This document shows, piece after piece, positions 1 through 64,000 of a stretch of DNA of 64,000 bases. How positions within the stretch are numbered: the stretch's first letter is position 1; each line of letters opens with the position of its first letter. Under the pieces are notes generated by a model. That model was not told where the DNA came from. It did not search any database and was given only the letters and a program-made list of their open reading frames with translations. The position numbers and the translations under genes were made by a program. Source of the stretch: Clostridia bacterium (GTDB lineage: Bacteria; Bacillota; Clostridia; Oscillospirales; CAG-272); assembly GCA_017624905.1 (NCBI GenBank), contig JAGAMD010000021.1, forward strand, positions 1,754 to 65,753. The letters are read 5' to 3'.

Positions 1-864
1 GTAAAAGTGCCCTTGACCGTTTTCATCAATTGAATAGGTTTTTGGTTTTCCTGAATCATGTAAAAGCATTGACAGTCTTAAATGTAATATCGGTTCGATA
101 TTTTCAATTGCTACTGCTGTATGTGTCAACACATCATAAATATGATATTTATTATTTTGCTCAAAGCCATGCATTTCTTTTATTTGTGGGATTATTTCAC
201 CTATAATCTCATAATTTTCAAGAAGTGCTTTTTTTACATTTTTGCCGAGCAAAAATTTTGACAGCTCAATATTGATTCTTTCGCAAGAAATATTGTGCAA
301 AAGATGTGCACATTCTTTCATTGCATTTTTAGTATTCTCTTCAATTTCAAAGCCAAGCTGTGATGCAAAGCGTACACCACGAAGTATACGCAAGGCATCC
401 TCCTCAAAGCGTTTTTTAGGATCGCCTATTGCTTTGATAGTTTTGTTTTTTATATCGTTTTGACCACCAAAAAGGTCTATTATTCCCTCACTATCGTTAT
501 AAACAAGTGCGTTTATTGTAAAATCACGACGGGATAAATCATTTGAAAGATTCGTTGTAAATTCAACTCTTTCAGGATGACGGCTATCCTTATAATCCCC
601 ATCAATACGATAGGTTGTAATCTCTATTGGCTCTTTTTCGTAAACAAATGTAATTGTGCCGTGCTTTATTCCCGTGTCAACGGTATAATAGCCATCAAAG
701 ACCTTTTTCATTTGTGAAGGAGTTGCACTTGTTGTTATATCAAAGTCGTGTGCTTTCGTTCCCATTAGCATATCACGTACACTACCACCAACAACATATG
801 CCTCGTAGCCACTATTGTGAAGTAGCTCTAGTGCTTTTTTTGCACCTTGGCTCAATACTAGCAT
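1..864 (-). CDS. cca: CCA-adding enzyme (tRNA nucleotidyltransferase), N-terminal 288 codons; 3' part lies beyond the left edge
   Basis: Absent from the ORF track because it is open at the window edge. Hand translation of the minus strand from ATG 864-862, preceded by SD aaggaggag (plus-strand ctcctcctt 868-876), gives MLVLSQGAKKALELLHNSGYEAYVVGGSVRDMLMGTKAHDFDITT...RRDFTINAL...EDALRILRGVRFASQLGF. GGxVRD, DxD and RRDFTINA are class-II nucleotidyltransferase head motifs. The frame stays open to nt 1. Confidence 0.85.
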   Translation of the reverse strand, partial: MLVLSQGAKKALELLHNSGYEAYVVGGSVRDMLMGTKAHDFDITTSATPSQMKKVFDGYYTVDTGIKHGTITFVYEKEPIEITTYRIDGDYKDSRHPERVEFTTNLSNDLSRRDFTINALVYNDSEGIIDLFGGQNDIKNKTIKAIGDPKKRFEEDALRILRGVRFASQLGFEIEENTKNAMKECAHLLHNISCERINIELSKFLLGKNVKKALLENYEIIGEIIPQIKEMHGFEQNNKYHIYDVLTHTAVAIENIEPILHLRLSMLLHDSGKPKTYSIDENGQGHFY

Positions 865-885
865 ATTCTCCTCCTTTCAAGTCAA

Positions 886-2919
<2,034 letters not shown>

Positions 2920-3134
2920 TTATAATATATTATAACATAATTACTACTAAAATTCAAGTTTGCTTGTACTATTCATCGCATTATTTTTCAATTTTTTTCT
3001 CTTGTCGACACCTTTGCTTATCGCTTGATGTCGAATTGTCATTTCTTGGCTTTTTGTGTCCTACGATTGATGTTGAATTGGGTATTTTTTCCTTTATAAT
3101 TAACATAGAATTTCTAATTTGAAAGGATGAAAAA

Positions 3135-4292
3135 ATGAGGCAAGGATTTAGAAAATATTTATCAACAATTGTGCTAATTCTGTTATGCGTTGTATGTGCT
3201 ACTATCTTTTACATAAACGCAAGTGACATATTTAAAGGAAACGAAAATAATGAAAACGGGAACGGTAACACTAATACAAATATAAATATTAACACAGATG
3301 TTCCTCCGCCTGAAATACCTGTCGCAGTAATTGATGCAAGTGGCACAATTCTTAGTGAATACTACTGTGATACCAATTTACGAGCCGAATGGGTAACACT
3401 TAAAAGCGAAGGCTCAGATATGATATATCTAGGTGTTGAATTATATCTTGACTCTCTACGCCAACCAAATGCTACTGACGGCTGTCTTATTGTAAACGGA
3501 CAAAAAACAGAGTTTAGCTATACGGCTAGTGAAGAAAGTCCTACTTTACTCGCGACCTGTACACAAAGCATACAATCGACCGATGATGTGAGTATGAGAA
3601 TTGAAGCTTATTTAAATGTTGATATAAAAGAAGACAATGGTGTCAGTCTATCTAGCCTTGAGCTATCCGGTAATATTGTTGCGAGTGAAAAATACAAGAC
3701 TATGGCACAAAGCTCAGCTATACCTCTTAAACACATATCGCAATATCCGGAGTTACCTAGTGGCGACGAGATAACCTCTCTTGCTATGGTGCTTTCATAT
3801 CTAAAATATGATGTTGATAAATGCGACCTTTGTGATGTTTATTTAGAAAAGGGTCCTGTTGGATATACTAATTTTAATGAGGCAAATGTTGGCAATCCAA
3901 GAAATGCGTATAATTCATATGGCTGTTTGCCTCCTGTAATCATAAAAGCTACTAACAAATATATTTACGCCAATGGTGGCAATTTCAAAGCGTATGATTA
4001 CTCAAAAACAAACACCGATGAGCTCTATTATGAGGTGAGCCAAGGTAATCCTGTTATTGTATGGGCGTGTGAGGATTTTGATATTACCCCGTCAATTTCT
4101 CGCATTTGGATAGTAGATGGAGAAACACTGTATCTAAAATCAAATATGGCTTGTATGGTGCTAATTGGTTACGATTTTGAAAAAAATACGGTAACTCTTG
4201 CAAACCCTGCCGGCAATATCTTTGATATTGATATAAGCTTGTTTGAGAAGCGTTTTATAGAAATGGGTGCTTACTCTATCGTTATAAAATAA
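3135..4292 (+). CDS. Membrane-anchored protein with C-terminal YvpB/BtrH-type C39-like papain-fold domain; catalytic residues apparently substituted
   Basis: 385 aa. SD aaggatg precedes the start. N-terminal TM helix (LSTIVLILLCVVCATIFYI), N/G/T-rich linker, then QYPELPSGDEITSLAMVLSYL...VIVW...MVLIGYD, which matches the C39_2-like pattern. Confidence 0.7.
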   Translation: MRQGFRKYLSTIVLILLCVVCATIFYINASDIFKGNENNENGNGNTNTNININTDVPPPEIPVAVIDASGTILSEYYCDTNLRAEWVTLKSEGSDMIYLGVELYLDSLRQPNATDGCLIVNGQKTEFSYTASEESPTLLATCTQSIQSTDDVSMRIEAYLNVDIKEDNGVSLSSLELSGNIVASEKYKTMAQSSAIPLKHISQYPELPSGDEITSLAMVLSYLKYDVDKCDLCDVYLEKGPVGYTNFNEANVGNPRNAYNSYGCLPPVIIKATNKYIYANGGNFKAYDYSKTNTDELYYEVSQGNPVIVWACEDFDITPSISRIWIVDGETLYLKSNMACMVLIGYDFEKNTVTLANPAGNIFDIDISLFEKRFIEMGAYSIVIK

Positions 4293-4358
4293 TCTCTTGA
4301 TTGCCCCTTGTGATTATTTTAGCTATCTCCATAGCCACGCATCTCCCCTTTGCGTGGC

Positions 4359-4386
4359 AAAAGCCGACCACTTGGTCGGCTTTTTC
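4359..4386 (+). terminator. Rho-independent terminator downstream of the C39-like gene
   Basis: Stem gccgacc (4363-4369) / ggtcggc (4374-4380), loop actt, followed by ttttt. Confidence 0.7.
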
Positions 4387-4402
4387 ATTGCTAGAACAAA
4401 AT

Positions 4403-4436
4403 AAAAAAGCTCCGTCGCTATTGCAACGGAGCTTTT
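4403..4436 (-). terminator. Terminator of the minus-strand tRNA operon
   Basis: Stem gctccgt (4409-4415) / acggagc (4426-4432). An A-run on the plus strand gives a U-run in the minus-sense transcript, directly after tRNA-His. Confidence 0.7.
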
Positions 4437-4437
4437 A

Positions 4438-4515
4438 TGGGGTGGATGATGAGATTCGAACCCACGGCCTTCAGAGCCACAATCTGACGCTCTAACCAGC
4501 TGAGCTACACCCACC
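4438..4515 (-). tRNA. tRNA-His (GUG) with encoded G-1 and CCA
   Basis: Minus-strand sequence GGTGGGTGTAGCTCAGCTGGTTAGAGCGTCAGATTGTGGCTCTGAAGGCCGTGGGTTCGAATCTCATCATCCACCCCA folds by hand into a cloverleaf. Anticodon loop TTGTGGC; the extra 5' G pairs with C73. Confidence 0.93.
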
Positions 4516-4588
4516 AAAGTGCTCTCTCCTTTTTGGAGAGTATATAGTCTTACCACGCTTGGGCAAGACCCCTAACCACCGAAGTGGT

Positions 4589-4665
4589 TGGCGTACCCAG
4601 AGAGATTCGAACTCCCGACCTACTGCTTAGAAGGCAGTTGCTCTATCCGGCTGAGCTATGGGTAC
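4589..4665 (-). tRNA. tRNA-Arg (UCU)
   Basis: Minus-strand GTACCCATAGCTCAGCCGGATAGAGCAACTGCCTTCTAAGCAGTAGGTCGGGAGTTCGAATCTCTCTGGGTACGCCA. All four stems pair; anticodon loop CTTCTAA. Confidence 0.93.
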
Positions 4666-4676
4666 ATGCAAAAAAA

Positions 4677-4750
<74 letters not shown>

Positions 4751-4777
4751 AAATCGCTATTTGTTTTTTGCCCTCAT

Positions 4778-4806
4778 ATAATATCACATTAAAAATGCTT
4801 TGTCAA
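4778..4806 (-). promoter_or_regulatory. Sigma-A promoter of the tRNA-Gly/Arg/His operon
   Basis: Minus-strand TTGACA (4806-4801), 17-nt spacer, then TGaTATTAT extended -10 (-10 hexamer 4783-4778). Lies about 27 nt upstream of the tRNA-Gly 5' end. Confidence 0.7.
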
Positions 4807-4891
4807 TACCTTTTTTTGATTTTTTTATTTTTTTGTGCGACATTTATTGCATACAGTAGTTTTTAAAGACTGATAAAAGTAATTTGTCAAT

Positions 4892-4961
4892 CCCTCAGTC
4901 AGTTTTGCTGACAGCTCAACACAAGGTACGCCCTAAAGGGTGCCTTTGCACAAAGGAGCCT
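4892..4961. repeat. 70-nt interspersed repeat element (copy 1), flanked by a perfect 10-bp direct repeat ATTTGTCAAT
   Basis: ccctcagtcagttttgctgacagctc...aagggtgcctttgcacaaaggagcct. A second copy with the same termini lies at 61526-61594. Flanking direct repeats are at 4882-4891 and 4962-4971. Confidence 0.7.
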
Positions 4962-5010
4962 ATTTGTCAATACCTTTTTCCAAATTTATTAATTTTTTGT
5001 GCGGCAATTA

Positions 5011-5045
5011 TTTTAAAGGAGTGACATCTTGCCACTCCTTTAAAA
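5011..5045 (-). terminator. 13-bp perfect inverted repeat immediately after the SGNH operon stop; probable terminator
   Basis: Arms ttttaaaggagtg (5011-5023) / cactcctttaaaa (5033-5045), 9-nt loop. The U-tract is short, so strength is uncertain. Confidence 0.45.
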
Positions 5046-5711
5046 TTATAGATTTTTCAAAAAACTTGTTAGTCTTTTTGCTAAAATTTCATACCCCTTG
5101 TCATTTGGATGGAGCCCATCTACTGTATATATTCCTTGCCATGGCTGAATGTGTACTGGCATAGAGCCAGCACCAAAAAGGTCTAAAACAGGAACTGAAT
5201 AGCACTCACACACTTCCTTTATTGCCTTGACATAATCGCAAAGTGGGTGTTGAACAACGCCCTCCGGCTTCCATGTACCAAGTCCACCATTTTCGTTCCA
5301 TCGGTGAAGTGGTGTTATAAACACGATAGCTGAGGTTGGATATTTTTTAATAAGCTCAACACAAAGCGTACGCACTGCACCATAAAAGGTATAAATTTCT
5401 TTATCCTCAATTGTACCAAGAGGCGCTTGACCATTTCCATAGTCGTTTGTGCCACCGAATACGACAATTACATCAGCATCGGGGTCCATATCCCACATAC
5501 GCTTTAAAAAGTCTTGATCGCGTGGCTCATTTGGGTCCTTCATTTCACTTTGTCTTGCAATCCTTGTGCCGCCCTGACCATAGTTTCTTGCCTCGGCAAG
5601 ACTATTATATTCCTTCATTAGGCTGACGTAGCATTTATCAGGTGAGCTTGCGCCACAGCCCTCGGTTATTGAGTCGCCCAAAAAGTTGATTTTCTTTCCC
5701 TTTAGCTCCAT
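5046..5711 (-). CDS. SGNH/GDSL-family hydrolase (paralog 2)
   Basis: The track ORF 5046..5813 is trimmed to the internal MELKGKKINFLGDSITEG start, which has SD ggaga. GDS block I is present, plus GGTND and a C-terminal DGLHPN block. Its ATG overlaps the upstream stop by 1 nt (TAATG). Confidence 0.85.
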   Translation of the reverse strand: MELKGKKINFLGDSITEGCGASSPDKCYVSLMKEYNSLAEARNYGQGGTRIARQSEMKDPNEPRDQDFLKRMWDMDPDADVIVVFGGTNDYGNGQAPLGTIEDKEIYTFYGAVRTLCVELIKKYPTSAIVFITPLHRWNENGGLGTWKPEGVVQHPLCDYVKAIKEVCECYSVPVLDLFGAGSMPVHIQPWQGIYTVDGLHPNDKGYEILAKRLTSFLKNL

Positions 5712-6355
5712 TATAGATTCTCCAAGAATTTTTGAAGCTTTCTTGCAATGAGCGCGTGTCCTGCATCGTTTGGATGGAGTCCGTCTGGCATATATTTTTC
5801 GCACCAAGCCCAAAGGTTACCCGGCATACCGCCGTCCTTGAAGAGATCGCAAACAGGGATTGAATAGTATTCCAAAACCTCTCTTTGTGCGTTTACAAAA
5901 TCCTTAAGCGGTCTTGACACCTCAGAGTCAAGCTTTCCCTCTTGGAGTCTATGTAATGGAGTCATAAACACAATTGGCTTTCCAACATATGTCTCAATTA
6001 GATATTTACATAGGTTGTGCATACCACCATAGAAGGTGTGAATATCCTTGTTGTCAAATGTACCAAGTGGGATAGTTGCGTGACCATAGTCGTTTGTACC
6101 GCCAAACACTACTACCATATCGGCATCAGTATCCATATCTAGTGCACGAAGGTTGAAGTCTTGGTCAAACGGATTGTCGGTAATAACCGGCAAACGTGCA
6201 ATCTTTGTTCCACCTTTACCGTAGTTTCTCGCCTCGGCAAGTCCTGCATTTGCCTTTAAAAGCTGATGATATGGCTTTGTTGCCCAGTCACTTGTGCCGT
6301 GCCCCTCTGTGATTGAGTCGCCTAGAAAGTTGATTTTTTTGCCCTTAAGCTCCAT
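5711..6355 (-). CDS. SGNH/GDSL-family hydrolase (paralog 1)
   Basis: 214 aa. MELKGKKINFLGDSITEG..., GGTNDY, DGLHPN. Clearly paralogous to the downstream gene. Confidence 0.88.
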   Translation of the reverse strand: MELKGKKINFLGDSITEGHGTSDWATKPYHQLLKANAGLAEARNYGKGGTKIARLPVITDNPFDQDFNLRALDMDTDADMVVVFGGTNDYGHATIPLGTFDNKDIHTFYGGMHNLCKYLIETYVGKPIVFMTPLHRLQEGKLDSEVSRPLKDFVNAQREVLEYYSIPVCDLFKDGGMPGNLWAWCEKYMPDGLHPNDAGHALIARKLQKFLENL

Positions 6356-6426
6356 TGTTTCAGTTCTCCTGTGATTTTAAAATATATATATATTTTACCA
6401 CATATGAAAATTTTTTCAATACTTTT

Positions 6427-7335
6427 CTAGAACAAAATTGGAAATGTGAATAAAAGCTCTCTTAATTGCGTATAAATTGCTCCTGCCTGTGATATTGGCA
6501 ACGGATTTGTGCCCTTTCCACATTCAATTGTAAATGAGGGCTTATCGTATGTGTCGATCAGCCAATCGGTAAGACCTCCGTATGAAGCTGTATCGCTTGT
6601 TTCTGCAAGATTATATTTTGTCATTCGAGACATTATTTTAGATATATGTAGTGATTTTTTAGGAATTTTGCCACGTGATGAATAGTATATTTCCTCACCC
6701 TGTGTGTGAAGTGATAACACACCGTCAAGCGTGTCTAAATTATATCTAATGAAATTGCAAAGTGCACTTATCTCCGGCTCACTTTCTGCATACTCCCCGC
6801 TATATTTTGTTTTTCCGGCTAAAATCCCTCTTTCTCTTTCAAGTGATTTGTATTCGTCAAAAAAGGCATTATAATTATGGTTTAAATCAACACCCCTTGC
6901 GTTTGCTTGCCAAAGAGAAAAATCCTCACCACCATTATATTCTATAACTCTGTCTCTTATAGGATTTTCGTGTGCAACTCCGTGTAATCGATACTCTACT
7001 CCGTCCGGATTTAGCATTGGTACTATGTAGATTTTTCGCATTTTAAATAGATATCTTAAATTGATTTGACATATTTGTCCATAGCGCTCATATGCTGAAA
7101 TGTATTCCTTTATAAATCTAAGTAAGATTGATGTGCATATATTCTCGCAAGCGTGATGGGTAGCTACATATAAAACACTTTTTTGAGCACTCTTATTTCC
7201 AAGTGTAATTAGTGGGATAGGTCTGTTAAGTAAGCTTGTTTCAAGATAAGAAAAGTCAAAAAAATCGTATTTTTCACTAAGCTCATTTAGCTCCTTTATT
7301 AACGCTTCATAATCTAGCTCTTTTCTTTCGTTCAT
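6427..7335 (-). CDS. M14-family zinc carboxypeptidase (gamma-D-glutamyl-meso-diaminopimelate peptidase-like)
   Basis: 302 aa. HxxE zinc motif (THHACE), NPDGVEY, DLNHNY and LSLHTQGEEIYY are typical of M14 peptidases of the ENP1 type. Confidence 0.8.
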   Translation of the reverse strand: MNERKELDYEALIKELNELSEKYDFFDFSYLETSLLNRPIPLITLGNKSAQKSVLYVATHHACENICTSILLRFIKEYISAYERYGQICQINLRYLFKMRKIYIVPMLNPDGVEYRLHGVAHENPIRDRVIEYNGGEDFSLWQANARGVDLNHNYNAFFDEYKSLERERGILAGKTKYSGEYAESEPEISALCNFIRYNLDTLDGVLSLHTQGEEIYYSSRGKIPKKSLHISKIMSRMTKYNLAETSDTASYGGLTDWLIDTYDKPSFTIECGKGTNPLPISQAGAIYTQLRELLFTFPILF

Positions 7336-7446
7336 ATTTTCTCCTTTTGTGATAATTTACTGAATTTTTTCAAAAAAATAAAATTTTTCTTTATTTTTAT
7401 ATAAATATGTGTTACAATGTAGTATATTACTGACTTGAGAGGTTTT

Positions 7447-8244
7447 ATGAATAAAAGAACTTTTAAATTTTCAATATTGATTGCCGGTATCACGGTCGCA
7501 GTACATACAGCGTTCGTTATTGCACAGCTAATGCTTGATATATTCTCAAATAACACGGATTTACAAAATGCATTTGCAGATGTTTCTCAGTTCTTTGGAG
7601 GCATAGCAGAAATTACCGCTTATGCAATCGTGATTTATGCATTTACACACTTCAAGCCAGCACAGGCTTGTAAGTCGTTTATTGTAGCCGGTAGCGTACA
7701 TCTTTCATCAGTTATATTGACTCTTGTACCTGTTTGTATTCTTATTGGCATAACCGTGCCTGAGGTTGACGCAATGCTGTTCTATATGGCTGACGCTATA
7801 AGAAATGCATATTTAGGTGCTGTAAATCCTCGCATTATTCCTACTATTTTAGTGGCGGTAATTACATATCTTTGCACAATGAATGGCACAGCCGGTATAA
7901 AATCACTATTCAGCTTTAAAAATCCAATTCAAAAGGCGATGATATTCTCAACAATAGCTGTTTATCTTACTAAGGTTTTCACAGCGATTATTGTTAATGA
8001 TTTGACTATGATTACTACTGTTATTGTAAATGGTGGCTTGCTAACAGATACTCCGCTTATTACCGCCGGTGAGTTTTGGCTTGAAATGTGGAACACTGTA
8101 CTTTATCCACATGTTAAGTATCTTGTTATTTACCTCGTGCTTCAATACTTTGTTTTATTGCTTGTATATTTCCTTAACAAGAGATTTACAGAAAATACGC
8201 CTATTAAAAAAAGAACAAAAACTAACTCATTGGAGGAAATATGA
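7447..8244 (+). CDS. Polytopic membrane protein, unknown function
   Basis: The track ORF starts at TTG 7435. ATG 7447 follows SD gagagg. At least 6 hydrophobic segments. Its stop overlaps the next start (ATGA). Confidence 0.75.
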   Translation: MNKRTFKFSILIAGITVAVHTAFVIAQLMLDIFSNNTDLQNAFADVSQFFGGIAEITAYAIVIYAFTHFKPAQACKSFIVAGSVHLSSVILTLVPVCILIGITVPEVDAMLFYMADAIRNAYLGAVNPRIIPTILVAVITYLCTMNGTAGIKSLFSFKNPIQKAMIFSTIAVYLTKVFTAIIVNDLTMITTVIVNGGLLTDTPLITAGEFWLEMWNTVLYPHVKYLVIYLVLQYFVLLLVYFLNKRFTENTPIKKRTKTNSLEEI

Positions 8245-9689
8245 AAAAAAGAATTATCTCTATCGCACTTCTCGTTTTGATGATTATACCTGTTGTTTCA
8301 TCCTGCTTAAAATTCAAGGATGATAATGACAAAAAGTATGATTATGAATTGTCTGACTATATCACATTACCTAGCGACTATAAGGATCGTAAGCTTGATT
8401 TAGAGCTTGATGCTTTACAGGCTGCAATTGACACTTATCTATTGAAGGCTGTTCAAGAAAATTCAGATGGCTACAAATACAAGGTTTCTCGTGGTGATGA
8501 CATTTATGTTGACATTAATGTTTATGATGAGCTTATTATCACATCTGAAAACACTGATGCAGTTATAACTAAAAAGGGCAACAAAATTGATGCTCTATCA
8601 AAGTCCAACTATCTAATCGAAAACCTCGGTAGCTCTCCTTTGCCATATGCAATAGAGCTTGACCTAATCAATGGAAATTTAAACATTAAGGATGTTTTGG
8701 AGAGAAAATATTCTTATGACAAGCTTGAGGATTTTATTCCAAGTGAATACGAGGGAAAAAATATTTGGTTTGATATTAAAATCTTAAACAAAAAGGTTGA
8801 GCTTGGAGACGTCGTTTCTGTTGCTTACAAGGGATACCATGTAGACGAGGTTGGCAACAAGGCTAAGGACGAAAACGGCAAGGAAAAGGACCCATTTGAT
8901 TCAAGCACAGGAGCTTTCTTCTTCCCCGGTACTAAGCTAGCAATTGACGATTTTGAAAACAATCTCGTTGGTATGAAATTAAATGAGCAATTCTCTTTCT
9001 ATGCAACATTCCCGGATGATTACAGCGAAGAGGAATTCAAGGGTAAAAGAGTTCTTTTTGAGGTTACTATAAATAACGTTTATACACCACCTGTTTATAA
9101 TAGCAACTTTATTAAAACTTGGTTTCCTGATTACTCTTCCAGAAGTGAATTTGAAGCAAGTCTGAAAAAAGAGTTTATTATGACTAAAATGTATGATTAC
9201 GTTTTAGAAAATGCAGTTGTTAAAGAATATCCGGAGGCTGAATACAACTTGCACAAGGCTGAAATTGAGGAAGCAAGTGCTTCATTTGAGGAATACTACG
9301 GCTACACCTTTGATGAATACATCAAAAAAGCATACAATATGACTCGTGATGAATATATTAAGTCTCAAATGCTTACCGAAATGGTTTATTACACCGTTTC
9401 AAAGGAAAACGGCTTAATTCCTACAGAGGAAATGCTAACAAATGAAAAGCAAAATCTAATTTCTTACTACAAGGCACTTTATATGCAACAGCAAGGACTT
9501 GATGAAAAAACAGCTCTTGATACCGCAACAAGCTTTGTAAACAACTTAGGTGAAAGCTATATTTATGAAAATGTAATGTACAACATGGTTGAGGAATTTC
9601 TCTACAAATGTGCAACCGTTACAGAGCTACCTGCAACCTATGAATCCATCACAACAAAGATAGCAAGAGAAGAGGCTGTTACTCAGTAA
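8241..9689 (+). CDS. Lipoprotein with trigger-factor-like FKBP PPIase and C-terminal chaperone-arm regions
   Basis: 482 aa. Lipobox LVLMIIPVVSSC. GDVVSVAYKGY...FFFPGTKLAIDDFENNLVGMKLNEQFSFYATFPDDYSEEEFKGKRVLFEVTINNV follows the trigger-factor PPIase pattern. Confidence 0.7.
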   Translation: MKKRIISIALLVLMIIPVVSSCLKFKDDNDKKYDYELSDYITLPSDYKDRKLDLELDALQAAIDTYLLKAVQENSDGYKYKVSRGDDIYVDINVYDELIITSENTDAVITKKGNKIDALSKSNYLIENLGSSPLPYAIELDLINGNLNIKDVLERKYSYDKLEDFIPSEYEGKNIWFDIKILNKKVELGDVVSVAYKGYHVDEVGNKAKDENGKEKDPFDSSTGAFFFPGTKLAIDDFENNLVGMKLNEQFSFYATFPDDYSEEEFKGKRVLFEVTINNVYTPPVYNSNFIKTWFPDYSSRSEFEASLKKEFIMTKMYDYVLENAVVKEYPEAEYNLHKAEIEEASASFEEYYGYTFDEYIKKAYNMTRDEYIKSQMLTEMVYYTVSKENGLIPTEEMLTNEKQNLISYYKALYMQQQGLDEKTALDTATSFVNNLGESYIYENVMYNMVEEFLYKCATVTELPATYESITTKIAREEAVTQ

Positions 9690-9692
9690 TAT

Positions 9693-9730
9693 AAAAAAGA
9701 GAGATGTTTTTCATCTCTCTTTATTTTTTT
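9693..9730. terminator. Bidirectional rho-independent terminator
   Basis: Stem agagagatg (9698-9706) / catctctct (9712-9720), flanked by an A-run and a T-run, between convergent genes. Confidence 0.8.
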
Positions 9731-10328
9731 ATTTTCTTTTATCGCTTTCGAGGTAGTATGTAGCTTCCATGTCGGCTGTTGACAAAGCGAATGCAAGAGG
9801 ATACATTTCAAATGCCTTGCTTACGTTGTTTGTTGCCATTGCGTTTTCTGTATTTGAATATCCCATATGGTATCTGATTGCAAATGCCTCTTCTCTTGTT
9901 AGCTTTATAAATGGTGAAATCATATATACGCTTTTTTCACCATGACCATATGGAAGATTGTCGTCAAACTCATAGTATGGCACCTTTTCCCAAACGCCCT
10001 GCTCATTTTTTGCGTTGCGATAGCTAACCTTATATATATTCATTTTACATAGGTCGTGTAAAAGTGCTACTATGGCAATTGACTCCTCGCTATAATTTAG
10101 CTTATATTTTTCTCTTACTACGTCTCTATCAAGGTAAGCAACCAAGCACTCATAAACGTTGATTGAGTGCTCACAGAGTCCGCCCTCGTATGCACTGTGA
10201 TATCTTGCACTTGCAGGTGCTGTAAAAAAGTCAGAGGATGGTGAACAGATAAAGTCAAGTAGCTTGTCAGCACCCTCTCTTTTTATTTTGGATTTAAATA
10301 TTTCTATAAATTTATCTCTTGCGTTCAT
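9729..10328 (-). CDS. HD-domain phosphohydrolase
   Basis: 199 aa. H...HD signature (CEHSINV...ALLHDLCK). Confidence 0.8.
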   Translation of the reverse strand: MNARDKFIEIFKSKIKREGADKLLDFICSPSSDFFTAPASARYHSAYEGGLCEHSINVYECLVAYLDRDVVREKYKLNYSEESIAIVALLHDLCKMNIYKVSYRNAKNEQGVWEKVPYYEFDDNLPYGHGEKSVYMISPFIKLTREEAFAIRYHMGYSNTENAMATNNVSKAFEMYPLAFALSTADMEATYYLESDKRK

Positions 10329-10330
10329 TT

Positions 10331-11065
10331 TTATTTCTCCTTCATTATTTCCTCAATCATATCAGCTATACGGTCGCATTGATGCTTAGCGACCTTTTTT
10401 GTTTCCTCTTTAGCGTTAGAAACTGCATAACCCTCAAATTCCTTAATCATCGGGATATCATTCAAGTTGTCGCCAACGGTGTAGATTTTTGCATCCTTAT
10501 ACAAACTTGCATAGTCATAAATACCGCTGACCTTACTAACTCCGTACGGTGGCATATCAATGCTACCGCCGTTACGGAAAATGCTGATATCATCCTTGTG
10601 ATTTTTTATTACGTACTGAAGGAATTTTTCAGCATCCTCCTCTTTTTCGAACCAAGCATTTGCCTGTGTCATCTCGCTAATTGCAGAAAAGTCCTGCTTT
10701 ATACGGTTTTTCCTGTCCGCATAGCAGGTTGTCATTTCGTTGCTAACGCGAAAAACACCAAGAGAAAGTGTGCGTGCATAATTTAAAATTTCATTTATAT
10801 ACTCGCCTGTTTTTTGCTTTTTCGCACTGATTATTTCGCCATCAAAGCTGAGAATAATTCCACCTGTACAGCAAATAACGAAATCAACCTCAATGCCGAC
10901 TTTTTCAAGATCGTAAATAACCCACGTTGCCATTTCAAGATCTCTACCCGTTACTATCCCGAATTTGTTACCTGCTTCTCTAAATTTTTTTATTGCCTTC
11001 TTATCATCCTCACTAATACCATGGTGGTTTAGTGTGCCATCAAAATCACTTGCTATTATTATCAT
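10331..11065 (-). CDS. HAD-superfamily hydrolase, Cof/IIB type
   Basis: 244 aa. MIIIASDFDGTL (DxDGT motif I), VTGR, and a GDNLNDIPM motif IV. Confidence 0.85.
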   Translation of the reverse strand: MIIIASDFDGTLNHHGISEDDKKAIKKFREAGNKFGIVTGRDLEMATWVIYDLEKVGIEVDFVICCTGGIILSFDGEIISAKKQKTGEYINEILNYARTLSLGVFRVSNEMTTCYADRKNRIKQDFSAISEMTQANAWFEKEEDAEKFLQYVIKNHKDDISIFRNGGSIDMPPYGVSKVSGIYDYASLYKDAKIYTVGDNLNDIPMIKEFEGYAVSNAKEETKKVAKHQCDRIADMIEEIMKEK

Positions 11066-11487
11066 AATTTTTCCAACTCGTTTTCGTTTATTACTTTTAT
11101 ACTGTTTTTTTCTAAAAGACGGCCGGTAATTCCCTTTCCGTCTATGATGTTATGTTTAAATGTACCATCGTATATTTGAGAATTTGAGCACGATGGGCTT
11201 TTTGATTTTAATATTGCAATCTCTATTCCGTTTGCCTTGGATATTTCGAGCGTTTTTTCTGCACCCTTTGTGTAATTACTTGTTACATCATAGCCATCTA
11301 TTCTTATAACCTTATCACCTTTTATTTCAGCAGGTAATCTTGGTGTTTCAAGTCCACCTAAGCACTCAGGACATACGGGGATTAGCTCATATTTGTCTTT
11401 AAGCAGAATTACCTCTTGGTTTGGCTTGCTTTTGCCATCATATCGACACGGAGTGCCTAAAAGACACGCACTAACTAAAATCTTCAT
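11062..11487 (-). CDS. DUF523 (YbbK-like) protein
   Basis: 141 aa. MKILVSACLLGTPCRYDGKSK and CPECLGGL are the family signature as I recall it. Confidence 0.75.
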   Translation of the reverse strand: MKILVSACLLGTPCRYDGKSKPNQEVILLKDKYELIPVCPECLGGLETPRLPAEIKGDKVIRIDGYDVTSNYTKGAEKTLEISKANGIEIAILKSKSPSCSNSQIYDGTFKHNIIDGKGITGRLLEKNSIKVINENELEKL

Positions 11488-11948
11488 TTAATATTAACTC
11501 CGTCTATTGAGTATGAAACAAGAGTATCTCCTTGATATTCAAGCTTTAATGAGAAAAAATCGCTTCTTTTTTCAAGCAAATCAAAAAAGATATAATCTCC
11601 CTGCCACATTGGAATTTTATTTAGGTCGCTTTTTTCAATCCACTCAAGAGTGCCCTCATTGCATACAATTTGATTTCCACTGTATTGCTTACAAGTAAAA
11701 AGATGCATTTGCTCACATTCGTATTTATCAGAAACAAATGTAACTATGCCTCTATATATGGGCACAATATCAAGTCCTGTTTCCTCCTTAGCCTCACGAA
11801 CAACACATTCATAGGGGCTTTCATTCTCCAAAAAATGACCACCAATACCGACATATTTGCCTTGATTTTCATCATTTTTCTTTTTTATTCTATGTAGCAT
11901 TAAATAGCTATTTCCGTTTTCTATGTAGCAAAGCGTTGTATTTCTCAT
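11484..11948 (-). CDS. NUDIX hydrolase (MutT-like)
   Basis: 154 aa. Nudix box GIGGHFLENESPYECVVREAKEETGL. Confidence 0.88.
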   Translation of the reverse strand: MRNTTLCYIENGNSYLMLHRIKKKNDENQGKYVGIGGHFLENESPYECVVREAKEETGLDIVPIYRGIVTFVSDKYECEQMHLFTCKQYSGNQIVCNEGTLEWIEKSDLNKIPMWQGDYIFFDLLEKRSDFFSLKLEYQGDTLVSYSIDGVNIK

Positions 11949-12039
11949 ATCGTACCTCTTAATGTATTTATTTTATCATATATTTTAGCTTTTTTCAACA
12001 CAAATTGACACATAGCATAAGATAAAATTGGAGGTATTT

Positions 12040-12795
12040 ATGGAAATTGTTTTTTTAAGTGCGATAGGCGTTGGTTTTTCGACAATTTTAGGTGCACTTC
12101 TCGGCTTCATTTTAAAAAAGCCTTCTATGAAATTCAACAACATTATGCTTTCCTTTGCATCGGGGGTTATGCTTTCGGCTAGTATTTGGGGGCTTATTGT
12201 CCCTGCAATTGAATATAGTGCTTATTCCTTTATTATTACCATTATTGGCGTTTTTTGCGGTGCTCTTCTTATTGAGCTTTGTAACAAAGCAGTACCTCAT
12301 CTGCACAGCATAACAGGGCTTAATGATGGACATATATCTGCAAATGAAGACAAAATTAATAAGGTTTTGCTTTTTGTTATTGCAATAGGCGTACACAATT
12401 TGCCCGAGGGACTCGCAACCGGTGTTAGCTTTGGCACAGGAAATATAAAAGATGCTATAATGGTTGCCTTAGCTATTGCTCTGCAAAATATACCTGAGGG
12501 AATGATAATTATTGCCCCTATGCTTTCGCTCGGCATTAGTAAATGGCGTACTCTTTGTATCGCTTTTTTAACAGGTGCTATTGAAATTATCGGAACATTG
12601 GTTGGATATTTGCTTGTTAGTATTGTTGGCTCTATTTTACCTTTTTTGTTAGCTCTTGCCGGTGGAAGCATGATTTATGTAATAGCTGATGAATTAATTC
12701 CGGAAACGCACGAGGGGAACGGAAAAAAGGGCGTTTCTTATGCACTGCTTGCGGGATTTTGCTTAATGATTGTTATAAATTCTCTTCTTAATTAA
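12040..12795 (+). CDS. ZIP-family divalent metal transporter (ZupT-like)
   Basis: The track ORF starts at TTG 12028. ATG 12040 follows ggagg. HNLPEGLA and NIPEGM motifs; about 8 TM segments. Confidence 0.85.
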   Translation: MEIVFLSAIGVGFSTILGALLGFILKKPSMKFNNIMLSFASGVMLSASIWGLIVPAIEYSAYSFIITIIGVFCGALLIELCNKAVPHLHSITGLNDGHISANEDKINKVLLFVIAIGVHNLPEGLATGVSFGTGNIKDAIMVALAIALQNIPEGMIIIAPMLSLGISKWRTLCIAFLTGAIEIIGTLVGYLLVSIVGSILPFLLALAGGSMIYVIADELIPETHEGNGKKGVSYALLAGFCLMIVINSLLN

Positions 12796-12820
12796 AAAAA
12801 GAGCCGTTTGGCTCTTTTTT
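12794..12820. terminator. Bidirectional terminator shared by the ZIP gene and the small NKQE ORF
   Basis: aaaaaaa-gagcc-gttt-ggctc-tttttt. Confidence 0.85.
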
Positions 12821-12947
12821 AGTTTTCCTTATTTTTTTGCTTTTTATTTTCTTGCTTATTTTCCTGCTTGTTCTCTTGCTTATTTTGTTGTTTATTTTGT
12901 TGCTTCATTTCTTGCTTGTTTTGAGTGTTTTCTTGCTTGTTTTTCAT
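12819..12947 (-). CDS. 42-aa low-complexity N/K/Q/E repeat micro-protein (below the ORF-track size cut-off)
   Basis: Hand translation gives MKNKQENTQNKQEMKQQNKQQNKQENKQENKQENKKQKNKEN*. SD agaggt lies 7 nt upstream of the ATG. The stop abuts the shared terminator. The DNA has 12-nt periodicity. Confidence 0.55.
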   Translation of the reverse strand: MKNKQENTQNKQEMKQQNKQQNKQENKQENKQENKKQKNKEN

Positions 12948-13063
12948 TTTTATTACCTCTTTTTTATTTGGTAATAGTAGTTTTAGCAATTTTACGAAAA
13001 TAATACTTGACTATAAAAAATTATGGTGCTATAATTCTTTTAGAATTTTTTTGGAGGATTATT

Positions 13064-13372
13064 ATGCCGGAAATACTTGAAATTGTTATGCTTATTTGCT
13101 TTGGCTTTTCTTGGCCAATTAATGTTATAAAGGCTTACAAGGCCAGAACCACTAAAGGTAAGAGTGTTATTTTCATTTCTCTTATTTTGTTGGGATATGT
13201 TGCCGGAATTACGTCTAAGTTTATAAACCCTGATTTTGATTATGCAGGAAAATGGTATGTTCTATTTTTCTATTTCTTGAACTTTACAATGGTATCTCTT
13301 GACCTATTTATGTATATTAGAAACTATCGCCTTGACAAAAAGCGTGAGGCTGAACTCAAAAATCAAAATTAA
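13064..13372 (+). CDS. Small 3-TM membrane protein (PQ-loop-like)
   Basis: Trimmed to the ATG after ggagga. MPEILEIVMLICFGFSWPINVIKAYKARTTKGKS resembles a PQ-loop motif region. Weak assignment. Confidence 0.6.
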   Translation: MPEILEIVMLICFGFSWPINVIKAYKARTTKGKSVIFISLILLGYVAGITSKFINPDFDYAGKWYVLFFYFLNFTMVSLDLFMYIRNYRLDKKREAELKNQN

Positions 13373-13374
13373 AA

Positions 13375-13408
13375 ATAAAATGCGTACCGAATTGGTACGC
13401 ATTTTTTT
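13375..13408. terminator. Bidirectional terminator
   Basis: Stem aatgcgtacc (13379-13388) / ggtacgcatt (13394-13403), followed by a T-run. Confidence 0.8.
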
Positions 13409-14021
13409 ACTTATGGCTTTTTATTGTAATTGATTCGATAACCGGTCTGTCTGCTAATGCAACTGCTCCGTTATATCCCTGTTTAACAGTATCGCAAATT
13501 TCATCAACAACGTACATTCCCTTTATAACCTTGCCAAACGCAGCATATTGTCCATCAAGATGTGACGATGTTTGGTGCATTATAAAGAATTGACTAGAGC
13601 CACTGTTATAAACATCTGTACGTGCCATTGAAATAACTCCACGCACGTGAGTAATTGGATTATTTACTCCGTTTGCATAAAATTCGCCCTTAATAGATGG
13701 TGCATCCTTTTCATAACCGTTTTCATAGAAGCCACCGCCTTGAATCATAAAATCACTAATAATTCTATGGAAAACTAATCCATTATAAAAGCCTTCTTCT
13801 GCGAGCTTTACAAAGTTTTGTACCGTTATTGGTGCCTCGTTTCCATACAGCTCTATCTGAATTTCATCATAGCCTTTTATTTTTATTACAGCATAGTGAG
13901 TAACTGTATATCCCAAGCCTTTTGTATCCTCCGGCTTATCCTTTTTTCCACCACACGAAGAAAGTGGAAATACCATCACTAGCATCACTACTAGTATAAT
14001 CGAAATAATTCTCTTTTTCAT
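13407..14021 (-). CDS. ppiB: Cyclophilin-type peptidyl-prolyl isomerase, lipoprotein
   Basis: 204 aa. Lipobox FPLSSCGG. FHRIISDFMIQGG and SQFFIM cyclophilin motifs. Confidence 0.9.
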   Translation of the reverse strand: MKKRIISIILVVMLVMVFPLSSCGGKKDKPEDTKGLGYTVTHYAVIKIKGYDEIQIELYGNEAPITVQNFVKLAEEGFYNGLVFHRIISDFMIQGGGFYENGYEKDAPSIKGEFYANGVNNPITHVRGVISMARTDVYNSGSSQFFIMHQTSSHLDGQYAAFGKVIKGMYVVDEICDTVKQGYNGAVALADRPVIESITIKSHK

Positions 14022-14241
14022 AATTTTCTTCCTTTTATTTTTTCTTATGTAATTTTACCACAGTTTTCTTTTCAATTCAACAGTATTTTAAAAATATTTT
14101 TATATACGATATATACAAAACTCTATAATGCAGACTCTTAATAAATATTTTTCACTGTGGCGATTGCTTTTGCTCTATTTTGGTTATTTTTGGTTTTTTA
14201 TTAGTGCTATAATTCTATTGTTAATTATAAGGAGCAAGAGA

Positions 14242-14484
14242 ATGAAAACAGCAAAAATCAAATTAAGCAAAACAACAAACGCAAATTACATTTTAACTAT
14301 GGAGAATAGTCAGTATTCTATTATATGTATTGAGGAATGCCTAAATGATGGCACGTCTAAAATATATAAGGCATCGTGTATTACCTCGTCAAGAGCCTTG
14401 GCAAAGCACATTTTCAAATTAGTGGTGCGTGGCAAGGTCTTTGGTGTTACACTTTCGGATGTAATATACAACCTAATAGATTAA
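14242..14484 (+). CDS. Small hypothetical protein (possibly DUF6514-like)
   Basis: The track ORF 14128..14484 is trimmed to the ATG after SD aaggag. 80 aa, no TM. The family guess is from memory only. Confidence 0.5.
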   Translation: MKTAKIKLSKTTNANYILTMENSQYSIICIEECLNDGTSKIYKASCITSSRALAKHIFKLVVRGKVFGVTLSDVIYNLID

Positions 14485-14507
14485 AAGAGTGGCTTTACAC
14501 CACTCTT

Positions 14508-15491
14508 TTAATTATACATTTTCTTTATTTCTTCAATGCTTTCCTTTATTTTTTCAACTACTTTAGTAGGTGATAAAACCTTGAGCTTATCTCCAAAGGA
14601 GATACACCATCCTATAAACGCAGAGCTTATTTGCACATCCGTTGTAAATTCAGCCTCTTGGTCACTTATCATTTTCATTTTAAGTGTAGGACCAAATTTA
14701 TCATACATCGCATCAATCAGGCACTTATCTATTCTAATAGTTACAGTTGTATCCTCGCCGGCAAACATATTGAAAACTTGTTTTTTATGCTTCTTTACAT
14801 TAAACGTTTTTAATTCCGGCCTTTTTGTTATTGGCTCATCTGTAATTCTTACAGTATCCATACGGTCAATTCGATAGTGAGACATTCCCTCATGCTTGTC
14901 ATCATAACAAAGCAGATAATAGGAATCATTTGAAAATATAGTTGCATATGGATTTACTATATATTTCCTTTTGTCCTTTCTATATACCTTTTGATGAGAA
15001 ACATCATAATCAAAATAGAAAAACTCTATTTTTTTCTTTTTGTCAATTGCTGTAATAATTTCATTAACAGAATAATAAATCATTTTATTGGTATTTTTTA
15101 CTATATTGAATGCAACTGCATTTGACTTTAAAACCTCAGCCTTGCGATCACCGGATAAGGTTGCTATTCTATTAACTAAATCCTTTGTTTTTTCTTCAGT
15201 TATAAAGGATGCTGCTTGTACCGCGTCAATTAAAATATGCAATTCTGTTGGCTCAAAATTGCGTTCAAGAACGTAATATTCATTTTGACGGGAGCGATTA
15301 CATTCAACCTCATATCCGTTTTCTCTTAATGCTTCTATATCCTTGTATAGTGTACGTCTATCACAAGGGATACCGATTTCAGCAAGACGCTTTATGATAG
15401 TTGTGCTAGGCATTGGATTATCTTCGTCTGTTTCTTGACAAAGCATTTCCCAAAGTTTTAGTAGCTTTAGTTTAGTAATTGATTTTTCCAT
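14508..15491 (-). CDS. WYL-domain transcriptional regulator (N-terminal wHTH)
   Basis: 327 aa. The N-terminal wHTH (KLLKLWEMLCQETDEDNPMPSTTIIKRLAEIGIPCDRRTLYKDIEAL) and a central YYLLCYD...HYRIDRM block are typical of the WYL family. Confidence 0.8.
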   Translation of the reverse strand: MEKSITKLKLLKLWEMLCQETDEDNPMPSTTIIKRLAEIGIPCDRRTLYKDIEALRENGYEVECNRSRQNEYYVLERNFEPTELHILIDAVQAASFITEEKTKDLVNRIATLSGDRKAEVLKSNAVAFNIVKNTNKMIYYSVNEIITAIDKKKKIEFFYFDYDVSHQKVYRKDKRKYIVNPYATIFSNDSYYLLCYDDKHEGMSHYRIDRMDTVRITDEPITKRPELKTFNVKKHKKQVFNMFAGEDTTVTIRIDKCLIDAMYDKFGPTLKMKMISDQEAEFTTDVQISSAFIGWCISFGDKLKVLSPTKVVEKIKESIEEIKKMYN

Positions 15492-15706
15492 ATTGCACCA
15501 TCCAAGAAATATTTATTACATTATATCATAGGATTACGTTTATGTAAATATTTTTTGGCTAATTCTGTTTTTTTGATATAAAATATCAAATTTTCATAAA
15601 TTTAACTATTTACTTTTGTTTATTTTCAGTTTATACTATTATAGTAATATTTTATAGAATATTGTATTATTTAAGGAGAAAATGTCGTTTACCGACAACT
15701 TATAAT

Positions 15707-17347
15707 ATGAACAAACATATTGATGGAAAAAGCTATTCAAAAATGCTTCTTGGTGGTGCCTCTGCTCTTTTAGAACACGCACAAGAGGTCAACGATTTAA
15801 ATGTTTTCCCTGTACCTGATGGTGATACCGGAACAAATATGGCAAAAACACTTGAGGGTGGTATTGCTAAGCTTTCAACAGATGACACAGATAGCATCGG
15901 TGAAGCATCAAAGAGCTTTTCAAACGGTGTTTTGCTTGGTGCAAGAGGCAACTCAGGTGTCATTCTTTCTCAGATATTTGCAGGTATCAATGAGGAGCTT
16001 TCAAAATATGATGTTATTGATGCCAAGGGTCTTGCCGAGGCTTACAAAAATGGTATAAAGAAATCATACTCTGCTGTTCAAAATCCAACAGAGGGTACAA
16101 TTCTAACTGTATTTAGAGAAAGCACTGAATACGCAGCTGAAAACATTGATGAAAATTCAACCATCGAGGACTTTTTCAAGCTACATATTGAAAAGGCTAA
16201 GGAATCATTAGCAAAAACAAAGGAGCTTCTTCCTGTTCTTGCGGAGGCTGACGTTGTTGACTCCGGTGGAGCCGGATATTTATATATTGCTATTGGTATG
16301 TACGAGGTTTTAACCGGTAAGTCTTTACCTTCGTTCCAACTTGATAAGATTGAAAGTAAATCATCTTCGGTTAATATTGACATGTTTACACGTGATTCTG
16401 TGCTTGAGTTTGGATACTGCACAGAGTTCCTTTTAAGACTAACAACAAATAAGGTTGATCCTGACAATTTTGATATGAATCAAGTTCTTGATATTCTTAA
16501 CGAGCTTGGTGGCGAAAGCATTGTTGCTTATCAAACAGGCGATATTGTAAAGGTTCACGTCCACACCTTCACCCCCGGTCTTGTTCTTACAAGAATACAG
16601 GAATTTGGTGAATTTTTAACTGTGAAAATCGAGAATATGTCAGTTAGTCATTCCGGCACACCGGAAAAAAAGTCCTCAAACGGCAAGAGCTTTTCTGTTC
16701 TAACAGTCGCAAGTGGCGAGGGAATGTGCTCTTTATTTACTGATATGGGTGCTGATTTGATTGTTGCAGGTGGACAAAGTGCAAATCCTTCGACCGAAGA
16801 GTTTATCGAAGCATTTAACAAATGCGACACACCCAACATTCTTGTTTTACCAAACAACAAAAACGTATTTTTAGCGGCAAATCAAGCAGCGGAAATATAT
16901 AAGAATGCAAATGTACACATTATCCCTACCAAGAGCTTAATGCAGGGCTACGGAGCTTTATCAGTTATCACTCCCGGTATTACCGATATAGAAATGCTTG
17001 TTGAAAATGCGACACGTGCAGCAAATTCACTTATCGGCAGTGAAATCACTCGTGCTGTAAGAAATGTTACAATTAACGGCAAGGAAATCAAGGAAAACGA
17101 CTATATTGCTATCACAGACGGACAAATTAATGTAGTTAGCGACAGTGCTAAAAACGCTGTTTTAGCCGTTCTTGAAGATGCTGATATGGACGAATACGAG
17201 ATTGTTACTCTATTCGTTGGTAAGAATATTTCTGAAACTGAACGTGCTGAGCTAACCGAGAAAATTGAAGACCTATATCCTGATTGCGAGGTTATTGTTT
17301 ACGAGGGTGGACAAGACGTTTACGATTATCTTATAGCTATCGAATAG
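15707..17347 (+). CDS. fakA: Fatty acid kinase ATP-binding subunit FakA (DAK2-domain protein YloV)
   Basis: Trimmed to MNKHIDGKSYSKML by analogy with the YloV N-terminus. VFPVPDGDTGTNM Dak2 motif. About 546 aa, the typical YloV length. Confidence 0.88.
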   Translation: MNKHIDGKSYSKMLLGGASALLEHAQEVNDLNVFPVPDGDTGTNMAKTLEGGIAKLSTDDTDSIGEASKSFSNGVLLGARGNSGVILSQIFAGINEELSKYDVIDAKGLAEAYKNGIKKSYSAVQNPTEGTILTVFRESTEYAAENIDENSTIEDFFKLHIEKAKESLAKTKELLPVLAEADVVDSGGAGYLYIAIGMYEVLTGKSLPSFQLDKIESKSSSVNIDMFTRDSVLEFGYCTEFLLRLTTNKVDPDNFDMNQVLDILNELGGESIVAYQTGDIVKVHVHTFTPGLVLTRIQEFGEFLTVKIENMSVSHSGTPEKKSSNGKSFSVLTVASGEGMCSLFTDMGADLIVAGGQSANPSTEEFIEAFNKCDTPNILVLPNNKNVFLAANQAAEIYKNANVHIIPTKSLMQGYGALSVITPGITDIEMLVENATRAANSLIGSEITRAVRNVTINGKEIKENDYIAITDGQINVVSDSAKNAVLAVLEDADMDEYEIVTLFVGKNISETERAELTEKIEDLYPDCEVIVYEGGQDVYDYLIAIE

Positions 17348-17355
17348 GAGTTACT

Positions 17356-18351
17356 ATGTATAAAATTATTATCGACACTAAGGGCTCTGACAATGGACCT
17401 TCTGTTATAACAGCAGGTGCTTGTCAAGCACTTGCTAAATTTGACAATTTAGAGGTTATTTTGGTCGGTGACCACGATGTTATTTTGGAAGAGGTGAAAA
17501 AGCAAAACGCTCCTCTTGACAGAATAGAAATAATCGACGCACCAGACGAAATAAACAACTATGACAATCCAATGAGTGCTGTTTTTGAAAAGCCTAATTC
17601 ATCACTTATTGTAGCACTCGATACATACTCAAAGAGAGATGATATTTGTGGTATGCTAAACTCGGGCAATACAGGTGCGGTACTCACAGGTTGTATGAGA
17701 TTTTTAGCAGGAGAAAAAAGAGTTCGCCCTGCTATGGCAGCGGTTATGTTTACCTCAAATGGAAATCTTACCTGTATGCTTGATTCCGGCTCGGTGGTGG
17801 ATTGCAACGCCGAAACACTTGTAGAATATGCCCACTTAGGTGCAGAATTTATGGGCAAAATGTATGGCATAGAAAATCCTCGTGTTGCTCTGCTTTCTAA
17901 TGGCAGTGAGTCAACAAAGGGCAACAAGGTTGTAAAGGAAGCACACAAGCTGCTTGTAGAATCCGACCTCAATTTTGTTGGTAATGTAGAGGGAAACACA
18001 GCACTAAATGGTCTTTGCGATGTGCTTGTATGTGATGGCTTTGCAGGAAACCTTGTGTTAAAGGTTACTGAGGGTACTGCTAAGCGCATTTTAACCGACA
18101 TTGTTAAATATGCTAAAGAAACCGGTAGCAAGGAGGCTATGGAGCTATTTAACCACCTTCTAAAGGCGTATGATATTTCATCACTCGGTGGCGGGGTTAT
18201 CCTTGGCATTTCCAAAACTGTTATTAAAACTCGCAGTGCCGCTGACGAAAAAACAATTCTTTCTACAACAGAAATGATTCTTAACATGGCTCAAAATAAA
18301 GAAATTTATGATAAAACCAAACTAAAGGAGATAAATCATGTCCAAAATTAA
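17356..18351 (+). CDS. plsX: Phosphate acyltransferase PlsX
   Basis: Trimmed to MYKIIIDTKGSDNGP. FVGNVEGNTALNGLCDVLVCDGFAGNLVLKVTEG matches the PlsX core motif. Confidence 0.92.
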   Translation: MYKIIIDTKGSDNGPSVITAGACQALAKFDNLEVILVGDHDVILEEVKKQNAPLDRIEIIDAPDEINNYDNPMSAVFEKPNSSLIVALDTYSKRDDICGMLNSGNTGAVLTGCMRFLAGEKRVRPAMAAVMFTSNGNLTCMLDSGSVVDCNAETLVEYAHLGAEFMGKMYGIENPRVALLSNGSESTKGNKVVKEAHKLLVESDLNFVGNVEGNTALNGLCDVLVCDGFAGNLVLKVTEGTAKRILTDIVKYAKETGSKEAMELFNHLLKAYDISSLGGGVILGISKTVIKTRSAADEKTILSTTEMILNMAQNKEIYDKTKLKEINHVQN

Positions 18352-19231
18352 AATTGTTTGTACTTCAACCGGCGCTATTGAATACGCACCAGAGCGCTAC
18401 AGAAATTTAGGAATTGATATTTTAAGAATACATATGTCATTCAAGGGCAAGGAATATCTTGAAGGACCAGACCTTGACCCTGTTAGATTTTACGAAGAGC
18501 TTGAAACTCTTGAAAATCCAAAGAACAATCTACCAAAATCTGCTCTTCCTTCACCAGCTGAAATTTACGAATGCTTTGATAAGTCTGTTTCTGAGGGCTA
18601 CGATGAAATGATTATCTTTACAGTTTCATCCGGTCTTGGTGGAACATATAATGCAGTTTGCAATTTTGCTAAGGAATATACCGGAAACATCAAAATCCAT
18701 GTTGTTGATACAAAAATGGCTGCTTTTGGTGAGGGCTTACACGCTATTCGCGCTCAAGAAATGGTAAACAATGGTGCAACTGTTGAAGAGATATTAAAGG
18801 AATCAGAATGGGCTATCAAGCATCAAGAATTTATTGGTATTGATGGTAAGCTTGACTATCTTATTTACAATGGCAGACTAAAGGGTGCTAAGGCATTTAT
18901 GGGACAAATGCTAAAGATTTGTCCACTTCTCCGCTTCAAGGATGGAGAAATTGTTGCTGTTGAAAGCATAAGAACACCTAAGAAGGCTCTTAAGCGTACC
19001 TGTGAGGTGCTTAAGGAAATCATTGGCGACAGAAAGCCTGAGGATTATATACTTTTCCACGTATATACAGGTCCATCTATGCTTGAGCTACTCAAGGAAA
19101 TCGAAAAGGATTATGGCATTGAGACTAACCACGAGGATGTTATTATGGGTCCTGTTAGCGGCTGTCATAACGGTCCATGGCTTGCAGCATATAGTCTATA
19201 CCTAAAGCGTCGTGAGGACGAGGAGCTATAA
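18338..19231 (+). CDS. DegV-family fatty-acid-binding protein (FakB)
   Basis: 297 aa. Follows the DegV pattern (KIVCTSTG..., LPKSALPSPAEIYECF, IFTVSSGLGGTYNA). Overlaps the plsX stop by 14 nt. Confidence 0.88.
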   Translation: MSKIKIVCTSTGAIEYAPERYRNLGIDILRIHMSFKGKEYLEGPDLDPVRFYEELETLENPKNNLPKSALPSPAEIYECFDKSVSEGYDEMIIFTVSSGLGGTYNAVCNFAKEYTGNIKIHVVDTKMAAFGEGLHAIRAQEMVNNGATVEEILKESEWAIKHQEFIGIDGKLDYLIYNGRLKGAKAFMGQMLKICPLLRFKDGEIVAVESIRTPKKALKRTCEVLKEIIGDRKPEDYILFHVYTGPSMLELLKEIEKDYGIETNHEDVIMGPVSGCHNGPWLAAYSLYLKRREDEEL

Positions 19232-19237
19232 TTTTTT

Positions 19238-20356
19238 ATGCTAACTATTCAAGAGGTTAAGACTAAAAAGGATATAAAGGAATTTATTGAATTTCCGCTA
19301 AAATTATATCGTGAATGTCCATACTTTGTCCCACCTCTCTATTCTGATGAAAAAAAGTTACTTTTATCAGGTGGCAGTTCATCTGAGGCCGAGTCAATTT
19401 TCTTACTTGCGAGACGTGATGGCAAGGTTGTTGGTCGTATCCACGGTATTTTGCAAAAGCAATATAATCAGCTACATAACACGAAGCGAATTCGCTTTAC
19501 AAGATTTGATGCAATAAATGATAAAGAGGTATCAAAAGCATTATTTGATGCTGTTGAAGCTTGGGGACGTAGTCTCGGTATGACTGAGATTTGTGGGCCA
19601 CTCGGCTTTAATGACCTTGAGCGTGAGGGATTGCTTATCGAGGGGTTTTTTGAGGACTCAACCTTTGAAGAGCAATATAGCTACGAGTACTATCCTCATC
19701 TTATTGAATCACTTGGCTACAAAAAAGAGATTGACTGGCTTGAATTTGAGCTAAAAGCTCCGGAAAAGAAGAATGAAATGCTTGAGCGAGTTGCCAAAAG
19801 ATCGTTGGAGTTGAACAAACTACACATTGCTGACTCCAATATGTCAAAAAAAGCTTACCTTAACAAATACAAGGACGGATTTTTCGACTGTCTAAATGAA
19901 TGCTACAGCAAGCTTTATGGTACTGTTCCTATTCCAAAGGAGCAACAAAAGATACTTTTTGATCAGTTTATTTCTGTTATAAATACTGATTATTTTATCG
20001 TTATTTGTGATGAAAAGGAAAAGGTTGTTGCTTTCGGTCTATGCTTTCCTAGTATCGGTAATGCTTTAAAGAAGAGCGGCGGCAGATTAACCTTACCTGC
20101 TATTATCAAATTTTTAAAGGCTGTCAAGCATCCTAAGGTTATAGATCTAGGTCTTGTGGCTGTTTTGCCTGAATATCAAAATGCAGGTGTTAATGCTGCC
20201 ATAGTAAACGGTCTTGTTGATATGCTATCATCCGGCAAAATTGAAAGGGTTGAAACAAACTTAAATCTTGAAACTAACACACAGGTAATGGCTCAATGGA
20301 AATACGTCTCACCTAGACAACATAAGCGCAGACGTTCATATTTAAAATCGCTATAA
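19238..20356 (+). CDS. Two-lobed GNAT-like acyltransferase, substrate unknown
   Basis: 372 aa. N-terminal FPLKLYRECPYFVPPLYSDEKKLL. C-terminal GNAT-like core (LGLVAVLPEYQNAGVNAAIVNGL). Starts 6 nt after degV. Confidence 0.65.
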   Translation: MLTIQEVKTKKDIKEFIEFPLKLYRECPYFVPPLYSDEKKLLLSGGSSSEAESIFLLARRDGKVVGRIHGILQKQYNQLHNTKRIRFTRFDAINDKEVSKALFDAVEAWGRSLGMTEICGPLGFNDLEREGLLIEGFFEDSTFEEQYSYEYYPHLIESLGYKKEIDWLEFELKAPEKKNEMLERVAKRSLELNKLHIADSNMSKKAYLNKYKDGFFDCLNECYSKLYGTVPIPKEQQKILFDQFISVINTDYFIVICDEKEKVVAFGLCFPSIGNALKKSGGRLTLPAIIKFLKAVKHPKVIDLGLVAVLPEYQNAGVNAAIVNGLVDMLSSGKIERVETNLNLETNTQVMAQWKYVSPRQHKRRRSYLKSL

Positions 20357-20366
20357 GGAGATTATT

Positions 20367-20588
20367 ATGTTAGAAAAGTTAAAAGAAATACTAAAAAAGG
20401 TACTCCCAAATGCAGACGTATCTAATGTTACTAAGGAGACAAAATTAATCGAGGATCTCGGCTTTGACTCACTCGCTATTATGATGATGTCAATGGAGGT
20501 TGAGGACGCATTCAACTTTAGATTTACGGAATTTGTTAAATTTGAAACAGTTGGAGATGTAATTAACTATCTTGAAAGCAGAATATAA
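20367..20588 (+). CDS. Acyl/peptidyl carrier protein, non-canonical
   Basis: 73 aa. Phosphopantetheine site DLGFDSLAIMMM. Helix II (SLAIMMMSMEVEDAF) is much less acidic than housekeeping AcpP. Confidence 0.8.
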   Translation: MLEKLKEILKKVLPNADVSNVTKETKLIEDLGFDSLAIMMMSMEVEDAFNFRFTEFVKFETVGDVINYLESRI

Positions 20589-20592
20589 AAGT

Positions 20593-20618
20593 AAAACCAC
20601 CCAAATGGGTGGTTTTTT
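20593..20618. terminator. Bidirectional terminator ending the fakA-to-ACP operon
   Basis: aaaa-ccaccc-aaat-gggtgg-tttttt. Confidence 0.85.
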
Positions 20619-22557
20619 ATTTTGATAGAAACAATATAACAGGCTCTTGCGTGTTGGCATTTTTGCTTATAATAATGTCTTTTTTGTTTAGTGTGAAGCT
20701 TAATTCTTCTCTTTCTCCGTTTGGTGTCAAGCATTCAATTTTAGTTGGAGCAAATTCACACTCTAACTCTATTTTTTCTATTGGATCAAGACCTATATTA
20801 AATAGTGCACAGAAAAGCTCACCATCTTGAGTATCGGCACACTTTAGGTAAACCTCCTCATCACCTTTATAGTATATTGGAAGCTCACCTGCCGTTTTGA
20901 GCATATTTACAAGCTGTTCCTTTCTTGAGTATGAAAGAAATGAAAATGCATCTGAAATATTAAAATCAGCCACCGGTGTGCCACAGAATGTAAATACTGT
21001 ACCACCAAGCTCATTTTTATAAATTGTTGAACCGGCAAAAAGCTCTTCATAACTTTCGTGGTCAACGGTATTAAGTGCATATGAGTCTATTTTTGTATTA
21101 GGTGATAAAGGAACAAGCTCCTTGGTTTGCATTTGTGCCTTAACTAAGCCACCATTAATGCATATTCTCTCTCTTATAGCCGGCTTTCCTGTCCATTCAC
21201 GAACATCTACACCAAGATATTTGCCAAAGCCACGATTAATTAGATTTTTAGCTGTATTGGATGCTAGGAAAACAGATCCCTTTAAAAGCTCAAGCACCTC
21301 ACTATCAGTAAACCAAGAGTCGCTATCGCCCTCTAGGCATAGCACACCGCCGTTTTCACCTGAAAAATACATTGGTATGCCTAATCTTTCAAGCACACAG
21401 TAGCTCCAACCATCGCTCTCCTCCTTTACTCTACCATAAGTAAAGTCCGGTGCTTTTGGAGTATGTATTCTACAACCACGCCATTTTAAGGATGGTGTTA
21501 ACTCGGCTAGCTTTTCATAAAAGCCATTATATTTTGACAATATTCTTCTATACGCCTTGCCACTGTCCGGCTCATATGTAATAAGTCTCGTTATCCAATG
21601 CTTAGCTCCGGTTGCTCCCTCTAGAATTGAGCCTGTAAAATGAGTATGCAAGGACATAGCTCCTGTGCTGTATCTATTTTGTGGACATGTATCGGTTTCG
21701 GCTAAAATAACATCTACCTTATCCTTTAGCTTTGCAATTTGAGTTGCGGCACGTTGAAAAACTCTACTAAGATATCTAGCTCCTTGTGGGGTGTAATTGC
21801 CGTTGTTTATTCTAACAGTTATAGGATTGCCCTCTCCTGCTAAAACAGATGCAATTTCATATGCAAACTCTGCATTGTTACCGCAACAACAATACGACAT
21901 AGGTAGCTTAGGATTTACACTGTCAACACCTTGTCGCATTATTTTTGCTGTTTCAAGTAGTGAATCTCGTTGTGTCTCAATATATATGTCTGTATATTTC
22001 TTGCTTAGTTCTGTTCTTTTATTTACAATATCCCAAAGCTCTTTTCTAGTTAGGCTTACCCCTGCTTTTTCATTAAATCTAGCCATATGCAGAGGACAAG
22101 CACAGCCCTCGCCCTTATACCAAATTAGACGAAAATCATCATCAATCATAATACACTCGGGATTTTGGATAGCAATTGCTCTCATTACATTATAAATGTA
22201 ATCCTTAAAGTCCTCATCACAGGGGCAAACAGAATCAACGCTTTTTCCATCGTTGAAATTAACATGGCTTTGATATGGAAATTTTTCTCCAAGAGTCCAA
22301 CCGTGACCTACTGAGGCTTGTACCAAGACACCACAGTTAAATCCCATAGAGCTTAGCTTATCTCTAAAAAGTGAATATTTTTTGCACAAAATACTAACCT
22401 TATCACGAGGCGGATTGCCCTCTGGTACAAGTGTCATTTGAAATAATGCACAGGTTGCGACACCCGTTTCATATTGCTCCTTAATATCCGCACATATTTC
22501 GTCAATATGATCAGTATCAAGTGGCATTATACTATAATTTAAAAGTTTATTTTTCAT
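20617..22557 (-). CDS. Uncharacterised 646-aa cytoplasmic protein with several Cys clusters
   Basis: Long ORF with SD gaggat and no signal peptide. Motifs CPCDEDF, GEGCACPLH, SYCCCGNN and AETDTCPQNRY. I cannot assign a family. Confidence 0.8.
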   Translation of the reverse strand: MKNKLLNYSIMPLDTDHIDEICADIKEQYETGVATCALFQMTLVPEGNPPRDKVSILCKKYSLFRDKLSSMGFNCGVLVQASVGHGWTLGEKFPYQSHVNFNDGKSVDSVCPCDEDFKDYIYNVMRAIAIQNPECIMIDDDFRLIWYKGEGCACPLHMARFNEKAGVSLTRKELWDIVNKRTELSKKYTDIYIETQRDSLLETAKIMRQGVDSVNPKLPMSYCCCGNNAEFAYEIASVLAGEGNPITVRINNGNYTPQGARYLSRVFQRAATQIAKLKDKVDVILAETDTCPQNRYSTGAMSLHTHFTGSILEGATGAKHWITRLITYEPDSGKAYRRILSKYNGFYEKLAELTPSLKWRGCRIHTPKAPDFTYGRVKEESDGWSYCVLERLGIPMYFSGENGGVLCLEGDSDSWFTDSEVLELLKGSVFLASNTAKNLINRGFGKYLGVDVREWTGKPAIRERICINGGLVKAQMQTKELVPLSPNTKIDSYALNTVDHESYEELFAGSTIYKNELGGTVFTFCGTPVADFNISDAFSFLSYSRKEQLVNMLKTAGELPIYYKGDEEVYLKCADTQDGELFCALFNIGLDPIEKIELECEFAPTKIECLTPNGEREELSFTLNKKDIIISKNANTQEPVILFLSK

Positions 22558-22606
22558 ATCTAATCCTCATTTCTTCTAAACCATAAAAGCTTATTTAATG
22601 GTGTGT

Positions 22607-22705
22607 CTAATTATATGTGCCTTTAGTGATTACCGGACAAACTAATATATCATTACCAAGCACAAGCTCATCCTTTGTTTTGGCATTCTGTACCGCTGTT
22701 GACAT
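22607..22705 (-). pseudogene. Possible relic of a GH31 glycosidase gene (about 35 codons)
   Basis: Hand translation gives (YFWAE)MSTAVQNAKTKDELVLGNDILVCPVITKGTYN*. ELVLGNDILVCPVITKG resembles the GH31 C-terminal-region pattern (Q/E)F(M/L)xGxxLLVxPVxxxG. There is no usable SD spacing. Confidence 0.3.
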
Positions 22706-22836
22706 CTCCGCCCAAAAGTATTAAATTTCTTTAATTTTAGTTTTGAAAAACATAACATCACTTCAAAATCATTATAGCATAAGCGTAATCGATTGTAAAG
22801 AAAAAAGACACACACCAGTGTGTCTTTAACTTGTTT

Positions 22837-23391
22837 TTATTTTTCTTCATACTCTGCTATGTATGGCAAATTTCTATAAAACTCTGCACAGTCAAGACCA
22901 TATCCGATTACAAAGAAATCAGGAATTGTAAACAGTGCGTAATCAGGCTTAAAATCAACTATTCTACGATCAGGCTTATCAAGAAGTGTATATACGTGGA
23001 GTGAAATAGGATTTCTTGCTTTGAGCATTTTTACTATATCGTTAAGGGTTCTGCCTGTGTCAATAATGTCCTCAACAATTACAACGTGATAATTACTAAT
23101 ATCCTTGTCAAGATCCATTGTGATTTTTACTATACCGGAGGAAACTGTGCCCTCATAGTAGCTCTTTGCACACATAAAGCCAATTTCACAAGGAACAGAT
23201 ACCGCTCTTGCCATATCAGCCATAAAAACAAAAGCTCCCTTCAAAATGCTAACTAACAAAATCGGTCTTCCGTCATACATTTTGTCGATTTCCTTACCTG
23301 CTTTTTTTATAGCCTCGCGGATTTCTTCCTCGGTTATAACAACTCTTTTAATTTTGCTTTCAAAGTCAGCAACTGATTTGATATCTTTCAT
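22837..23391 (-). CDS. hpt: Hypoxanthine-guanine phosphoribosyltransferase
   Basis: 184 aa. PRPP-binding motif VVIVEDIIDTGRTL. A terminator hairpin aagacacacaccagtgtgtctt lies just downstream. Confidence 0.93.
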   Translation of the reverse strand: MKDIKSVADFESKIKRVVITEEEIREAIKKAGKEIDKMYDGRPILLVSILKGAFVFMADMARAVSVPCEIGFMCAKSYYEGTVSSGIVKITMDLDKDISNYHVVIVEDIIDTGRTLNDIVKMLKARNPISLHVYTLLDKPDRRIVDFKPDYALFTIPDFFVIGYGLDCAEFYRNLPYIAEYEEK

Positions 23392-23484
23392 TTTGAATCC
23401 TCTTTTTTAAGTTTTAGGTTTTTTATTATTATAGCATATATATCGTCAAGTTTCAACAAATTGCGAAAATTTGGTTTTATTTGT

Positions 23485-23513
23485 TTGACTTTTTTAGATT
23501 TAAATGATACAAT
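23485..23513 (+). promoter_or_regulatory. Sigma-A promoter for the ADP-ribosylglycohydrolase gene
   Basis: TTGACT (23485-23490), 17-nt spacer, TACAAT (23508-23513). Confidence 0.6.
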
Positions 23514-23541
23514 ATATTTATTAATTCGTTGAGGTGATATT

Positions 23542-24921
23542 ATGCCGGGATATGCAAATTTCAAAACACTTTATAAAGAAGAATACGATTGCTTAAGGGA
23601 TGAGGGCTACAATGTAGAAAAATTTGTTCAGCCTGATCCTGATTCTAAGGAGTTTTTGCCTTTTCCAAACGAGTGCGACTCATATGAAGAGGGCGAGGAC
23701 AAGGAATTTTGGAAAAAAGCTTACTATAATTTAATCAAGGTTCGTGAGTTTCCAATTGTTGATGGTTATCCATATGTAGAGCCTAATGATTATGATGAAA
23801 TAATAAAGCAGGCTGATAATGAGCCTGTTTTAGAGCCTCTTACAGACGAGGAATATATGAATAGACTTAAGGGTGCTTTCTACGGCAGATGTGCCGCCGT
23901 TATTCTTGGTAAGCCTCTTGAAATGGGAATGGACAGACTTCAAATCAAGGAATATCTTGAAAGCGTTGGTGAATATCCACTTAATGACTATGTTTCTGCT
24001 TACTCTGAAAAGTTAGACAAAAGACTGCGCGAGGACTGTATTTACTCTACAAAGGGGAATGTCAAATTTGCACAGCCTGATGATGATATTAACTATACTC
24101 TTCTTGCCTTGCACCTTGCTGAAACTCATAAAGACGGATTTAAGAGTGCAGATGTCGGTTGGAACTGGCTTGATAATATTTCATATCATTGGTGCTGGTG
24201 CGCATCAAGACAGGCCTATTACAATATGGTTTCTCTTGACGACACCAAAGATATTGATGCACAAATTGCCCAAATCCCATATAAGCTCAATCCTTGGCGT
24301 GAATGTATAGATGGACAAATCCGTACCGATATGTGGGGATATATTCATCCAGCTGACATAAAATCAGCTTGTAAGGATGCTCACCGTGATTGTGCATTTA
24401 GCCTTACTAAAAACGGCATTTATGGTGGTATGTTTGTTGCCGGGGCTATCGCCGGTGCTATGTCAAAGAATCCTACTGTTGATACAATTATTAAATCCGG
24501 TCTTGCTTCAATTCCTAAGAAATCTCGCCTTTATGAAACTGTAACACTAGTTTGCAAGTGGTGGGACGAATACAATGACTGGGTAAAGGTAGCTGACAAG
24601 ATATATGAAAAATATGGGCACTTACCTTTTGCTGCAACCTTAAATAACATGGCTATGGTAACACTTGGTATTGTTGCAGGTGAGCTTGATTATACAAAGA
24701 GTATCACAATTGCCACAATGGCAGGAATCGATACAGACTGTAACTCCGGTACTGTTGGCTCAATCGTTGGTGCAGCTATTGGAATTGATAATGTTCCAGC
24801 TCGTTGGTATGAGCCGCTAAATGACACTATAAAAAGCACAGTTGCTGCCTTTGGTGAGTGCAAAATTAGTGATGTTATTAACAGAATGGCAGCTCTAAAG
24901 GAAAAAGGATATCATTGTTAA
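23542..24921 (+). CDS. ADP-ribosylglycohydrolase-family protein with an approximately 105-aa N-terminal extension
   Basis: 459 aa. DDDINYT and GIDTDCNSGTVGSIVGA are ARH-fold metal-site motifs. Confidence 0.82.
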   Translation: MPGYANFKTLYKEEYDCLRDEGYNVEKFVQPDPDSKEFLPFPNECDSYEEGEDKEFWKKAYYNLIKVREFPIVDGYPYVEPNDYDEIIKQADNEPVLEPLTDEEYMNRLKGAFYGRCAAVILGKPLEMGMDRLQIKEYLESVGEYPLNDYVSAYSEKLDKRLREDCIYSTKGNVKFAQPDDDINYTLLALHLAETHKDGFKSADVGWNWLDNISYHWCWCASRQAYYNMVSLDDTKDIDAQIAQIPYKLNPWRECIDGQIRTDMWGYIHPADIKSACKDAHRDCAFSLTKNGIYGGMFVAGAIAGAMSKNPTVDTIIKSGLASIPKKSRLYETVTLVCKWWDEYNDWVKVADKIYEKYGHLPFAATLNNMAMVTLGIVAGELDYTKSITIATMAGIDTDCNSGTVGSIVGAAIGIDNVPARWYEPLNDTIKSTVAAFGECKISDVINRMAALKEKGYHC

Positions 24922-24923
24922 AT

Positions 24924-24952
24924 AAAAAAGGACACGCTCGTGTCCTTTTTTC
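24924..24952 (+). terminator. Rho-independent terminator
   Basis: aggacacg-ctc-gtgtcct followed by ttttt. Confidence 0.85.
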
Positions 24953-25001
24953 TTTTTATGCTTTAAGATAAAAATAAATTTAAAAAATTCAAAAAAAGGA
25001 C

Positions 25002-25030
25002 TTGACAACTTGTTGTTGGTATGATATAAT
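25002..25030 (+). promoter_or_regulatory. Consensus sigma-A promoter of the tRNA-Met/tRNA-Glu pair, with an A-rich UP-like region
   Basis: TTGACA (25002-25007), 17-nt spacer, TATAAT (25025-25030). An A-run lies at 24981-24998. Confidence 0.8.
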
Positions 25031-25059
25031 AGCCTAGCGCTCAATAAAAAGGCGTAAAT

Positions 25060-25135
25060 GGCGGAATAGCTCAGAGGCTAGAGCATCCGGTTCATACCCG
25101 GCAGGTCATAGGTTCAAATCCCATTTCCGCCACCA
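25060..25135 (+). tRNA. tRNA-Met (CAU), elongator-type acceptor; could be Ile2 if lysidinylated
   Basis: GGCGGAATAGCTCAGAGGCTAGAGCATCCGGTTCATACCCGGCAGGTCATAGGTTCAAATCCCATTTCCGCCACCA. The cloverleaf folds with one mismatch each in the anticodon and T stems. G1-C72 argues against an initiator. Confidence 0.85.
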
Positions 25136-25140
25136 TATAT

Positions 25141-25215
25141 GGCCCGTTGGTCAAGCGGTTAAGACACGGCCCTTTCACGGCTGTAACATGGGTTCGATTC
25201 CCGTACGGGTCACCA
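25141..25215 (+). tRNA. tRNA-Glu (UUC)
   Basis: GGCCCGTTGGTCAAGCGGTTAAGACACGGCCCTTTCACGGCTGTAACATGGGTTCGATTCCCGTACGGGTCACCA. Anticodon loop CTTTCAC. Confidence 0.93.
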
Positions 25216-25359
25216 AGAAAAACGCAACCGAACTATTTCGTTACGAAAGAGTGGTTTGGCTGCGTTTTTTCTTTATCTTGAGCATATCATAAAAACACAA
25301 AAGAGCAAGGAATTTTTCCTTGCTCTTTTTTCTTTTTGCAATTTGGTTTTATTCTTAAA

Positions 25360-26487
25360 CTACTCATCTGGCAACTCATCAAAATTAAATCCTTTAGCTT
25401 TAAGGATATCTCCAATAGTTGTAGGCTTGTATGTCTTATCTATATATACCTGAGCTTTTCCCTTTTCTTTTTTCTTGCGTTCTTTATATTCCTTGCCATT
25501 TATGTGATCAATTTTTGTTAAGTCTTCTTTTGTAAGTTGTAGATAAATCAATGTTTCTTCTAAGCTTATTATTTTAATTTGTCTTTCATTATGCTCTATG
25601 GCTTGCTTTGCAGCAGATAAACGCACCTCTTCGTCTTCACCATCTTGATATTCTATAAAAATATCACAAACGCTTGCTTTTCCAGTGTATGTAGCTCCAA
25701 AGAAATATATCCTTTCTATAATTGCAAGAAATTCGTTGAATCTTTTCTTTTGAAAATGCGAGCTTATACACACGGTTTTGCCAAAGAAAACTTCATCTTT
25801 CTTTTTTTCTGACACGCTTAACCTTTGTATAAAGCTTTTTAGAAACTCATTTTGTGCTTTCAAATTTCCGTTGTTTATTTTTTCAATCAAATCATAGTTC
25901 CGCTCTTTTGCTCTTTCTGCCCTGTAATTTTTACTACACTTCTTTAACATTTCTATTGTTTCAGGTAATGTTAAATTTTCTTTTTCTCCAATAACTTGCA
26001 AAGCCTTTATTACTGCCCAAGCATCATCGTCACTTTTGTGAAGCCTGATGTCATCTATTTTTAGATCTTCTACAAAGCCCTGTACAGAGGTTCTGTTTTT
26101 TGACTTTGTATAGCCTTGATATAACTTTTGAAAATCATAATAAGTAAATCTAATTGGCTCCTTTTCATACAGCGCATACGCGGTAGCTAAAAAGGTAGTA
26201 TCATTGGAAAGTGAAAAGCCTATTATTTGGCAATCAGGTGTAGTTAGTATTCTTTTTATTGTATCATAATAATAATCAAATTTTGGACTATTAAAATATA
26301 CCTCGTCTTTAAATGCAAGTTTAATATCGCTCTCGCCATTTCGTCCAGTAAGATTAAATTTGTGACACGGATTTATTGTAAAATAAGCTCTATCTATCAC
26401 ATTAAACTGTTCGTCTATTATCACATACCCAAATTCGCACATATGTGTTCCATCACAGCACTCAATATCAAATGACAAATACTTCAT
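25360..26487 (-). CDS. DEDDh 3'-5' exonuclease domain fused to a C-terminal BRCT-like domain
   Basis: 375 aa. ExoI FDIE, ExoII SLSNDTTFL, ExoIII HKSDDDAWA. After a coiled linker, GKTVCISSHF...GATYTGKASVCDIFIEY...IKIISLEETL resembles BRCT. Confidence 0.75.
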   Translation of the reverse strand: MKYLSFDIECCDGTHMCEFGYVIIDEQFNVIDRAYFTINPCHKFNLTGRNGESDIKLAFKDEVYFNSPKFDYYYDTIKRILTTPDCQIIGFSLSNDTTFLATAYALYEKEPIRFTYYDFQKLYQGYTKSKNRTSVQGFVEDLKIDDIRLHKSDDDAWAVIKALQVIGEKENLTLPETIEMLKKCSKNYRAERAKERNYDLIEKINNGNLKAQNEFLKSFIQRLSVSEKKKDEVFFGKTVCISSHFQKKRFNEFLAIIERIYFFGATYTGKASVCDIFIEYQDGEDEEVRLSAAKQAIEHNERQIKIISLEETLIYLQLTKEDLTKIDHINGKEYKERKKKEKGKAQVYIDKTYKPTTIGDILKAKGFNFDELPDE

Positions 26488-26499
26488 TATTACCTCTTT

Positions 26500-27096
26500 T
26501 TAAACTTTATAACTAAAATGTCTAGAGCAACTTTCCAAAACAAATTCGCCATAAATCGCCTTTAACACTTCAACATCTATTGTTTCACAAGCTCTTCCGG
26601 ACTTCAATATTTTCCCCTCTGATAAAATAACAACTTCACAATCTATATCTAATAGATAGTTTGGATTGTGCGTTGTGAACATTATTGTTTTTCCATCATT
26701 TTTCAAAGAAATCATTAAATTAAGTATTTTTGCTTGATTGCCAAAATCAAGTGAAGCCGTAGGCTCGTCCATAATTATGATTGAACTTTCTTGTGTAAGA
26801 GCTCTTGCAATACACGCAAGCTGCTTTTCACCACCGCTAATTTTATTTACATCCTTATCAAGCAACCCAGTAATTCCACAAACCTCTGCATAATAATATA
26901 CCTTGTCATAATCCTCTTTCGAGGGAGCTTTGCCGAATGGAATATGGCAATTTCGTCCAAACAAGATATATTCAAATACAGTAAAATCCATATTCACTGT
27001 AGAGCTTTGGGGAACATATGCAACAAGTCTTGACCTTTCGGTTGGTGATAATTTTGACAAATCCTTGTCACAAATATAGATTGTATCCTCTTGCAC
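26500..27096 (-). pseudogene. 5'-truncated ABC-transporter ATPase (FecE/FhuC-like) lacking Walker A
   Basis: The ORF begins at GTG and has an in-frame stop 8 codons upstream. It retains the Q-loop (AYVPQ), signature ISGGEKQ, Walker B IIIMDEPTASLD and H-loop TTHN, but no GxxGxGKST. No permease or binding-protein genes are nearby. Confidence 0.8.
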
Positions 27097-28967
27097 AGAA
27101 TGAACACCTATCTTGCTTTATGATTTCAGCAATCATATTTGCTAATCTGTCAGTATCTAATGGAACAGTTGTCAAATTATCGCTATATGAATAATTTGTG
27201 TTCGCATACTCTTTTAACACAAAGCCCAAAATGAACGCTGTCAAGTTACATGGCATAAATCCGTAAGGTTCCGCCTTTAAGAATTCATAAATCTTAGCAA
27301 TTGTTATTCTATCTGTCTTTTTGAATTCTTCGTTGATAAAGCTGTCAATTGCTATCTTCAATGAAGAAATGTAAGAAGGTGATTTTGTCCAATATTCAGG
27401 AATGTTCCACGCTTTATTTAGTGCATTTTCAAGTTTTGTAGCTTCGTTGCTTGAACGGTATGTTCCCTTTGTTTCTTGTGTTATACCGCAAGTTGCACCA
27501 GATGCTAAAGAATTTGCATCAAACATTGTGTTGATAACGTTTGTAAACTCACCTTCAAGACAGTTAGGATAATGGAATTTGTTGATTTCCATCAACTTAG
27601 CAAACAAATCGGACAAGTTTGCAAATGATTTCCTTGGAGATATGCGAAAGACCATCATAAATTTCTTCATATGATGCTGGTTTTCCTATAGAAAGCATAT
27701 GGTTTTCAATTTCTTGAGAGTGATTGATTTCTACATTTTCTTCAGTCGACATATAGTTTTCAAAGAAATAATATTTTCCTTTTTCTGCAGAAAACTTAAT
27801 ATATTCTCTTAACATCATTTCGTCTGTTAACGAAAAGCAATACACAAATACATCTGTTAGCTCAGTGTATATTGCCTTGTAATAAAGCACTTTCTTTCCA
27901 CTTGAAAACTGTTCCTCAATATAATTAAACAATTTCGTGTTAGTTTCGGAATCGATAATTCCCTCTGCTGGGAATAAACGATCCTGATAATAAACACCAC
28001 ATTTTTTCAATCTCGAAATCAGTTCATCATCAGACAACTCTATTTTTTCATCATACAAATCTGAATATGTGTCTCTAAAAATTTCAATATCAATTGAGTC
28101 AAAAGTCATTCCGTTGCGGAATCTATTCATCAAAACAGAAACATATTTTTCTTTATCAAAATCATCCGACTCTGATTTTTCATCTTTTGCATCAATTTCA
28201 ATATCATCAATATTTCCTGCATTAAAATAGCATTTATCATTTTTTATAACGACCCAGGAAGTGCTCTTTAATATTTCTACAACTAATTCTTTGTCGCAAT
28301 TTGGTCCAATATTTGCAAAAATTCTATCTAATGAAACACCCTGTGCATCATCAAAAACTTTAGATATAACATACAATTTTTGATATAGCAACGGATGTTT
28401 TTGTTTGTAATATTCCTCATCCTTTACTTCTTCTCGCTTGATTGTAACTGTAGTCGATTTATATCTATACTTGTCATCAACTTTTTCTATCCATTCAGAG
28501 TTATCAAGAGCTATTTGGACATTAGCTCTACCATACATTCCTTTTAGCTGTGAGCCTATTTCGAAGAAAGTATACCATTTGTCAGGATTCTTTCTAAAAA
28601 TTTCAAAAAGTTCCTTGTAAAGAGCTGTTGGCACCTCTGTTTTGGTTTTTGTTTCTTGCTCGGAGCTCTCAACCGAAGTTTTTTCATCGGACTGACTATT
28701 AAGTACCAAAAATTCATCGAATAGTTTCCATGTTTTTTCAAAAATTTCACAAGCGTATTTATGAATTGCTCTAAAAAACTTATTTCCAAGGAGAGTGGTT
28801 CTTACATATTTAAACTCTTTTTGCGTTTGTATAGCCCAAAGACCTAACTTATATATCTTTCTGGAAACAATAAAGCTTGAAACCTCATCGTAAGCTTCTA
28901 GGACAACAGATACAGATATCCCTTTAATTTGCTTTTCAGAAAGCCATTTCCCAAATTTTTCTCTCAT
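27068..28967 (-). pseudogene. Large unknown-function gene, frameshifted (about 27600-27660) and 3'-truncated by fusion to the ABC remnant
   Basis: Track ORFs 27597..28967 and 27068..27670 overlap in different frames and read as one protein. The last 16 codons (CSFCARGYNLYL*) are out-of-frame ABC-gene sequence. Confidence 0.7.
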
Positions 28968-29006
28968 AATAAAATCACCTAATTTTTTTGTTTTAAATTG
29001 CGATTA

Positions 29007-29231
29007 TTATTCATTTACAGGATTAATATCGTCATTAACCATTTCCATAATGTCAGAAATATCACAATTCAACGCATTGCATATTTTGTGAAGAACATCG
29101 GTATTAACGTTTTCATTTTTGGCAAGTTTAGTTACAGTTGCGGAACTAATATTTGCTGCAAGCTGTAAATCTTTTTTCTTCATGTCTTTGTCGATCAGCA
29201 ATTTCCAAAGTTTTTTGTAGCTTATAGCCAT
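29007..29231 (-). CDS. XRE/Cro-type HTH regulator
   Basis: 74 aa. KKKDLQLAANISSATVTKLAKNENVNTDVLHKICNALNCDISDIME. Its own promoter is TTGACT-17-TATAAT on the minus strand around 29250-29280. Confidence 0.88.
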   Translation of the reverse strand: MAISYKKLWKLLIDKDMKKKDLQLAANISSATVTKLAKNENVNTDVLHKICNALNCDISDIMEMVNDDINPVNE

Positions 29232-29312
29232 TATTTCACCTCAAAAATAGAATATAAGAATATTATATAATATTATTCGACAAAAGTCAATGAAAATCCT
29301 GAGAACGCTAGA

Positions 29313-29666
29313 TTATTCTTCATTTTTGCTTAACTTTTCGATTATTCTTTCTCTAGATCTCCTTCGAACGGCTCGTTCTTCCCAATCGTACTTTAAATCC
29401 GATGAATTAAACTCAAATAATTCCAAAAGTAGATTTCTAAAATCGTTAATTGTATCTCGCTTATAGCAAAAATAGCAACAGAAAGTATTACTGTCTTCAA
29501 ATACTGTCAATCTGTTTTCCTTGTTACAAAATGGGCATCTACCTATATATCGTGTTCCCTCTTTAGAAAGTTTGATGAATTTTGAAACATATTCAACCAA
29601 GTTCTTATTCTCTGGGAATTCCATAATTTCCTTGTATATTATTTCTCGTGTTTGGTCCATAAACAA
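29313..29666 (-). CDS. Small protein with a primase-type (CHC2-like, here C4) zinc finger
   Basis: 117 aa. GRCPFCNKENRLTVFEDSNTFCCYFCYKRDTINDF parallels the DnaG zinc-finger layout CPFHxExTPSFxV...CFGCGxxGDxxxF. Confidence 0.7.
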   Translation of the reverse strand: MFMDQTREIIYKEIMEFPENKNLVEYVSKFIKLSKEGTRYIGRCPFCNKENRLTVFEDSNTFCCYFCYKRDTINDFRNLLLELFEFNSSDLKYDWEERAVRRRSRERIIEKLSKNEE

Positions 29667-29724
29667 CCTCCAAAAGTATATTCAGAATAATTATAACACA
29701 TCGTAATCTTTCTTGCAACATTGA

Positions 29725-29747
29725 GATGTACCAAAAATGCGACAGTT
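29725..29747. repeat. 23-bp direct repeat, copy 1 (GATGTACCAAAAATGCGACAGTT)
   Basis: Matches 29867-29889 at 22 of 23 positions. Lies just upstream of the minus-strand TTGCAA-17-TATAAT promoter of the zinc-finger gene. Confidence 0.8.
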
Positions 29748-29866
29748 GATTTTTGATTTGATTTTCGTGCTTATATCTTTGTTTTGCGTAGCAAAAGTTG
29801 GTGGTTGGGAAGCGTATTTTGGGTGGAAATTGTAGGAATTTTTGAGAAAATTGATTAAGATTTGAT

Positions 29867-29889
29867 GATGTACTAAAAATGCGACAGTT
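29867..29889. repeat. 23-bp direct repeat, copy 2 (GATGTACTAAAAATGCGACAGTT)
   Basis: Ends 5 nt before the -35 element of the recombinase promoter. Confidence 0.8.
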
Positions 29890-29894
29890 TGGGG

Positions 29895-29923
29895 TTGCAA
29901 TTGTTGGGAATGTATGCTACAAT
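29895..29923 (+). promoter_or_regulatory. Sigma-A promoter of the serine recombinase gene
   Basis: TTGCAA (29895-29900), 17-nt spacer, TGcTACAAT extended -10 (hexamer 29918-29923). Confidence 0.65.
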
Positions 29924-29950
29924 CAGGACACCTTGGAAGGGGGTGGAAAG

Positions 29951-31489
29951 ATGAGAGGTGTTATTTATGCGAGGTACTCCTCGGACAATCAGCGAGAGGA
30001 GTCGATTGAGGGGCAGATTCGTGAGAATACTGCTTATGCTGAGAGGAATGGCATTACCATTGTTGGGCACTACATTGACAGGGCTTATTCGGCTAAGACT
30101 GACAATCGTCCTGAGTTTCAGCGAATGATTAAGGACAGTGCAAGGCATGGGTTTGATGTTATCATTGTGTGGAAGCTTGACAGATTTGCTCGTAACCGTT
30201 ATGATTCGGCAAGATACAAGATGCTTCTTAAAAAGAATGATGTGCGTGTTATATCGGCAACTGAGGCAATTTCTCAGGGTGCTGAGGGAATTATTCTTGA
30301 GGCTGTGCTTGAGGGAATGGCTGAATACTACTCTGCTGACCTTTCAGAAAAGGTTTCAAGAGGTATGAAGGAAAATGCTCTCAAATGCGTTTACAATGGT
30401 GGAATTGTTCCTCTTGGCTTCAAGATTGATGAGGAACGGCATTATCAAATTGATCCTGAAACTGCTCCTATCATTGTGGAGATTTTTACAAGGTATGATA
30501 ATGGCGACAGAATGGTTGACATTATTGACGACCTAAACAGGCGAGGCATCAAAAATGGTGTTGGGCGACCGTTTAATCGCAATTCTATTGGGAGCATTAT
30601 CAAGAACAGGCACTACATTGGTGAATACTTTCATGGTGATGTTGTTATTCCAGATGCCTTTCCTGCTTTAATTAACTATGAATTATTTGACAGGGTTAAT
30701 AAAAAGCACGAAAGAAACCACAGAATTGCAGGGCGATTCCGTGCTAAGGAGAAATATATTCTTGGCACTAAATTGTTCTGTGGCAAGTGCAAGGCGATGA
30801 TGCACGGAGATTGTGCTAAAAAGAGCAACGGAACGGTTTATCGCTATTACAGGTGCTACAATAAAAAGGAGCGCCTATGCGACAAGAAGGCTGTTAAAAA
30901 ATCTTGGATTGAGGATCTTGTTATTGGCAAGATTATGGAGCTCTTAATGGATGACGCGATGCTAAATAAGATTGCCGATTCAATTATGGACCTATACAAG
31001 TGCGATGAGAATGCTATTGCCGTTTTAGAGGGGCAATTAAGAGGAACGCAAAGGTCTATTGACAATCTTGTAAGGGCTATTGAAAAGGGCGTTGTTACAA
31101 GCTCTACGCAGGCACGACTTGAGGAGCTTGAAGAGGACGCCAAAAGGTTGCAAAGTGCTATTCGTGAGGAAGAGGCAAGGCGACCTAAGCTAACTAAGGA
31201 GTTTATTCTCTTCACTCTTCAAAAGTATAAGAGCTTAGGCCTGACAAGCCTTAGAAATCGTGAGAAATTGGTTGATTCTTTGGTCAACTGCATTATTCTC
31301 TACGACGACAAAATCGTAATCACCTTCAACTACGAAAATGAATCAGTAACAATAAAAACTACCGAGGAAATTTCCTCGGTAGAAATACATAGTTCGGATT
31401 TTCAGTCAACAAGGTCGTCTGTAACCCCCAAACAAAAAAGCAAGGCGTTTTGCCTTGCTTTTTTGTTATTTTACAAAGTCGTTATATGA
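29951..31489 (+). CDS. Large serine recombinase (resolvase catalytic domain + recombinase domain + zinc ribbon + coiled coil)
   Basis: Trimmed to MRGVIYARYSSDNQ after SD ggaaggggg. Catalytic Ser in YARYSS, DRFARN, Zn ribbon CGKCKAMMHG...YYRCYNKKERLCD. The C-terminal tail reads through a terminator hairpin. Confidence 0.92.
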   Translation: MRGVIYARYSSDNQREESIEGQIRENTAYAERNGITIVGHYIDRAYSAKTDNRPEFQRMIKDSARHGFDVIIVWKLDRFARNRYDSARYKMLLKKNDVRVISATEAISQGAEGIILEAVLEGMAEYYSADLSEKVSRGMKENALKCVYNGGIVPLGFKIDEERHYQIDPETAPIIVEIFTRYDNGDRMVDIIDDLNRRGIKNGVGRPFNRNSIGSIIKNRHYIGEYFHGDVVIPDAFPALINYELFDRVNKKHERNHRIAGRFRAKEKYILGTKLFCGKCKAMMHGDCAKKSNGTVYRYYRCYNKKERLCDKKAVKKSWIEDLVIGKIMELLMDDAMLNKIADSIMDLYKCDENAIAVLEGQLRGTQRSIDNLVRAIEKGVVTSSTQARLEELEEDAKRLQSAIREEEARRPKLTKEFILFTLQKYKSLGLTSLRNREKLVDSLVNCIILYDDKIVITFNYENESVTIKTTEEISSVEIHSSDFQSTRSSVTPKQKSKAFCLAFLLFYKVVI

Positions 31490-33241
31490 AATGAATGCGT
31501 ATTTTGCTCCGTTTTCCTTAGTGCCAGCTTGTAGGTATGAATATTCCTTGCTTCCATCAAGTGTGGTTTCAAGATATGCGCCGATAGCGAATTTTGCTGA
31601 TTTGCTTTCTTCAGTGTCAAAGCCCATCATTTTTAGTTTTAAAATAGCATAAGTATTTGGAGTCTCAGCTATTAATGTAGAATTGTTTATTGGATCGCCA
31701 TATGTGTCGAAAATATCATTATTTCCTATTGCGCTTGTTGTAGCAAATAAGCCATATTTCACTGTTTTGCCTGTTAGCTCCTCGTATCTTGCAATTGCTA
31801 CAGTATCAACTGTAAACTTTATTGTAATTCCGTTATTGCCGTTTTCTGGAGATGAATAACCCAGACACTCAAAGAGTGCGTTTAGCTTTTCTGTTGTTCC
31901 ATTTTCACAGCCATCGTTAGTACAGCCAACATAGTACTCGCCCTCTTGCATAAAGCTTAAATATGTTACTCTTTTACTGATTATGTGCTCCTTTTGCTCC
32001 TTAATGGTGTATTCCTCACACATTGAGCAGATAAGAGCTGTTGTACAATCACCATCGTCGCCTGGATTTGTGTGAACACCGTCAAATGCAACATCACAAA
32101 GGTTGCAGTCGTAAATCACCATATACGCATTGTATGTATAATTCTCGTTTTTGTAGTCCTCATAGGAATAATATTCTGCATTATAGAAACGAGCTGTTGA
32201 AGAGCAAAGCTCGTCAATTCTCTCATAGTCCGCACCTGTGTAGTAGGTAATGAATGTAGAGTTATTAGGAGTAGTTCCCAAGGCTGAAGAGCCGAAGCTT
32301 GTAAATTTTTCGGTTAGCACAAGCTCCTTCAAGGCAGAGCAATCCTTAAATGTTTCATTAGCAAGTTTAGAGCCTAACACAACCACTCTCTCAAGAGTAG
32401 TGCTACCTTGAAATACAGCTGACCCCATAGTTGAGACGGAAGCGGGTATTACAAGGCTTGTTAGCTTCGTTCTTGCAAACGCATATTGTCCAATGGAGGT
32501 TACGGTGCTTGGTAGCTCAAGGCTAGTTATGTTAAGAACACCACCACTAGGATTACAAAAAGCATTTGAACCGATGGTAACTGTATTTTCAAGCTCGATC
32601 GTCGTAAGATTATCGTTATCATAGAATGCTTTTTCAGGAATATTAGCGCATTTACAGTAAACCTCGGCAAGACTTGGACATTCAGAAACACAGTCAGAAC
32701 CGAATGACGTTACCGATGATGGAATAACAATTGATGAAATATTTGAGCCTTTAAAAGCATATGACTCGATTTTGGTGCAGCTATCAGGAATAACTATTGA
32801 ATTTGAAATACCTGATGATCTAAATGCAAGTGTCTTAATAGTGGTAACACCATAAGGTATATCAACGCTAACAAGACCAGTGCATCCGGATGACAAATTT
32901 AGCGTAGTTGAAATGGTAGTAGTACCCTTAGGTATTTCAATTCTTATAATATCCTTTTTCTCATAGGATTTTGATGCATTTGTATTTAGTGAGCTAAGGT
33001 CAATTGTAAGTGTTTCTTGATTCTTGCATATATAATATGCAGGGTAGGTTACGCCATCAGACATTAAAACGCGTGAGGTCGCCCCAACAGTACCGTCGGT
33101 ACCAAATGTAGACTTGTCTGGCATACCACTAACCTCGGTAATTTTTGTCCATTCCGGAATATCTGTTGCCATCGCTGTTATAGCAAAAAGGCAAAATGCC
33201 ACTGATAGAATCGCTAAAAACAATATCAGCTTCTTTTTCAT
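31466..33241 (-). CDS. Secreted BspA-type leucine-rich-repeat protein, paralog 1
   Basis: 591 aa. Signal peptide MKKKLILFLAILSVAFCLFAITAMA. Repeats of the form IPSSVTSFGSDCVSECPSL / LPSTVTSIGQYAFARTKL. Cys-rich segment and a conserved C-terminal module. Confidence 0.85.
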   Translation of the reverse strand: MKKKLILFLAILSVAFCLFAITAMATDIPEWTKITEVSGMPDKSTFGTDGTVGATSRVLMSDGVTYPAYYICKNQETLTIDLSSLNTNASKSYEKKDIIRIEIPKGTTTISTTLNLSSGCTGLVSVDIPYGVTTIKTLAFRSSGISNSIVIPDSCTKIESYAFKGSNISSIVIPSSVTSFGSDCVSECPSLAEVYCKCANIPEKAFYDNDNLTTIELENTVTIGSNAFCNPSGGVLNITSLELPSTVTSIGQYAFARTKLTSLVIPASVSTMGSAVFQGSTTLERVVVLGSKLANETFKDCSALKELVLTEKFTSFGSSALGTTPNNSTFITYYTGADYERIDELCSSTARFYNAEYYSYEDYKNENYTYNAYMVIYDCNLCDVAFDGVHTNPGDDGDCTTALICSMCEEYTIKEQKEHIISKRVTYLSFMQEGEYYVGCTNDGCENGTTEKLNALFECLGYSSPENGNNGITIKFTVDTVAIARYEELTGKTVKYGLFATTSAIGNNDIFDTYGDPINNSTLIAETPNTYAILKLKMMGFDTEESKSAKFAIGAYLETTLDGSKEYSYLQAGTKENGAKYAFISYNDFVK

Positions 33242-33405
33242 TTTAGTTTTCTCCTTTTATGTAAATTTCATAAATTGCCAATTTATATACCTTATGATTT
33301 GATTATATCATTATATAACCGCAAACACAATAGATTTTTTTGACAAATATATGGACAAAATTGTTTTTTCGTGGTATAATTTTACAAAAACAGAAAGGAG
33401 TCAAC

Positions 33406-34224
33406 ATGCATTTATACTCTGGAAAATTAAGCAATGGAAAGCAAACCATAACCGATAGATTTATATATATTAATGATTTTGGATTCTGCGAGGACCAATC
33501 AAATGTGCCACTATGCCGTGAAGACGGTAGAGCTGACTATCAGCTTTTTTATGTTAAGCACGGTTCTATTACAGTACAGGAGCAAGGAAAAGAACGCATT
33601 CTTAAAAACGGAGATATTTGCTTGTATAGACCTAACGAGCCACAGATGTACAATATTGGCAAAGAAGCTACAACACATTATTGGGTTCATTTTACCGGCA
33701 GTGTGGTGGAAAGTATGCTTTCGTTTTTCAAGGAGCGCTCATATCATATAGGAAGCTTCCCTGAATTTGAGCATTTCTGTAGTAGCCTATGGAGTGATTC
33801 TAAAGATGATGAGGAATGTTCCGAGCTATTATTGGATGGTATGCTGATAACAATTATTGCTCGTATAATGAAGATTGTCAGCCAAGAGGGAAATAAAAAT
33901 AATGAGCTATCTAAGCTTCATAAGGCCCTACGACTTATGAAGTCAGAGTGTCATATAAGGCGTTCAAATAAAGAGCTGTCTAAGCTTTGTGGAATAAGTG
34001 AATTTTATTTTATAAAGCTTTTTAAGAAAAGCTTAGGCGTTTCTCCTCAAGAATATTACGCTAAGCTTATTATTGATAAAAGCTCACATTTATTAATCGA
34101 TACCAATTACAGCATTTCCGAAATTTCTAAATTATGTGGCATTGAGGATGCATTATACTTCAGCCGAATGTTTAAAAAACACATGGGCATCTCACCATCT
34201 GCGTATCGAAAAAGCAAATTTTAA
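33406..34224 (+). CDS. AraC-family regulator (cupin sensor + HTH), unit 1
   Basis: Trimmed to the ATG after aaaggag. C-terminal double HTH (LSKLCGISEFYFIKLFKK...ISEISKLCGIEDALYFSRMFKKHMGISPSAYRK). Confidence 0.88.
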   Translation: MHLYSGKLSNGKQTITDRFIYINDFGFCEDQSNVPLCREDGRADYQLFYVKHGSITVQEQGKERILKNGDICLYRPNEPQMYNIGKEATTHYWVHFTGSVVESMLSFFKERSYHIGSFPEFEHFCSSLWSDSKDDEECSELLLDGMLITIIARIMKIVSQEGNKNNELSKLHKALRLMKSECHIRRSNKELSKLCGISEFYFIKLFKKSLGVSPQEYYAKLIIDKSSHLLIDTNYSISEISKLCGIEDALYFSRMFKKHMGISPSAYRKSKF

Positions 34225-34280
34225 TATGTGCTCTTTTGCACTAAAACAAAAAAGCAAGGCCTTTGCCTTGCTTTTTATTG

Positions 34281-35975
34281 TTATTGTGTTACTACTATAT
34301 CGTTATATGATATAAAAGCATATTTTTCGTTATCGTTTGGCGCACTTTGTTGGAGATATGAGTATTTCTTATTACCATCTAGTGTAGTTTCAACATATGC
34401 GCCGATAGCAAATTTTGCACTTTTGCTTTCAGTCGTATCGAAGCCTACTATTTTAAGTGATAAGAATACATAATCATTGCTTAAAACCTCTGCAATAAGT
34501 ACGCAATTTACAGGATTGCCATTCTCGTCAAAAATATCATTGTTTCCAATATTTTGCTGTGATGCTGCAAACAAGCCATATTTAACTGATTTACTTGTTG
34601 CTTCTTCATATTCAGAAATCGCACTAGTATTAACTTTAAACTTTATAGCAATTCCACCATTTCCGTTCTCTGGTGCTGAATAGCCAAGGCATGTAAAGAG
34701 TGGTAAAACACTTGTTACATATGGATTTTCGCCATGTGCACAATTACTGTTTTGACAGGTTTGAATTTTCTTTCCGTTTTCAAGATAGCTTGAATACTCG
34801 ATTATTGTTTTATAATTATGAACTGGACTAGAAGACATCTCTATTTTACCACAGATTGAACAAACACCAGCACAGCTATTGGATGTGTCTTCATCAATTT
34901 GATGCTCACCATAATAAACATCACAGATGTTTGTGCCAGAAATAATGTATTTGCCCTCTGTATATTTGCTAGGAGCTACTATATAATCTTCATAAGAAAC
35001 AATTGCAGTTGCTTCAATTGTGTCCTTAACGCCATTTAAATATTCAGTATTATTAGTTACAAAGAAGAAGTATTTTCCTGTTGATCTAAAATCAACCGTT
35101 CTATTGCCATCAACACATTCAATAAAGTTTTCCTTAAAGGATGTTAAATCAATTGTAGGATTGTCTCCTAAAAAGTAGATGCTTGTAAGATTTGTACAGC
35201 CTTCAAAGTTGCGTTGTCCTAAGCTTGTTCCGTTGCCCAAAATATAAACGCTTTCAAGATTTTTACAATCTCTGAAGTTATCTGTTCCAATGCTTGTTAC
35301 TACCTCAGGAATAACTATTGATGAAATTGCAGTGCCTTTAAATTTATAGTTATTATTTCCTTCAAATGTGTATGCTGGTCCTATTGGCAATCTTACAGTA
35401 TGTAAATTGGTACAACCACTAAAGTTTTGTGTACCACCAAAGCCACCAACAAGATTATCGCAAACAGACATGTCAACAAGCCTTAATGCTGTTTTTCCCT
35501 TAAATTTATCAGGACAATCCTTTAAGGTTGCAGGATAATACATATACTGAATGTGATTTAAATTAATATTTCCAAGATAAATCATATCGAATTCTCTTAA
35601 GTTGAGAACTACAATTTGCAAGCTATCATCAATGGTTGAAATATATTCGCCAGTTTCTTCATTATAGGTATGGATATAAATTTCTGTCAACTGAGCCCAT
35701 TGACCAGTTGTGCTTACATATGTAACATAAGTGTCATGATTTTCATTTGGTTCGTTGCGATTGTTAGGTACTGAGCTATAAACATTTTTACCGAATTCGT
35801 CCACTCCACTAACATACCAAATTAAAGGATTATGGCTTTCGTCATAGATTGGAAGGACACTACCATCTGCAAGAGTGGCGGTTTCGTTATAGTCCACAGT
35901 AGCAAATGCACATGTTGTAAAGAGACAAGTAAAGATTAAAATGCCAAAAAATACGATTAAAAGCTTTCTTTTCAT
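34281..35975 (-). CDS. Secreted BspA-type leucine-rich-repeat protein, paralog 2
   Basis: 564 aa. Signal peptide. LRR_5-like repeats (IVIPEVVTSIGTDNFRDCKNLESVYI). The C-terminal module is about 60-70% identical by eye to paralog 1. Confidence 0.85.
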   Translation of the reverse strand: MKRKLLIVFFGILIFTCLFTTCAFATVDYNETATLADGSVLPIYDESHNPLIWYVSGVDEFGKNVYSSVPNNRNEPNENHDTYVTYVSTTGQWAQLTEIYIHTYNEETGEYISTIDDSLQIVVLNLREFDMIYLGNINLNHIQYMYYPATLKDCPDKFKGKTALRLVDMSVCDNLVGGFGGTQNFSGCTNLHTVRLPIGPAYTFEGNNNYKFKGTAISSIVIPEVVTSIGTDNFRDCKNLESVYILGNGTSLGQRNFEGCTNLTSIYFLGDNPTIDLTSFKENFIECVDGNRTVDFRSTGKYFFFVTNNTEYLNGVKDTIEATAIVSYEDYIVAPSKYTEGKYIISGTNICDVYYGEHQIDEDTSNSCAGVCSICGKIEMSSSPVHNYKTIIEYSSYLENGKKIQTCQNSNCAHGENPYVTSVLPLFTCLGYSAPENGNGGIAIKFKVNTSAISEYEEATSKSVKYGLFAASQQNIGNNDIFDENGNPVNCVLIAEVLSNDYVFLSLKIVGFDTTESKSAKFAIGAYVETTLDGNKKYSYLQQSAPNDNEKYAFISYNDIVVTQ

Positions 35976-36252
35976 TTTGTTTCTCCTTAAAAAATTTTTA
36001 TCTCAATTTTATGATATATCACTTTTGTTAATCATTCACGACAAAAAGCAAGTCAAATATAGACAAAATTTAGCTTTTATGCATGTTTAATAAAAAATGT
36101 TTTTTGCAAAGCTATTTATTCGCTTTTGTAGAGAAATCCTTCTTTAAATATTTTAATAACCTCAACTTTTGATTTTATTCTTTAAAAGCATTGATTAATC
36201 GCAAAAATCATGGTATAATTATAAGACAAAATATAGTTTTTTGGAGAATTGT

Positions 36253-37038
36253 ATGTTATACGAAATACAGCACTCAATAATCGCTGACAAGGTAACACTC
36301 GAAGCGGGTAGCAATCTTAACTTTCCTACTCACATTCACAATAGCTTTGAAATAATAATAGCGACAGATGGTGAAATGGAAATAACCATTGCAGACAACA
36401 CCTACACTATTTTGGATAATGAATGTGTGTTAGTTTTCCCTAATCAGCTTCACGAAATTAGAACTCCAAATCATGCAAAGCATACTATTTTAATTTTCTC
36501 GCCTCAGCTTGTTAAAGCATTTAGCAAAAAATTTGAAGCTTATATACCTAAAAACAACAAATTTTATTTGAATGATTTTTACATTGACAAGATTAAAAAG
36601 CTCAATGGTAAAAAGACCATGCTGGAATTAAAAGGTCTTTTATATTCTGTTTGTGGTGAATTTGATAAAAATGCTGAATATATAGAGTTTAAGGGAGATA
36701 AACAAAATCTTCTCTTCAAAATTTTTAATTTTGTTGCAGAAAATTACAGAACTGGCTGCTCTCTTTATGAATTAGCAAACCAAACTGGCTACAATTATGT
36801 TTATCTATCCAAGCTGTTTTCAAAAAGCACTGGTATTAGCTATACTGAATATGTTTGTCGCTTCCGCACAAATGAAGCATGTTACCTTTTAATGAATACA
36901 AATAGCACCGTGCTTGATATAGCTTACGAATGTGGGTTTGATTCTCTTAGAAGCTTTAATAGAAGCTTTAAATCTACACTTGGCATAACACCAAGCATGT
37001 ATCGAAAACAAAAAATCAGCAAGGAAGATTCATTTTAA
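36253..37038 (+). CDS. AraC-family regulator, unit 2
   Basis: Trimmed to MLYEIQHS after ggaga. HTH_18-type C-terminus (LYELANQTGYNYVYLSKLFSK...VLDIAYECGFDSLRSFNRSFKSTLGITPSMYRK). Confidence 0.88.
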   Translation: MLYEIQHSIIADKVTLEAGSNLNFPTHIHNSFEIIIATDGEMEITIADNTYTILDNECVLVFPNQLHEIRTPNHAKHTILIFSPQLVKAFSKKFEAYIPKNNKFYLNDFYIDKIKKLNGKKTMLELKGLLYSVCGEFDKNAEYIEFKGDKQNLLFKIFNFVAENYRTGCSLYELANQTGYNYVYLSKLFSKSTGISYTEYVCRFRTNEACYLLMNTNSTVLDIAYECGFDSLRSFNRSFKSTLGITPSMYRKQKISKEDSF

Positions 37039-37042
37039 ATAA

Positions 37043-37098
37043 AAAGCAAGGCGTTTGCCTTGCTTTTTATTGTTATTGTGTTACTACTATATCGTTAT
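37043..37098 (-). pseudogene. Scar of a third LRR paralog: terminator hairpin plus the last 8 codons and stop
   Basis: gccttgctttttattgttattgtgttactactatatcgttat is identical to 34264-34305, the 3' end of paralog 2 encoding ...NDIVVTQ*. Similarity ends abruptly at 37098. Confidence 0.75.
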
Positions 37099-37121
37099 TT
37101 AATTTGCGTGGAATAACAAAA

Positions 37122-38207
37122 TCAATTAAATTCCTTTGGTATTTCCAGTAGCTCTCCACCACGTCTTGCGGATTCATTTGCTATAATTCCCGGAAGTGAA
37201 ATTCTAATTCCCATATCAACGTCGATCGGTGGGTCAGTATCATCAATTATGCACTTTATAAAGTCGCGTATCATTTTGGCATCGACTCCACCGTGTCCAT
37301 AGACATCTCCTGTGTTTGATAGTTTCACCGGTATTTCAAAATACTTTTCAAAGGTATTGGGCACCTCGTACATTTTTGCAAATGATGTCGCATCCTCTAG
37401 TGGCTTTGTTTTATCGGTCATTATTGTACCCTTAGTGCCATATAATGCAAAGTTATGGTCATAGCCGACATACATACCAAAGCCAATAAATATGCGAATT
37501 ACCGCGCCCTTAGCTGTTTTAAATATTGCTATTCCGTTTTCGTCACTCTCTGAATACTTATTATATTTTGTAACACTTGGTGTCATACAGGAAACGCTGA
37601 CTACATTGTCGTCCATTATATAAAGAAGTGGTCCTAAATTGTGTGTTAAATAAGTTATTGCTGGGTTATATCTACGCCAATGATTTTCCGGTTCGTATGG
37701 CTTTATTTCGTCAGGGTGGATTGCGTGTAAATATTCGGACTCTGCGTACAGAATATCTCCAAATTTTCCATCCTCACGCATCTTTTTCCAAGCCTCGATA
37801 AATGCCCAATAGAAGCAATTCTCTCCTGCCATATATTTAAGTTCGGGATGCGATTTTACGGCATCACGAAGGATTTTTGCCTCTTCAATTGTTTCTATTA
37901 CAGGAATTTCACTTAAAACGTGCTTGCCTGCCTCAAGAGCCATTAATGTATGCTTTGTATGAAGTGGCTTATCGGTTGCAATATAAACTGCATCTATATC
38001 GCTCTTTAAAAGCTCCTCTATACTATCAAAGCAGAGTAAGTCCTTTACTCCGTTTTTTTCGTAGTCATCTTTACAAGCCTTAAGAGTAGCAGGATCACTG
38101 TCTGCAATTGCGCGAATAACTACATTGTCATCGCCAATCAGCGTCCAAGCAACATAAGCTCCTCTTTTTAAGCCGACTACACCTAATTTGACAACCTTCT
38201 TTTCCAT
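37122..38207 (-). CDS. Gfo/Idh/MocA-family NAD(P)-dependent oxidoreductase
   Basis: Trimmed to MEKKVVKLGVVGLKRG after aagagga. Rossmann N-terminus and EKPL-like DKPL motif. Confidence 0.85.
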   Translation of the reverse strand: MEKKVVKLGVVGLKRGAYVAWTLIGDDNVVIRAIADSDPATLKACKDDYEKNGVKDLLCFDSIEELLKSDIDAVYIATDKPLHTKHTLMALEAGKHVLSEIPVIETIEEAKILRDAVKSHPELKYMAGENCFYWAFIEAWKKMREDGKFGDILYAESEYLHAIHPDEIKPYEPENHWRRYNPAITYLTHNLGPLLYIMDDNVVSVSCMTPSVTKYNKYSESDENGIAIFKTAKGAVIRIFIGFGMYVGYDHNFALYGTKGTIMTDKTKPLEDATSFAKMYEVPNTFEKYFEIPVKLSNTGDVYGHGGVDAKMIRDFIKCIIDDTDPPIDVDMGIRISLPGIIANESARRGGELLEIPKEFN

Positions 38208-38402
38208 AAAATCCTCTTTAAACAATAGTTGTACCTTTAGTATAGCAAATAAACTCAATTTTGTAAATATGAATTTGCTGTTCAATACAGTTTTTCAAAA
38301 CACATTCAATTGTTATGCTCAGAACTATCAAATAAATATTGAACTTTTGTTTGTAATATGATATAATTGTTACATAAATAATTTGATACTAAGGAGATTT
38401 TT

Positions 38403-40034
38403 ATGTATTCATTTGATAGACTTCATTACAGTATTAGAGGCTCTTACCTTGTATGGGACAAAAAGGGTAAAAATACTCTAAAAATGGATATGATTCACAA
38501 TCATGGTCAAGATATTTTTAACGGTGTTTTGGCTATTAATTTCGACACAGGGTCCAAGTTTTCATTCGTTCCTCGTGAAGCAACAGCTAAGCACTCAGGT
38601 GGCGAGACAAAAATTACTATGTTTGGCATTGACGGTACTTTTATAAAGGGTAACGGCAAGGGAATTTTAGTAGAGATTGCAAAAGCAAATATGAGGTTTG
38701 ACTATCAAATCATTCAAAACGGCACCATAGAGCTTTGCGATTTTAATAATAACTGCAGCCTCATGTTTGTTCCAAACAAGGGTTCACTCAAGATCGAAAA
38801 GCTTCGTCAACCCGGTAAGGTTACCTCTGATTACGTTAATGTTCGTGTTTTACCTGATGAAAATGGCGAATATGAATTTGCTATTGAGGGTAACTTCCTT
38901 GACAAGGGTGCAACTCTTGCACAAAATATGAGCTATGACTATTTTGCCGATTTAGCCCAAAAGGACTATCTCGCTTGGGAAAAGAAATATAAGCCTAAGA
39001 ATAAATATGAGAAAGAATGTGCTTACATAATGTGGTCAAACACAATTGCACCTTTGGGCAACTTCCCTACTGAAGCAATTGTTATGGGTAAAGCCGGCAT
39101 GAGCAACGTTTGGAGCTGGGACAATGCTTTTAACGCACTTGGTCTTGCAGATATTGACTTCCGCATTGCTATGGACCAATTTATGATTATGTATAAGCAT
39201 ATCAACCGTGTTGGCAGAGTTCCTGATGCTATTTCTCAAAATTATAAGGTTTGGAACTTTGTTAAGCCTCCTGTACAAGGCTGGATGTACAAGCAAATGA
39301 TAAAAAGAAATCCTGAATTTGCTACTCCTCACGCACTTGAAGAGGTTTATTTTGAGATGAAACGCAACACAGATTGGTGGTTAAATCTACGTGGCGATGT
39401 TCCTTCATATTACCACGGAAATGACTCAGGACAAGATAACTCTACTTGCTTTGACAAGAGTGAGCATATTGAAACAAGTGAGCTCATTGCTTTCCTTTCT
39501 GTTCAATGCTCTTTCCTATCCGAGGCTGCTGAAAAGCTAAACTATCCAACTGACAAAAAGATTTACGCTCAGTTAGCAAAAGAGTTAGCAGAAAAAGCAG
39601 TTAAGGACTATTGGGATGGCGAAAAGATTTTCGTGCGTCTTGCTGAAACCGGCGAACCATACTACTGTAATGCTCTTATGCCTCTACGCGTAATTGTTCT
39701 TGAGGATATGCTACCTAAGGAAATTCAAGAATACATAGTTAACGAGATTAAAGCTCATCACCTTTGCAAGGGTGGTATTTCAAGTGAGGCTATTGACAGC
39801 CCTATGTTCGTTGAGAATGGCTACTGGCGTGGTGCTGTTTGGGCTCCTGATGTTGTTATGTTTGTTTATGCTCTACGCAACCTTGGCTACACCGAATTAG
39901 CTGATCAAATTGCAGAAAACTACAAGTCTTCCATTTGTAAATACGGCTTTAGCGAAAACACAAGTGCTATTACAGGTAAGGGCTTACGCTGTAAGGGCTA
40001 TGCTTGGGCTGCTAATGCATATCAAGTGCTTTAA
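38403..40034 (+). CDS. (alpha/alpha)6-barrel glycoside hydrolase-like protein (GH63/GH15-clan-like; family uncertain)
   Basis: 543 aa, cytoplasmic. SNVWSWDNAFNALGLA and GYWRGAVWAPD are typical of alpha/alpha-barrel glycosidases. Confidence 0.6.
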   Translation: MYSFDRLHYSIRGSYLVWDKKGKNTLKMDMIHNHGQDIFNGVLAINFDTGSKFSFVPREATAKHSGGETKITMFGIDGTFIKGNGKGILVEIAKANMRFDYQIIQNGTIELCDFNNNCSLMFVPNKGSLKIEKLRQPGKVTSDYVNVRVLPDENGEYEFAIEGNFLDKGATLAQNMSYDYFADLAQKDYLAWEKKYKPKNKYEKECAYIMWSNTIAPLGNFPTEAIVMGKAGMSNVWSWDNAFNALGLADIDFRIAMDQFMIMYKHINRVGRVPDAISQNYKVWNFVKPPVQGWMYKQMIKRNPEFATPHALEEVYFEMKRNTDWWLNLRGDVPSYYHGNDSGQDNSTCFDKSEHIETSELIAFLSVQCSFLSEAAEKLNYPTDKKIYAQLAKELAEKAVKDYWDGEKIFVRLAETGEPYYCNALMPLRVIVLEDMLPKEIQEYIVNEIKAHHLCKGGISSEAIDSPMFVENGYWRGAVWAPDVVMFVYALRNLGYTELADQIAENYKSSICKYGFSENTSAITGKGLRCKGYAWAANAYQVL

Positions 40035-40106
40035 TATACATACAATAAGACACTCTTTTGGGTGTCTTTTGTCTTGACTATTGCATTTCATCCTATTCTA
40101 TGATAA

Positions 40107-41607
<1,501 letters not shown>

Positions 41608-41609
<2 letters not shown>

Positions 41610-41636
41610 AAAAAGCAGGTTATCCCTGCTTTTTTA
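41608..41636. terminator. Bidirectional terminator
   Basis: aaaaaa-agcagg-ttatc-cctgct-tttttt. Confidence 0.8.
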
Positions 41637-42476
41637 TTTTTTAAAGCCCTCGCCTAACACCTCTTTTACATCGCTGATAATTATAAATGCGTGGGGATCA
41701 TAATTTTTTATTTTGCTAACTAGCTTTGGTAGCTCCTTTGGACTAACGACACATAAAAGCATCAGCTTTTCATCTCCCGAATACATTCCCCTTGAATATA
41801 CCCCCGTTATACCTCTTTTAAATTCGCTAACTACATATTTTGCTATTTCTTCGTTTTTATTTGAAAAGATTTGAAGTGCCTTGGCTTTGTTGCCAAAGGT
41901 AATAACTGAGTCGGTTACTAGTGAGGAGATATACATAGCAATAATGGAATAAATAGTGATTGTTATGCTTTTAAAGACTATTCCGGATGCGATAATCACA
42001 ACTAAATCAATAACTAAAATTATACGTGCAAGTGGTATGTGTGGGAGAAAACGATGTATTATCATTGCCAAAAAATCGCTTCCTCCCGTCGAGGCTGACT
42101 GCCTCACCACCAAGCCAACGCCAATGCCTACAAGAGCTCCACCGACAATGGTTGAAAGAATAATTTCTTCATTATATATTGGAAAATAGCTAGTAAGCTC
42201 CAAAAACAAGGAAAGCAAAACAATACCTATTATTGTTTTTATAATTGCTTCTCTGCCGAGATATTTAAAGCCAAGCAAAAAAAGAATTACGTTTATCAAA
42301 AGGCTTGTTACCGATAGCCTAATACCCAAGGTATATAAAAGTATTGTTGCAATTGACGATATTCCACCAGAAGAGATTTTACTAGGATTTAAAAATATAT
42401 TTATGCCTAATGCCAAAATAAATGAGCCTAAAGCTATTATAGATATACTTTTTAGAAGCAGCTTCAATTTTTTCAT
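41634..42476 (-). CDS. YitT-family membrane protein (DUF2179 C-terminal domain)
   Basis: 280 aa. GGISSIA and GGSDFL motifs with 5 TM segments. Confidence 0.82.
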   Translation of the reverse strand: MKKLKLLLKSISIIALGSFILALGINIFLNPSKISSGGISSIATILLYTLGIRLSVTSLLINVILFLLGFKYLGREAIIKTIIGIVLLSLFLELTSYFPIYNEEIILSTIVGGALVGIGVGLVVRQSASTGGSDFLAMIIHRFLPHIPLARIILVIDLVVIIASGIVFKSITITIYSIIAMYISSLVTDSVITFGNKAKALQIFSNKNEEIAKYVVSEFKRGITGVYSRGMYSGDEKLMLLCVVSPKELPKLVSKIKNYDPHAFIIISDVKEVLGEGFKK

Positions 42477-42560
42477 ATAATCACCATTATTTTTTATATA
42501 TTATGCCTGATTTTTAAATTTTCAAAAGCAAATGTAGCAGATCGTTGCTTCGAAAAATAT

Positions 42561-42588
42561 AAATGTCACGATTAGTGTCGTGACATTT
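42561..42588. promoter_or_regulatory. 28-bp palindrome (11-bp perfect arms) upstream of the XRE-TM gene; candidate operator
   Basis: AAATGTCACGA-ttagtg-TCGTGACATTT, 45 nt upstream of ATG 42633. No T-run follows, so it is unlikely to be a terminator. Confidence 0.35.
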
Positions 42589-42632
42589 GATGATTTTTGT
42601 GTTAATATTTAATTAGAAAGTGAGGCGATTTT

Positions 42633-43121
42633 ATGACCTTTGGCGAAAAATTTAAAAAAATGCGAAGCGATAACGGGCTTACACAAGACGAGCTAGCAAA
42701 CAAGCTTTATGTTACAAGAACTGCTATTTCAAAATGGGAAAGAGACAAGGGCTTTCCAAATATTGATAGCTTAAAGCTGATTTCAAAAACATTTAATGTT
42801 AGCTTAGATGAATTAATCTCTGATGAAACAATCGAAACTAATAGACTAAGAGAAAACAAGATTGCACGAAAGATGTATATTGTTGCAATGGTGTTTTTTG
42901 GCTTAACAATTATCCTTGCTATTTTAGCTACTATTTTTGATTTATTATTTTTAAATATTATATGTTCTGCTTCAGCACTTGGATATATAGTCTTTGCACT
43001 TTTATCAAAGCCAAGATACAAAAGGCTTGAGTCTCGAAAAAGCATCATACCATATGTAATATCAAGAATAGTTATTTTAGTTATTATTGTGATAATTGGC
43101 CTTGTTGCTTGGAATATTTAA
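42633..43121 (+). CDS. XRE-family HTH protein with a C-terminal membrane domain
   Basis: 162 aa. LTQDELANKLYVTRTAISKWERDKGFPNIDSLKLISKTFNVSLDELI followed by 3 TM segments. Confidence 0.85.
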   Translation: MTFGEKFKKMRSDNGLTQDELANKLYVTRTAISKWERDKGFPNIDSLKLISKTFNVSLDELISDETIETNRLRENKIARKMYIVAMVFFGLTIILAILATIFDLLFLNIICSASALGYIVFALLSKPRYKRLESRKSIIPYVISRIVILVIIVIIGLVAWNI

Positions 43122-43149
43122 AAAAGCGAGTGATTTTCACTCGCTTTTT
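43120..43149. terminator. Bidirectional terminator
   Basis: aaaaaa-gcgagtga-ttt-tcactcgc-ttttt. Confidence 0.8.
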
Positions 43150-43150
43150 A

Positions 43151-44344
43151 TTATTCTGCTGTGTAGTTATCGAAGTAGCCTTGGATAAATACGATTGGTG
43201 TACCCTTGTCACCTGAGCCGGATGTTAGGTCACAGAGTGAACCGATAAGGTCAGTTAGACGTCTCGGTGTTGTACCCTCAGATACCATTTTGCCAACGAG
43301 GTTATCGTCCTTTGCCTTGATTTTTTCCTTGATAGCTTCTTTGAGTGCATCGCCTGAAAGGCTAGCAAACTCATTGTCTGCAAGGTACTTTAGCTTAAGC
43401 TCGTTTGGTGTGCCCTCAAGACCTGCTGTATATGCAGGAGCAACTACCGGGTCAGCTAGCTCCCAAATCTTACCAACCGGATCCTTGAATGCACCGTCAC
43501 CATAAACCATTACCTCAACAACCTTGCCGGTTGCTTCGAAAATGTTCTTTTGGATAGCATCAACAATTGGTTGACAATCACGTGGGAACAATTTAACTTG
43601 GTCTTCAGTAGCCTTGTTTGAACCTAATAGACCATAATCTGCATTGTAGCCACTACCATTGATTGGTGCGTTCATAATCTCGTCAAGACCGAATAGCTTT
43701 TCAACGCCAGCCTTCTTTAATAGTCTCTTTGAACGAGCTCTTGTGTGAATATCACAAGTGATAACATTCTTTGTGTAATTAAGAATTGCACGTGGGTCAT
43801 TTGCAAAAATAATTTCTGCCTCGGCACCACAATCTGTAATTAGCTTTTCATAATATTCAACATAGTCAACACCTGTGAATGTGTGCTTTTCATAACCAAA
43901 AAGCTCACGATATTTCTTAAGGTCAAGCACATCACGATATGGGTCAACGCCCTTTTCATCAAGTGCATCAAGTGATACTAGATGGTTGCCAACCTCGTCT
44001 GAAGGATATGAAAGCATTAAAACTACTTTCTTTGCTCCCTTTGCTATACCACGTAAGCAAATTGCAAAACGGTTTCGGCTAAGGATTGGAAAAATAACAC
44101 CCACTGTTTCTCCACCTAGCTTTGTTTTAACGTCAGTAGCGATATCATCAACAGATGCATAGTTACCTTGTGCACGAGCAACAATTGCCTCTGTCATAGC
44201 GATAATGTCTCTATTTTGGATTTCAAATCCTGCATCCTTAGATGCCTCAAGTACTGACTCTGTAACGATTTTTACAATGTCATCACCTTTTCTGATAATT
44301 GGTGCACGTACTCCACGTGAAACTGTACCGACCATACGACTCAT
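43151..44344 (-). CDS. CofE-like (F420-0:gamma-glutamyl ligase family, COG1478) protein
   Basis: Trimmed to MSRMVGTVSRGVRAPIIRKGDD. The family call comes from the recalled N-terminal pattern. Its function in a non-F420 organism is unknown. Confidence 0.6.
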   Translation of the reverse strand: MSRMVGTVSRGVRAPIIRKGDDIVKIVTESVLEASKDAGFEIQNRDIIAMTEAIVARAQGNYASVDDIATDVKTKLGGETVGVIFPILSRNRFAICLRGIAKGAKKVVLMLSYPSDEVGNHLVSLDALDEKGVDPYRDVLDLKKYRELFGYEKHTFTGVDYVEYYEKLITDCGAEAEIIFANDPRAILNYTKNVITCDIHTRARSKRLLKKAGVEKLFGLDEIMNAPINGSGYNADYGLLGSNKATEDQVKLFPRDCQPIVDAIQKNIFEATGKVVEVMVYGDGAFKDPVGKIWELADPVVAPAYTAGLEGTPNELKLKYLADNEFASLSGDALKEAIKEKIKAKDDNLVGKMVSEGTTPRRLTDLIGSLCDLTSGSGDKGTPIVFIQGYFDNYTAE

Positions 44345-44596
44345 AAGCTTTACACTCCTAAAACAATCAATTGTATTGATTTTATTTAATAACACATAAA
44401 TTATATGCTATGCCCTTTATTTTGTCAAGTATTTTTTCCAACTTTTCAACTTTTTTTATTGAATTTTTTCACTGTTGAAATTAAAATAGGCATATGATAT
44501 AATTATTGAAAACAAGCATCTCAAATTACTTTTGTTATTTTGGTTGATTGTTTTTTGAAAAATATATGCCCTGTGGCTATTTAAAAAGGAGACTCT

Positions 44597-45622
44597 ATGG
44601 AAAACATTAAGTGGTTTAAGGAAGCAAAATACGGACTTATGCTCCACTTTGGACTTTACTCAGTGTTAGGTGGTGTTTACAAGGGACAAAGATCACGTAA
44701 TTATGCTGAATGGATACAATCGGCTTGTGCAATTCCTAACAATGAAATGGAAAAAATAGCAAAAAGCTTTAATCCTATTTATTTTGATGCTGATGAATGG
44801 GCAAAATTCGCATATGACTGCGGAATGAAATACGTTGTAATCACTACTAAACATCACGATGGCTTTGCTCTATTCAAATCAAAGGCTGATAGCTACAACT
44901 GTGTTGATTTTTCTACATTTAAAAGAGATATAATTAAGGAGCTATCCGATGCTTGTCGTAAGTATGGTCTAAAGTTTGGAATTTATTACTCACAGGATCT
45001 TGACTGGCACGAAAAGAATGGTGGTGGATACACTTGGGAGCCTGTTGGATGTGCCGGTGTTTCTTGGGATAACTCTTGGGACTTTCCCAACAAGGAAGAA
45101 AAGAATTTTAATATAACCTTTAAAAACAAAATTTTGCCACAAATCGAAGAGATAATGACAGGATATGGTGAGATTTCTCTTGCATGGTTTGATATGCCGA
45201 TGACGCTCACAGCTGAACAAAGTGAACAAATCTATAGCCTGGTTAAAAAGCATCAACCATCTTGCTTAATTAACTCAAGACTAGGTAATGGAAAATACGA
45301 TTATGTTTCACTAGGCGACAATGAAATTCCTACCAAAATCGATGAAAACAGTGCATCCTGTGTCGATTTTAACTCCATTGAGGGCTTCAAGCCTTCTCCT
45401 TACGGATTTTATGAATCAGCTTGTACATTGAACGATTCCTGGGGCTATAATTCTTGGGATCAAAACTGGAAAAGTTCCAAAACAATTTACGAGAACAAGA
45501 AAAAATTAAACGAACTTGGCATAAACTATCTTATCAATATTGGTCCTGACCATTTAGGCAGGTTTCCACTTGAAGCACAAGAGATTTTAAAAGGCGTTGT
45601 AGAGCTTGAAAACAACAAATAA
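44597..45622 (+). CDS. GH29 alpha-L-fucosidase
   Basis: 341 aa. WFKEAKYGLMLHFGLYS, VVITTKHHDGFALF (nucleophile Asp region). Confidence 0.88.
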   Translation: MENIKWFKEAKYGLMLHFGLYSVLGGVYKGQRSRNYAEWIQSACAIPNNEMEKIAKSFNPIYFDADEWAKFAYDCGMKYVVITTKHHDGFALFKSKADSYNCVDFSTFKRDIIKELSDACRKYGLKFGIYYSQDLDWHEKNGGGYTWEPVGCAGVSWDNSWDFPNKEEKNFNITFKNKILPQIEEIMTGYGEISLAWFDMPMTLTAEQSEQIYSLVKKHQPSCLINSRLGNGKYDYVSLGDNEIPTKIDENSASCVDFNSIEGFKPSPYGFYESACTLNDSWGYNSWDQNWKSSKTIYENKKKLNELGINYLINIGPDHLGRFPLEAQEILKGVVELENNK

Positions 45623-45624
45623 CA

Positions 45625-45652
45625 GAAAAGGCAACCGATTGGTTGCCTTTTC
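45625..45652. terminator. Bidirectional terminator
   Basis: aaggcaacc-gatt-ggttgcctt. Confidence 0.8.
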
Positions 45653-46036
45653 TTATTTCTCTAGCTTTGCATAGGTTTTTTGTGTAAATTTTTCGCTATA
45701 CACAATAAATCTTTCGTGCGTGCCTTCACCAATGAGACCACATTCATCATATGCTTTCACAAAAAAACAGACACGTCTACCCTCATTTTCGGTCACCTCT
45801 GCCTCAACTGTAACCTCCATACCAACAGGAGTTGCACTTAAATGCTTGACATTCATAAGTGTACCAACAGTTGTTGCACCCGCCTCTAAGCTATCGGAAA
45901 TGCATTTATATGCACATTCCTCCATTAAAGCAATCATACGAGGCGTTGCAAGTACCTCTAATTCTCCACTACCAAAAGTCTTAGCAGTGTCGCTTGAATT
46001 AACCGTCATTTTGAGTTGATTCTTCTTCCCCGTCAT
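45653..46036 (-). CDS. Hotdog-fold thioesterase (COG5496-like)
   Basis: ATG 46036 follows aaggagag. TAKTFGSGELEVLATPRMIALMEE pattern. Overlaps the 3' end of the upstream XRE gene by 38 nt. Confidence 0.75.
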   Translation of the reverse strand: MTGKKNQLKMTVNSSDTAKTFGSGELEVLATPRMIALMEECAYKCISDSLEAGATTVGTLMNVKHLSATPVGMEVTVEAEVTENEGRRVCFFVKAYDECGLIGEGTHERFIVYSEKFTQKTYAKLEK

Positions 46037-46661
46037 CAAATCTCTCCTTTTTGTTCTTACCTTTTTTCTTTGCTATTGCACGGACAATCCATGTTCTTTG
46101 GAATATAAATACCATTGCTTGTAGAGGAACACCTACAATAAATAAATACCAGAAATTGTCTTGTGTGCCAAAAAACAAAATGTGAAAATATAGCGAAGCT
46201 ATAGTTGACCAAACAGTAACCGATGCAAGTATAAAGTGTACAACCCAGTTAAACATTGTTCTGCCTATTATCATAACTACACCACAAGAAATTGGAAGAG
46301 CCCATAAAAATGTAATCCAAAGTGGGTTAGGTAGGTTGAAAACAAACCACAGGGTCGCAAAAAGCCACACTGTAACACCCGCAAGAGCACACGACCAAAC
46401 ACGATACATTTTTTGATGCTGAAATGCTTGATCTATTTCCGGAGCTGTACATTGCTCACTTGTTAGATCATTCATTGTAATCCCATAAAACTCGCAAATT
46501 TCAAAGAGTACGTTAATATCCGGCAAGGTGTCGCCCTTTTCCCATCTGGAAATAGCTTTATCGGAATAATTTAATTTTTCTGCTAGCTCAGCCTGAGTTA
46601 TGCCTCTTTGCTTACGCAAGATGCCTAGATTAGCTGACACAATAGATTTTATGTCTTTCAT
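45999..46661 (-). CDS. XRE-family HTH protein with a C-terminal 4-5 TM domain
   Basis: Trimmed to MKDIKSIVSANLGILRKQRGITQAELAEKLNYSDKAISRWEKG after ggagga. Confidence 0.85.
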   Translation of the reverse strand: MKDIKSIVSANLGILRKQRGITQAELAEKLNYSDKAISRWEKGDTLPDINVLFEICEFYGITMNDLTSEQCTAPEIDQAFQHQKMYRVWSCALAGVTVWLFATLWFVFNLPNPLWITFLWALPISCGVVMIIGRTMFNWVVHFILASVTVWSTIASLYFHILFFGTQDNFWYLFIVGVPLQAMVFIFQRTWIVRAIAKKKGKNKKERFDDGEEESTQNDG

Positions 46662-46760
46662 AAATCCTCCATACAAATTAAACAAACCATAACTCGTAAA
46701 ATAAAAATATACATATATTATAGCGTAATATTATAGAAAAATCAAGCATTTTTTACACAT

Positions 46761-46775
46761 TCTACAATTTGTAGA
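46761..46775. promoter_or_regulatory. 15-bp perfect palindrome TCTACAAtTTGTAGA upstream of the XRE-TM gene; candidate operator
   Basis: Seen directly, about 100 nt upstream of start 46661 in the divergent intergenic region. Confidence 0.3.
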
Positions 46776-46916
46776 GTGATTTTTCTCAGATTTTAAGAAT
46801 GAGAATTTATTTTTTTAGAATAAGAAATATAATATGTCCTTTACTAATCAGTTTCTTTTTGTTAAAATTCAAACTGTAAAACGCAGTCTAAACGACAAAA
46901 CACGAAGGGAGATTTT

Positions 46917-47564
46917 ATGGACATTACACAAGAGATAAGTAAGCCGCAAAACTTGCCAAATGATAAATATGTAAAAAGCTCCTCTTCTCCTCTCGGCTTG
47001 TTCTTTAAAAGACAAGGAGCGTTTTTCAAATCAAAGGCAGTTTACAAGCACAAGCTTGTGAACAAAAAGCTTCTTAATAAATTCAAATTCACAGGGTACT
47101 TCTTATATGGTGTGAACCAAGAGAGCTCTGACATTGCTTTGACTCGGTTAACCGAGTATCCAAAGGAGAGCGACTTTGTTCTAAGTCAAAATGATTTTTT
47201 TAAAGATGATAATTCTCTTTTTACAAAATCAAGGCGAAGAATATACAGCGGGAAATCAATCGTTGTAATGCTGGACAAAGAAAAGTCTTCAAACAAAAAT
47301 GAGCTTTTTGAGCTGCCTATTTTACTTGATGTTCCTGCTTTTTCCTTTACTAATGTTTATAAAAAGCGTGGCTCATCTAAGACTCCAAATATTATCACTT
47401 ATATTGATGGTCCTTTTTATCCTAACTCCAACCTTTCACAAGAAGAACAAAAGGAGCACTTAAAGGAACAAATATTTGAGTGTATTATAGAGCGAGAAAG
47501 CTTAAGCGACAGCGAATTTAAAAATTTGAGTAACAACAAAGGGATAAATAAAAATGATAACTAA
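46917..47564 (+). CDS. Hypothetical protein
   Basis: 215 aa. SD gaagggag. No recognisable motifs. Overlaps the GT8 gene start by 11 nt. Confidence 0.65.
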   Translation: MDITQEISKPQNLPNDKYVKSSSSPLGLFFKRQGAFFKSKAVYKHKLVNKKLLNKFKFTGYFLYGVNQESSDIALTRLTEYPKESDFVLSQNDFFKDDNSLFTKSRRRIYSGKSIVVMLDKEKSSNKNELFELPILLDVPAFSFTNVYKKRGSSKTPNIITYIDGPFYPNSNLSQEEQKEHLKEQIFECIIERESLSDSEFKNLSNNKGINKNDN

Positions 47565-48504
47565 AGAAATTCCAATTTTTTATGCTTGTGATGATGCATT
47601 TGTAAAATACACAATTGTTTCACTTTCATCAATGATTAAAAATGCCTCTAAGGACTATAAATACCACGTTTATGTGCTCTACACCGATATTTCTAAGGAA
47701 ATGATGGACAAAACACTTGCTCTTGCTAATGAGAATTTTGAAATAACCTTTAAGAATGTTGACAAATATTTAAAGTCAATTTCTAAAAAGCTTCCGCTAC
47801 GTCATTACTATTCTAAAACAACATATTATCGCTTATTTATTGCCGATATGTTTCCCGAATATGACAAGGCTATTTATATTGACAGCGACACTATCGTGCT
47901 TGGTGATATTTCAGAGTTATATGAAACAGATGTTTCTAACCACTACCTAGCTGGTTGTCGTGAGCAGGCTATGGAGCAGGTTGATGTTTATGGCACATAT
48001 GTTGAAAAGGTTATCGGTATCTCAAGACACGAGTTTTTCAATGCCGGTGTGATTCTTATCAACTGTGAAAAATTCAGAAATGAAAATGTTTTAGATAAAT
48101 TTATACACTATCTTGGTGTTTACGACTTTATTGTTACTCAAGACGAGGACTATTTAAATCTTGTTTGCAAGGACAAGGTTCTTTGGCTTGACCAAAAATG
48201 GAACACAGAGCTTACAGCCGGACTTGAATATGGCTACGATATTGAAGCAGCTAACATTCTCCATTTTATCATGGTAAACAAGCCTTGGCACTATCACAGC
48301 TGTCGTTGTGCCGATGTTTTTTGGAGCTACGCTAAGGAAACTTGTGTTTATAATGATCTTTTAGCTGAGCTTGAATCTTATACAGATGAGCAAAGAGAGA
48401 GGGATGCAGTCTCAGCTGAACAGCTTGCTCAAATGGCAATTGATGAAACCGCCCGTGAGGACAATTTCTTAAATGTTTGGGGAGATAAGCTTCCACTTGT
48501 ATAA
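47554..48504 (+). CDS. Family-8 glycosyltransferase
   Basis: 316 aa. IPIFYACDDAFVKY, DxD in YIDSDTIVLGD, FNAGVILIN, HFIMVNKPWH. Confidence 0.85.
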   Translation: MITKEIPIFYACDDAFVKYTIVSLSSMIKNASKDYKYHVYVLYTDISKEMMDKTLALANENFEITFKNVDKYLKSISKKLPLRHYYSKTTYYRLFIADMFPEYDKAIYIDSDTIVLGDISELYETDVSNHYLAGCREQAMEQVDVYGTYVEKVIGISRHEFFNAGVILINCEKFRNENVLDKFIHYLGVYDFIVTQDEDYLNLVCKDKVLWLDQKWNTELTAGLEYGYDIEAANILHFIMVNKPWHYHSCRCADVFWSYAKETCVYNDLLAELESYTDEQRERDAVSAEQLAQMAIDETAREDNFLNVWGDKLPLV

Positions 48505-48567
48505 TAAATCTTGTGCCACAGTGATTTTCAACTGTGGCATACAAACTGAAATGGAGATAAGTTTTTT

Positions 48568-50079
48568 ATGAAAAACAAGGTTTTTCCTATTTATTTTGGT
48601 TACGAAGATAACTGTGATAAAATAACCTCTGCTATTAAAAAGTTTTCCTGTGAAAAAGAAATAGAATTTCATATTTTACACAAAGGAATTAGTGAGGATG
48701 CTATTACAAAAATCAAGAATAGCACATCAGTTAACTGTTATTTCGATGATGTAAGCAAATATATTAATCAAGGTGTTGATTATTACAAATTCGCCATTGA
48801 AAAGGTGTGTAAGCATAACGAAGCTATTTATATTGATGCAGACAGCGAGATCGATTTTAATATAAACACCCTATTTAACATTAATTTAGGCGATTATTAT
48901 GCATGTGCACATCACAATTCAAGCTTTGATAGTGAAATCATGTCAAGCTATACCGAAAAGGTGCTTGGAATTTCTCACTATGTATATGCTTGTGATGATA
49001 TTTTGGTGCTAAACATCAAGGAATTAAAAAAGTCCAAATCATATGAGCGATTCTCTCTCTATGTAGACTTTTGTAATTTTTCCGTTAGTCCCGCCGAAGC
49101 ATTGTTCAACTTAACCTGTAAGGACAATATTTTATTGCTCAATAGCTCTGTAGCCACTGATATTGATGAGGAGCTTGCCATAAAGGAAATGGAAAGCTGT
49201 GATAGCTTCTTAAGTAAGTGGAATGAGGAAAAACGAGCAAGTGACAGAGTTGAAATTGTAAATAGAATCGCGGAATTTGAGCATGATGGCAAGTTTGACC
49301 AAGACGTTGAGGACGATGTACCCGGAAGAATGCTAATGCCGGATGAAATTGAATACATAAAGACTAAACGTGCCGACAAATTGAAGGCTAAGCTTGCATT
49401 TAAGATGGCTAAAAAGTTCTACTATGCTCTTGAAAGGAAGAGAAAGGTTATCATTGATAGTGAGGTTGAAGGTCTTGAAAACTTTGCAAACTTAGACACA
49501 GGTGCCGTTATAACCTGCAATCACTTTAATGCAATGGACAGCTTTGCTATGCACTGGCTATACTTAAAGTCGAAGCAAAAGAAAAGAATCCTTTATAGGA
49601 TCATAAGAGAGGGCAACTACACCTCTTTCCCGGGATTTTTTGGATTTTTGATGCGAAACTTCTACACATTACCTCTTTCCTCTAATCATAAAACAATGAG
49701 AAAGTTTTTAGAGGCAACTAATGAGCTACTTCAAACAGGACACTTCGTGCTTGTTTATCCTGAGCAATCTATGTGGTGGAACTATCGTAAGCCAAAGCCT
49801 TTAAAGCCGGGTGGATTTAACTTTGCTGCAAAAAACAATGTTCCTGTTTTGCCTATTTTTATCACAATGCGTGATTCTGATGTTTTAGGTGAAGATGGCT
49901 ACTATGTGCAAAAATATAAAATGCATGTTGGTAAGCCTATTTATCCAAATCCTGAGCTCAACGCAAGAGAAAACACAGATGCTATGATGAAAGAAAACGA
50001 GCGTGTTTGGCAAGAGATTTACGAGCGTGAATATCAAATGCCACTTGAATATACAACTGAAAAATTCACTCTTGAATAA
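48568..50079 (+). CDS. Fusion of a degenerate GT8-like domain with a PlsC/LPLAT-type acyltransferase domain
   Basis: 503 aa. The N-terminal half is paralogous to the upstream GT8 (IYIDADSEI, ILVLNIKELKK) but lacks the HxxGxxKPW block. The C-terminal half has HX4D (NHFNAMD) and VLVYPEQS motifs. Confidence 0.75.
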   Translation: MKNKVFPIYFGYEDNCDKITSAIKKFSCEKEIEFHILHKGISEDAITKIKNSTSVNCYFDDVSKYINQGVDYYKFAIEKVCKHNEAIYIDADSEIDFNINTLFNINLGDYYACAHHNSSFDSEIMSSYTEKVLGISHYVYACDDILVLNIKELKKSKSYERFSLYVDFCNFSVSPAEALFNLTCKDNILLLNSSVATDIDEELAIKEMESCDSFLSKWNEEKRASDRVEIVNRIAEFEHDGKFDQDVEDDVPGRMLMPDEIEYIKTKRADKLKAKLAFKMAKKFYYALERKRKVIIDSEVEGLENFANLDTGAVITCNHFNAMDSFAMHWLYLKSKQKKRILYRIIREGNYTSFPGFFGFLMRNFYTLPLSSNHKTMRKFLEATNELLQTGHFVLVYPEQSMWWNYRKPKPLKPGGFNFAAKNNVPVLPIFITMRDSDVLGEDGYYVQKYKMHVGKPIYPNPELNARENTDAMMKENERVWQEIYEREYQMPLEYTTEKFTLE

Positions 50080-50081
50080 AG

Positions 50082-50112
50082 AAAAAGACGTTGCGATTGC
50101 AACGTCTTTTTT
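50082..50112. terminator. Bidirectional terminator
   Basis: aaaa-agacgttgc-gatt-gcaacgtct-ttttt. Confidence 0.85.
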
Positions 50113-50905
50113 ATAGTATTTCATCTAGTGATTTAATATACTTATAGCCACACATATCAAGCTCTCTTGCCATTTTTGCAATGCCAAAATCAATCGAATC
50201 TACACTATGGCTATCAGAATTTATTACAAAAGGCTTTCCGCTATCAGCGATTATATCAAGCAAGTCATCTGCAGGATATGGTGTTGTACGGTAGCCACGA
50301 GATATTGCGCCTGTGTTGATTTCAAATATAGCAGGTGATTTCAAAAGCTCTTTTATCGCATTTTGAGCTGCTTTTTGATATCTCTTATTATTTGTCTCAA
50401 TAAGAGGCATGCGCTCGTTAAACTTGGTTACCAAGTCAAAATGACCTATTATTTGGCACTTAGTCCTATTATAAACATCACTTACTAGCTTATAGTAGTC
50501 CTCACAGTATGCAAGTGCATCGCCGTCATAATGCTTTTTTATGTTATTCTTAACCTCATCAGCGCTTAAATCAATAGCAAGATACTCTCCGTTTTTATAT
50601 ATGTGATGAACTGAGCCTATTACATAATCAAAATCGTCGGTTGAGTTGGCTGAAAAGTAATCCTGTTCTATTCCTATATATATTTTAATTTGATTTTTGT
50701 ATTTTTCGCGAAGGGCTAAAAGCTCTTGCTTATACTTAGGAAGCTCTTCCTCTTTTATTGCCCAATCTGTATCAAAAGGAAGCGGGGAGTGTACGGAAAA
50801 GCCGATTTCTGACATATTTTTATCTATGGCTGAAAGCACCATTTCCTCGCACGTGTTCTTACCATCACAATAGACTGTGTGAGTATGATAATTTGTTATT
50901 TTCAT
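50111..50905 (-). CDS. hisJ: Histidinol-phosphatase, PHP family
   Basis: 264 aa. [18 protein letters not shown] motif. Last gene of the his operon. Confidence 0.88.
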
Positions 50906-51552
50906 TTTGTCATCTTTTCCTGTTTTACCTTGTGGTCGATGATATGGCGAGAAGCAAGTTCTCTTTGAATATCCTCAACGCTAATTCCCATTTGTACCAT
51001 AAGCACCATTGTGTGATATGCTAGGTCAGCAATTTCATAAATTGTTTCCTTTTTATCGTCTGCCTTGCCGGCAATAATAACCTCGGTGCTTTCCTCACCT
51101 ATCTTTTTAAGGATTTTGTCAGTTCCCTTTTCAAATAGGTATGTTGTATATGAGCCCTCAGGCTTATCCTTTTTTCTGCCAACTAAGAGGTCATAGAGTC
51201 CATTCATTGTAAACTCGTGAAGCTCGTCACTTTGATAAACCTCGTTTGTAAAGCAAGAATCTGTATTAAGATGACAAGCCGGTCCATCCTTTTCAACTAC
51301 TACAGTAAGTGCATCATAGTCGCAGTCAGCAGTAATTGAAACTATGTGTTGATAGTTTCCACTTGTTTCTCCCTTTAGCCATAGCTCGTTTCTTGAGCGA
51401 CTATAGAAGCAAGTGAGTCCCTTTTCCATTGAAATTTTAAGACTTTCCTTATTCATATATGCAACTGTTAACACCTTTTTTGTATAAGAGTCAACAACAA
51501 CTGCCGGAATAAGACCGTACTTATCAAATTTAAGCTTTTCTATATCAAACAT
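50902..51552 (-). CDS. hisI: Bifunctional phosphoribosyl-AMP cyclohydrolase / phosphoribosyl-ATP pyrophosphatase
   Basis: Trimmed to [19 protein letters not shown]. The cyclohydrolase Cys cluster (CDYDAL...GPACH) is followed by a HisE helical domain. Confidence 0.9.
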
Positions 51553-51553
51553 T

Positions 51554-52312
51554 TTAAATCCTCGCTTTAATTCCATTATTATTTAGCTCTTTTTTGAGCT
51601 CATTAATATTGATTTCGCCAAAATGGAATACAGATGCTGCAAGACCTGCACTCATTTCTGGTATTTCCTTAAACAAATCAATAAAATCTTTAGTTGAACC
51701 GGCTCCACCGGATGCAATAACCGGTACATTAACTGCATCGCAAACCAACTTAAGCAGCTCAATATCAAAGCCACCCTTTACACCGTCTGTATCTATTGAA
51801 TTGACAACAACCTCGCCGGCTCCCATATCTACGCATCTTTTAATCCAAGAAATCGCCTCCATACCGGTGTCAACTCTGCCACCATGCAAGAAAACGTGAA
51901 ATTCGCCATCTACTCTTTTTATGTCAGCTGAAATAACAACACATTGGTTGCCGTATTTCTTTGCAGCCTCAGTAATCAGGCTTGGATTTTTAATAGCACC
52001 GGAGTTTACGCTAACCTTGTCGGCACCGCATTTTAAAACCCTATCAAAGTCTTCTATTGTATTTATTCCGCCCCCTACAGTCAACGGAATAAAGACGTTT
52101 GAAGCGACCTGTGTTAGTATTTCTGTAAAGAGCCTTCTTCCCTCGTGGGAGGCTGTAATATCGTAGAACACGAGCTCGTCAGCACCATTTTCTGAGTAAT
52201 ACTTAGCAAGTGTTGCCGGATCGTTTACGTCGTTTATGCCCTCAAAGTTTACGCCCTTTACAACTCGTCCATCTCTTACATCAAGACAAGGTATAATTCT
52301 TTTGGTAATCAT
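51554..52312 (-). CDS. hisF: Imidazole glycerol phosphate synthase cyclase subunit
   Basis: 252 aa. [16 protein letters not shown]. Confidence 0.95.
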
Positions 52313-53022
52313 TTTGCAACCTCGATGGCCTCACTTAGGTCAATTGCTCCTGTGTAGTATGCTTTACCTATGATAGCGCCATATAAATTCATTTTTCTTA
52401 ATTCTTTTATATCATCAATTGTGGAAACTCCACCGGATGCTATTATATCAAGTGTATATTTTTCAGAAAGTGCCTTATAAAGTGCTAGATTTGTGCCCTT
52501 CATAGCACCATCCTTTGAAATATCTGTGCAAATTACGGTTTTAACACCTATGCTTTGCATTTTTGAAAGAAACTCCTCAAGTGAATATTGGCTTTTTTCC
52601 ACCCAGCCCTTAATTGCAATATAGCCATCCTTAACATCAGCACCTACTGCAACCTTTTCACCATATTTTGAAATTGCTTCCTTTAAAAAGCTCTCGTCAT
52701 TTACTGCACTGGTGCCAAGAATAACACGATTAGCTCCATTTTCAAGATATGTTTTTACTGTTTCCATATCTCGAATACCGCCACCAATTTCCAAGAAAAG
52801 GTTGGTTTTTTCAGCTATTTTCTTAACTATTTCCAAATTTGGTGTTTTTCCTGTTTTTGCACCCTCTAGGTCGACCACGTGGATGAATTTGGCTCCTGCC
52901 TTTTCAAAATTTTCAGCCACTTCCCACGGTTTTTCGCTATAAATTGTCATTTGATTGTAATCGCCCTTATATAGACGAACAGCTTTTTTATCGTATAAAT
53001 CTATTGCGGGGAAAATATTCAT
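52309..53022 (-). CDS. hisA: ProFAR isomerase
   Basis: 237 aa. IFPAIDLYDKKAVRLYKGDY. Confidence 0.95.
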   Translation of the reverse strand: MNIFPAIDLYDKKAVRLYKGDYNQMTIYSEKPWEVAENFEKAGAKFIHVVDLEGAKTGKTPNLEIVKKIAEKTNLFLEIGGGIRDMETVKTYLENGANRVILGTSAVNDESFLKEAISKYGEKVAVGADVKDGYIAIKGWVEKSQYSLEEFLSKMQSIGVKTVICTDISKDGAMKGTNLALYKALSEKYTLDIIASGGVSTIDDIKELRKMNLYGAIIGKAYYTGAIDLSEAIEVAK

Positions 53023-53639
53023 TTTGTACTCTCCATTTCACAAAATGCACGTAGAATATTAAGTCCTACCTCTCCACTCTTTTCAGGGTGGAATTGACAG
53101 CCCATTACATTATCCTTTGCAACAATTGCAGTTATGTCCTTATCATACTCTGCATACGCAAGGAGGGAGTCCTCGCAGTCAACTGCATAATAGGAATGGA
53201 CAAAATAAACATAATCGCCATTTTTTATATATTTAAAGAGTGGGTGTTCTTTCTTAAAAATAAGTGCATTATAGCCTATATGAGGGATTTGTAGCTTTTC
53301 ATCAATTACTCCCTGCATACCGATAACCGAGCCCTTTAGCAAACCAAGCCCGTTATGCTCACCATACTCATAGCTCTTTTCAAAAAGCAATTGCATACCA
53401 AGGCAAATGCCCATAATTGGCTTACCGTTTTTGGCTTCCTCAATAATTACCTTATCAAGTCCTGTTTGTCTTAATTTTTCGGCTGCATCACCAAAAGCAC
53501 CAACGCCGGGAAGTAAAATGCGGTCGCATTTTTTTATAACCTCGGCATCGCTTGTAACTACTGCATCAGCACCTATATATTTAAATGAGGATACTACGGA
53601 AAAAAGATTTCCAATTCCATAGTCAACTATTGCTATCAT
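53019..53639 (-). CDS. hisH: Imidazole glycerol phosphate synthase glutaminase subunit
   Basis: 206 aa. GICLGMQLL (catalytic Cys), FHPEKS. Confidence 0.95.
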   Translation of the reverse strand: MIAIVDYGIGNLFSVVSSFKYIGADAVVTSDAEVIKKCDRILLPGVGAFGDAAEKLRQTGLDKVIIEEAKNGKPIMGICLGMQLLFEKSYEYGEHNGLGLLKGSVIGMQGVIDEKLQIPHIGYNALIFKKEHPLFKYIKNGDYVYFVHSYYAVDCEDSLLAYAEYDKDITAIVAKDNVMGCQFHPEKSGEVGLNILRAFCEMESTK

Positions 53640-54226
53640 TAGATTACTCCTTTTGTGGAGGGAATTTCGTCCTTGTATTTTTCGTCAATCGCTACAGCTT
53701 CCTTTAAGCATCTTGCAAATGCCTTGAAGGCACCCTCAATTATGTGGTGAGAGTTAGTGCCTGCGAGTGATTTTAAGTGAATTGTGATACCACTTTCACG
53801 AGCAAGTGCCATAAAGAACTCCTCGCAAAGCTCTGTATCAAAATCGCCTACTCTGTATGATGGAATATTTAGAGTGTAATAAAGACCGCCTCTGCCTGAA
53901 ATATCAATTGCACACAAGATAAGCGACTCATCCATTGGCAACATTATATCAGCATATCTATTTATGCCTTTTTTCTCGCCAAGTGCGTCCTTGATTGCTT
54001 TACCTAAGCAAATAGCAATATCCTCGCTTGTGTGGTGGTAGTCAACCTCGGTGTCTCCATTACACACTACCTTTAAATCTATTCTTGAATGACGTGCAAA
54101 AAGGGTAAGCATATGGTCAAGAAAGCCACAGCCTGTATTTATTTCATTTTCTCCCTTACCATCGAGGTTTAGAGAAAGCTTTATTTGAGTTTCTTTTGTT
54201 GCTCTGTCAATTTGTGCTATTCTCAT
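53639..54226 (-). CDS. hisB: Imidazoleglycerol-phosphate dehydratase
   Basis: 195 aa. DYHHTSEDIAI and NSHHIIEGAFKA motifs. Confidence 0.95.
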   Translation of the reverse strand: MRIAQIDRATKETQIKLSLNLDGKGENEINTGCGFLDHMLTLFARHSRIDLKVVCNGDTEVDYHHTSEDIAICLGKAIKDALGEKKGINRYADIMLPMDESLILCAIDISGRGGLYYTLNIPSYRVGDFDTELCEEFFMALARESGITIHLKSLAGTNSHHIIEGAFKAFARCLKEAVAIDEKYKDEIPSTKGVI

Positions 54227-55287
54227 TTTGTCGCCTCCAAAATTTCTCTAGTTTTGTTTAAAAAGATATCCATTTGCTCTTTGGTGCCGATTGTAATTCG
54301 GTTAAAGTCCTTTATTTTTTCGCTTGTAAAGTGACGAACTAAAACTCCCTTTTCCTTTAGCTTTAGGTAAAGCTCCTCGCCACTTATTTTATTGCTCCTT
54401 GCGAAAATAAAGTTTGCTTTAGAATCAAGCACGAAAAAGCCCATTTTTTCAAGCTCGTTTTTAGTGTACTGACGAGCCTCAATAATTTTTTTACAGTTGT
54501 CCATATAATAGCTATCGTCGTCAATAGCACAAGCACCTGCTACTTGGCTTATGCGATTTACATTATACGGATTGGTTGAATATTTTATTGTGTTTAGGTC
54601 GTTTATAATAGCTTTGGAGCCTATGCCAAAGCCGATTCTTGCTCCTGCCATTGAGCGAGACTTTGAAAATGTCATTGTAACTAGCAAATTGTCGTACTTA
54701 TGTACTAAATCCACACAGCTCTCGCCACCAAAATCAATATATGCCTCGTCAATAATTACTACATTGTTTGGATTACTCTTTATAATCTCTTCAATTTGGT
54801 CACGAGTAAGTGCGATTCCTGTTGGTGCGTTAGGATTAGCTATTACTATTGTTGTATTTTTGCCAATATAATCGCTTGTATCAATAGTGAAGTCGTCCTT
54901 TAGAGGCACTTCCCTATATTTTACACCATTTAAGTCTGCAAAAACAGTATAAAAGCCATAAGTAATATTGGGGAAAAGCATTTCTCTTTCCTTGTCACCA
55001 TATGCCATAAATGCAAAGTTCAAAACCTCATCACTACCATTTGTAACAAGAACCATATCCTTATCTACGCCATATCTTTTTGCAATCTTTTCTGTAATTA
55101 TGCTTGCTTGTGGATCGGAGTATAAATGGAGCTTTTCAGCCTCTTTTTTTACTGCATCGTACACATTATTTGATGGCATATATGGGGATTCATTTGTGTT
55201 TAGCTTTACGTATTCCATATTTTTTGGTTGTTCGCCCGGTGTATATGGAACTAAAGACGAATATCTTTCGCTGAAAAATCTGCTCAT
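54223..55287 (-). CDS. hisC: Histidinol-phosphate aminotransferase
   Basis: 354 aa. PLP-Lys block TFSKSRSMAGARIG. Confidence 0.93.
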   Translation of the reverse strand: MSRFFSERYSSLVPYTPGEQPKNMEYVKLNTNESPYMPSNNVYDAVKKEAEKLHLYSDPQASIITEKIAKRYGVDKDMVLVTNGSDEVLNFAFMAYGDKEREMLFPNITYGFYTVFADLNGVKYREVPLKDDFTIDTSDYIGKNTTIVIANPNAPTGIALTRDQIEEIIKSNPNNVVIIDEAYIDFGGESCVDLVHKYDNLLVTMTFSKSRSMAGARIGFGIGSKAIINDLNTIKYSTNPYNVNRISQVAGACAIDDDSYYMDNCKKIIEARQYTKNELEKMGFFVLDSKANFIFARSNKISGEELYLKLKEKGVLVRHFTSEKIKDFNRITIGTKEQMDIFLNKTREILEATK

Positions 55288-55304
55288 TTTTTCCTCCTTA
55301 TAGA

Positions 55305-56582
55305 TTATTTTTCAAAACGGATTGTGGCACTCTTTGCGTGTGCGTGTAATCCTTCCTTTTCGGCAAAGGCAGCAACCTTATCGGCTACCTGTCCTAAAGC
55401 TTCCTTTGTGTAGTAAGTAAATTGTGATTTCTTTACAAAATCGTCAACTGAAAGTGGGCTTGAAAATCTTGCACTTCCACTTGTTGGAAGAGTGTGGTTT
55501 GGACCTGCAAAATAGTCTCCAAGTGCTTCCGGACAATACTTGCCCATAAAGATTGAGCCTGCGTGCTTAACCTTATCAAGATAATCGAACGGATTATCAA
55601 CGGCAAGCTCAAGATGCTCAGGTGCTATTTCATTAGCAATATCGATAGCGAGCATTAGATTGTTCTCTGCTACGATAATTTTACCATTATTATCAATTGA
55701 TGCTCTTGCAATTTCCTCTCTTGGCAAAAGTGGAATTTGTTTTTCAAGCTCTTGGCTTACCTCTTTTGCAAGGTCGTATGAGTCGGTAACTAAAACAGCA
55801 CTTGCCATTTTATCGTGCTCGGCTTGTGAAAGAAGGTCAGCTGCTACATACACAGGGTTAGCTGTTTTGTCTGCAACAACCAAAATTTCACTTGGTCCTG
55901 CTATCATGTCAATGGAAACCTTGCCAAAAACCTGCTTTTTAGCCTCAGCAACATAAGCATTACCGGGTCCAACGATTTTGTCAACCTCCGGTATTGACTC
56001 TGTACCATAAGCAAGGGCAGCTATTGCTCCTGCACCGCCAACCTTGAAAATTCTATCAACTCCTGCTATCTTTGCAGCAGCTAAAATTGCAGGGTTAACC
56101 TTACCATCCTTTGACGGTGGAGTTACCATTACAATCTCTGAGCATCCGGCAATTTTAGCCGGTATGCTATCCATTAAAACAGTTGATGGATATGCAGCTG
56201 TACCACCCGGAACATAAAGTCCCACCTTTTCAATAGGTGTGATTTTTTGTCCTGTGATAACACCATTTTCCTCTTTAATTTGAAAGCCTTCTCTTACTTG
56301 ATTTTTGTGGAAGGCTGTAATGTTTTCCTTAGCCTCTTTTACAATTTCAATAAAGCTTGGATCTACGCTTTCAAAAGCCTCGTCTATCTCAGCCGCACTC
56401 ACCTCTAATGAGGAAAGGGATACCTTATCGAACTTTTCTGCGTATTCATATAACGCTTTGTCGCCGTTTTTTCTAACATTTGCGATTATATCGCTAACAG
56501 CTTCCTCAACGCCTGAGGCTATATTGTCACGAGCGAAGATTTCACTATTAGAAACCTCACCATACTTATATATTTTAATCAT
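55305..56582 (-). CDS. hisD: Histidinol dehydrogenase
   Basis: 425 aa. SQAEHD and GDYFAGPNHTLPT motifs. Confidence 0.95.
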   Translation of the reverse strand: MIKIYKYGEVSNSEIFARDNIASGVEEAVSDIIANVRKNGDKALYEYAEKFDKVSLSSLEVSAAEIDEAFESVDPSFIEIVKEAKENITAFHKNQVREGFQIKEENGVITGQKITPIEKVGLYVPGGTAAYPSTVLMDSIPAKIAGCSEIVMVTPPSKDGKVNPAILAAAKIAGVDRIFKVGGAGAIAALAYGTESIPEVDKIVGPGNAYVAEAKKQVFGKVSIDMIAGPSEILVVADKTANPVYVAADLLSQAEHDKMASAVLVTDSYDLAKEVSQELEKQIPLLPREEIARASIDNNGKIIVAENNLMLAIDIANEIAPEHLELAVDNPFDYLDKVKHAGSIFMGKYCPEALGDYFAGPNHTLPTSGSARFSSPLSVDDFVKKSQFTYYTKEALGQVADKVAAFAEKEGLHAHAKSATIRFEK

Positions 56583-57204
56583 TGTTCTTTACCTGTTCTG
56601 CTAAAAACTCAGATATTTTTTCGATTTCCTGAGTTTTGAATTTAAAGCTGGATTTGTTTGCTATTAGTCTTGCTGAAATAGGAATAATCTCTTCCTTTAC
56701 CTCTAGGTCGTTTTCCTTAAGAGTTGTGCCTGTCTCAACAATATCAACTATTACATCCGAAAGAGACAAAATTGGTGCAATTTCAATAGAACCATTTAGC
56801 TTTATAATATCAATATCACGACACTTGCTTTGGTAATATTTCTTTGCTATATTTACAAATTTTGTCGCTACTCTTAATGTTTTAGTGTGGTCATCGTAAA
56901 AGTCCTTTTTACCTGCTACCGCCATACGACATTTACCGATATTTAAATCGAGTAATTCATAGACATCCGGCTCATATTCAAGTAAAATATCCTTACCACA
57001 TACGCCAATGTCGGCAGCTCCTCTTTCAACATAAATTGAAACATCAGAAGGCTTTACCCAGAAGTATCTTACTCCCTTTTCCTCGTTTTCAAAAATAAGC
57101 TTTCTGTTATTTTCTAAAATTGAAGGACATTCATAGCCACATAAGGCAAACATCTTATATACCTTTTCACCAAGTCTGCCCTTGGGAAGTGCTACATTTA
57201 TCAT
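56575..57204 (-). CDS. hisG: ATP phosphoribosyltransferase, short (HisZ-dependent) form
   Basis: Trimmed to MINVALPKGRLGEK after aagagga. About 209 aa with no C-terminal regulatory domain. Confidence 0.92.
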   Translation of the reverse strand: MINVALPKGRLGEKVYKMFALCGYECPSILENNRKLIFENEEKGVRYFWVKPSDVSIYVERGAADIGVCGKDILLEYEPDVYELLDLNIGKCRMAVAGKKDFYDDHTKTLRVATKFVNIAKKYYQSKCRDIDIIKLNGSIEIAPILSLSDVIVDIVETGTTLKENDLEVKEEIIPISARLIANKSSFKFKTQEIEKISEFLAEQVKNND

Positions 57205-57215
57205 TATATTTCCTC

Positions 57216-58298
57216 TTAAATCTCTATTATTTCTCTGTATCTTAGCTTTGGTGGTATGCATTTTTGAGCACTAACGCTCTTGCCCTCTTTAGCTAAGCCT
57301 TCAACTGTGTTTTTTATTTGACTAGCATCCGTGCCTTCCTTGTAAACTACTAGCGTATCAACGTCATATTCGCTCGTTTTTTCGTTTAAGGATGCGAGTA
57401 AATCTGTATAGATTGCAAAGCCGATGCCTTGACACTTTTTGCCCATTTTGTAAAGTAGGTTGTCGTATCTGCCACCAAAAAGCACACACTCACAAACTCC
57501 ATTGATATATCCGTTTATTACTATGCTGTTATAGTAGTTCATATCGTTAACGATTGAAAAATCAAAACGGATTTTATCATATCCAGCCTCACAGCTTAGC
57601 AAGAATGCTATTTGCTTTAGCTCGTTTGTACACTTAGAAAACTCTTCGCTTATATCCATTTTTTCAAGCTTAGATATAACCTCCGTAGGCTCTCCATATA
57701 TTGAAACGAAATCACAAAGTAGCTTTGCATCTTTGCTGTCAATATCATATTTTTGTGAAATTGCTTTTATTTCGTGAGCACTCTTTTTACCAACGCACTC
57801 AAGTACTTCCTTGCAAAAATCCTCATTTTCACTTATGCTGTTCAGCAGTGCTGAGATGATGCCCATATGTGAAATTTCAAGCACATAGTCGCTTGAAATA
57901 GCCTCAAGGCTCTTTTTAGCAAGTGTTATCACCTCATAGGTATCATATAAATCGATATCGCCTATGCATTCAAGTCCTGTTTGCATTATTTCCTTATACT
58001 CTCTTGTGCCACCCGAGATGCGATATACATTTTCGCTATAATACATTTTGTTTTTTACGCCCTTATTATCAGTCGCATTTTTGATAATAGAAAGTGTAAC
58101 GTCCGGCTTTAATGCAAGTAGCTTACCATTTGTGTCGGTAAATGTAATTATACTGTCGCTTACCAAGAAGTCCTTGTTTCTTGCATATAGATCATATTCC
58201 TCGAATTTGTTCATTTTATATGGCAAATAACCATAATTTGTATATAAGGAACGCAAGGATAGGACAATTTTTTCCTCATTTTTTAAATATTTAATCAC
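57216..58298 (-). CDS. hisZ: ATP phosphoribosyltransferase regulatory subunit (HisRS paralog)
   Basis: 360 aa. Class-II aaRS-like core without an anticodon-binding domain, immediately upstream of a short hisG. Confidence 0.88.
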   Translation of the reverse strand: MIKYLKNEEKIVLSLRSLYTNYGYLPYKMNKFEEYDLYARNKDFLVSDSIITFTDTNGKLLALKPDVTLSIIKNATDNKGVKNKMYYSENVYRISGGTREYKEIMQTGLECIGDIDLYDTYEVITLAKKSLEAISSDYVLEISHMGIISALLNSISENEDFCKEVLECVGKKSAHEIKAISQKYDIDSKDAKLLCDFVSIYGEPTEVISKLEKMDISEEFSKCTNELKQIAFLLSCEAGYDKIRFDFSIVNDMNYYNSIVINGYINGVCECVLFGGRYDNLLYKMGKKCQGIGFAIYTDLLASLNEKTSEYDVDTLVVYKEGTDASQIKNTVEGLAKEGKSVSAQKCIPPKLRYREIIEI

Positions 58299-58600
58299 TT
58301 TTTTGCTCCTTTATTAGAGTCAACCACTCTTTCAAGAATCATTGAGTAGCCTCCGTCTCCATACTCAAGGCATCTGTTTACACGGCTAATTGTAGCTGTG
58401 CTCATTCCTGTTGCCTTAGTAATTTCAGCATAGTTTATGCCTTGCTTTAACATCTTTGCCGCCTTTAATCTTTGGGCAATTTCAAGCACCTCTTTAATTG
58501 TGCAAGCATCTCCAAAAAACTTATAGCACTCTTCTTTTGTTTGTAAAGAAAGTATTGCCTCAAATAACTCGTCTACCTCTTTTGTATGCATTTTACTCAT
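58295..58600 (-). CDS. TrpR-like YerC/YecD-family protein heading the his operon (HisR-like candidate repressor)
   Basis: 101 aa. LEIAQRLKAAKMLKQGINYAEITKATGMSTATISRVNRCLEYGDGGY is the YerC/YecD signature. Overlaps the hisZ start by 4 nt. Confidence 0.8.
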   Translation of the reverse strand: MSKMHTKEVDELFEAILSLQTKEECYKFFGDACTIKEVLEIAQRLKAAKMLKQGINYAEITKATGMSTATISRVNRCLEYGDGGYSMILERVVDSNKGAKK

Positions 58601-58655
58601 AGTTTACCTCTTTTTCATAGTGAGATTTCACTTTAACGCTTTAGTGTACTAAAAT

Positions 58656-58684
58656 ATTATAATACTTAAAAACCTAAATGTCAA
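58656..58684 (-). promoter_or_regulatory. Consensus sigma-A promoter of the his operon
   Basis: Minus-strand TTGACA (58684-58679), 17-nt spacer, TATAAT (58661-58656). Inverted repeats TTAGT-gt-ACTAA (58641-58652) and AGTGA-gatt-TCACT (58619-58632) lie at or after the predicted start site. Confidence 0.75.
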
Positions 58685-58720
58685 TAGATTTTATATTTTA
58701 TTTATATAATATGTTAATAA

Positions 58721-58748
58721 AAGAAAAGCACCCGAGTGGGTGCTTTTA
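58721..58748 (-). terminator. Terminator of LRR paralog 4
   Basis: gcaccc-gagt-gggtgc with a U-run in the minus sense. Confidence 0.75.
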
Positions 58749-58749
58749 A

Positions 58750-60705
58750 TTATTGTGGGAATGTTGCCTTGGTAGCTACGTTATTTTGAGCTGTGCCACA
58801 GAGATATGTTACATCATTTCCTGTAACGATAAACGCTCCACAGTAAAGCTGTGATGCTCTTGTTACTCCTGTTACTTTAATTTCCATTATTGTATATTCA
58901 GTATTAAGGAATGTGCCTATTACTGTTGTTTCATTTGCTAAATTAGCCTCACCGTTTATTGCTGTGATTAGGTTGCCATCTATTGGATTATCGTTAGCAT
59001 CAGCTGCAAGACCTGCTACAACACCAAAGTTATATGAATCCTTGTTGCCTGTTAACTCAGCATATAGTGCAAGTGCTTCTTTATCAACAGATGTTCTTTG
59101 ATATATACCTGTGTATTCGTTTCCATTCATTTCATATGAATAGCCTGTGCTTTTAAAGATTGCTGCAATTTCCTTTACTTCGCCTTCTTGCTTGCAGTTT
59201 TGACATGTTTCTGTTGCTATAATTACAGCAGTTATGCTTGCTGTTCCGCCCTCTTCGTTAGTGAACTCCCATACGTTTACGTGTTGTGGGTTTTCAAGCT
59301 CTACTGTGTCGCCACATCTTGAACATACACCTGTACAGTAGTTGTCGCCTTCTTGTGCTGCATCATGCTTGTCGTTATAGAATGCCTTACATGGGCTATA
59401 TCCATAAACAAGGTATGAGCCAGATTTTGTCTCAAGAGTTTCATACTCACCTAAAGAAACGACTGTAGAATTTTTAAGTGGATTGTTATTAGTTCCATTC
59501 GCATTTGCTTTGAAAGTGTTAGCTGTTGTTTCGTCACCTGTAAAATAAATAGTAACCGCATTTGGCCATTCCTTAAACACGCCTTGCGAAAATGTAGTAA
59601 CACTTGAAGGTATATACACAGTTTCGGTTCCGCATTTTTCAAATGCATGAGCACCAAGAGATGTTAAATTTGCGGGCATTACAATTATATCAACGTTGGT
59701 TTTCTGAGCATCAGAAGCTGCAAACGCATTGTCGCCAAGTACAGTTACACCATTGGGAACAACTAACTTTTCTTGATTAATCACGTGACCAGCAAATGCA
59801 TATTTACCAATTGTTGTAACGGTAGAAGGAAGTTCCAACTTGGTTAGTTTGTTGCCTTGAAATGCATATTCTTCAATGGTTACCAAGCTTGTATCTCCAG
59901 CATCAATATCAGCTAAAGCATAACAACGATTAAACGCACCCATTTCCAAATGAGTCAAGCTCGCTGGCAAATCAACGCTTGTAAGAACCTTAGCATCCTC
60001 AAAAGCATATTTGCCTATTATTGTTAGTTTTGAATCTTTAGGAATAACAAAAGTTGTCATAGAAGTGCAACCAACAAGTGCCCAACGGTCAATTTTTTCA
60101 ACTGTTTTTGGAATTGAAAGGGCAGTAAGAGATGAACAATTTGCGAACACACCATTTTCAGTGTTATAAGTACTACTAAAATCGCCAGATGCATCTAGAA
60201 TTGTGATTTTTGTGTTTTCAAGATTTTCTACTGTTGTAAGTTTTGAGCAAGACTTAAACACGCCCTCGCCTAAAGATGTAAGTGTAGATGGAAACTTCAC
60301 TGTCAACAAAGTGGTTGTTTTTTCCAAAGCATAATTGCCGACAGTTGTTATTCCTTCAGGAACTTGAATGTGAATAACAGAATATCTTAGGCCATTAGCA
60401 TTGGAATAGGTTAAACCAAGCTGTGTCTTAATAGCATCGTTAAGCTTAAAGGTAAAGGTTGTATTGTCAGCCAATACATAGTAAGTTGGGAAGGTATAGT
60501 ATTTGCCATCAGAACCCACAAGAACTACTTTTGATGTATAATCGGTAAAGCTAGTTGGTTTGCTGCTTTCCAACGCGTCAACTGTAGAAAGTGTGCCGTA
60601 TCCGTTATCATCTGAAGCGACAAAGTTATCTGCGCTTGCTGAAATAGCAAACAAGCAAACTAGTGACATAACAACTAAAAGTGTCAATAAAAGTTTCTTT
60701 TTCAT
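58750..60705 (-). CDS. Secreted BspA-type leucine-rich-repeat protein, paralog 4 (divergent C-terminus)
   Basis: 651 aa. Signal peptide MKKKLLLTLLVVMSLVCLFAISASA. LRR_5-like repeats (LPSTVTTIGKYAFAG, IPKTVEKIDRWALVGCTSM). Cys-rich segment CTGVCSRCGD...CQNCKQEG. Confidence 0.85.
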   Translation of the reverse strand: MKKKLLLTLLVVMSLVCLFAISASADNFVASDDNGYGTLSTVDALESSKPTSFTDYTSKVVLVGSDGKYYTFPTYYVLADNTTFTFKLNDAIKTQLGLTYSNANGLRYSVIHIQVPEGITTVGNYALEKTTTLLTVKFPSTLTSLGEGVFKSCSKLTTVENLENTKITILDASGDFSSTYNTENGVFANCSSLTALSIPKTVEKIDRWALVGCTSMTTFVIPKDSKLTIIGKYAFEDAKVLTSVDLPASLTHLEMGAFNRCYALADIDAGDTSLVTIEEYAFQGNKLTKLELPSTVTTIGKYAFAGHVINQEKLVVPNGVTVLGDNAFAASDAQKTNVDIIVMPANLTSLGAHAFEKCGTETVYIPSSVTTFSQGVFKEWPNAVTIYFTGDETTANTFKANANGTNNNPLKNSTVVSLGEYETLETKSGSYLVYGYSPCKAFYNDKHDAAQEGDNYCTGVCSRCGDTVELENPQHVNVWEFTNEEGGTASITAVIIATETCQNCKQEGEVKEIAAIFKSTGYSYEMNGNEYTGIYQRTSVDKEALALYAELTGNKDSYNFGVVAGLAADANDNPIDGNLITAINGEANLANETTVIGTFLNTEYTIMEIKVTGVTRASQLYCGAFIVTGNDVTYLCGTAQNNVATKATFPQ

Positions 60706-60830
60706 AAATTTTTCTCCTTAAGAAATATTTTTCACATTTATATTATAGCATAATTGACTAAATTTTGGCAATTGGCATTGTGTATAAAAAAGCTAGTGGA
60801 TTTTTGTTTGTTTTGCACAAAGCAGACAGA

Positions 60831-61435
60831 GGAGGAGAGGGAGCAAATATATATAGTATTCTACTCATCCGACACCACAGGTGCCACCTTCCCTGCTAGG
60901 GAAGGCTTATAATAATGTTTGTGTAGGGTAGGCAATTTGCCTCACGTTATAGATTGTGTGGATTGTTTGACGGACAACCAATGGTTGCCCTACAAGGATG
61001 ACAGATAACATTGTCATTTCGACCGAGCATAGCGAGTGGAGAAATCTCAAAATAGACCCATTCGACTACACTTCGTTTCGCTCAGGGTGACAAAATAATT
61101 TGCTGAAAACTCCTCATTATGCCTTTTCAGCCGAAGTGGAGAAATCTTGTTATAAGGCGGGAGGATGATATCCTCCCCTACATTTGTGCGTAGTGCTTGG
61201 AACGGGAGGAGTAAGTACATATAGTTTTCTACTCATCCGACACCACAGGTGCCACCTTCCCTGCTAGGGAAGGCTTACAATATTGTCATTCCAACTAAGA
61301 ATTGCGAGTGGTTTTAAAGAATTTTTGAGATTCTATCGCTACGCTCCAGAATGACATAAGAGAGTTTGTCATTTTGACTGGAGTGGAGAAATCTTGTTAC
61401 TATGCGGGAGGAGCAAGCCCCTCCCCTACAAGGTT
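60831..61435. repeat. ORF-free nest of at least three interspersed short repeat families in both orientations
   Basis: - 64-nt direct repeat 60851-60914 / 61219-61282 (62 of 64 identical).
- 47-nt repeat 61136-61182 / 61383-61430.
- TGTCATT...GAGTGGAGAAATCT units, plus-oriented at 61012-61048, 61284-61311 and 61367-61397, and minus-oriented at 61059-61092 and 61327-61356.
- Hairpin+CCCTACA units at 60975-60994, 61159-61182 and 61406-61430, with an inverted copy at 60921-60945. Confidence 0.85.
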
Positions 61436-61460
61436 AAACCGCTATTCGGCATTGGCTTAT

Positions 61461-61496
61461 AAAAGAAAAGTCGCACACGTGGTGCGACTTTTTTGA
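61461..61496. terminator. Bidirectional terminator (ends nfnAB; could also end a plus-strand transcript of the repeat nest)
   Basis: aaaagaaaa-gtcgcac-acgtg-gtgcgac-tttttt. Confidence 0.8.
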
Positions 61497-61525
61497 TTTA
61501 TTGTTTGTTTTGATACAAAGAAAAA

Positions 61526-61594
61526 CCCCTCAGTCACCTATCGGCGACAGCTCCGTGCAAGGCATACCACAAGGGCGCCTTTACAAAGGAGCCT
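61526..61594. repeat. 70-nt interspersed repeat element, copy 2
   Basis: cccctcagtcacctatcggcgacagctccgtgcaaggcataccacaagggcgcctttacaaaggagcct aligns end to end with 4892-4961. It lies between the nfnB stop (61598) and its terminator. Confidence 0.7.
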
Positions 61595-61597
61595 AGT

Positions 61598-63025
61598 TTA
61601 GTCAAATGCTCTTTTTTTGCTTTGAATGTAGTCGTCAATTGCTGAGGCTGCGGTTTTACCTGCACCCATTGCCAAAATTACGGTTGCTGCACCTGTTACG
61701 GCATCACCGCCGGCATATATTCCCTCTTTTGAGGTTAAGCCGTTTTCATCAACGATAATTCCACCCCAATATTCTGTATCAAGTCCCTCGGTTGTAGACT
61801 TAATAAGTGGGTTTGGAGATGTACCAAGCGACATAATTACGCAATCAACATCGAGAATATGTTCACTATCTTTTTTAACAACAGGACGGCGTCTGCCACT
61901 TTCATCAGGTTCGCCAAGCTCCATTTCCACGCATTTCATTCCACCTACGCTTAGATTTCCGGGGCTACGTGGATTTTCTTTATCAACAAATGGCAAAATT
62001 TCAGTTGGGTTTGTCAATGTCTTAAAGATAATTCCCTCTTCAATTGCGTGTTCAACCTCTTCCTTTCGTGCCGGAAGCTCTTCCATACCACGACGGTAAA
62101 CAATATAAACCTCAGCACCCATACGTCTAGCACAACGAGCTGCGTCCATAGCAACGTTGCCACCACCAACCACCGCTACACGAGTGTAGGACATAATCGG
62201 AGTATCGCTTTCTTGCTTATATGCTTTCATAAGATTGATTCTTGTCAAATATTCATTAGCTGAGAAGACACCCTTTAAATTTTCTCCCGGAATACCCATA
62301 AATTTAGGTAGTCCTGCACCCGAACCGATAAAGATAGCCTCAAAGCCATATTCGTGCATTAGCTCGTCAATTGAAAGTGTTTTACCAACTACTATATTTG
62401 TATTAATTTTAACGCCGAGAGCTTTTAGTCCCTCAATTTCTTTTTTTACAACATCCTTTGGTAAACGGAATTCCGGAATTCCGTAAACCAACACTCCACC
62501 TGCTGTATGTAGAGCCTCAAAAATTGTAACATCATAGCCTCTCTTTGCAAGGTCTGATGCACAGCTAAGACCGGCAGGTCCCGAGCCAATTATAGCGACC
62601 CTGTGTCCGTTTTTGAGTGGTTTTACAGGTTCTTTTTGTGAGTTTTTATTGTGATAATCTGCTACAAAGCGTTCAAGTCTGCCGATTGCAACAGGCTCTC
62701 CCTTTATTCCTCTTACGCATCGTCCCTCGCATTGATTTTCTTGTGGGCAAACACGTCCGCAAATAGCCGGCAAGGATGATGATTTTAGTATAATCTCGTA
62801 TGCCTCCTCAAATTTCCCTTCTGCGACCTTAGAAATAAAGTCCGGAATTGCAATTTTTACAGGACAGCCACGCATACACATTTTATTTTTACAATTAAGG
62901 CATCTTTTTGCCTCGTCTATTGCTTGTTCCTCTGTATAGCCAAGAGCTACCTCATCAAAGTTTTTAATTCTTTCACTTGGCTCTTGGGTTGGCATAGGAT
63001 TTTTTACAAGTGACATATTCGGCAT
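61598..63025 (-). CDS. nfnB: NfnB / GltD-like NADPH-dependent oxidoreductase (glutamate synthase small-chain family)
   Basis: 475 aa. Two Fe-S Cys clusters (CLNCKNKMCMRGCPV; CGRVCPQENQCEGRC). Dinucleotide folds VAIIGSGPAGLS and VAVVGGGNVAMD. Confidence 0.88.
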   Translation of the reverse strand: MPNMSLVKNPMPTQEPSERIKNFDEVALGYTEEQAIDEAKRCLNCKNKMCMRGCPVKIAIPDFISKVAEGKFEEAYEIILKSSSLPAICGRVCPQENQCEGRCVRGIKGEPVAIGRLERFVADYHNKNSQKEPVKPLKNGHRVAIIGSGPAGLSCASDLAKRGYDVTIFEALHTAGGVLVYGIPEFRLPKDVVKKEIEGLKALGVKINTNIVVGKTLSIDELMHEYGFEAIFIGSGAGLPKFMGIPGENLKGVFSANEYLTRINLMKAYKQESDTPIMSYTRVAVVGGGNVAMDAARCARRMGAEVYIVYRRGMEELPARKEEVEHAIEEGIIFKTLTNPTEILPFVDKENPRSPGNLSVGGMKCVEMELGEPDESGRRRPVVKKDSEHILDVDCVIMSLGTSPNPLIKSTTEGLDTEYWGGIIVDENGLTSKEGIYAGGDAVTGAATVILAMGAGKTAASAIDDYIQSKKRAFD

Positions 63026-63026
63026 A

Positions 63027-63869
63027 TTACTCTACCTCCTTTTTAAAGAGGTTACAGGTTTGCTCATACTTATGCTTTTCAAAATCGCCATAGAGGTTTG
63101 AGCGAGACATAGCCTCATCAAAGTCAATCAAATGTCCATCAAACTCAGGGCCATCAACACAAGCGAACAATGTTTTGCCACCAACTGTCAAACGACAGCC
63201 ACCACACATTCCTGTGCCATCAATCATAATGGGGTTCATTGATGCAACTGTCTTTATTCCATATTCCTTTGTCAAAAGACAAACAAACTTCATCATTGGT
63301 AAAGGTCCGATGGTTATAACCTCATCATATTCTTCGCCGGAGTCGATTAGTTTTCTTAATGCATCGGTTACAAGTCCCTTTTCGCCTTTTGAGCCATCGT
63401 CCGTCATTAAAACAAACTTGGATGATGCACCCTTGAATTCTTTTTCTAAAATTACAAGCTCCTCGTTTCTAAAGCCACAAATTGCGTGTACCTCACAGCC
63501 AAGAGAGTGTAGCTTTTTAGCAACCGGATATGCGATAGCACAACCAACGCCGCCGCCAACAACGGCTACCTTTTTTAGTCCATCTGTGTGAGTTGCCTTG
63601 CCAAGAGGTCCTACAAAATCTTGTAGGTAATCACCCTTTTGCATTTGTGCAAGTTTATAGGTTGTGCCACCAACAATTTGGAATATTATTGTAACACTAC
63701 CTTTTTTTCTATTGAAATCAGCAATTGTAAGCGGAATTCTCTCTCCGTTTTCATCTGTACGAAGAATAATAAACTGTCCCGGCTCTGCTTTTTTAGCAAC
63801 GAGCGGAGCATCTATTTCCATCAAAACAACTGTTTTATTGAGTTCCTTCTTTGTTAAAATTTTATACAT
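63027..63869 (-). CDS. nfnA: NfnA / sulfide-dehydrogenase-like FAD/NAD-binding ferredoxin-NADP reductase subunit
   Basis: 280 aa. RIPLTIADF FAD motif, VAVVGGGVG, C-terminal 2Fe-2S cluster CGGCRLTVGGKTLFACVDGPEF. 1-nt gap to nfnB. Confidence 0.88.
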   Translation of the reverse strand: MYKILTKKELNKTVVLMEIDAPLVAKKAEPGQFIILRTDENGERIPLTIADFNRKKGSVTIIFQIVGGTTYKLAQMQKGDYLQDFVGPLGKATHTDGLKKVAVVGGGVGCAIAYPVAKKLHSLGCEVHAICGFRNEELVILEKEFKGASSKFVLMTDDGSKGEKGLVTDALRKLIDSGEEYDEVITIGPLPMMKFVCLLTKEYGIKTVASMNPIMIDGTGMCGGCRLTVGGKTLFACVDGPEFDGHLIDFDEAMSRSNLYGDFEKHKYEQTCNLFKKEVE

Positions 63870-64000
63870 TATGCGTTCCTTTTTTATTGAATTTTAGACA
63901 CCGGGTGCCAATTATGTATTATCATAGGTTGCTTTAGACAGCTTTTTGCGTAGCACCTGATAAAAGCTTACATTTGTTAGCTTTATAATCTTTGCGCTCT

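Follow-up and report, generated by a model that had tools for sequence, protein, structure and literature searches.

A conserved clostridial fakA-plsX-fakB operon encodes a tandem GNAT of the YghO/bacterial ceramide synthase family and an atypical acyl carrier protein

We describe a five-gene operon of an uncultured gut Clostridium in which the genes for the fatty acid kinase subunits FakA and FakB and the phosphate acyltransferase PlsX are joined to genes for a two-lobed GNAT protein, related over its full length to Escherichia coli YghO, and an atypical acyl carrier protein (ACP). The operon lies in a 64-kb stretch of DNA, the whole of which was analyzed and is here called the window, and linkage of the GNAT gene to fatty acid activation genes is conserved across gut and rumen Clostridia. 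We put the probability at about one-half that the operon is a self-contained activation module for scavenged fatty acids with a built-in N-acyltransferase, which suggests that this organism uses fatty acids of the diet or the host to build an N-acylated lipid.

The five genes (fakA, plsX, degV/fakB, the GNAT gene, and the ACP gene) all lie on the plus strand between positions 15707 and 20588, as seen in the open reading frame listing and read directly at the junctions. They are spaced by 8, −14, 6, and 10 nt, the negative value being a 14-nt overlap of the degV/fakB start with the plsX end. The operon and its flanking signals are as follows.

15609 to 15637, plus strand: promoter-like site about 70 nt 5′ of fakA, TTTACT-17 nt-TATACT, a weak match (9/12 in a consensus scan)
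15682 to 15705, plus strand: mini-ORF of 7 codons (MSFTDNL) with a strong AAGGAGA ribosome-binding site, read from the sequence
15707 to 17347, plus strand: fakA, fatty acid kinase catalytic subunit, 546 aa (Dak2 PF02734, FakA_M/FakA_C PF21645 and PF13684)
17356 to 18351, plus strand: plsX, phosphate acyltransferase, 331 aa (PF02504, 226 bits, cut-off 29)
18338 to 19231, plus strand: degV/fakB, fatty-acid-binding subunit, 297 aa (PF02645, 199 bits; TIGR00762, 209 bits)
19238 to 20356, plus strand: tandem (two-lobed) GNAT of the YghO/bacterial ceramide synthase family, 372 aa (BLASTP, AlphaFold2, Foldseek)
20367 to 20588, plus strand: atypical ACP, 73 aa (PF00550, 36 bits)
20593 to 20616, both strands: bidirectional intrinsic terminator (terminator scan; 10-bp stem with 5 G-C pairs, 4-nt loop, T-run)

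The terminator, which the operon shares with a convergent gene for a 646-aa protein, folds as RNA at −16.2 kcal/mol (z = −4.3 versus shuffles). The initial annotation had described five co-directional genes with these same gaps and one strong terminator, and all of this was reproduced on re-reading. At the 5′ end, promoter-like sites are barely more frequent across the region than expected (41 found versus 31 in the shuffled expectation). The TAA stop of the mini-ORF falls 1 nt ahead of the fakA ATG (TAATATG). This mini-ORF may be a translational-coupling leader, and an upstream TTG at 15662 could be the true fakA start instead.

Matches to Pfam and TIGR profiles bore out the identities that the initial annotation had assigned to all five genes. 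A single protein, FakA, unites the Dak2, FakA middle, and FakA C-terminal domains, and a DegV protein is encoded with it, which is the domain composition of a FakA/FakB pair. FakA passed the cut-off of the YloV model TIGR03599 (532 bits against 396) and scored under that of the FakA equivalog NF038248 (425 bits against 975). PlsX came slightly short of the TIGR00182 equivalog (234 bits against 243), and DegV/FakB scored under the FakB1 equivalog (130 bits against 350). The domain assignments of these three genes match the established FakAB-PlsX route, which is described in PMC9083066, PMC12594616, and PMC6509188.

The ACP has its phosphopantetheine serine, Ser35 (codon 20469 to 20471), in a DSL site. 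Helix II, DSLAIMMMSMEVEDAF, is rich in Met and weakly acidic, compared with the housekeeping AcpP pattern DSLD..EL.M.LEEEF. The best scores against AcpP models were 45 to 47 bits, under cut-offs of 66 to 71 and thus below the level of an AcpP equivalog, and the pI is 4.59 versus 4.05 for E. coli and Bacillus subtilis ACP. These properties agree with the atypical carrier protein that had been proposed. All operons with the gene order of the window carry an ACP of this atypical type; sister operons ordered fakA-degV-GNAT-plsX-acp carry a canonical-looking AcpP. Because the ACP of the sister operons looks like ordinary AcpP, the ACP may be housekeeping rather than dedicated. No second ACP and no fab gene were found within the 64-kb window.

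The GNAT matched only PF00583 (28.5 bits, residues 233 to 340) and, weakly, PF13508 in Pfam at an E value of ≤0.1. Neither PF13444 (Acetyltransf_5) nor FemAB, both raised earlier as candidate families for the 372-aa protein, was matched at that threshold, and for want of an Acetyltransf_5 match we rejected the GNAT as a PF13444 N-acyl synthase. The PF13444 synthases, such as OlsB and the human-microbiome N-acyl amide synthases, acylate an amine with a long chain drawn from a thioester, the same chemistry as we propose for the window GNAT, but they are single-domain proteins, whereas the window GNAT has two lobes. That two-lobed fold, suspected at the outset, was confirmed by an AlphaFold2 model (pLDDT, 85.6; pTM, 0.82), for which the best Foldseek matches in the PDB were all tandem GNATs, at fold-level likeness only (TM score, 0.55 to 0.66; 10 to 12% identity). 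The solved tandem GNATs (the clavulanate-pathway ORF 2wpw, MAB_4324 7q3a, glucosamine N-acetyltransferase 5kf1, and MshD 1ozp) share the two lobes and a cofactor loop in the C-terminal lobe, but they transfer acetyl groups from acetyl-CoA onto small polar substrates. The weaker structural matches include FemX-type folds, and sequence searches of the PDB returned nothing beyond the generic GNAT core. The C-terminal lobe carries the pyrophosphate-binding loop Q-x-x-G-x-N at Q314 to N319. The protein has a pI of 8.6, a maximum 19-residue hydropathy of 1.52, and no transmembrane segment; its basic character and lack of a membrane anchor would suit a protein that docks on a membrane surface or an acidic ACP.

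BLASTP aligned residues 1 to 372 of the GNAT with residues 7 to 380 of the intact YghO of E. coli BL21 without large gaps (27% identity; E = 4e-39). The E. coli K-12 YghO was matched at E = 7e-37, and phmmer against YghO gave 112 bits. PMC9386255 pairs the yghO gene (ECD_02850) with Caulobacter CC_1154 and assigns both to the acyl-CoA N-acyltransferase step of dihydroceramide synthesis; CC_1154 is named CerS in PMC11324152, and the bacterial ceramide synthase (bCerS) is described as a peripheral membrane protein (PMC11087976) and as acyl-CoA-dependent (PMC9386255). In BL21, yghO lies divergent beside genes for a fatty acyl-AMP ligase, an epimerase-family reductase, an ACP, and spt. In three Bacteroidales-type loci, a serine palmitoyltransferase gene (698 bits; equivalog cut-off, 640) is directly followed by genes for two paralogues of the window GNAT's family; farther downstream, each locus encodes an SDR, a CDP-alcohol phosphatidyltransferase, or both. 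The window GNAT is 34% and 39% identical, over the full length, to the two serine palmitoyltransferase-adjacent paralogues in locus L086. On sequence similarity we place the GNAT in the YghO/bacterial ceramide synthase family, with the link to CC_1154 made through the listing in PMC9386255.

Like bCerS and YghO, the window GNAT is about 375 aa long, soluble or peripheral with no transmembrane segment, and of the tandem GNAT fold, and like YghO it is encoded near a fatty-acid-activating enzyme and a small specialized ACP. Unlike them, it belongs to a Gram-positive Clostridium and has no nearby serine palmitoyltransferase or CerR; its gene stands inside a FakA-PlsX-FakB operon, whereas yghO stands beside an acyl-AMP ligase, and acyl-ACP is its proposed donor, whereas bCerS is described as using acyl-CoA. 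A search of the 64-kb window and of 85 clostridial loci (up to ±8 kb) at an E value of ≤1e-3 found no homologue of serine palmitoyltransferase, a CerR-like reductase, or a head-group transferase, so that nothing near the gene points to where a sphingoid acceptor would come from. The ceramide synthase, serine palmitoyltransferase, and CerR genes are reported to be unclustered in Bacteroidota too (PMC11334938).

We surveyed the gene neighborhoods of 80 species-level loci of GNAT homologues in metagenome-assembled genomes of gut and rumen Clostridia. Neighboring fak, plsX, or acp genes were found at 66 of them, in three different gene orders, which contradicts the possibility, left open by the initial annotation, that the operon is not conserved in relatives. 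Since the arrangement recurs in dozens of species, it is not a chance one. A DegV gene is immediately 5′ of the GNAT homologue in 59 of the 77 testable loci; some loci retain only the DegV-GNAT pair, without FakA, PlsX, or ACP, and in two only the GNAT-ACP pair is left. DegV proteins from operons of the second type diverge strongly from the window FakB (~50 bits). The remaining 14 homologues have no fak neighbors and are ~50 to 63% identical to the window GNAT. Median identity to the window proteins is 63% for the GNAT, 55% for FakA, 53% for PlsX, and 64% for FakB, so that conservation of the GNAT matches that of the core lipid genes.

We propose the following pathway. FakB would bind an exogenous fatty acid, FakA would phosphorylate it to acyl-phosphate, and PlsX would shift the acyl chain onto the co-encoded ACP. 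The GNAT would then take this long chain off the thioester and attach it to an amino group on a lipid-like acceptor, either a sphingoid base or another amine, to give a ceramide-like N-acyl lipid. A course from fatty acid through acyl-phosphate and acyl-ACP to N-acyl transfer had been suggested in the initial annotation, and it gains independent support from the homology of the GNAT, over its full length, to YghO and to serine palmitoyltransferase-adjacent proteins. Several observations weigh against this proposal: the window and the clostridial loci offer no sphingoid base source, bCerS is by description dependent on acyl-CoA and not acyl-ACP, identity to YghO is low, 14 homologues stand apart from fak genes, and sister operons have an ordinary-looking AcpP. 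Since plsX in Firmicutes is normally a single housekeeping gene, the same operon probably also supplies ordinary phospholipid synthesis and may serve as the usual path by which scavenged fatty acid reaches phospholipid in this cell.

It is conceivable, but in our judgment rather unlikely, that the operon is simply this housekeeping route, on the pattern of Lactobacillus johnsonii, which lacks FASII, with FakAB acting alongside the cell's single PlsX and its sole or principal ACP, and that the GNAT is an accessory protein with a non-lipid or regulatory role, such as acetylating a small molecule or protein. Linkage of plsX and acp is ordinary in Firmicutes, and an atypical AcpB encoded next to plsX is known and is the sole ACP of L. 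johnsonii (PMC6509188). The canonical-looking AcpP of the sister operons, the window with no other ACP or fab gene, and the acetyl-CoA dependence of the top structural matches are also in keeping with it. Those structural matches do not extend beyond the fold, however, and the GNAT stays beside DegV, PlsX, or ACP through all three gene orders, is conserved equally with FakB, and shares full-length homology with N-acyltransferases of ceramide synthesis and the Spt-adjacent paralogues.

We attach little weight to the idea that the GNAT is a glycerolipid O-acyltransferase, a soluble enzyme that replaces PlsC or PlsY and passes the chain from acyl-ACP or acyl-phosphate to glycerol-3-phosphate, a lysophospholipid, or a glycolipid. 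Its gene does sit among those making both acyl donors of PlsY and PlsC, FemX-type folds resemble it weakly, and double-GNAT enzymes that O-acylate a lipid exist, such as the aminoacyl-phosphatidylglycerol synthases. Its nearest characterized relatives are nevertheless N-acyltransferases, and the window encodes a PlsC-family (PF01553) acyltransferase at 48568 to 50079, so no gap in the glycerolipid pathway is evident. The upstream DegV gene, as the most constant neighbor, the loci reduced to DegV-GNAT, and the divergence of the second-type DegV proteins could instead mean that the acyl donor is FakB-bound acyl-phosphate rather than ACP, or that the adjacent DegV protein delivers a lipid acceptor in place of a fatty acid. 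This, too, seems quite improbable: the C-terminal lobe retains a pyrophosphate-binding loop of the kind that usually binds CoA or phosphopantetheine, two loci keep the GNAT with an ACP alone, and we know of no GNAT that uses an acyl-phosphate donor.

Two further known systems resemble the proposed N-acylation module in part. Enterococcus faecalis and other Lactobacillales have plsX-acpB operons, in which plsX is transcribed together with the gene for an atypical ACP that is loaded from exogenous fatty acid via FakAB and PlsX; AcpB regulates FabT and possibly supplies PlsC, but no GNAT, and neither fakA nor fakB, is reported within those operons (PMC6509188). The gut clostridial pairing of N-acyl synthases with ACPs mentioned in the initial annotation corresponds to OaaA/OaaACP/OaaC of Coprococcus eutactus, an adenylating enzyme, an ACP, and a nonribosomal peptide synthetase (NRPS) condensation domain (PMC13310621). 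There, as proposed here, exogenous fatty acid is carried on a dedicated ACP in gut Clostridia and then condensed with an amine; activation is by the adenylating enzyme rather than FakAB-PlsX, however, and the amide is made by the condensation domain rather than a GNAT. A Pfam search of the five operon genes found neither an adenylation enzyme nor an NRPS condensation domain, which rules the GNAT out as part of that pathway and sets it outside that family.

What is new here is the placing of the GNAT, as judged by homology, in the YghO family and outside both the PF13444 synthases and the clostridial amide pathway. A bolder extension, which we consider unlikely, is that a sizeable group of uncultured Clostridia from gut and rumen makes ceramide-like N-acyl lipids wholly by salvage, using FakAB-PlsX, a specialized ACP, and a ceramide synthase homologue; the amine might be a sphingoid base from the host, the diet, or neighboring Bacteroidota. 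If true, this would be the first Fak-fed N-acylation pathway and would add sphingolipid-type chemistry, or sphingoid base detoxification, to the Firmicutes.

The five co-directional genes at 15707-20588 had been described in the initial annotation as an operon with short gaps and one strong terminator. The ORF listing, direct reading of the junctions, a terminator scan, and folding all indicate that this operon is real, with intergenic spacings of 8, -14, 6, and 10 nt read from the sequence. The gene identities proposed at that stage likewise agree with profile searches, and the features are as follows.

15707-17347, + strand: fakA, encoding FakA (ORF listing, junctions read directly); Dak2, middle, and C-terminal domains; YloV subfamily, 532 bits
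17356-18351, + strand: plsX, encoding PlsX; PF02504, 226 bits; TIGR00182, 234 bits versus a cut-off of 243
18338-19231, + strand: degV/fakB, encoding DegV/FakB; PF02645, 199 bits
19238-20356, + strand: GNAT; sole profile match a weak GNAT core, 28.5 bits, residues 233-340
20367-20588, + strand: ACP, a PP-binding carrier protein below every AcpP cut-off (45-47 bits versus 66-71)
20593-20616, both directions: terminator, a G+C-rich hairpin with a T-run (terminator scan)

The hairpin (-16.2 kcal/mol; z = -4.3 versus shuffles) closes the operon and also ends a convergent gene (20617-22557, - strand) whose 646-aa product matches nothing in Pfam at E <= 0.001. An Rfam scan of the operon gave sub-threshold leader-like matches on the terminator only and no riboswitch. 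At the 5' end, a mini-ORF of 7 codons (MSFTDNL; 15682-15705) with a strong AAGGAGA ribosome-binding site stops 1 nt upstream of the fakA ATG (TAATATG), which has no obvious ribosome-binding site of its own; judged by this arrangement, the mini-ORF could be a translational-coupling leader. A mobile or horizontally acquired island was rejected as the origin of the operon, since its GC content is 38.7% versus 36.8% for the window and the flanking genes are ordinary.

To characterize the GNAT protein, we built a confident AlphaFold2 model on 30 homologues (pLDDT, 85.6; pTM, 0.82), which predicts two GNAT lobes with a helical linker between them. Tandem GNATs head the Foldseek matches in the PDB (2wpw from the clavulanate pathway, MAB_4324, glucosamine N-acetyltransferase, MshD, VipF, and Eis), and together these results bear out the earlier description of a two-lobed GNAT-like protein, with a similarity to the PDB structures at the level of the fold only (TM, 0.55 to 0.66; 10 to 12% identity). 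Single-sequence and profile searches of PDB sequences returned only a chance match and the generic beta4-alpha3 GNAT core. The pyrophosphate-binding loop Q-x-x-G-x-(A/N) is kept only in the C-terminal lobe (Q314-N319), and the N-terminal lobe bears most of the family-invariant residues. R67, E345, and N347 are among the conserved positions. With a pI of 8.6 the protein is basic, and it lacks transmembrane segments. Three other assignments were rejected: N-myristoyltransferase is absent among the 50 structural matches listed, FemX matches weakly (TM of about 0.4), and PF13444 is unrelated in a profile search.

The family to which this protein belongs is large. Matches were found for 6594 of the 8000 scored candidates. 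Clustered at 50% identity, the family gives at least 4298 groups, and its members of about 375 aa extend down to 30% identity. The source labels of members are "hypothetical protein" or "GNAT family N-acetyltransferase". Variant architectures include a 548-aa fusion carrying an MsrA (methionine sulfoxide reductase) domain at its C terminus (P0218, in a cluster of 127 members of which one short member is labeled Candidatus Phocaeicola), a 784-aa internal duplication (P0222), and a protein extended at its N terminus by a Cys-rich stretch of about 130 aa (P0186).

Sequence comparison links this family to bacterial ceramide synthesis. GNAT aligns with intact YghO of Escherichia coli BL21 over its residues 1 to 372 at 27% identity (E 4e-39; 112 bits by phmmer). 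The acyl-CoA N-acyltransferase ("aca") genes of dihydroceramide synthesis include CC_1154 and yghO (ECD_02850), among others (PMC9386255), and CC_1154 has been named CerS (PMC11324152); we use YghO here as the named counterpart of CC_1154, an equivalence that rests on PMC9386255. In the RefSeq genome of BL21(DE3), yghO lies divergently beside genes for a fatty acyl-AMP ligase, an NAD-dependent epimerase-family protein, an ACP, and serine palmitoyltransferase (spt). In K-12 (L092, 11044-13341), the start of yghO overlaps an IS5 element, which replaces the spt cluster that adjoins yghO in BL21 (L094, 3283-4425). The K-12 gene is annotated as a "putative DNA-binding transcriptional regulator", a name that looks wrong for a tandem GNAT.

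Distant family members occur in three Bacteroidales-type loci (L086, 4803-12054; L089, 4789-9289; L090, 4789-10138), where two paralogues lie directly downstream of a 395-aa aminotransferase. The aminotransferase of L086 scores 698 bits versus 640 and so exceeds the NCBI equivalog cut-off for serine palmitoyltransferase (Spt). The paralogues are followed by an epimerase-family SDR in L086 and L089 and by a CDP-alcohol phosphatidyltransferase and a nucleotidyltransferase in L086 and L090. A place after Spt is that expected of the N-acyltransferase of a sphingolipid cluster. Over its whole length, GNAT shares 34% (E 7e-79) and 39% (E 9e-93) identity with the two L086 paralogues. The contexts of the distant members in L087, L088, and L091 were uninformative. 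Collectively, these comparisons place GNAT, as a predicted enzyme, in the YghO/bacterial ceramide synthase family. In these three Spt clusters the acyltransferase gene is doubled, and its clustering with spt is contrary to a report that the genes are not clustered in Bacteroidota (PMC11334938).

We next examined the neighborhood of GNAT homologues, using one genome per species and an alignment closer than the overly diverse family set of 16 sequences. The 80 loci of this survey all belong to MAGs of uncultured gut, caecum, or rumen origin, most of them labeled Clostridia, and metagenome assemblies are likewise the sole known source of the window organism. A fak, plsX, or acp neighbor is present in 66 of the 80 loci and missing from 14. 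The exact gene order of the window occurs in 25 loci; a second group has the order fakA-degV-GNAT-plsX-acp, with GNAT about 50 to 53% identical; in a third, plsX lies on the opposite strand facing degV-GNAT; and in two loci only the GNAT-ACP pair is present. DegV is encoded directly upstream of GNAT in 59 of the 77 loci whose sequence extends far enough to show it. Three relatives at about 68 to 70% identity keep the five-gene order among different flanking genes, and the upstream regulators vary (two-component systems or TetR in relatives, a WYL/WCX protein in the window). Among the MAGs with a window-type operon are GCA_052834945.1, GCA_017462485.1, and the bin behind SRR12529201. The neighborhood conservation that the initial annotation had left to be surveyed is therefore present, and the linkage of GNAT to the Fak genes is no accident of the window genome. 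Across 23 complete window-type operons, the median identity to the window protein is 55% for FakA, 53% for PlsX, 64% for FakB, 63% for GNAT, and 69% for ACP. Because the value for GNAT is like those for FakA, PlsX, and FakB, selection on GNAT is as strong as that on the core lipid genes.

The carrier protein is atypical, as first described: it falls short of the AcpP models, its DSL serine is at position 35, its helix II is Met-rich, and its pI is 4.59, with 4.05 computed for the E. coli and Bacillus subtilis ACPs. Operon type and ACP type split cleanly (L055-L083 versus L006-L051). All window-type operons have an atypical ACP with a Met-rich, weakly acidic helix II (motif DLGFDSLAMMM.SMEIEDAF; 18 to 34 bits against B. 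subtilis ACP), whereas the fakA-degV-GNAT-plsX-acp operons have a canonical AcpP-like protein (motif GADSLD.LQLLMTIEEE..IPDEE; 43 to 66 bits). DegV likewise diverges strongly between the two operon types (about 50 bits). Since both ACP forms occur beside GNAT, the enzyme is not bound to one special ACP. The 64-kb window has no second ACP; either the only ACP of the window lineage has been relaxed or re-tuned, or a second, canonical ACP is encoded elsewhere in the genome. The AcpB proteins of Lactobacillales offer precedents for both situations: Enterococcus faecalis has AcpA and a plsX-linked atypical AcpB, which PlsX loads preferentially from acyl-phosphate, and Lactobacillus johnsonii, which lacks FASII, has the AcpB type only (PMC6509188).

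In the established salvage route, FakB binds a free fatty acid that FakA phosphorylates, and PlsX equilibrates the acyl-phosphate with acyl-ACP (PMC9083066, PMC12594616, PMC6509188). A YghO-family GNAT would move a long acyl chain from a thioester onto a lipid-like amine to give an amide, most simply with the acyl-ACP made by PlsX, encoded two genes upstream, as donor. Sphingoid bases, whether from a pathway encoded elsewhere in the genome or acquired from the gut, would be candidate acceptors, as would aminophospholipids and amino acids. Neither the 64-kb window nor the 8 kb around the gene in 85 clostridial loci encodes Spt, a CerR-like reductase, or a head-group transferase, and the rest of the window has no fab genes. 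The operon probably also serves phospholipid synthesis, given that Firmicutes normally have one copy of plsX.

Other lipid-related genes lie in the window. Two adjacent GDSL-family lipase/acylhydrolase genes that overlap as listed (5046-6355, - strand) could supply free fatty acids to the Fak system. Three genes that follow in series at 46917-50079 (+ strand) may form a glycolipid or lipid-remodeling unit: the first encodes a 215-aa protein that matches nothing in Pfam, the second a family-8 glycosyltransferase, and the adjoining third a 503-aa PlsC-family acyltransferase (48568-50079). The PlsC-type domain (PF01553) covers only residues 299 to 432 of the last, whose long N-terminal region has no match. 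Positions 29879-31489, 31466-35975, and 58750-60705 take in a large serine recombinase gene, which adjoins genes for BspA-type leucine-rich-repeat surface proteins, and three repeat proteins of this kind are encoded in the window.

The operon might instead be a housekeeping Fak/PlsX/ACP unit with an unrelated GNAT as passenger, a reading weakened both by a linkage that persists through gene rearrangements and by the assignment of GNAT to the YghO/ceramide synthase family. An O-acyltransferase of glycerolipid synthesis is possible for a double GNAT, although the characterized proteins closest to it are N-acyltransferases and the window already encodes a PlsC-type enzyme. The constancy of DegV, the most constant neighbor of GNAT, suggests that GNAT may use FakB-bound acyl-phosphate directly or that the DegV protein delivers the acceptor, for which we know of no precedent. 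The initial annotation had proposed transfer of salvaged fatty acid through a dedicated ACP to an amine or head group and had mentioned N-acyl synthases paired with ACPs in gut Clostridia as a possible family for GNAT. Those systems are OaaA/OaaACP/OaaC, which also load an exogenous fatty acid onto a dedicated ACP but rely on an adenylating enzyme together with a free-standing NRPS condensation domain (PMC13310621), and GNAT is unrelated to them. The proposed acyl transfer gains support from the YghO homology and the conserved Fak linkage. The proposal was partly right and can be stated more sharply: a putative N-acyltransferase of the ceramide synthase family lies inside a FakA-PlsX-FakB-ACP operon conserved in many uncultured gut and rumen Clostridia. 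The operon is a variant that combines the known Fak/PlsX/ACP salvage route with the bacterial ceramide synthase family, and our literature searches found no paper tying the Fak system or DegV to a GNAT or a bacterial ceramide synthase.

Bacterial ceramide synthesis is tied to carriers of Spt, mainly Bacteroidota with some Proteobacteria and Actinobacteria. That many gut and rumen Clostridia conserve a ceramide synthase homologue in their Fak operon suggests an unrecognized class of N-acyl lipids, which would derive from host or dietary fatty acids by way of abundant uncultured gut bacteria; under this reading, Firmicutes would gain sphingolipid-type chemistry. It also suggests a function for the large uncharacterized family described above and reduces the question to five small genes. 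Sister operons that differ in having an atypical or a canonical ACP form a natural experiment in how a carrier protein responds to a change of partner enzymes.

Follow-up and report, generated by a model that had tools for sequence, protein, structure and literature searches.

A probable mosaic of REP-type hairpin repeats between nfnB and a BspA-type LRR gene in a Clostridia bacterium

What kind of feature fills a hairpin-dense gap in a Clostridia MAG, with the nfnB terminator on one side and, on the other, the promoter of a hypervariable BspA-type LRR gene? In the 64-kb stretch of DNA analysed here (the window), no ORF in the gap at 60706-61597 reaches 60 aa (the longest is 57 aa). The nest of repeats within it is locally enriched in G+C, at 44.1%, where the window as a whole has 36.8% and most other ORF-free gaps of at least 100 nt have 18-36% (the exceptions are two with tRNAs, at 39-43%, and one other at 41%), and the count of 28 G or C among the 60 nt of 60841-60900 is correct. 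The repeats described in the original prediction are present as well: a 64-nt direct repeat (60851-60914 and 61219-61282, 62 of 64 positions matching) with GGAGGAG at both 60831 and 61205, and a second repeat (61120-61165 and 61367-61412, 78% identity) accompanied by hairpins that end in CCTCCCCTACA at 61172-61182 and 61420-61430. TGTAGGG or its complement CCCTACA occurs at 60922, 60988, 61176 and 61424, four of the five copies in the whole window. Two readings had been offered, a landing pad for small non-autonomous elements or a long structured or processed RNA. The first is essentially right: at least three repeat families are involved, they are dispersed among unrelated genomes, their units have no coding partner, and the same spacer carries differing sets of them in close relatives. 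The region is probably a mosaic REP array, comparable to the enterobacterial BIME or the Neisseria NIME; the kind of feature is known, the host is new. The gap contains 5-6 palindromic units with a YGTC tag (two head-to-head dimers among them), four GTAG REP hairpins, one 97-nt insert of a third, double-hairpin family, and a locally duplicated 79-nt piece, D1 (Table 1).

Table 1. Features of the gap and its borders, in window coordinates (R1, covariance model of the YGTC units; z, folding z-score)
Feature	Position	Strand	Composition	Scores
Predicted sigma-70 promoter of the LRR gene	60742..60771	-	TTGCCA-18-TATAAT with TG, 11/12 matches	
D1a	60840..60918	.	79-nt direct repeat, copy nearer the promoter, within the LRR upstream module; two adjoining hairpins, CCTTCCC-5-GGGAAGG and GACACC-3-GGTGCC	z -2.5 (DNA), -3.0 (RNA)
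GTAG REP head-to-head heterodimer	60922..60994	.	Left TGTAGGG-TAGGCAA..TTGCCT, spacer ~26 nt, right GGACAACC-AAT-GGTTGCC-CTACA	z -3.0, -2.6
YGTC head-to-head heterodimer 1	61012..61092	.	Unit 61012-61049 (+), TGTCATTTCGACC-GAGCATAGCGAG-TGGAGAAATCTC; degenerate unit 61052-61092 (-), TGTCACCCTGAGCGAAACGAAGTG…	R1 40.5 bits, E = 2e-8 (+); 9.9 bits (-)
D2a	61120..61182	+	Degenerate YGTC unit 61120-61149, then GTAG-type singlet 61158-61182, GGGAGGAT-GAT-ATCCTCCC-CTACA	R1 10.7 bits; z -3.0
D1b	61208..61286	.	Promoter-distal orphan copy of the 79-nt repeat	z -2.7, -3.5
YGTC head-to-head heterodimer 2	61284..61356	.	Decayed unit from 61284 (+); unit 61326-61356 (-), TGTCATTCTGGAGCGTAGCGATAGAATCTC	R1 20.6 bits, E = 0.004
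D2b	61367..61430	+	Short-form YGTC unit 61367-61396, then GTAG-type singlet 61406-61430, GGGAGGAGC-AA-GCCCCTCCC-CTACA	R1 37.7 bits (unit belonged to the R1 training set)
nfnB bidirectional intrinsic terminator	61464..61494	.	AAAAGTCGCAC-N-GTGCGACTTTT	
Third-family insert, 97 nt	61501..61597	-	Between nfnB stop codon and nfnB terminator; double hairpin …GGAGC-TGTCGCC-GATA-GGTGAC-TGAGGGG…	

The YGTC units follow the consensus YGTC-AT-NNN-GA-S-C-GNA-G-(T)-S'-GA-N'N'N'-AT-C-TC (S pairs with S', NNN with N'N'N'). The head-to-head pair at 61284-61356 stands as first described; the original count of three plus and two minus TGTCATT units becomes four plus, at 61012, 61284 and 61367 (each tagged TGTC) and at 61120 (degenerate), and two minus, which end at 61092 and 61356 and bear the same TGTC tag. 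CGTC variants occur in a relative (L257), and in our alignment (A2) T fills at least 90% of the first column, with C or A in the rest, and columns 2-4 are invariably GTC. The stem opens with an A-U and then a U-A pair in 84 of 84 units, and continues with three covarying pairs, a tandem G·A and two more pairs, for 9 stacked positions. It is closed by a 5-nt loop in the short form (GAAGT or AACGT) or by a GNA triloop with a bulged T; forms of 36-43 nt bear longer apical hairpins. The 3' tail, CTC or CTT, has an invariant C followed by T in at least 90% of units.

The stem shows strong covariation in the test across copies that had been proposed at the outset. Among 84 unique YGTC units, chosen without any pairing requirement, 97.4% of cells are paired (82.0 ± 1.0% in shuffles), double-sided changes number 97 (32 in shuffles) and the covariation score is 0.441 (0.163 in shuffles); 0 of 500 shuffles reach the observed value, and sliding the partners by 1-3 columns leaves pairing at only 27-59%. 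Hairpins with a compensated foot number 369, compared with 26 in shuffled sequence (854 kb). The window's own YGTC units are partly decayed and not unusually stable, with nearest-neighbour folding z-scores of -0.35 to -1.6.

Within the window these units belong to the nest: the best matches to R1 score 40.5, 37.7 (the training-set unit) and 20.6 bits, nothing outside the nest does better than E = 0.04, and units of the GAGTGGAGAAATCT type (61034, 61134 and 61381) account for three of the four matches in the window, where 0.55 would be expected. No nest repeat recurs elsewhere in the 64 kb at a significant score. Beyond it, the pattern TGTCATTYYGA-N5-20-GTGGAGAAATCT is found at no fewer than 120 loci in at least 12 phyla among the matches listed, plus three viral contigs, and the hairpin foot is almost identical in sequence across at least 12 phyla in those same matches; cultivable carriers include strains of Flavobacterium and Bifidobacterium. 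The core of heterodimer 1 occurs unchanged in a Cloacimonadota MAG (L019), and the subfamily of heterodimer 2, with a compensated stem (ATCCT/AGGAT), recurs in L257 and L263.

These properties can be set beside those of the CGTC REP superfamily, which includes Rickettsia RPE-4 and RPE-6 and, as family CGTC-1, the Neisseria dRS3 element (Di Nocera, De Gregorio & Rocco 2013, BMC Genomics 14:522, PMC3733652). Published members have a tag that is often TGTC (CCTC is another variant), stems of 8-9 bp opening A-T then T-A, loops of 4-5 nt that vary in some families, and the 3' tail consensus CCA; they are mostly head-to-head dimers, have no dedicated transposase, and were reported from five phyla, Firmicutes not among them (PMC3733652). 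The nest units share the unpaired YGTC tag, the A-T/T-A start of the stem, a short loop with apical variants of differing length, a preponderance of head-to-head dimers (two heterodimers in the window and many more at other loci), a spread over several phyla and the lack of a linked transposase. They differ in host, in the tail (CTC instead of CCA), in a conserved tandem G·A/A·G mismatch and the GNA triloop with bulged T, and in apparent copy number: published families have many copies per genome, whereas the window and about 100 kb of relatives' contigs show one nest and occasional singlets. True dRS3-type units (TGTC-ATTCCC-N8-GGGAAT-CCA) turned up in the same genome scan at L090 and L101, the only places where the CCA tail was seen. 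Judged by tag, stem, loop and dimer arrangement, the YGTC units of the nest belong to the CGTC REP superfamily and are the same kind of element as dRS3.

The second family resembles the GTAG REPs and REPINs of E. coli and Pseudomonas (REP, BIMEs). Those are recognised by a GTAG foot tag, a stem of 6-13 bp and a very short loop, and are mobilised by a cognate RAYT, a Y1 HUH transposase that is typically flanked by REPs. Four T-GTAG-GG… units, on either strand, lie in the nest; they have G+C-rich stems of 7-9 bp, loops of 2-3 nt and stable hairpins (z-scores -2.6 to -3.0). They also share with REPINs the occurrence of head-to-head doublets with a 20-100 nt spacer and of mosaics with other repeats between unidirectional genes. 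The differences are the host phylum, the interleaving (and, twice, fusion) of GTAG units with YGTC units, and the lack of any RAYT among the 24 window ORFs scanned with Pfam and the gene tables of related contigs. A generic scan of the window for GTAG followed by a hairpin gives 8 matches versus 9.4 in shuffles, and only the clustering of TGTAGGG is significant. A scan for GGGAGG…CCTCCCCTACA gives 121 viral matches, many of them tRNA T-arm/acceptor or chance matches, of which only recurrent hairpin variants and dimers were counted as evidence. On that basis identical or similar units or dimers do occur in viral contigs, one of which (L233) has the D2b hairpin twice in identical form, and dimers of the TGTAGGGG…CCCCTACA kind comparable to that of the nest are found in L172, L176, L193 and L231. 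The third family is represented at 13 viral loci, with nine copies in one contig. Plasmid and phage collections gave no blastn match, and a literature search by sequence strings found unrelated primers only.

Such dispersal bears directly on one alternative, that the array arose purely by slippage and duplication at one locus with no mobile families involved. Part of the nest did arise locally. The 64-nt repeat lengthens to 79 nt at 92% identity (60840-60918 and 61208-61286); D1 is specific to this lineage, where it occurs solely upstream of LRR genes and precedes both LRR genes of the strain variant L002. No match to D1 was found in viral contigs, and the single match in JGI metagenomes is a chance one in a high-G+C contig; a dispersed D1 was rejected. 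By its sequence and distribution, D1 stems from local copying of the LRR upstream module's distal 79 nt and is not a mobile family. D2 is likewise a local duplicate (78% identity), and there are tandem duplications in L002 (20 nt, in the spacer of heterodimer 2) and L257. Units of the YGTC, GTAG and third families, however, occur in many unrelated genomes with different flanks, and in close relatives the same spacer hosts different YGTC subfamilies. Because the families are dispersed, local duplication is refuted for three of four components and stands only for D1 and D2; as an account of the whole array it is very improbable.

A function at the RNA level is improbable. The hairpins might act as 3' stabilisers or terminators of nfnB read-through, or a plus-strand RNA of ~85 nt might start at a promoter-like site in D2b (61374-61403; TTGACT-18-TACTAT with TG) that faces the bidirectional terminator, whose existence is confirmed, and end there. 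G-T pairs are tolerated in the stems, many REPs are transcribed, as Di Nocera et al. argue (PMC3733652), and a lone CGTC unit sits inside the GFO_IDH/CoaE operon spacer in L001 and L257. Against this, the nest has a strong terminator upstream of it and the LRR promoter downstream, contains units in both orientations (with no clear bias relative to the upstream gene across phyla, 34 versus 25), and is dispensable in relatives. The Rfam scan that had been called for shows only chance-level overlaps in 60000-62200 (at most 24.5 bits, gathering scores being 43-90), and the only gathering-level Rfam 15 matches in the window are five tRNAs, all away from the nest. The earlier suggestion of one long structured or processed RNA fares no better: Rfam yields nothing relevant with the threshold relaxed to E <=10, the modules behave independently and strains gain or lose them one by one, and the whole region is missing from a relative whose NfnB is 93% identical. 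A known structured RNA is thereby rejected, and a dedicated RNA product is not a likely function.

Comparison of syntenic loci supports the mosaic REP array instead. Spacers of 196, 437, 446, 819 and 892 nt contain from 0 to at least 9 units: none in L262 (which has no LRR gene), about two plus the third-family insert in L258/L259, about three in L002, 9-10 in the window, and at least nine plus a duplicated terminator in L257. The 97-nt insert is absent from L002 and L262. Turnover of the array is thus fast, with single units present or absent between close strains. Whole blocks are also duplicated or deleted between repeated copies, as in a 368-nt indel bounded by D1 (D1b plus 60919-61207, missing from L002) and a duplication of ~214 nt in L257 that includes the terminator. 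The nfnB terminator itself is kept in L002, L258 and L262, and a near-identical hairpin opens the nest at L263. The idea that these repeats displaced an AraC partner of the LRR gene did not hold up: both genes, LRR and AraC, are missing from the ancestral-like locus L262, no remnant of either turns up in the gap by tblastn, and L263, where a relative has a second LRR gene of this subfamily, likewise combines a repeat nest with the lack of an AraC gene.

The units are non-autonomous, with no gene travelling with them. Small GIY-YIG nucleases, which can lie next to YGTC-like units, were rejected as a partner here: clustering of 1,540 ORFs within 1.5 kb of 139 units gives no family present at more than five loci; no IS110-type or other candidate mobilising gene was seen among the ORFs scanned. 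In being small, non-coding, dispersed and polymorphic in insertion, with inverted termini, the units recall MITEs such as Correia elements, RUP and BOX. They are just 28-43 nt long, have no parent insertion sequence that we could find, and conserve the foot of the hairpin and not a transposase-binding terminal inverted repeat. At one clean pair of filled and empty sites (the 97-nt insert, between TAA and TAAA) no target-site duplication could be defined, and no transposase recurs nearby; a MITE is not supported on either count. For individual units, no clean pair of empty and filled sites showing a target duplication was recovered, so their insertion is read from presence and absence, and recombination could account for part of the pattern.

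New units would be brought in by an enzyme acting in trans on the foot of the hairpin, for the GTAG type a RAYT-like HUH tyrosine transposase, and may pile up in this spacer because it is free of coding and promoter constraints. Their main effect would be to make the 5' edge of the LRR cassette unstable and prone to local recombination; added hairpins could also block read-through from nfnB. With these findings the CGTC and GTAG superfamilies of REPs reach Clostridia, Patescibacteria, Actinomycetota and other phyla, and the closely related loci form a natural series, from 0 to about 10 units per locus, with the array beside a fast-evolving host-interaction gene. In practice, G+C-rich, ORF-free, hairpin-dense spacers in MAGs of gut Firmicutes are REP mosaics that should not be labelled RNA genes or pseudogenes, and they are likely sites of assembly breakage and mis-joining.

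The neighbouring gene invites a more ambitious reading, in which YGTC nests are boundary modules of a mobile hypervariable LRR cassette in gut Clostridia and the hairpin foot is the putative recognition site of a widely distributed recombinase or nuclease. We consider such a functional array of the NIME type unlikely. NIME arrays of Neisseria lie beside variable surface genes and differ from strain to strain (Bentley et al. 2007, PLoS Genet 3:e23, PMC1797815), and the parallel is close: hairpins of the dRS3 superfamily are spaced by other short repeats in a syntenic array of strain-variable number and length, G+C is locally raised, and the adjacent LRR proteins are unusually divergent (32-62% identical while NfnB is 92-100% identical). 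At both LRR loci of the same subfamily in GCA_052836005.1, a YGTC nest is bordered by a GTCGCAC…GCGAC terminator on one side and by the conserved LRR promoter on the other; 14 of 16 significant model matches in the clade fall inside such nests; and in the window the left flank of locus A meets the right flank of locus B directly after the LRR terminator. On the other hand, the mosaic breakpoints between the LRR genes of the window and L002 lie inside the gene (signal peptide and C-terminus being conserved) and not in the nest, more distant LRR paralogues have no nest, no recombinase was found, and the nest might merely hitch-hike with the cassette. It is also much smaller than a NIME, its hairpins do not have the dRS3 sequence (ATTCCC-N8-GGGAAT), and what lies between them is GTAG REPs, D1 and unique DNA, where Neisseria has defined RS families. 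NIMEs are described as specific to Neisseria, in which a phage-encoded transposase/recombinase integrates filamentous phage into dRS3, whereas any recombinase role in the nest is putative. A part of the array in LRR cassette exchange is equally putative, as is the mobiliser of the units. If the nests do take part in such exchange, gut Clostridia would have a NIME-like arrangement that generates diversity outside Neisseria; this would point to a general way in which gut commensals vary their surface, and would offer a handle on the old question of what mobilises CGTC-type REPs.

An invertible, phase-variable promoter switch of the surface-protein gene, with the inverted repeats as recombination sites, is hardly credible. 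The position upstream of such a gene is suitable and inverted repeats exist (60922-60946 and 61158-61182, for example), but these arms are poorly matched (72% complementary over 25 nt) and the predicted LRR promoter lies outside them. The switch was rejected because the region has one and the same orientation in four independent assemblies, at 99.9-100% identity. The promoter is situated outside the nest, on its proximal side, and its sequence is kept upstream of the LRR genes in L002, L257, L258 and L263.

In the gap between nfnB and the BspA-type LRR gene, non-autonomous palindromic units out of dispersed families make up a mosaic that turns over rapidly and changes partly via duplication or deletion between repeated copies. 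Because both flanking genes lie on the minus strand, this nest sits past the nfnB terminator and ahead of the LRR promoter. The original prediction had called the gap ORF-free, and 60706-61597 indeed lacks any ORF of 60 aa or longer. All other features it listed, including a bidirectional terminator and 28 G or C bases among the 60 of 60841-60900, were found where it had placed them, the sole correction being to the TGTCATTyyGAC units, of which two lie on the minus strand as claimed and four, one degenerate, rather than three on the plus strand. The 64-nt repeat it described, 62 of 64 identical and preceded in each copy by GGAGGAG, is part of a 79-nt repeat with 92% identity (D1), and a second pair, D2 (61120-61165 and 61367-61412), is 78% identical. 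G+C content is 44.1% in the nest versus 36.8% in the whole window; most other ORF-free gaps have 18-36%, the exceptions at 39-43% being two tRNA-bearing gaps and one further gap. The nest motifs occur far above chance frequency and, within the 64-kb window, are restricted to this gap.

Features of the ORF-free gap between the LRR gene and nfnB
Feature	Position	Strand
LRR promoter	60742-60771	-
D1a	60840-60918	
Head-to-head hairpin pair, TGTAGGG…CCCTACA outermost	60922-60994	
Head-to-head TGTCA…TGACA unit pair	61012-61092	
D2a: degenerate TGTC unit fused to GGGAGG…CCTCCC-CTACA hairpin	61120-61182	
D1b	61208-61286	
Second TGTCA…TGACA pair	61284-61356	
D2b: short TGTC unit + second CCTCCC-CTACA hairpin	61367-61430	
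nfnB terminator	61464-61494	
97-nt insert, between nfnB stop codon and terminator	61501-61597	

Repetitive extragenic palindromes (REPs) fall into GTAG-tagged and CGTC-tagged superfamilies. CGTC REPs, known from five phyla and lacking a dedicated transposase, frequently carry TGTC as the tag and have 8-9 bp stems starting A-T then T-A, 4-5 nt loops and short tails, with head-to-head dimers predominating; Neisseria dRS3 is family CGTC-1 (Di Nocera et al. 2013, PMC3733652). The YGTC (TGTC or CGTC) units of the window share these features apart from the tail, which is CTC rather than CCA, and CGTC-tagged variants were found in a relative (L257). Scanning one genome per species with the pattern TGTCATTYYGA-N5-20-GTGGAGAAATCT yielded at least 120 loci. 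Hosts among the matches listed include Clostridia, Negativicutes, Bacteroidota, Verrucomicrobiota, Planctomycetota, six Patescibacteria lineages, Cloacimonadota, Marinimicrobia, Chloroflexota, Bifidobacterium, Pseudomonadota and Treponema. The window's TGTC units are members of a cross-phylum hairpin family. In the genome matches listed, no protein family recurs beside the units, about two-thirds of which lie outside ORFs of at least 100 aa, and their orientation shows no clear bias (34 vs 25; crude ORF model for both). Among the matches listed from the same genome scan (TGTCATTTCGACC pattern), two loci, in a Saccharibacteria MAG (L090) and an Anaerohalosphaeraceae MAG (L101), carry true dRS3-type units (TGTC-ATTCCC-N8-GGGAAT-CCA), which match the Neisseria type exactly in hosts far from Neisseria.

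Across 139 copies compared among the matches listed, the foot of the YGTC unit is conserved and its top variable, with forms of 28 nt, 36-38 nt (with a GCGAAGC-type mini-hairpin) and 40-43 nt (with a longer G+C stem). Sister subfamilies have both sides of the foot altered (ATTCT/AGAAT, ATCCC/GGGAT, ATCTC/GAGAT, ATGTC/GACAT and others); hairpins with such two-sided changes number 369, versus 26 in shuffled sequence. Covariation, proposed earlier as the check on structure, is evident in 84 unique units chosen without a complementarity requirement: 97.4% of cells are paired (82.0 ± 1.0% in shuffles), double-sided changes number 97 (32 in shuffles), and the covariation score is 0.441 (0.163 in shuffles), values equalled in none of 500 shuffles. 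Shifting the pairing partners drops pairing to 27-59%. The consensus is YGTC-AT-NNN-GA-S-C-GNA-G-(T)-S'-GA-N'N'N'-AT-C-TC, with its tandem G·A/A·G invariant. In four loci (L089, L057, L121 and L058), 5' half-copies (TGTCATTTCGACCGAGC plus 7-8 nt, period ~24) stand in tandem directly upstream of a complete unit, as at ~730-800 on the minus strand of L089, and break at the hairpin tip.

With R1, a covariance model trained on the 84 units, window units score 40.5, 37.7 and 20.6 bits and two decayed copies ~10 bits each. In the window outside the nest, R1 finds no match better than E = 0.04; the best, a marginal one to AGTCATTCCGTTGCGGAATCTA at 28104-28126 (+) within a coding region (16.7 bits), could be chance or a relic intragenic unit.

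The hairpin + CCCTACA units match GTAG-tagged REPs in polarity and shape (T-GTAG-GG, a G+C-rich stem of 7-9 bp, a 2-3 nt loop), and their folding is significantly better than that of shuffled sequence; the nest contains four of the window's five TGTAGGG copies. The exact window hairpin of this type recurs with other flanks in a viral contig (L233), and complete TGTAGGGG…CCCCTACA doublets occur in four more (L172, L176, L193 and L231), many remaining viral-contig matches to the hairpin pattern being tRNA arms or chance. The 97-nt insert belongs to a third family, GCTCCCC-loop-GGGGAGC-TGTCGCC-loop-GGCGAC-TGAGGGG, found in 13 viral loci, one of them with nine copies: in viral contig IMGVR_UViG_3300032167_004945 (L139, 7120-9850), nine such double hairpins, several in tandem with a period of ~208 nt, are interleaved with CCTCCCC…GGGGAGG hairpins. 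We considered D1 as a mobile family as well and rejected this: D1 has no real match in the viral and JGI collections, and in the strain variant L002, which has two tandem LRR genes, it forms the distal part of a ~205-nt promoter module upstream of each. D1 is a local duplication, and a purely local duplication origin for the repeats holds only for D1 and D2.

The host is an uncultured Clostridia MAG whose NfnB shares 81% identity with the Candidatus Coproplasma protein. Related nfnB loci differ sharply in the spacer.

Spacer downstream of nfnB in related loci
Locus	NfnB identity	Spacer	Content
L262	93%	196 nt	nfnB terminator then directly GFO_IDH promoter; no LRR gene, no units
L258/L259	95%	437 nt	third-family insert, one GTAG unit, one decayed YGTC unit; no D1
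L002	100%	446 nt	lacks 97-nt insert and D1-bounded 368-nt block; 20-nt tandem duplication in dimer spacer
L001, L003-L005	100%	892 nt	same as window
L257	97%	819 nt	at least 9 YGTC/CGTC units of other subfamilies; duplicated terminator; no GTAG units, no D1

LRR proteins at the nfnB-adjacent position (651-766 aa) are merely 32-62% identical, and the promoter and signal peptide of their genes are conserved. The L257 genome has a second LRR locus of this subfamily, L263, where a YGTC nest again separates a near-identical terminator from the LRR promoter; 14 of 16 significant R1 matches in the clade fall within LRR-locus nests. No nest accompanies the more distant LRR paralogues, among them the two AraC-linked ones of the window. 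The association of nests with variable LRR cassettes, together with the A/B flank join in the window, gives some support to a rival reading, an array like the Neisseria intergenic mosaic element (NIME) that would promote recombination; against this, the LRR mosaic breakpoints fall within the gene. An RNA-level function for the hairpins could draw on a promoter-like site at 61374-61403 pointed at the terminator, but no RNA family matches, the region is not conserved, and the YGTC units show no clear orientation bias. That site (+; TTGACT-18-TACTAT with TG) is made partly of a YGTC unit and kept in L002; with the terminator ~60 nt downstream, an ~85-nt transcript is possible. An invertible promoter was rejected, the orientation being identical in four assemblies.

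For the mosaic of palindromic units, it would appear that single units come in by a trans-acting enzyme reading the hairpin foot, perhaps of REP-associated transposase type (RAYT-like) for GTAG units, and may be tolerated because the spacer is unconstrained. Practical effects might include recombination and instability at the LRR cassette edge and extra hairpins behind the nfnB terminator. Earlier work describes REP mosaics, the two tag superfamilies and arrays beside surface genes that vary between strains (PMC3733652, PMC1797815); according to a 2025 survey, REP-like palindromes are spread across phyla of bacteria and archaea, Bacillota included (PMC12306157). New here are the host range of the exact YGTC hairpin, its conserved non-canonical core, and, in a lineage of gut Clostridia, the NIME-like setting next to BspA-type LRR genes. 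The locus illustrates an old question: with no linked gene, what holds a ~25-nt hairpin foot near-identical in at least 12 phyla?

The terminator hairpin AAAAGTCGCAC-N-GTGCGACTTTT itself behaves as a repeat module, being duplicated within the L257 array (6429-7247); L258 has a degenerate second copy (6640-6720), and a near-identical hairpin opens the L263 nest (3545-3575) after an unrelated gene (Ribonuc_L-PSP). In L001 (15613-15642) and L257 (10681-10710), the 53-63-nt GFO_IDH/CoaE spacer holds one CGTC unit, with a new ribosome-binding site; L258 and L262 have no such unit, and there GFO_IDH and CoaE overlap (ATGA). The unit is an intra-operon REP singlet polymorphic between lineages. Window synteny with L001 and L003 (99.8-100% over 5.3 kb) stops just past the LRR terminator, at 58724 (L001 14302; L263 6242-6400), 26 nt beyond the LRR stop codon at 58750. 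Beyond the break lie GFO_IDH-CoaE in L001 and L003 versus TrpR and the his operon in the window; GCA_052836005.1, the genome of L257, has TrpR and the his operon downstream of L263. Either two LRR cassettes have recombined here or the MAG assembly is mis-joined.

Two window gaps lacking an ORF of at least 150 aa, 28968-29878 (911 nt, 30% G+C) and 45623-45998 (376 nt, 41% G+C, unusually high for local non-coding DNA), contain neither Rfam gathering-level matches nor REP units. Upstream of nadK, an Mn-catalase (cotJC-like) gene is cut to ~128 aa in L002 (1-8082), beside phage genes (lysozyme, DUF859), and in L262 (1-1594), beside a large serine recombinase, pointing to integration of a prophage-like element into a spore-coat gene in some strains.
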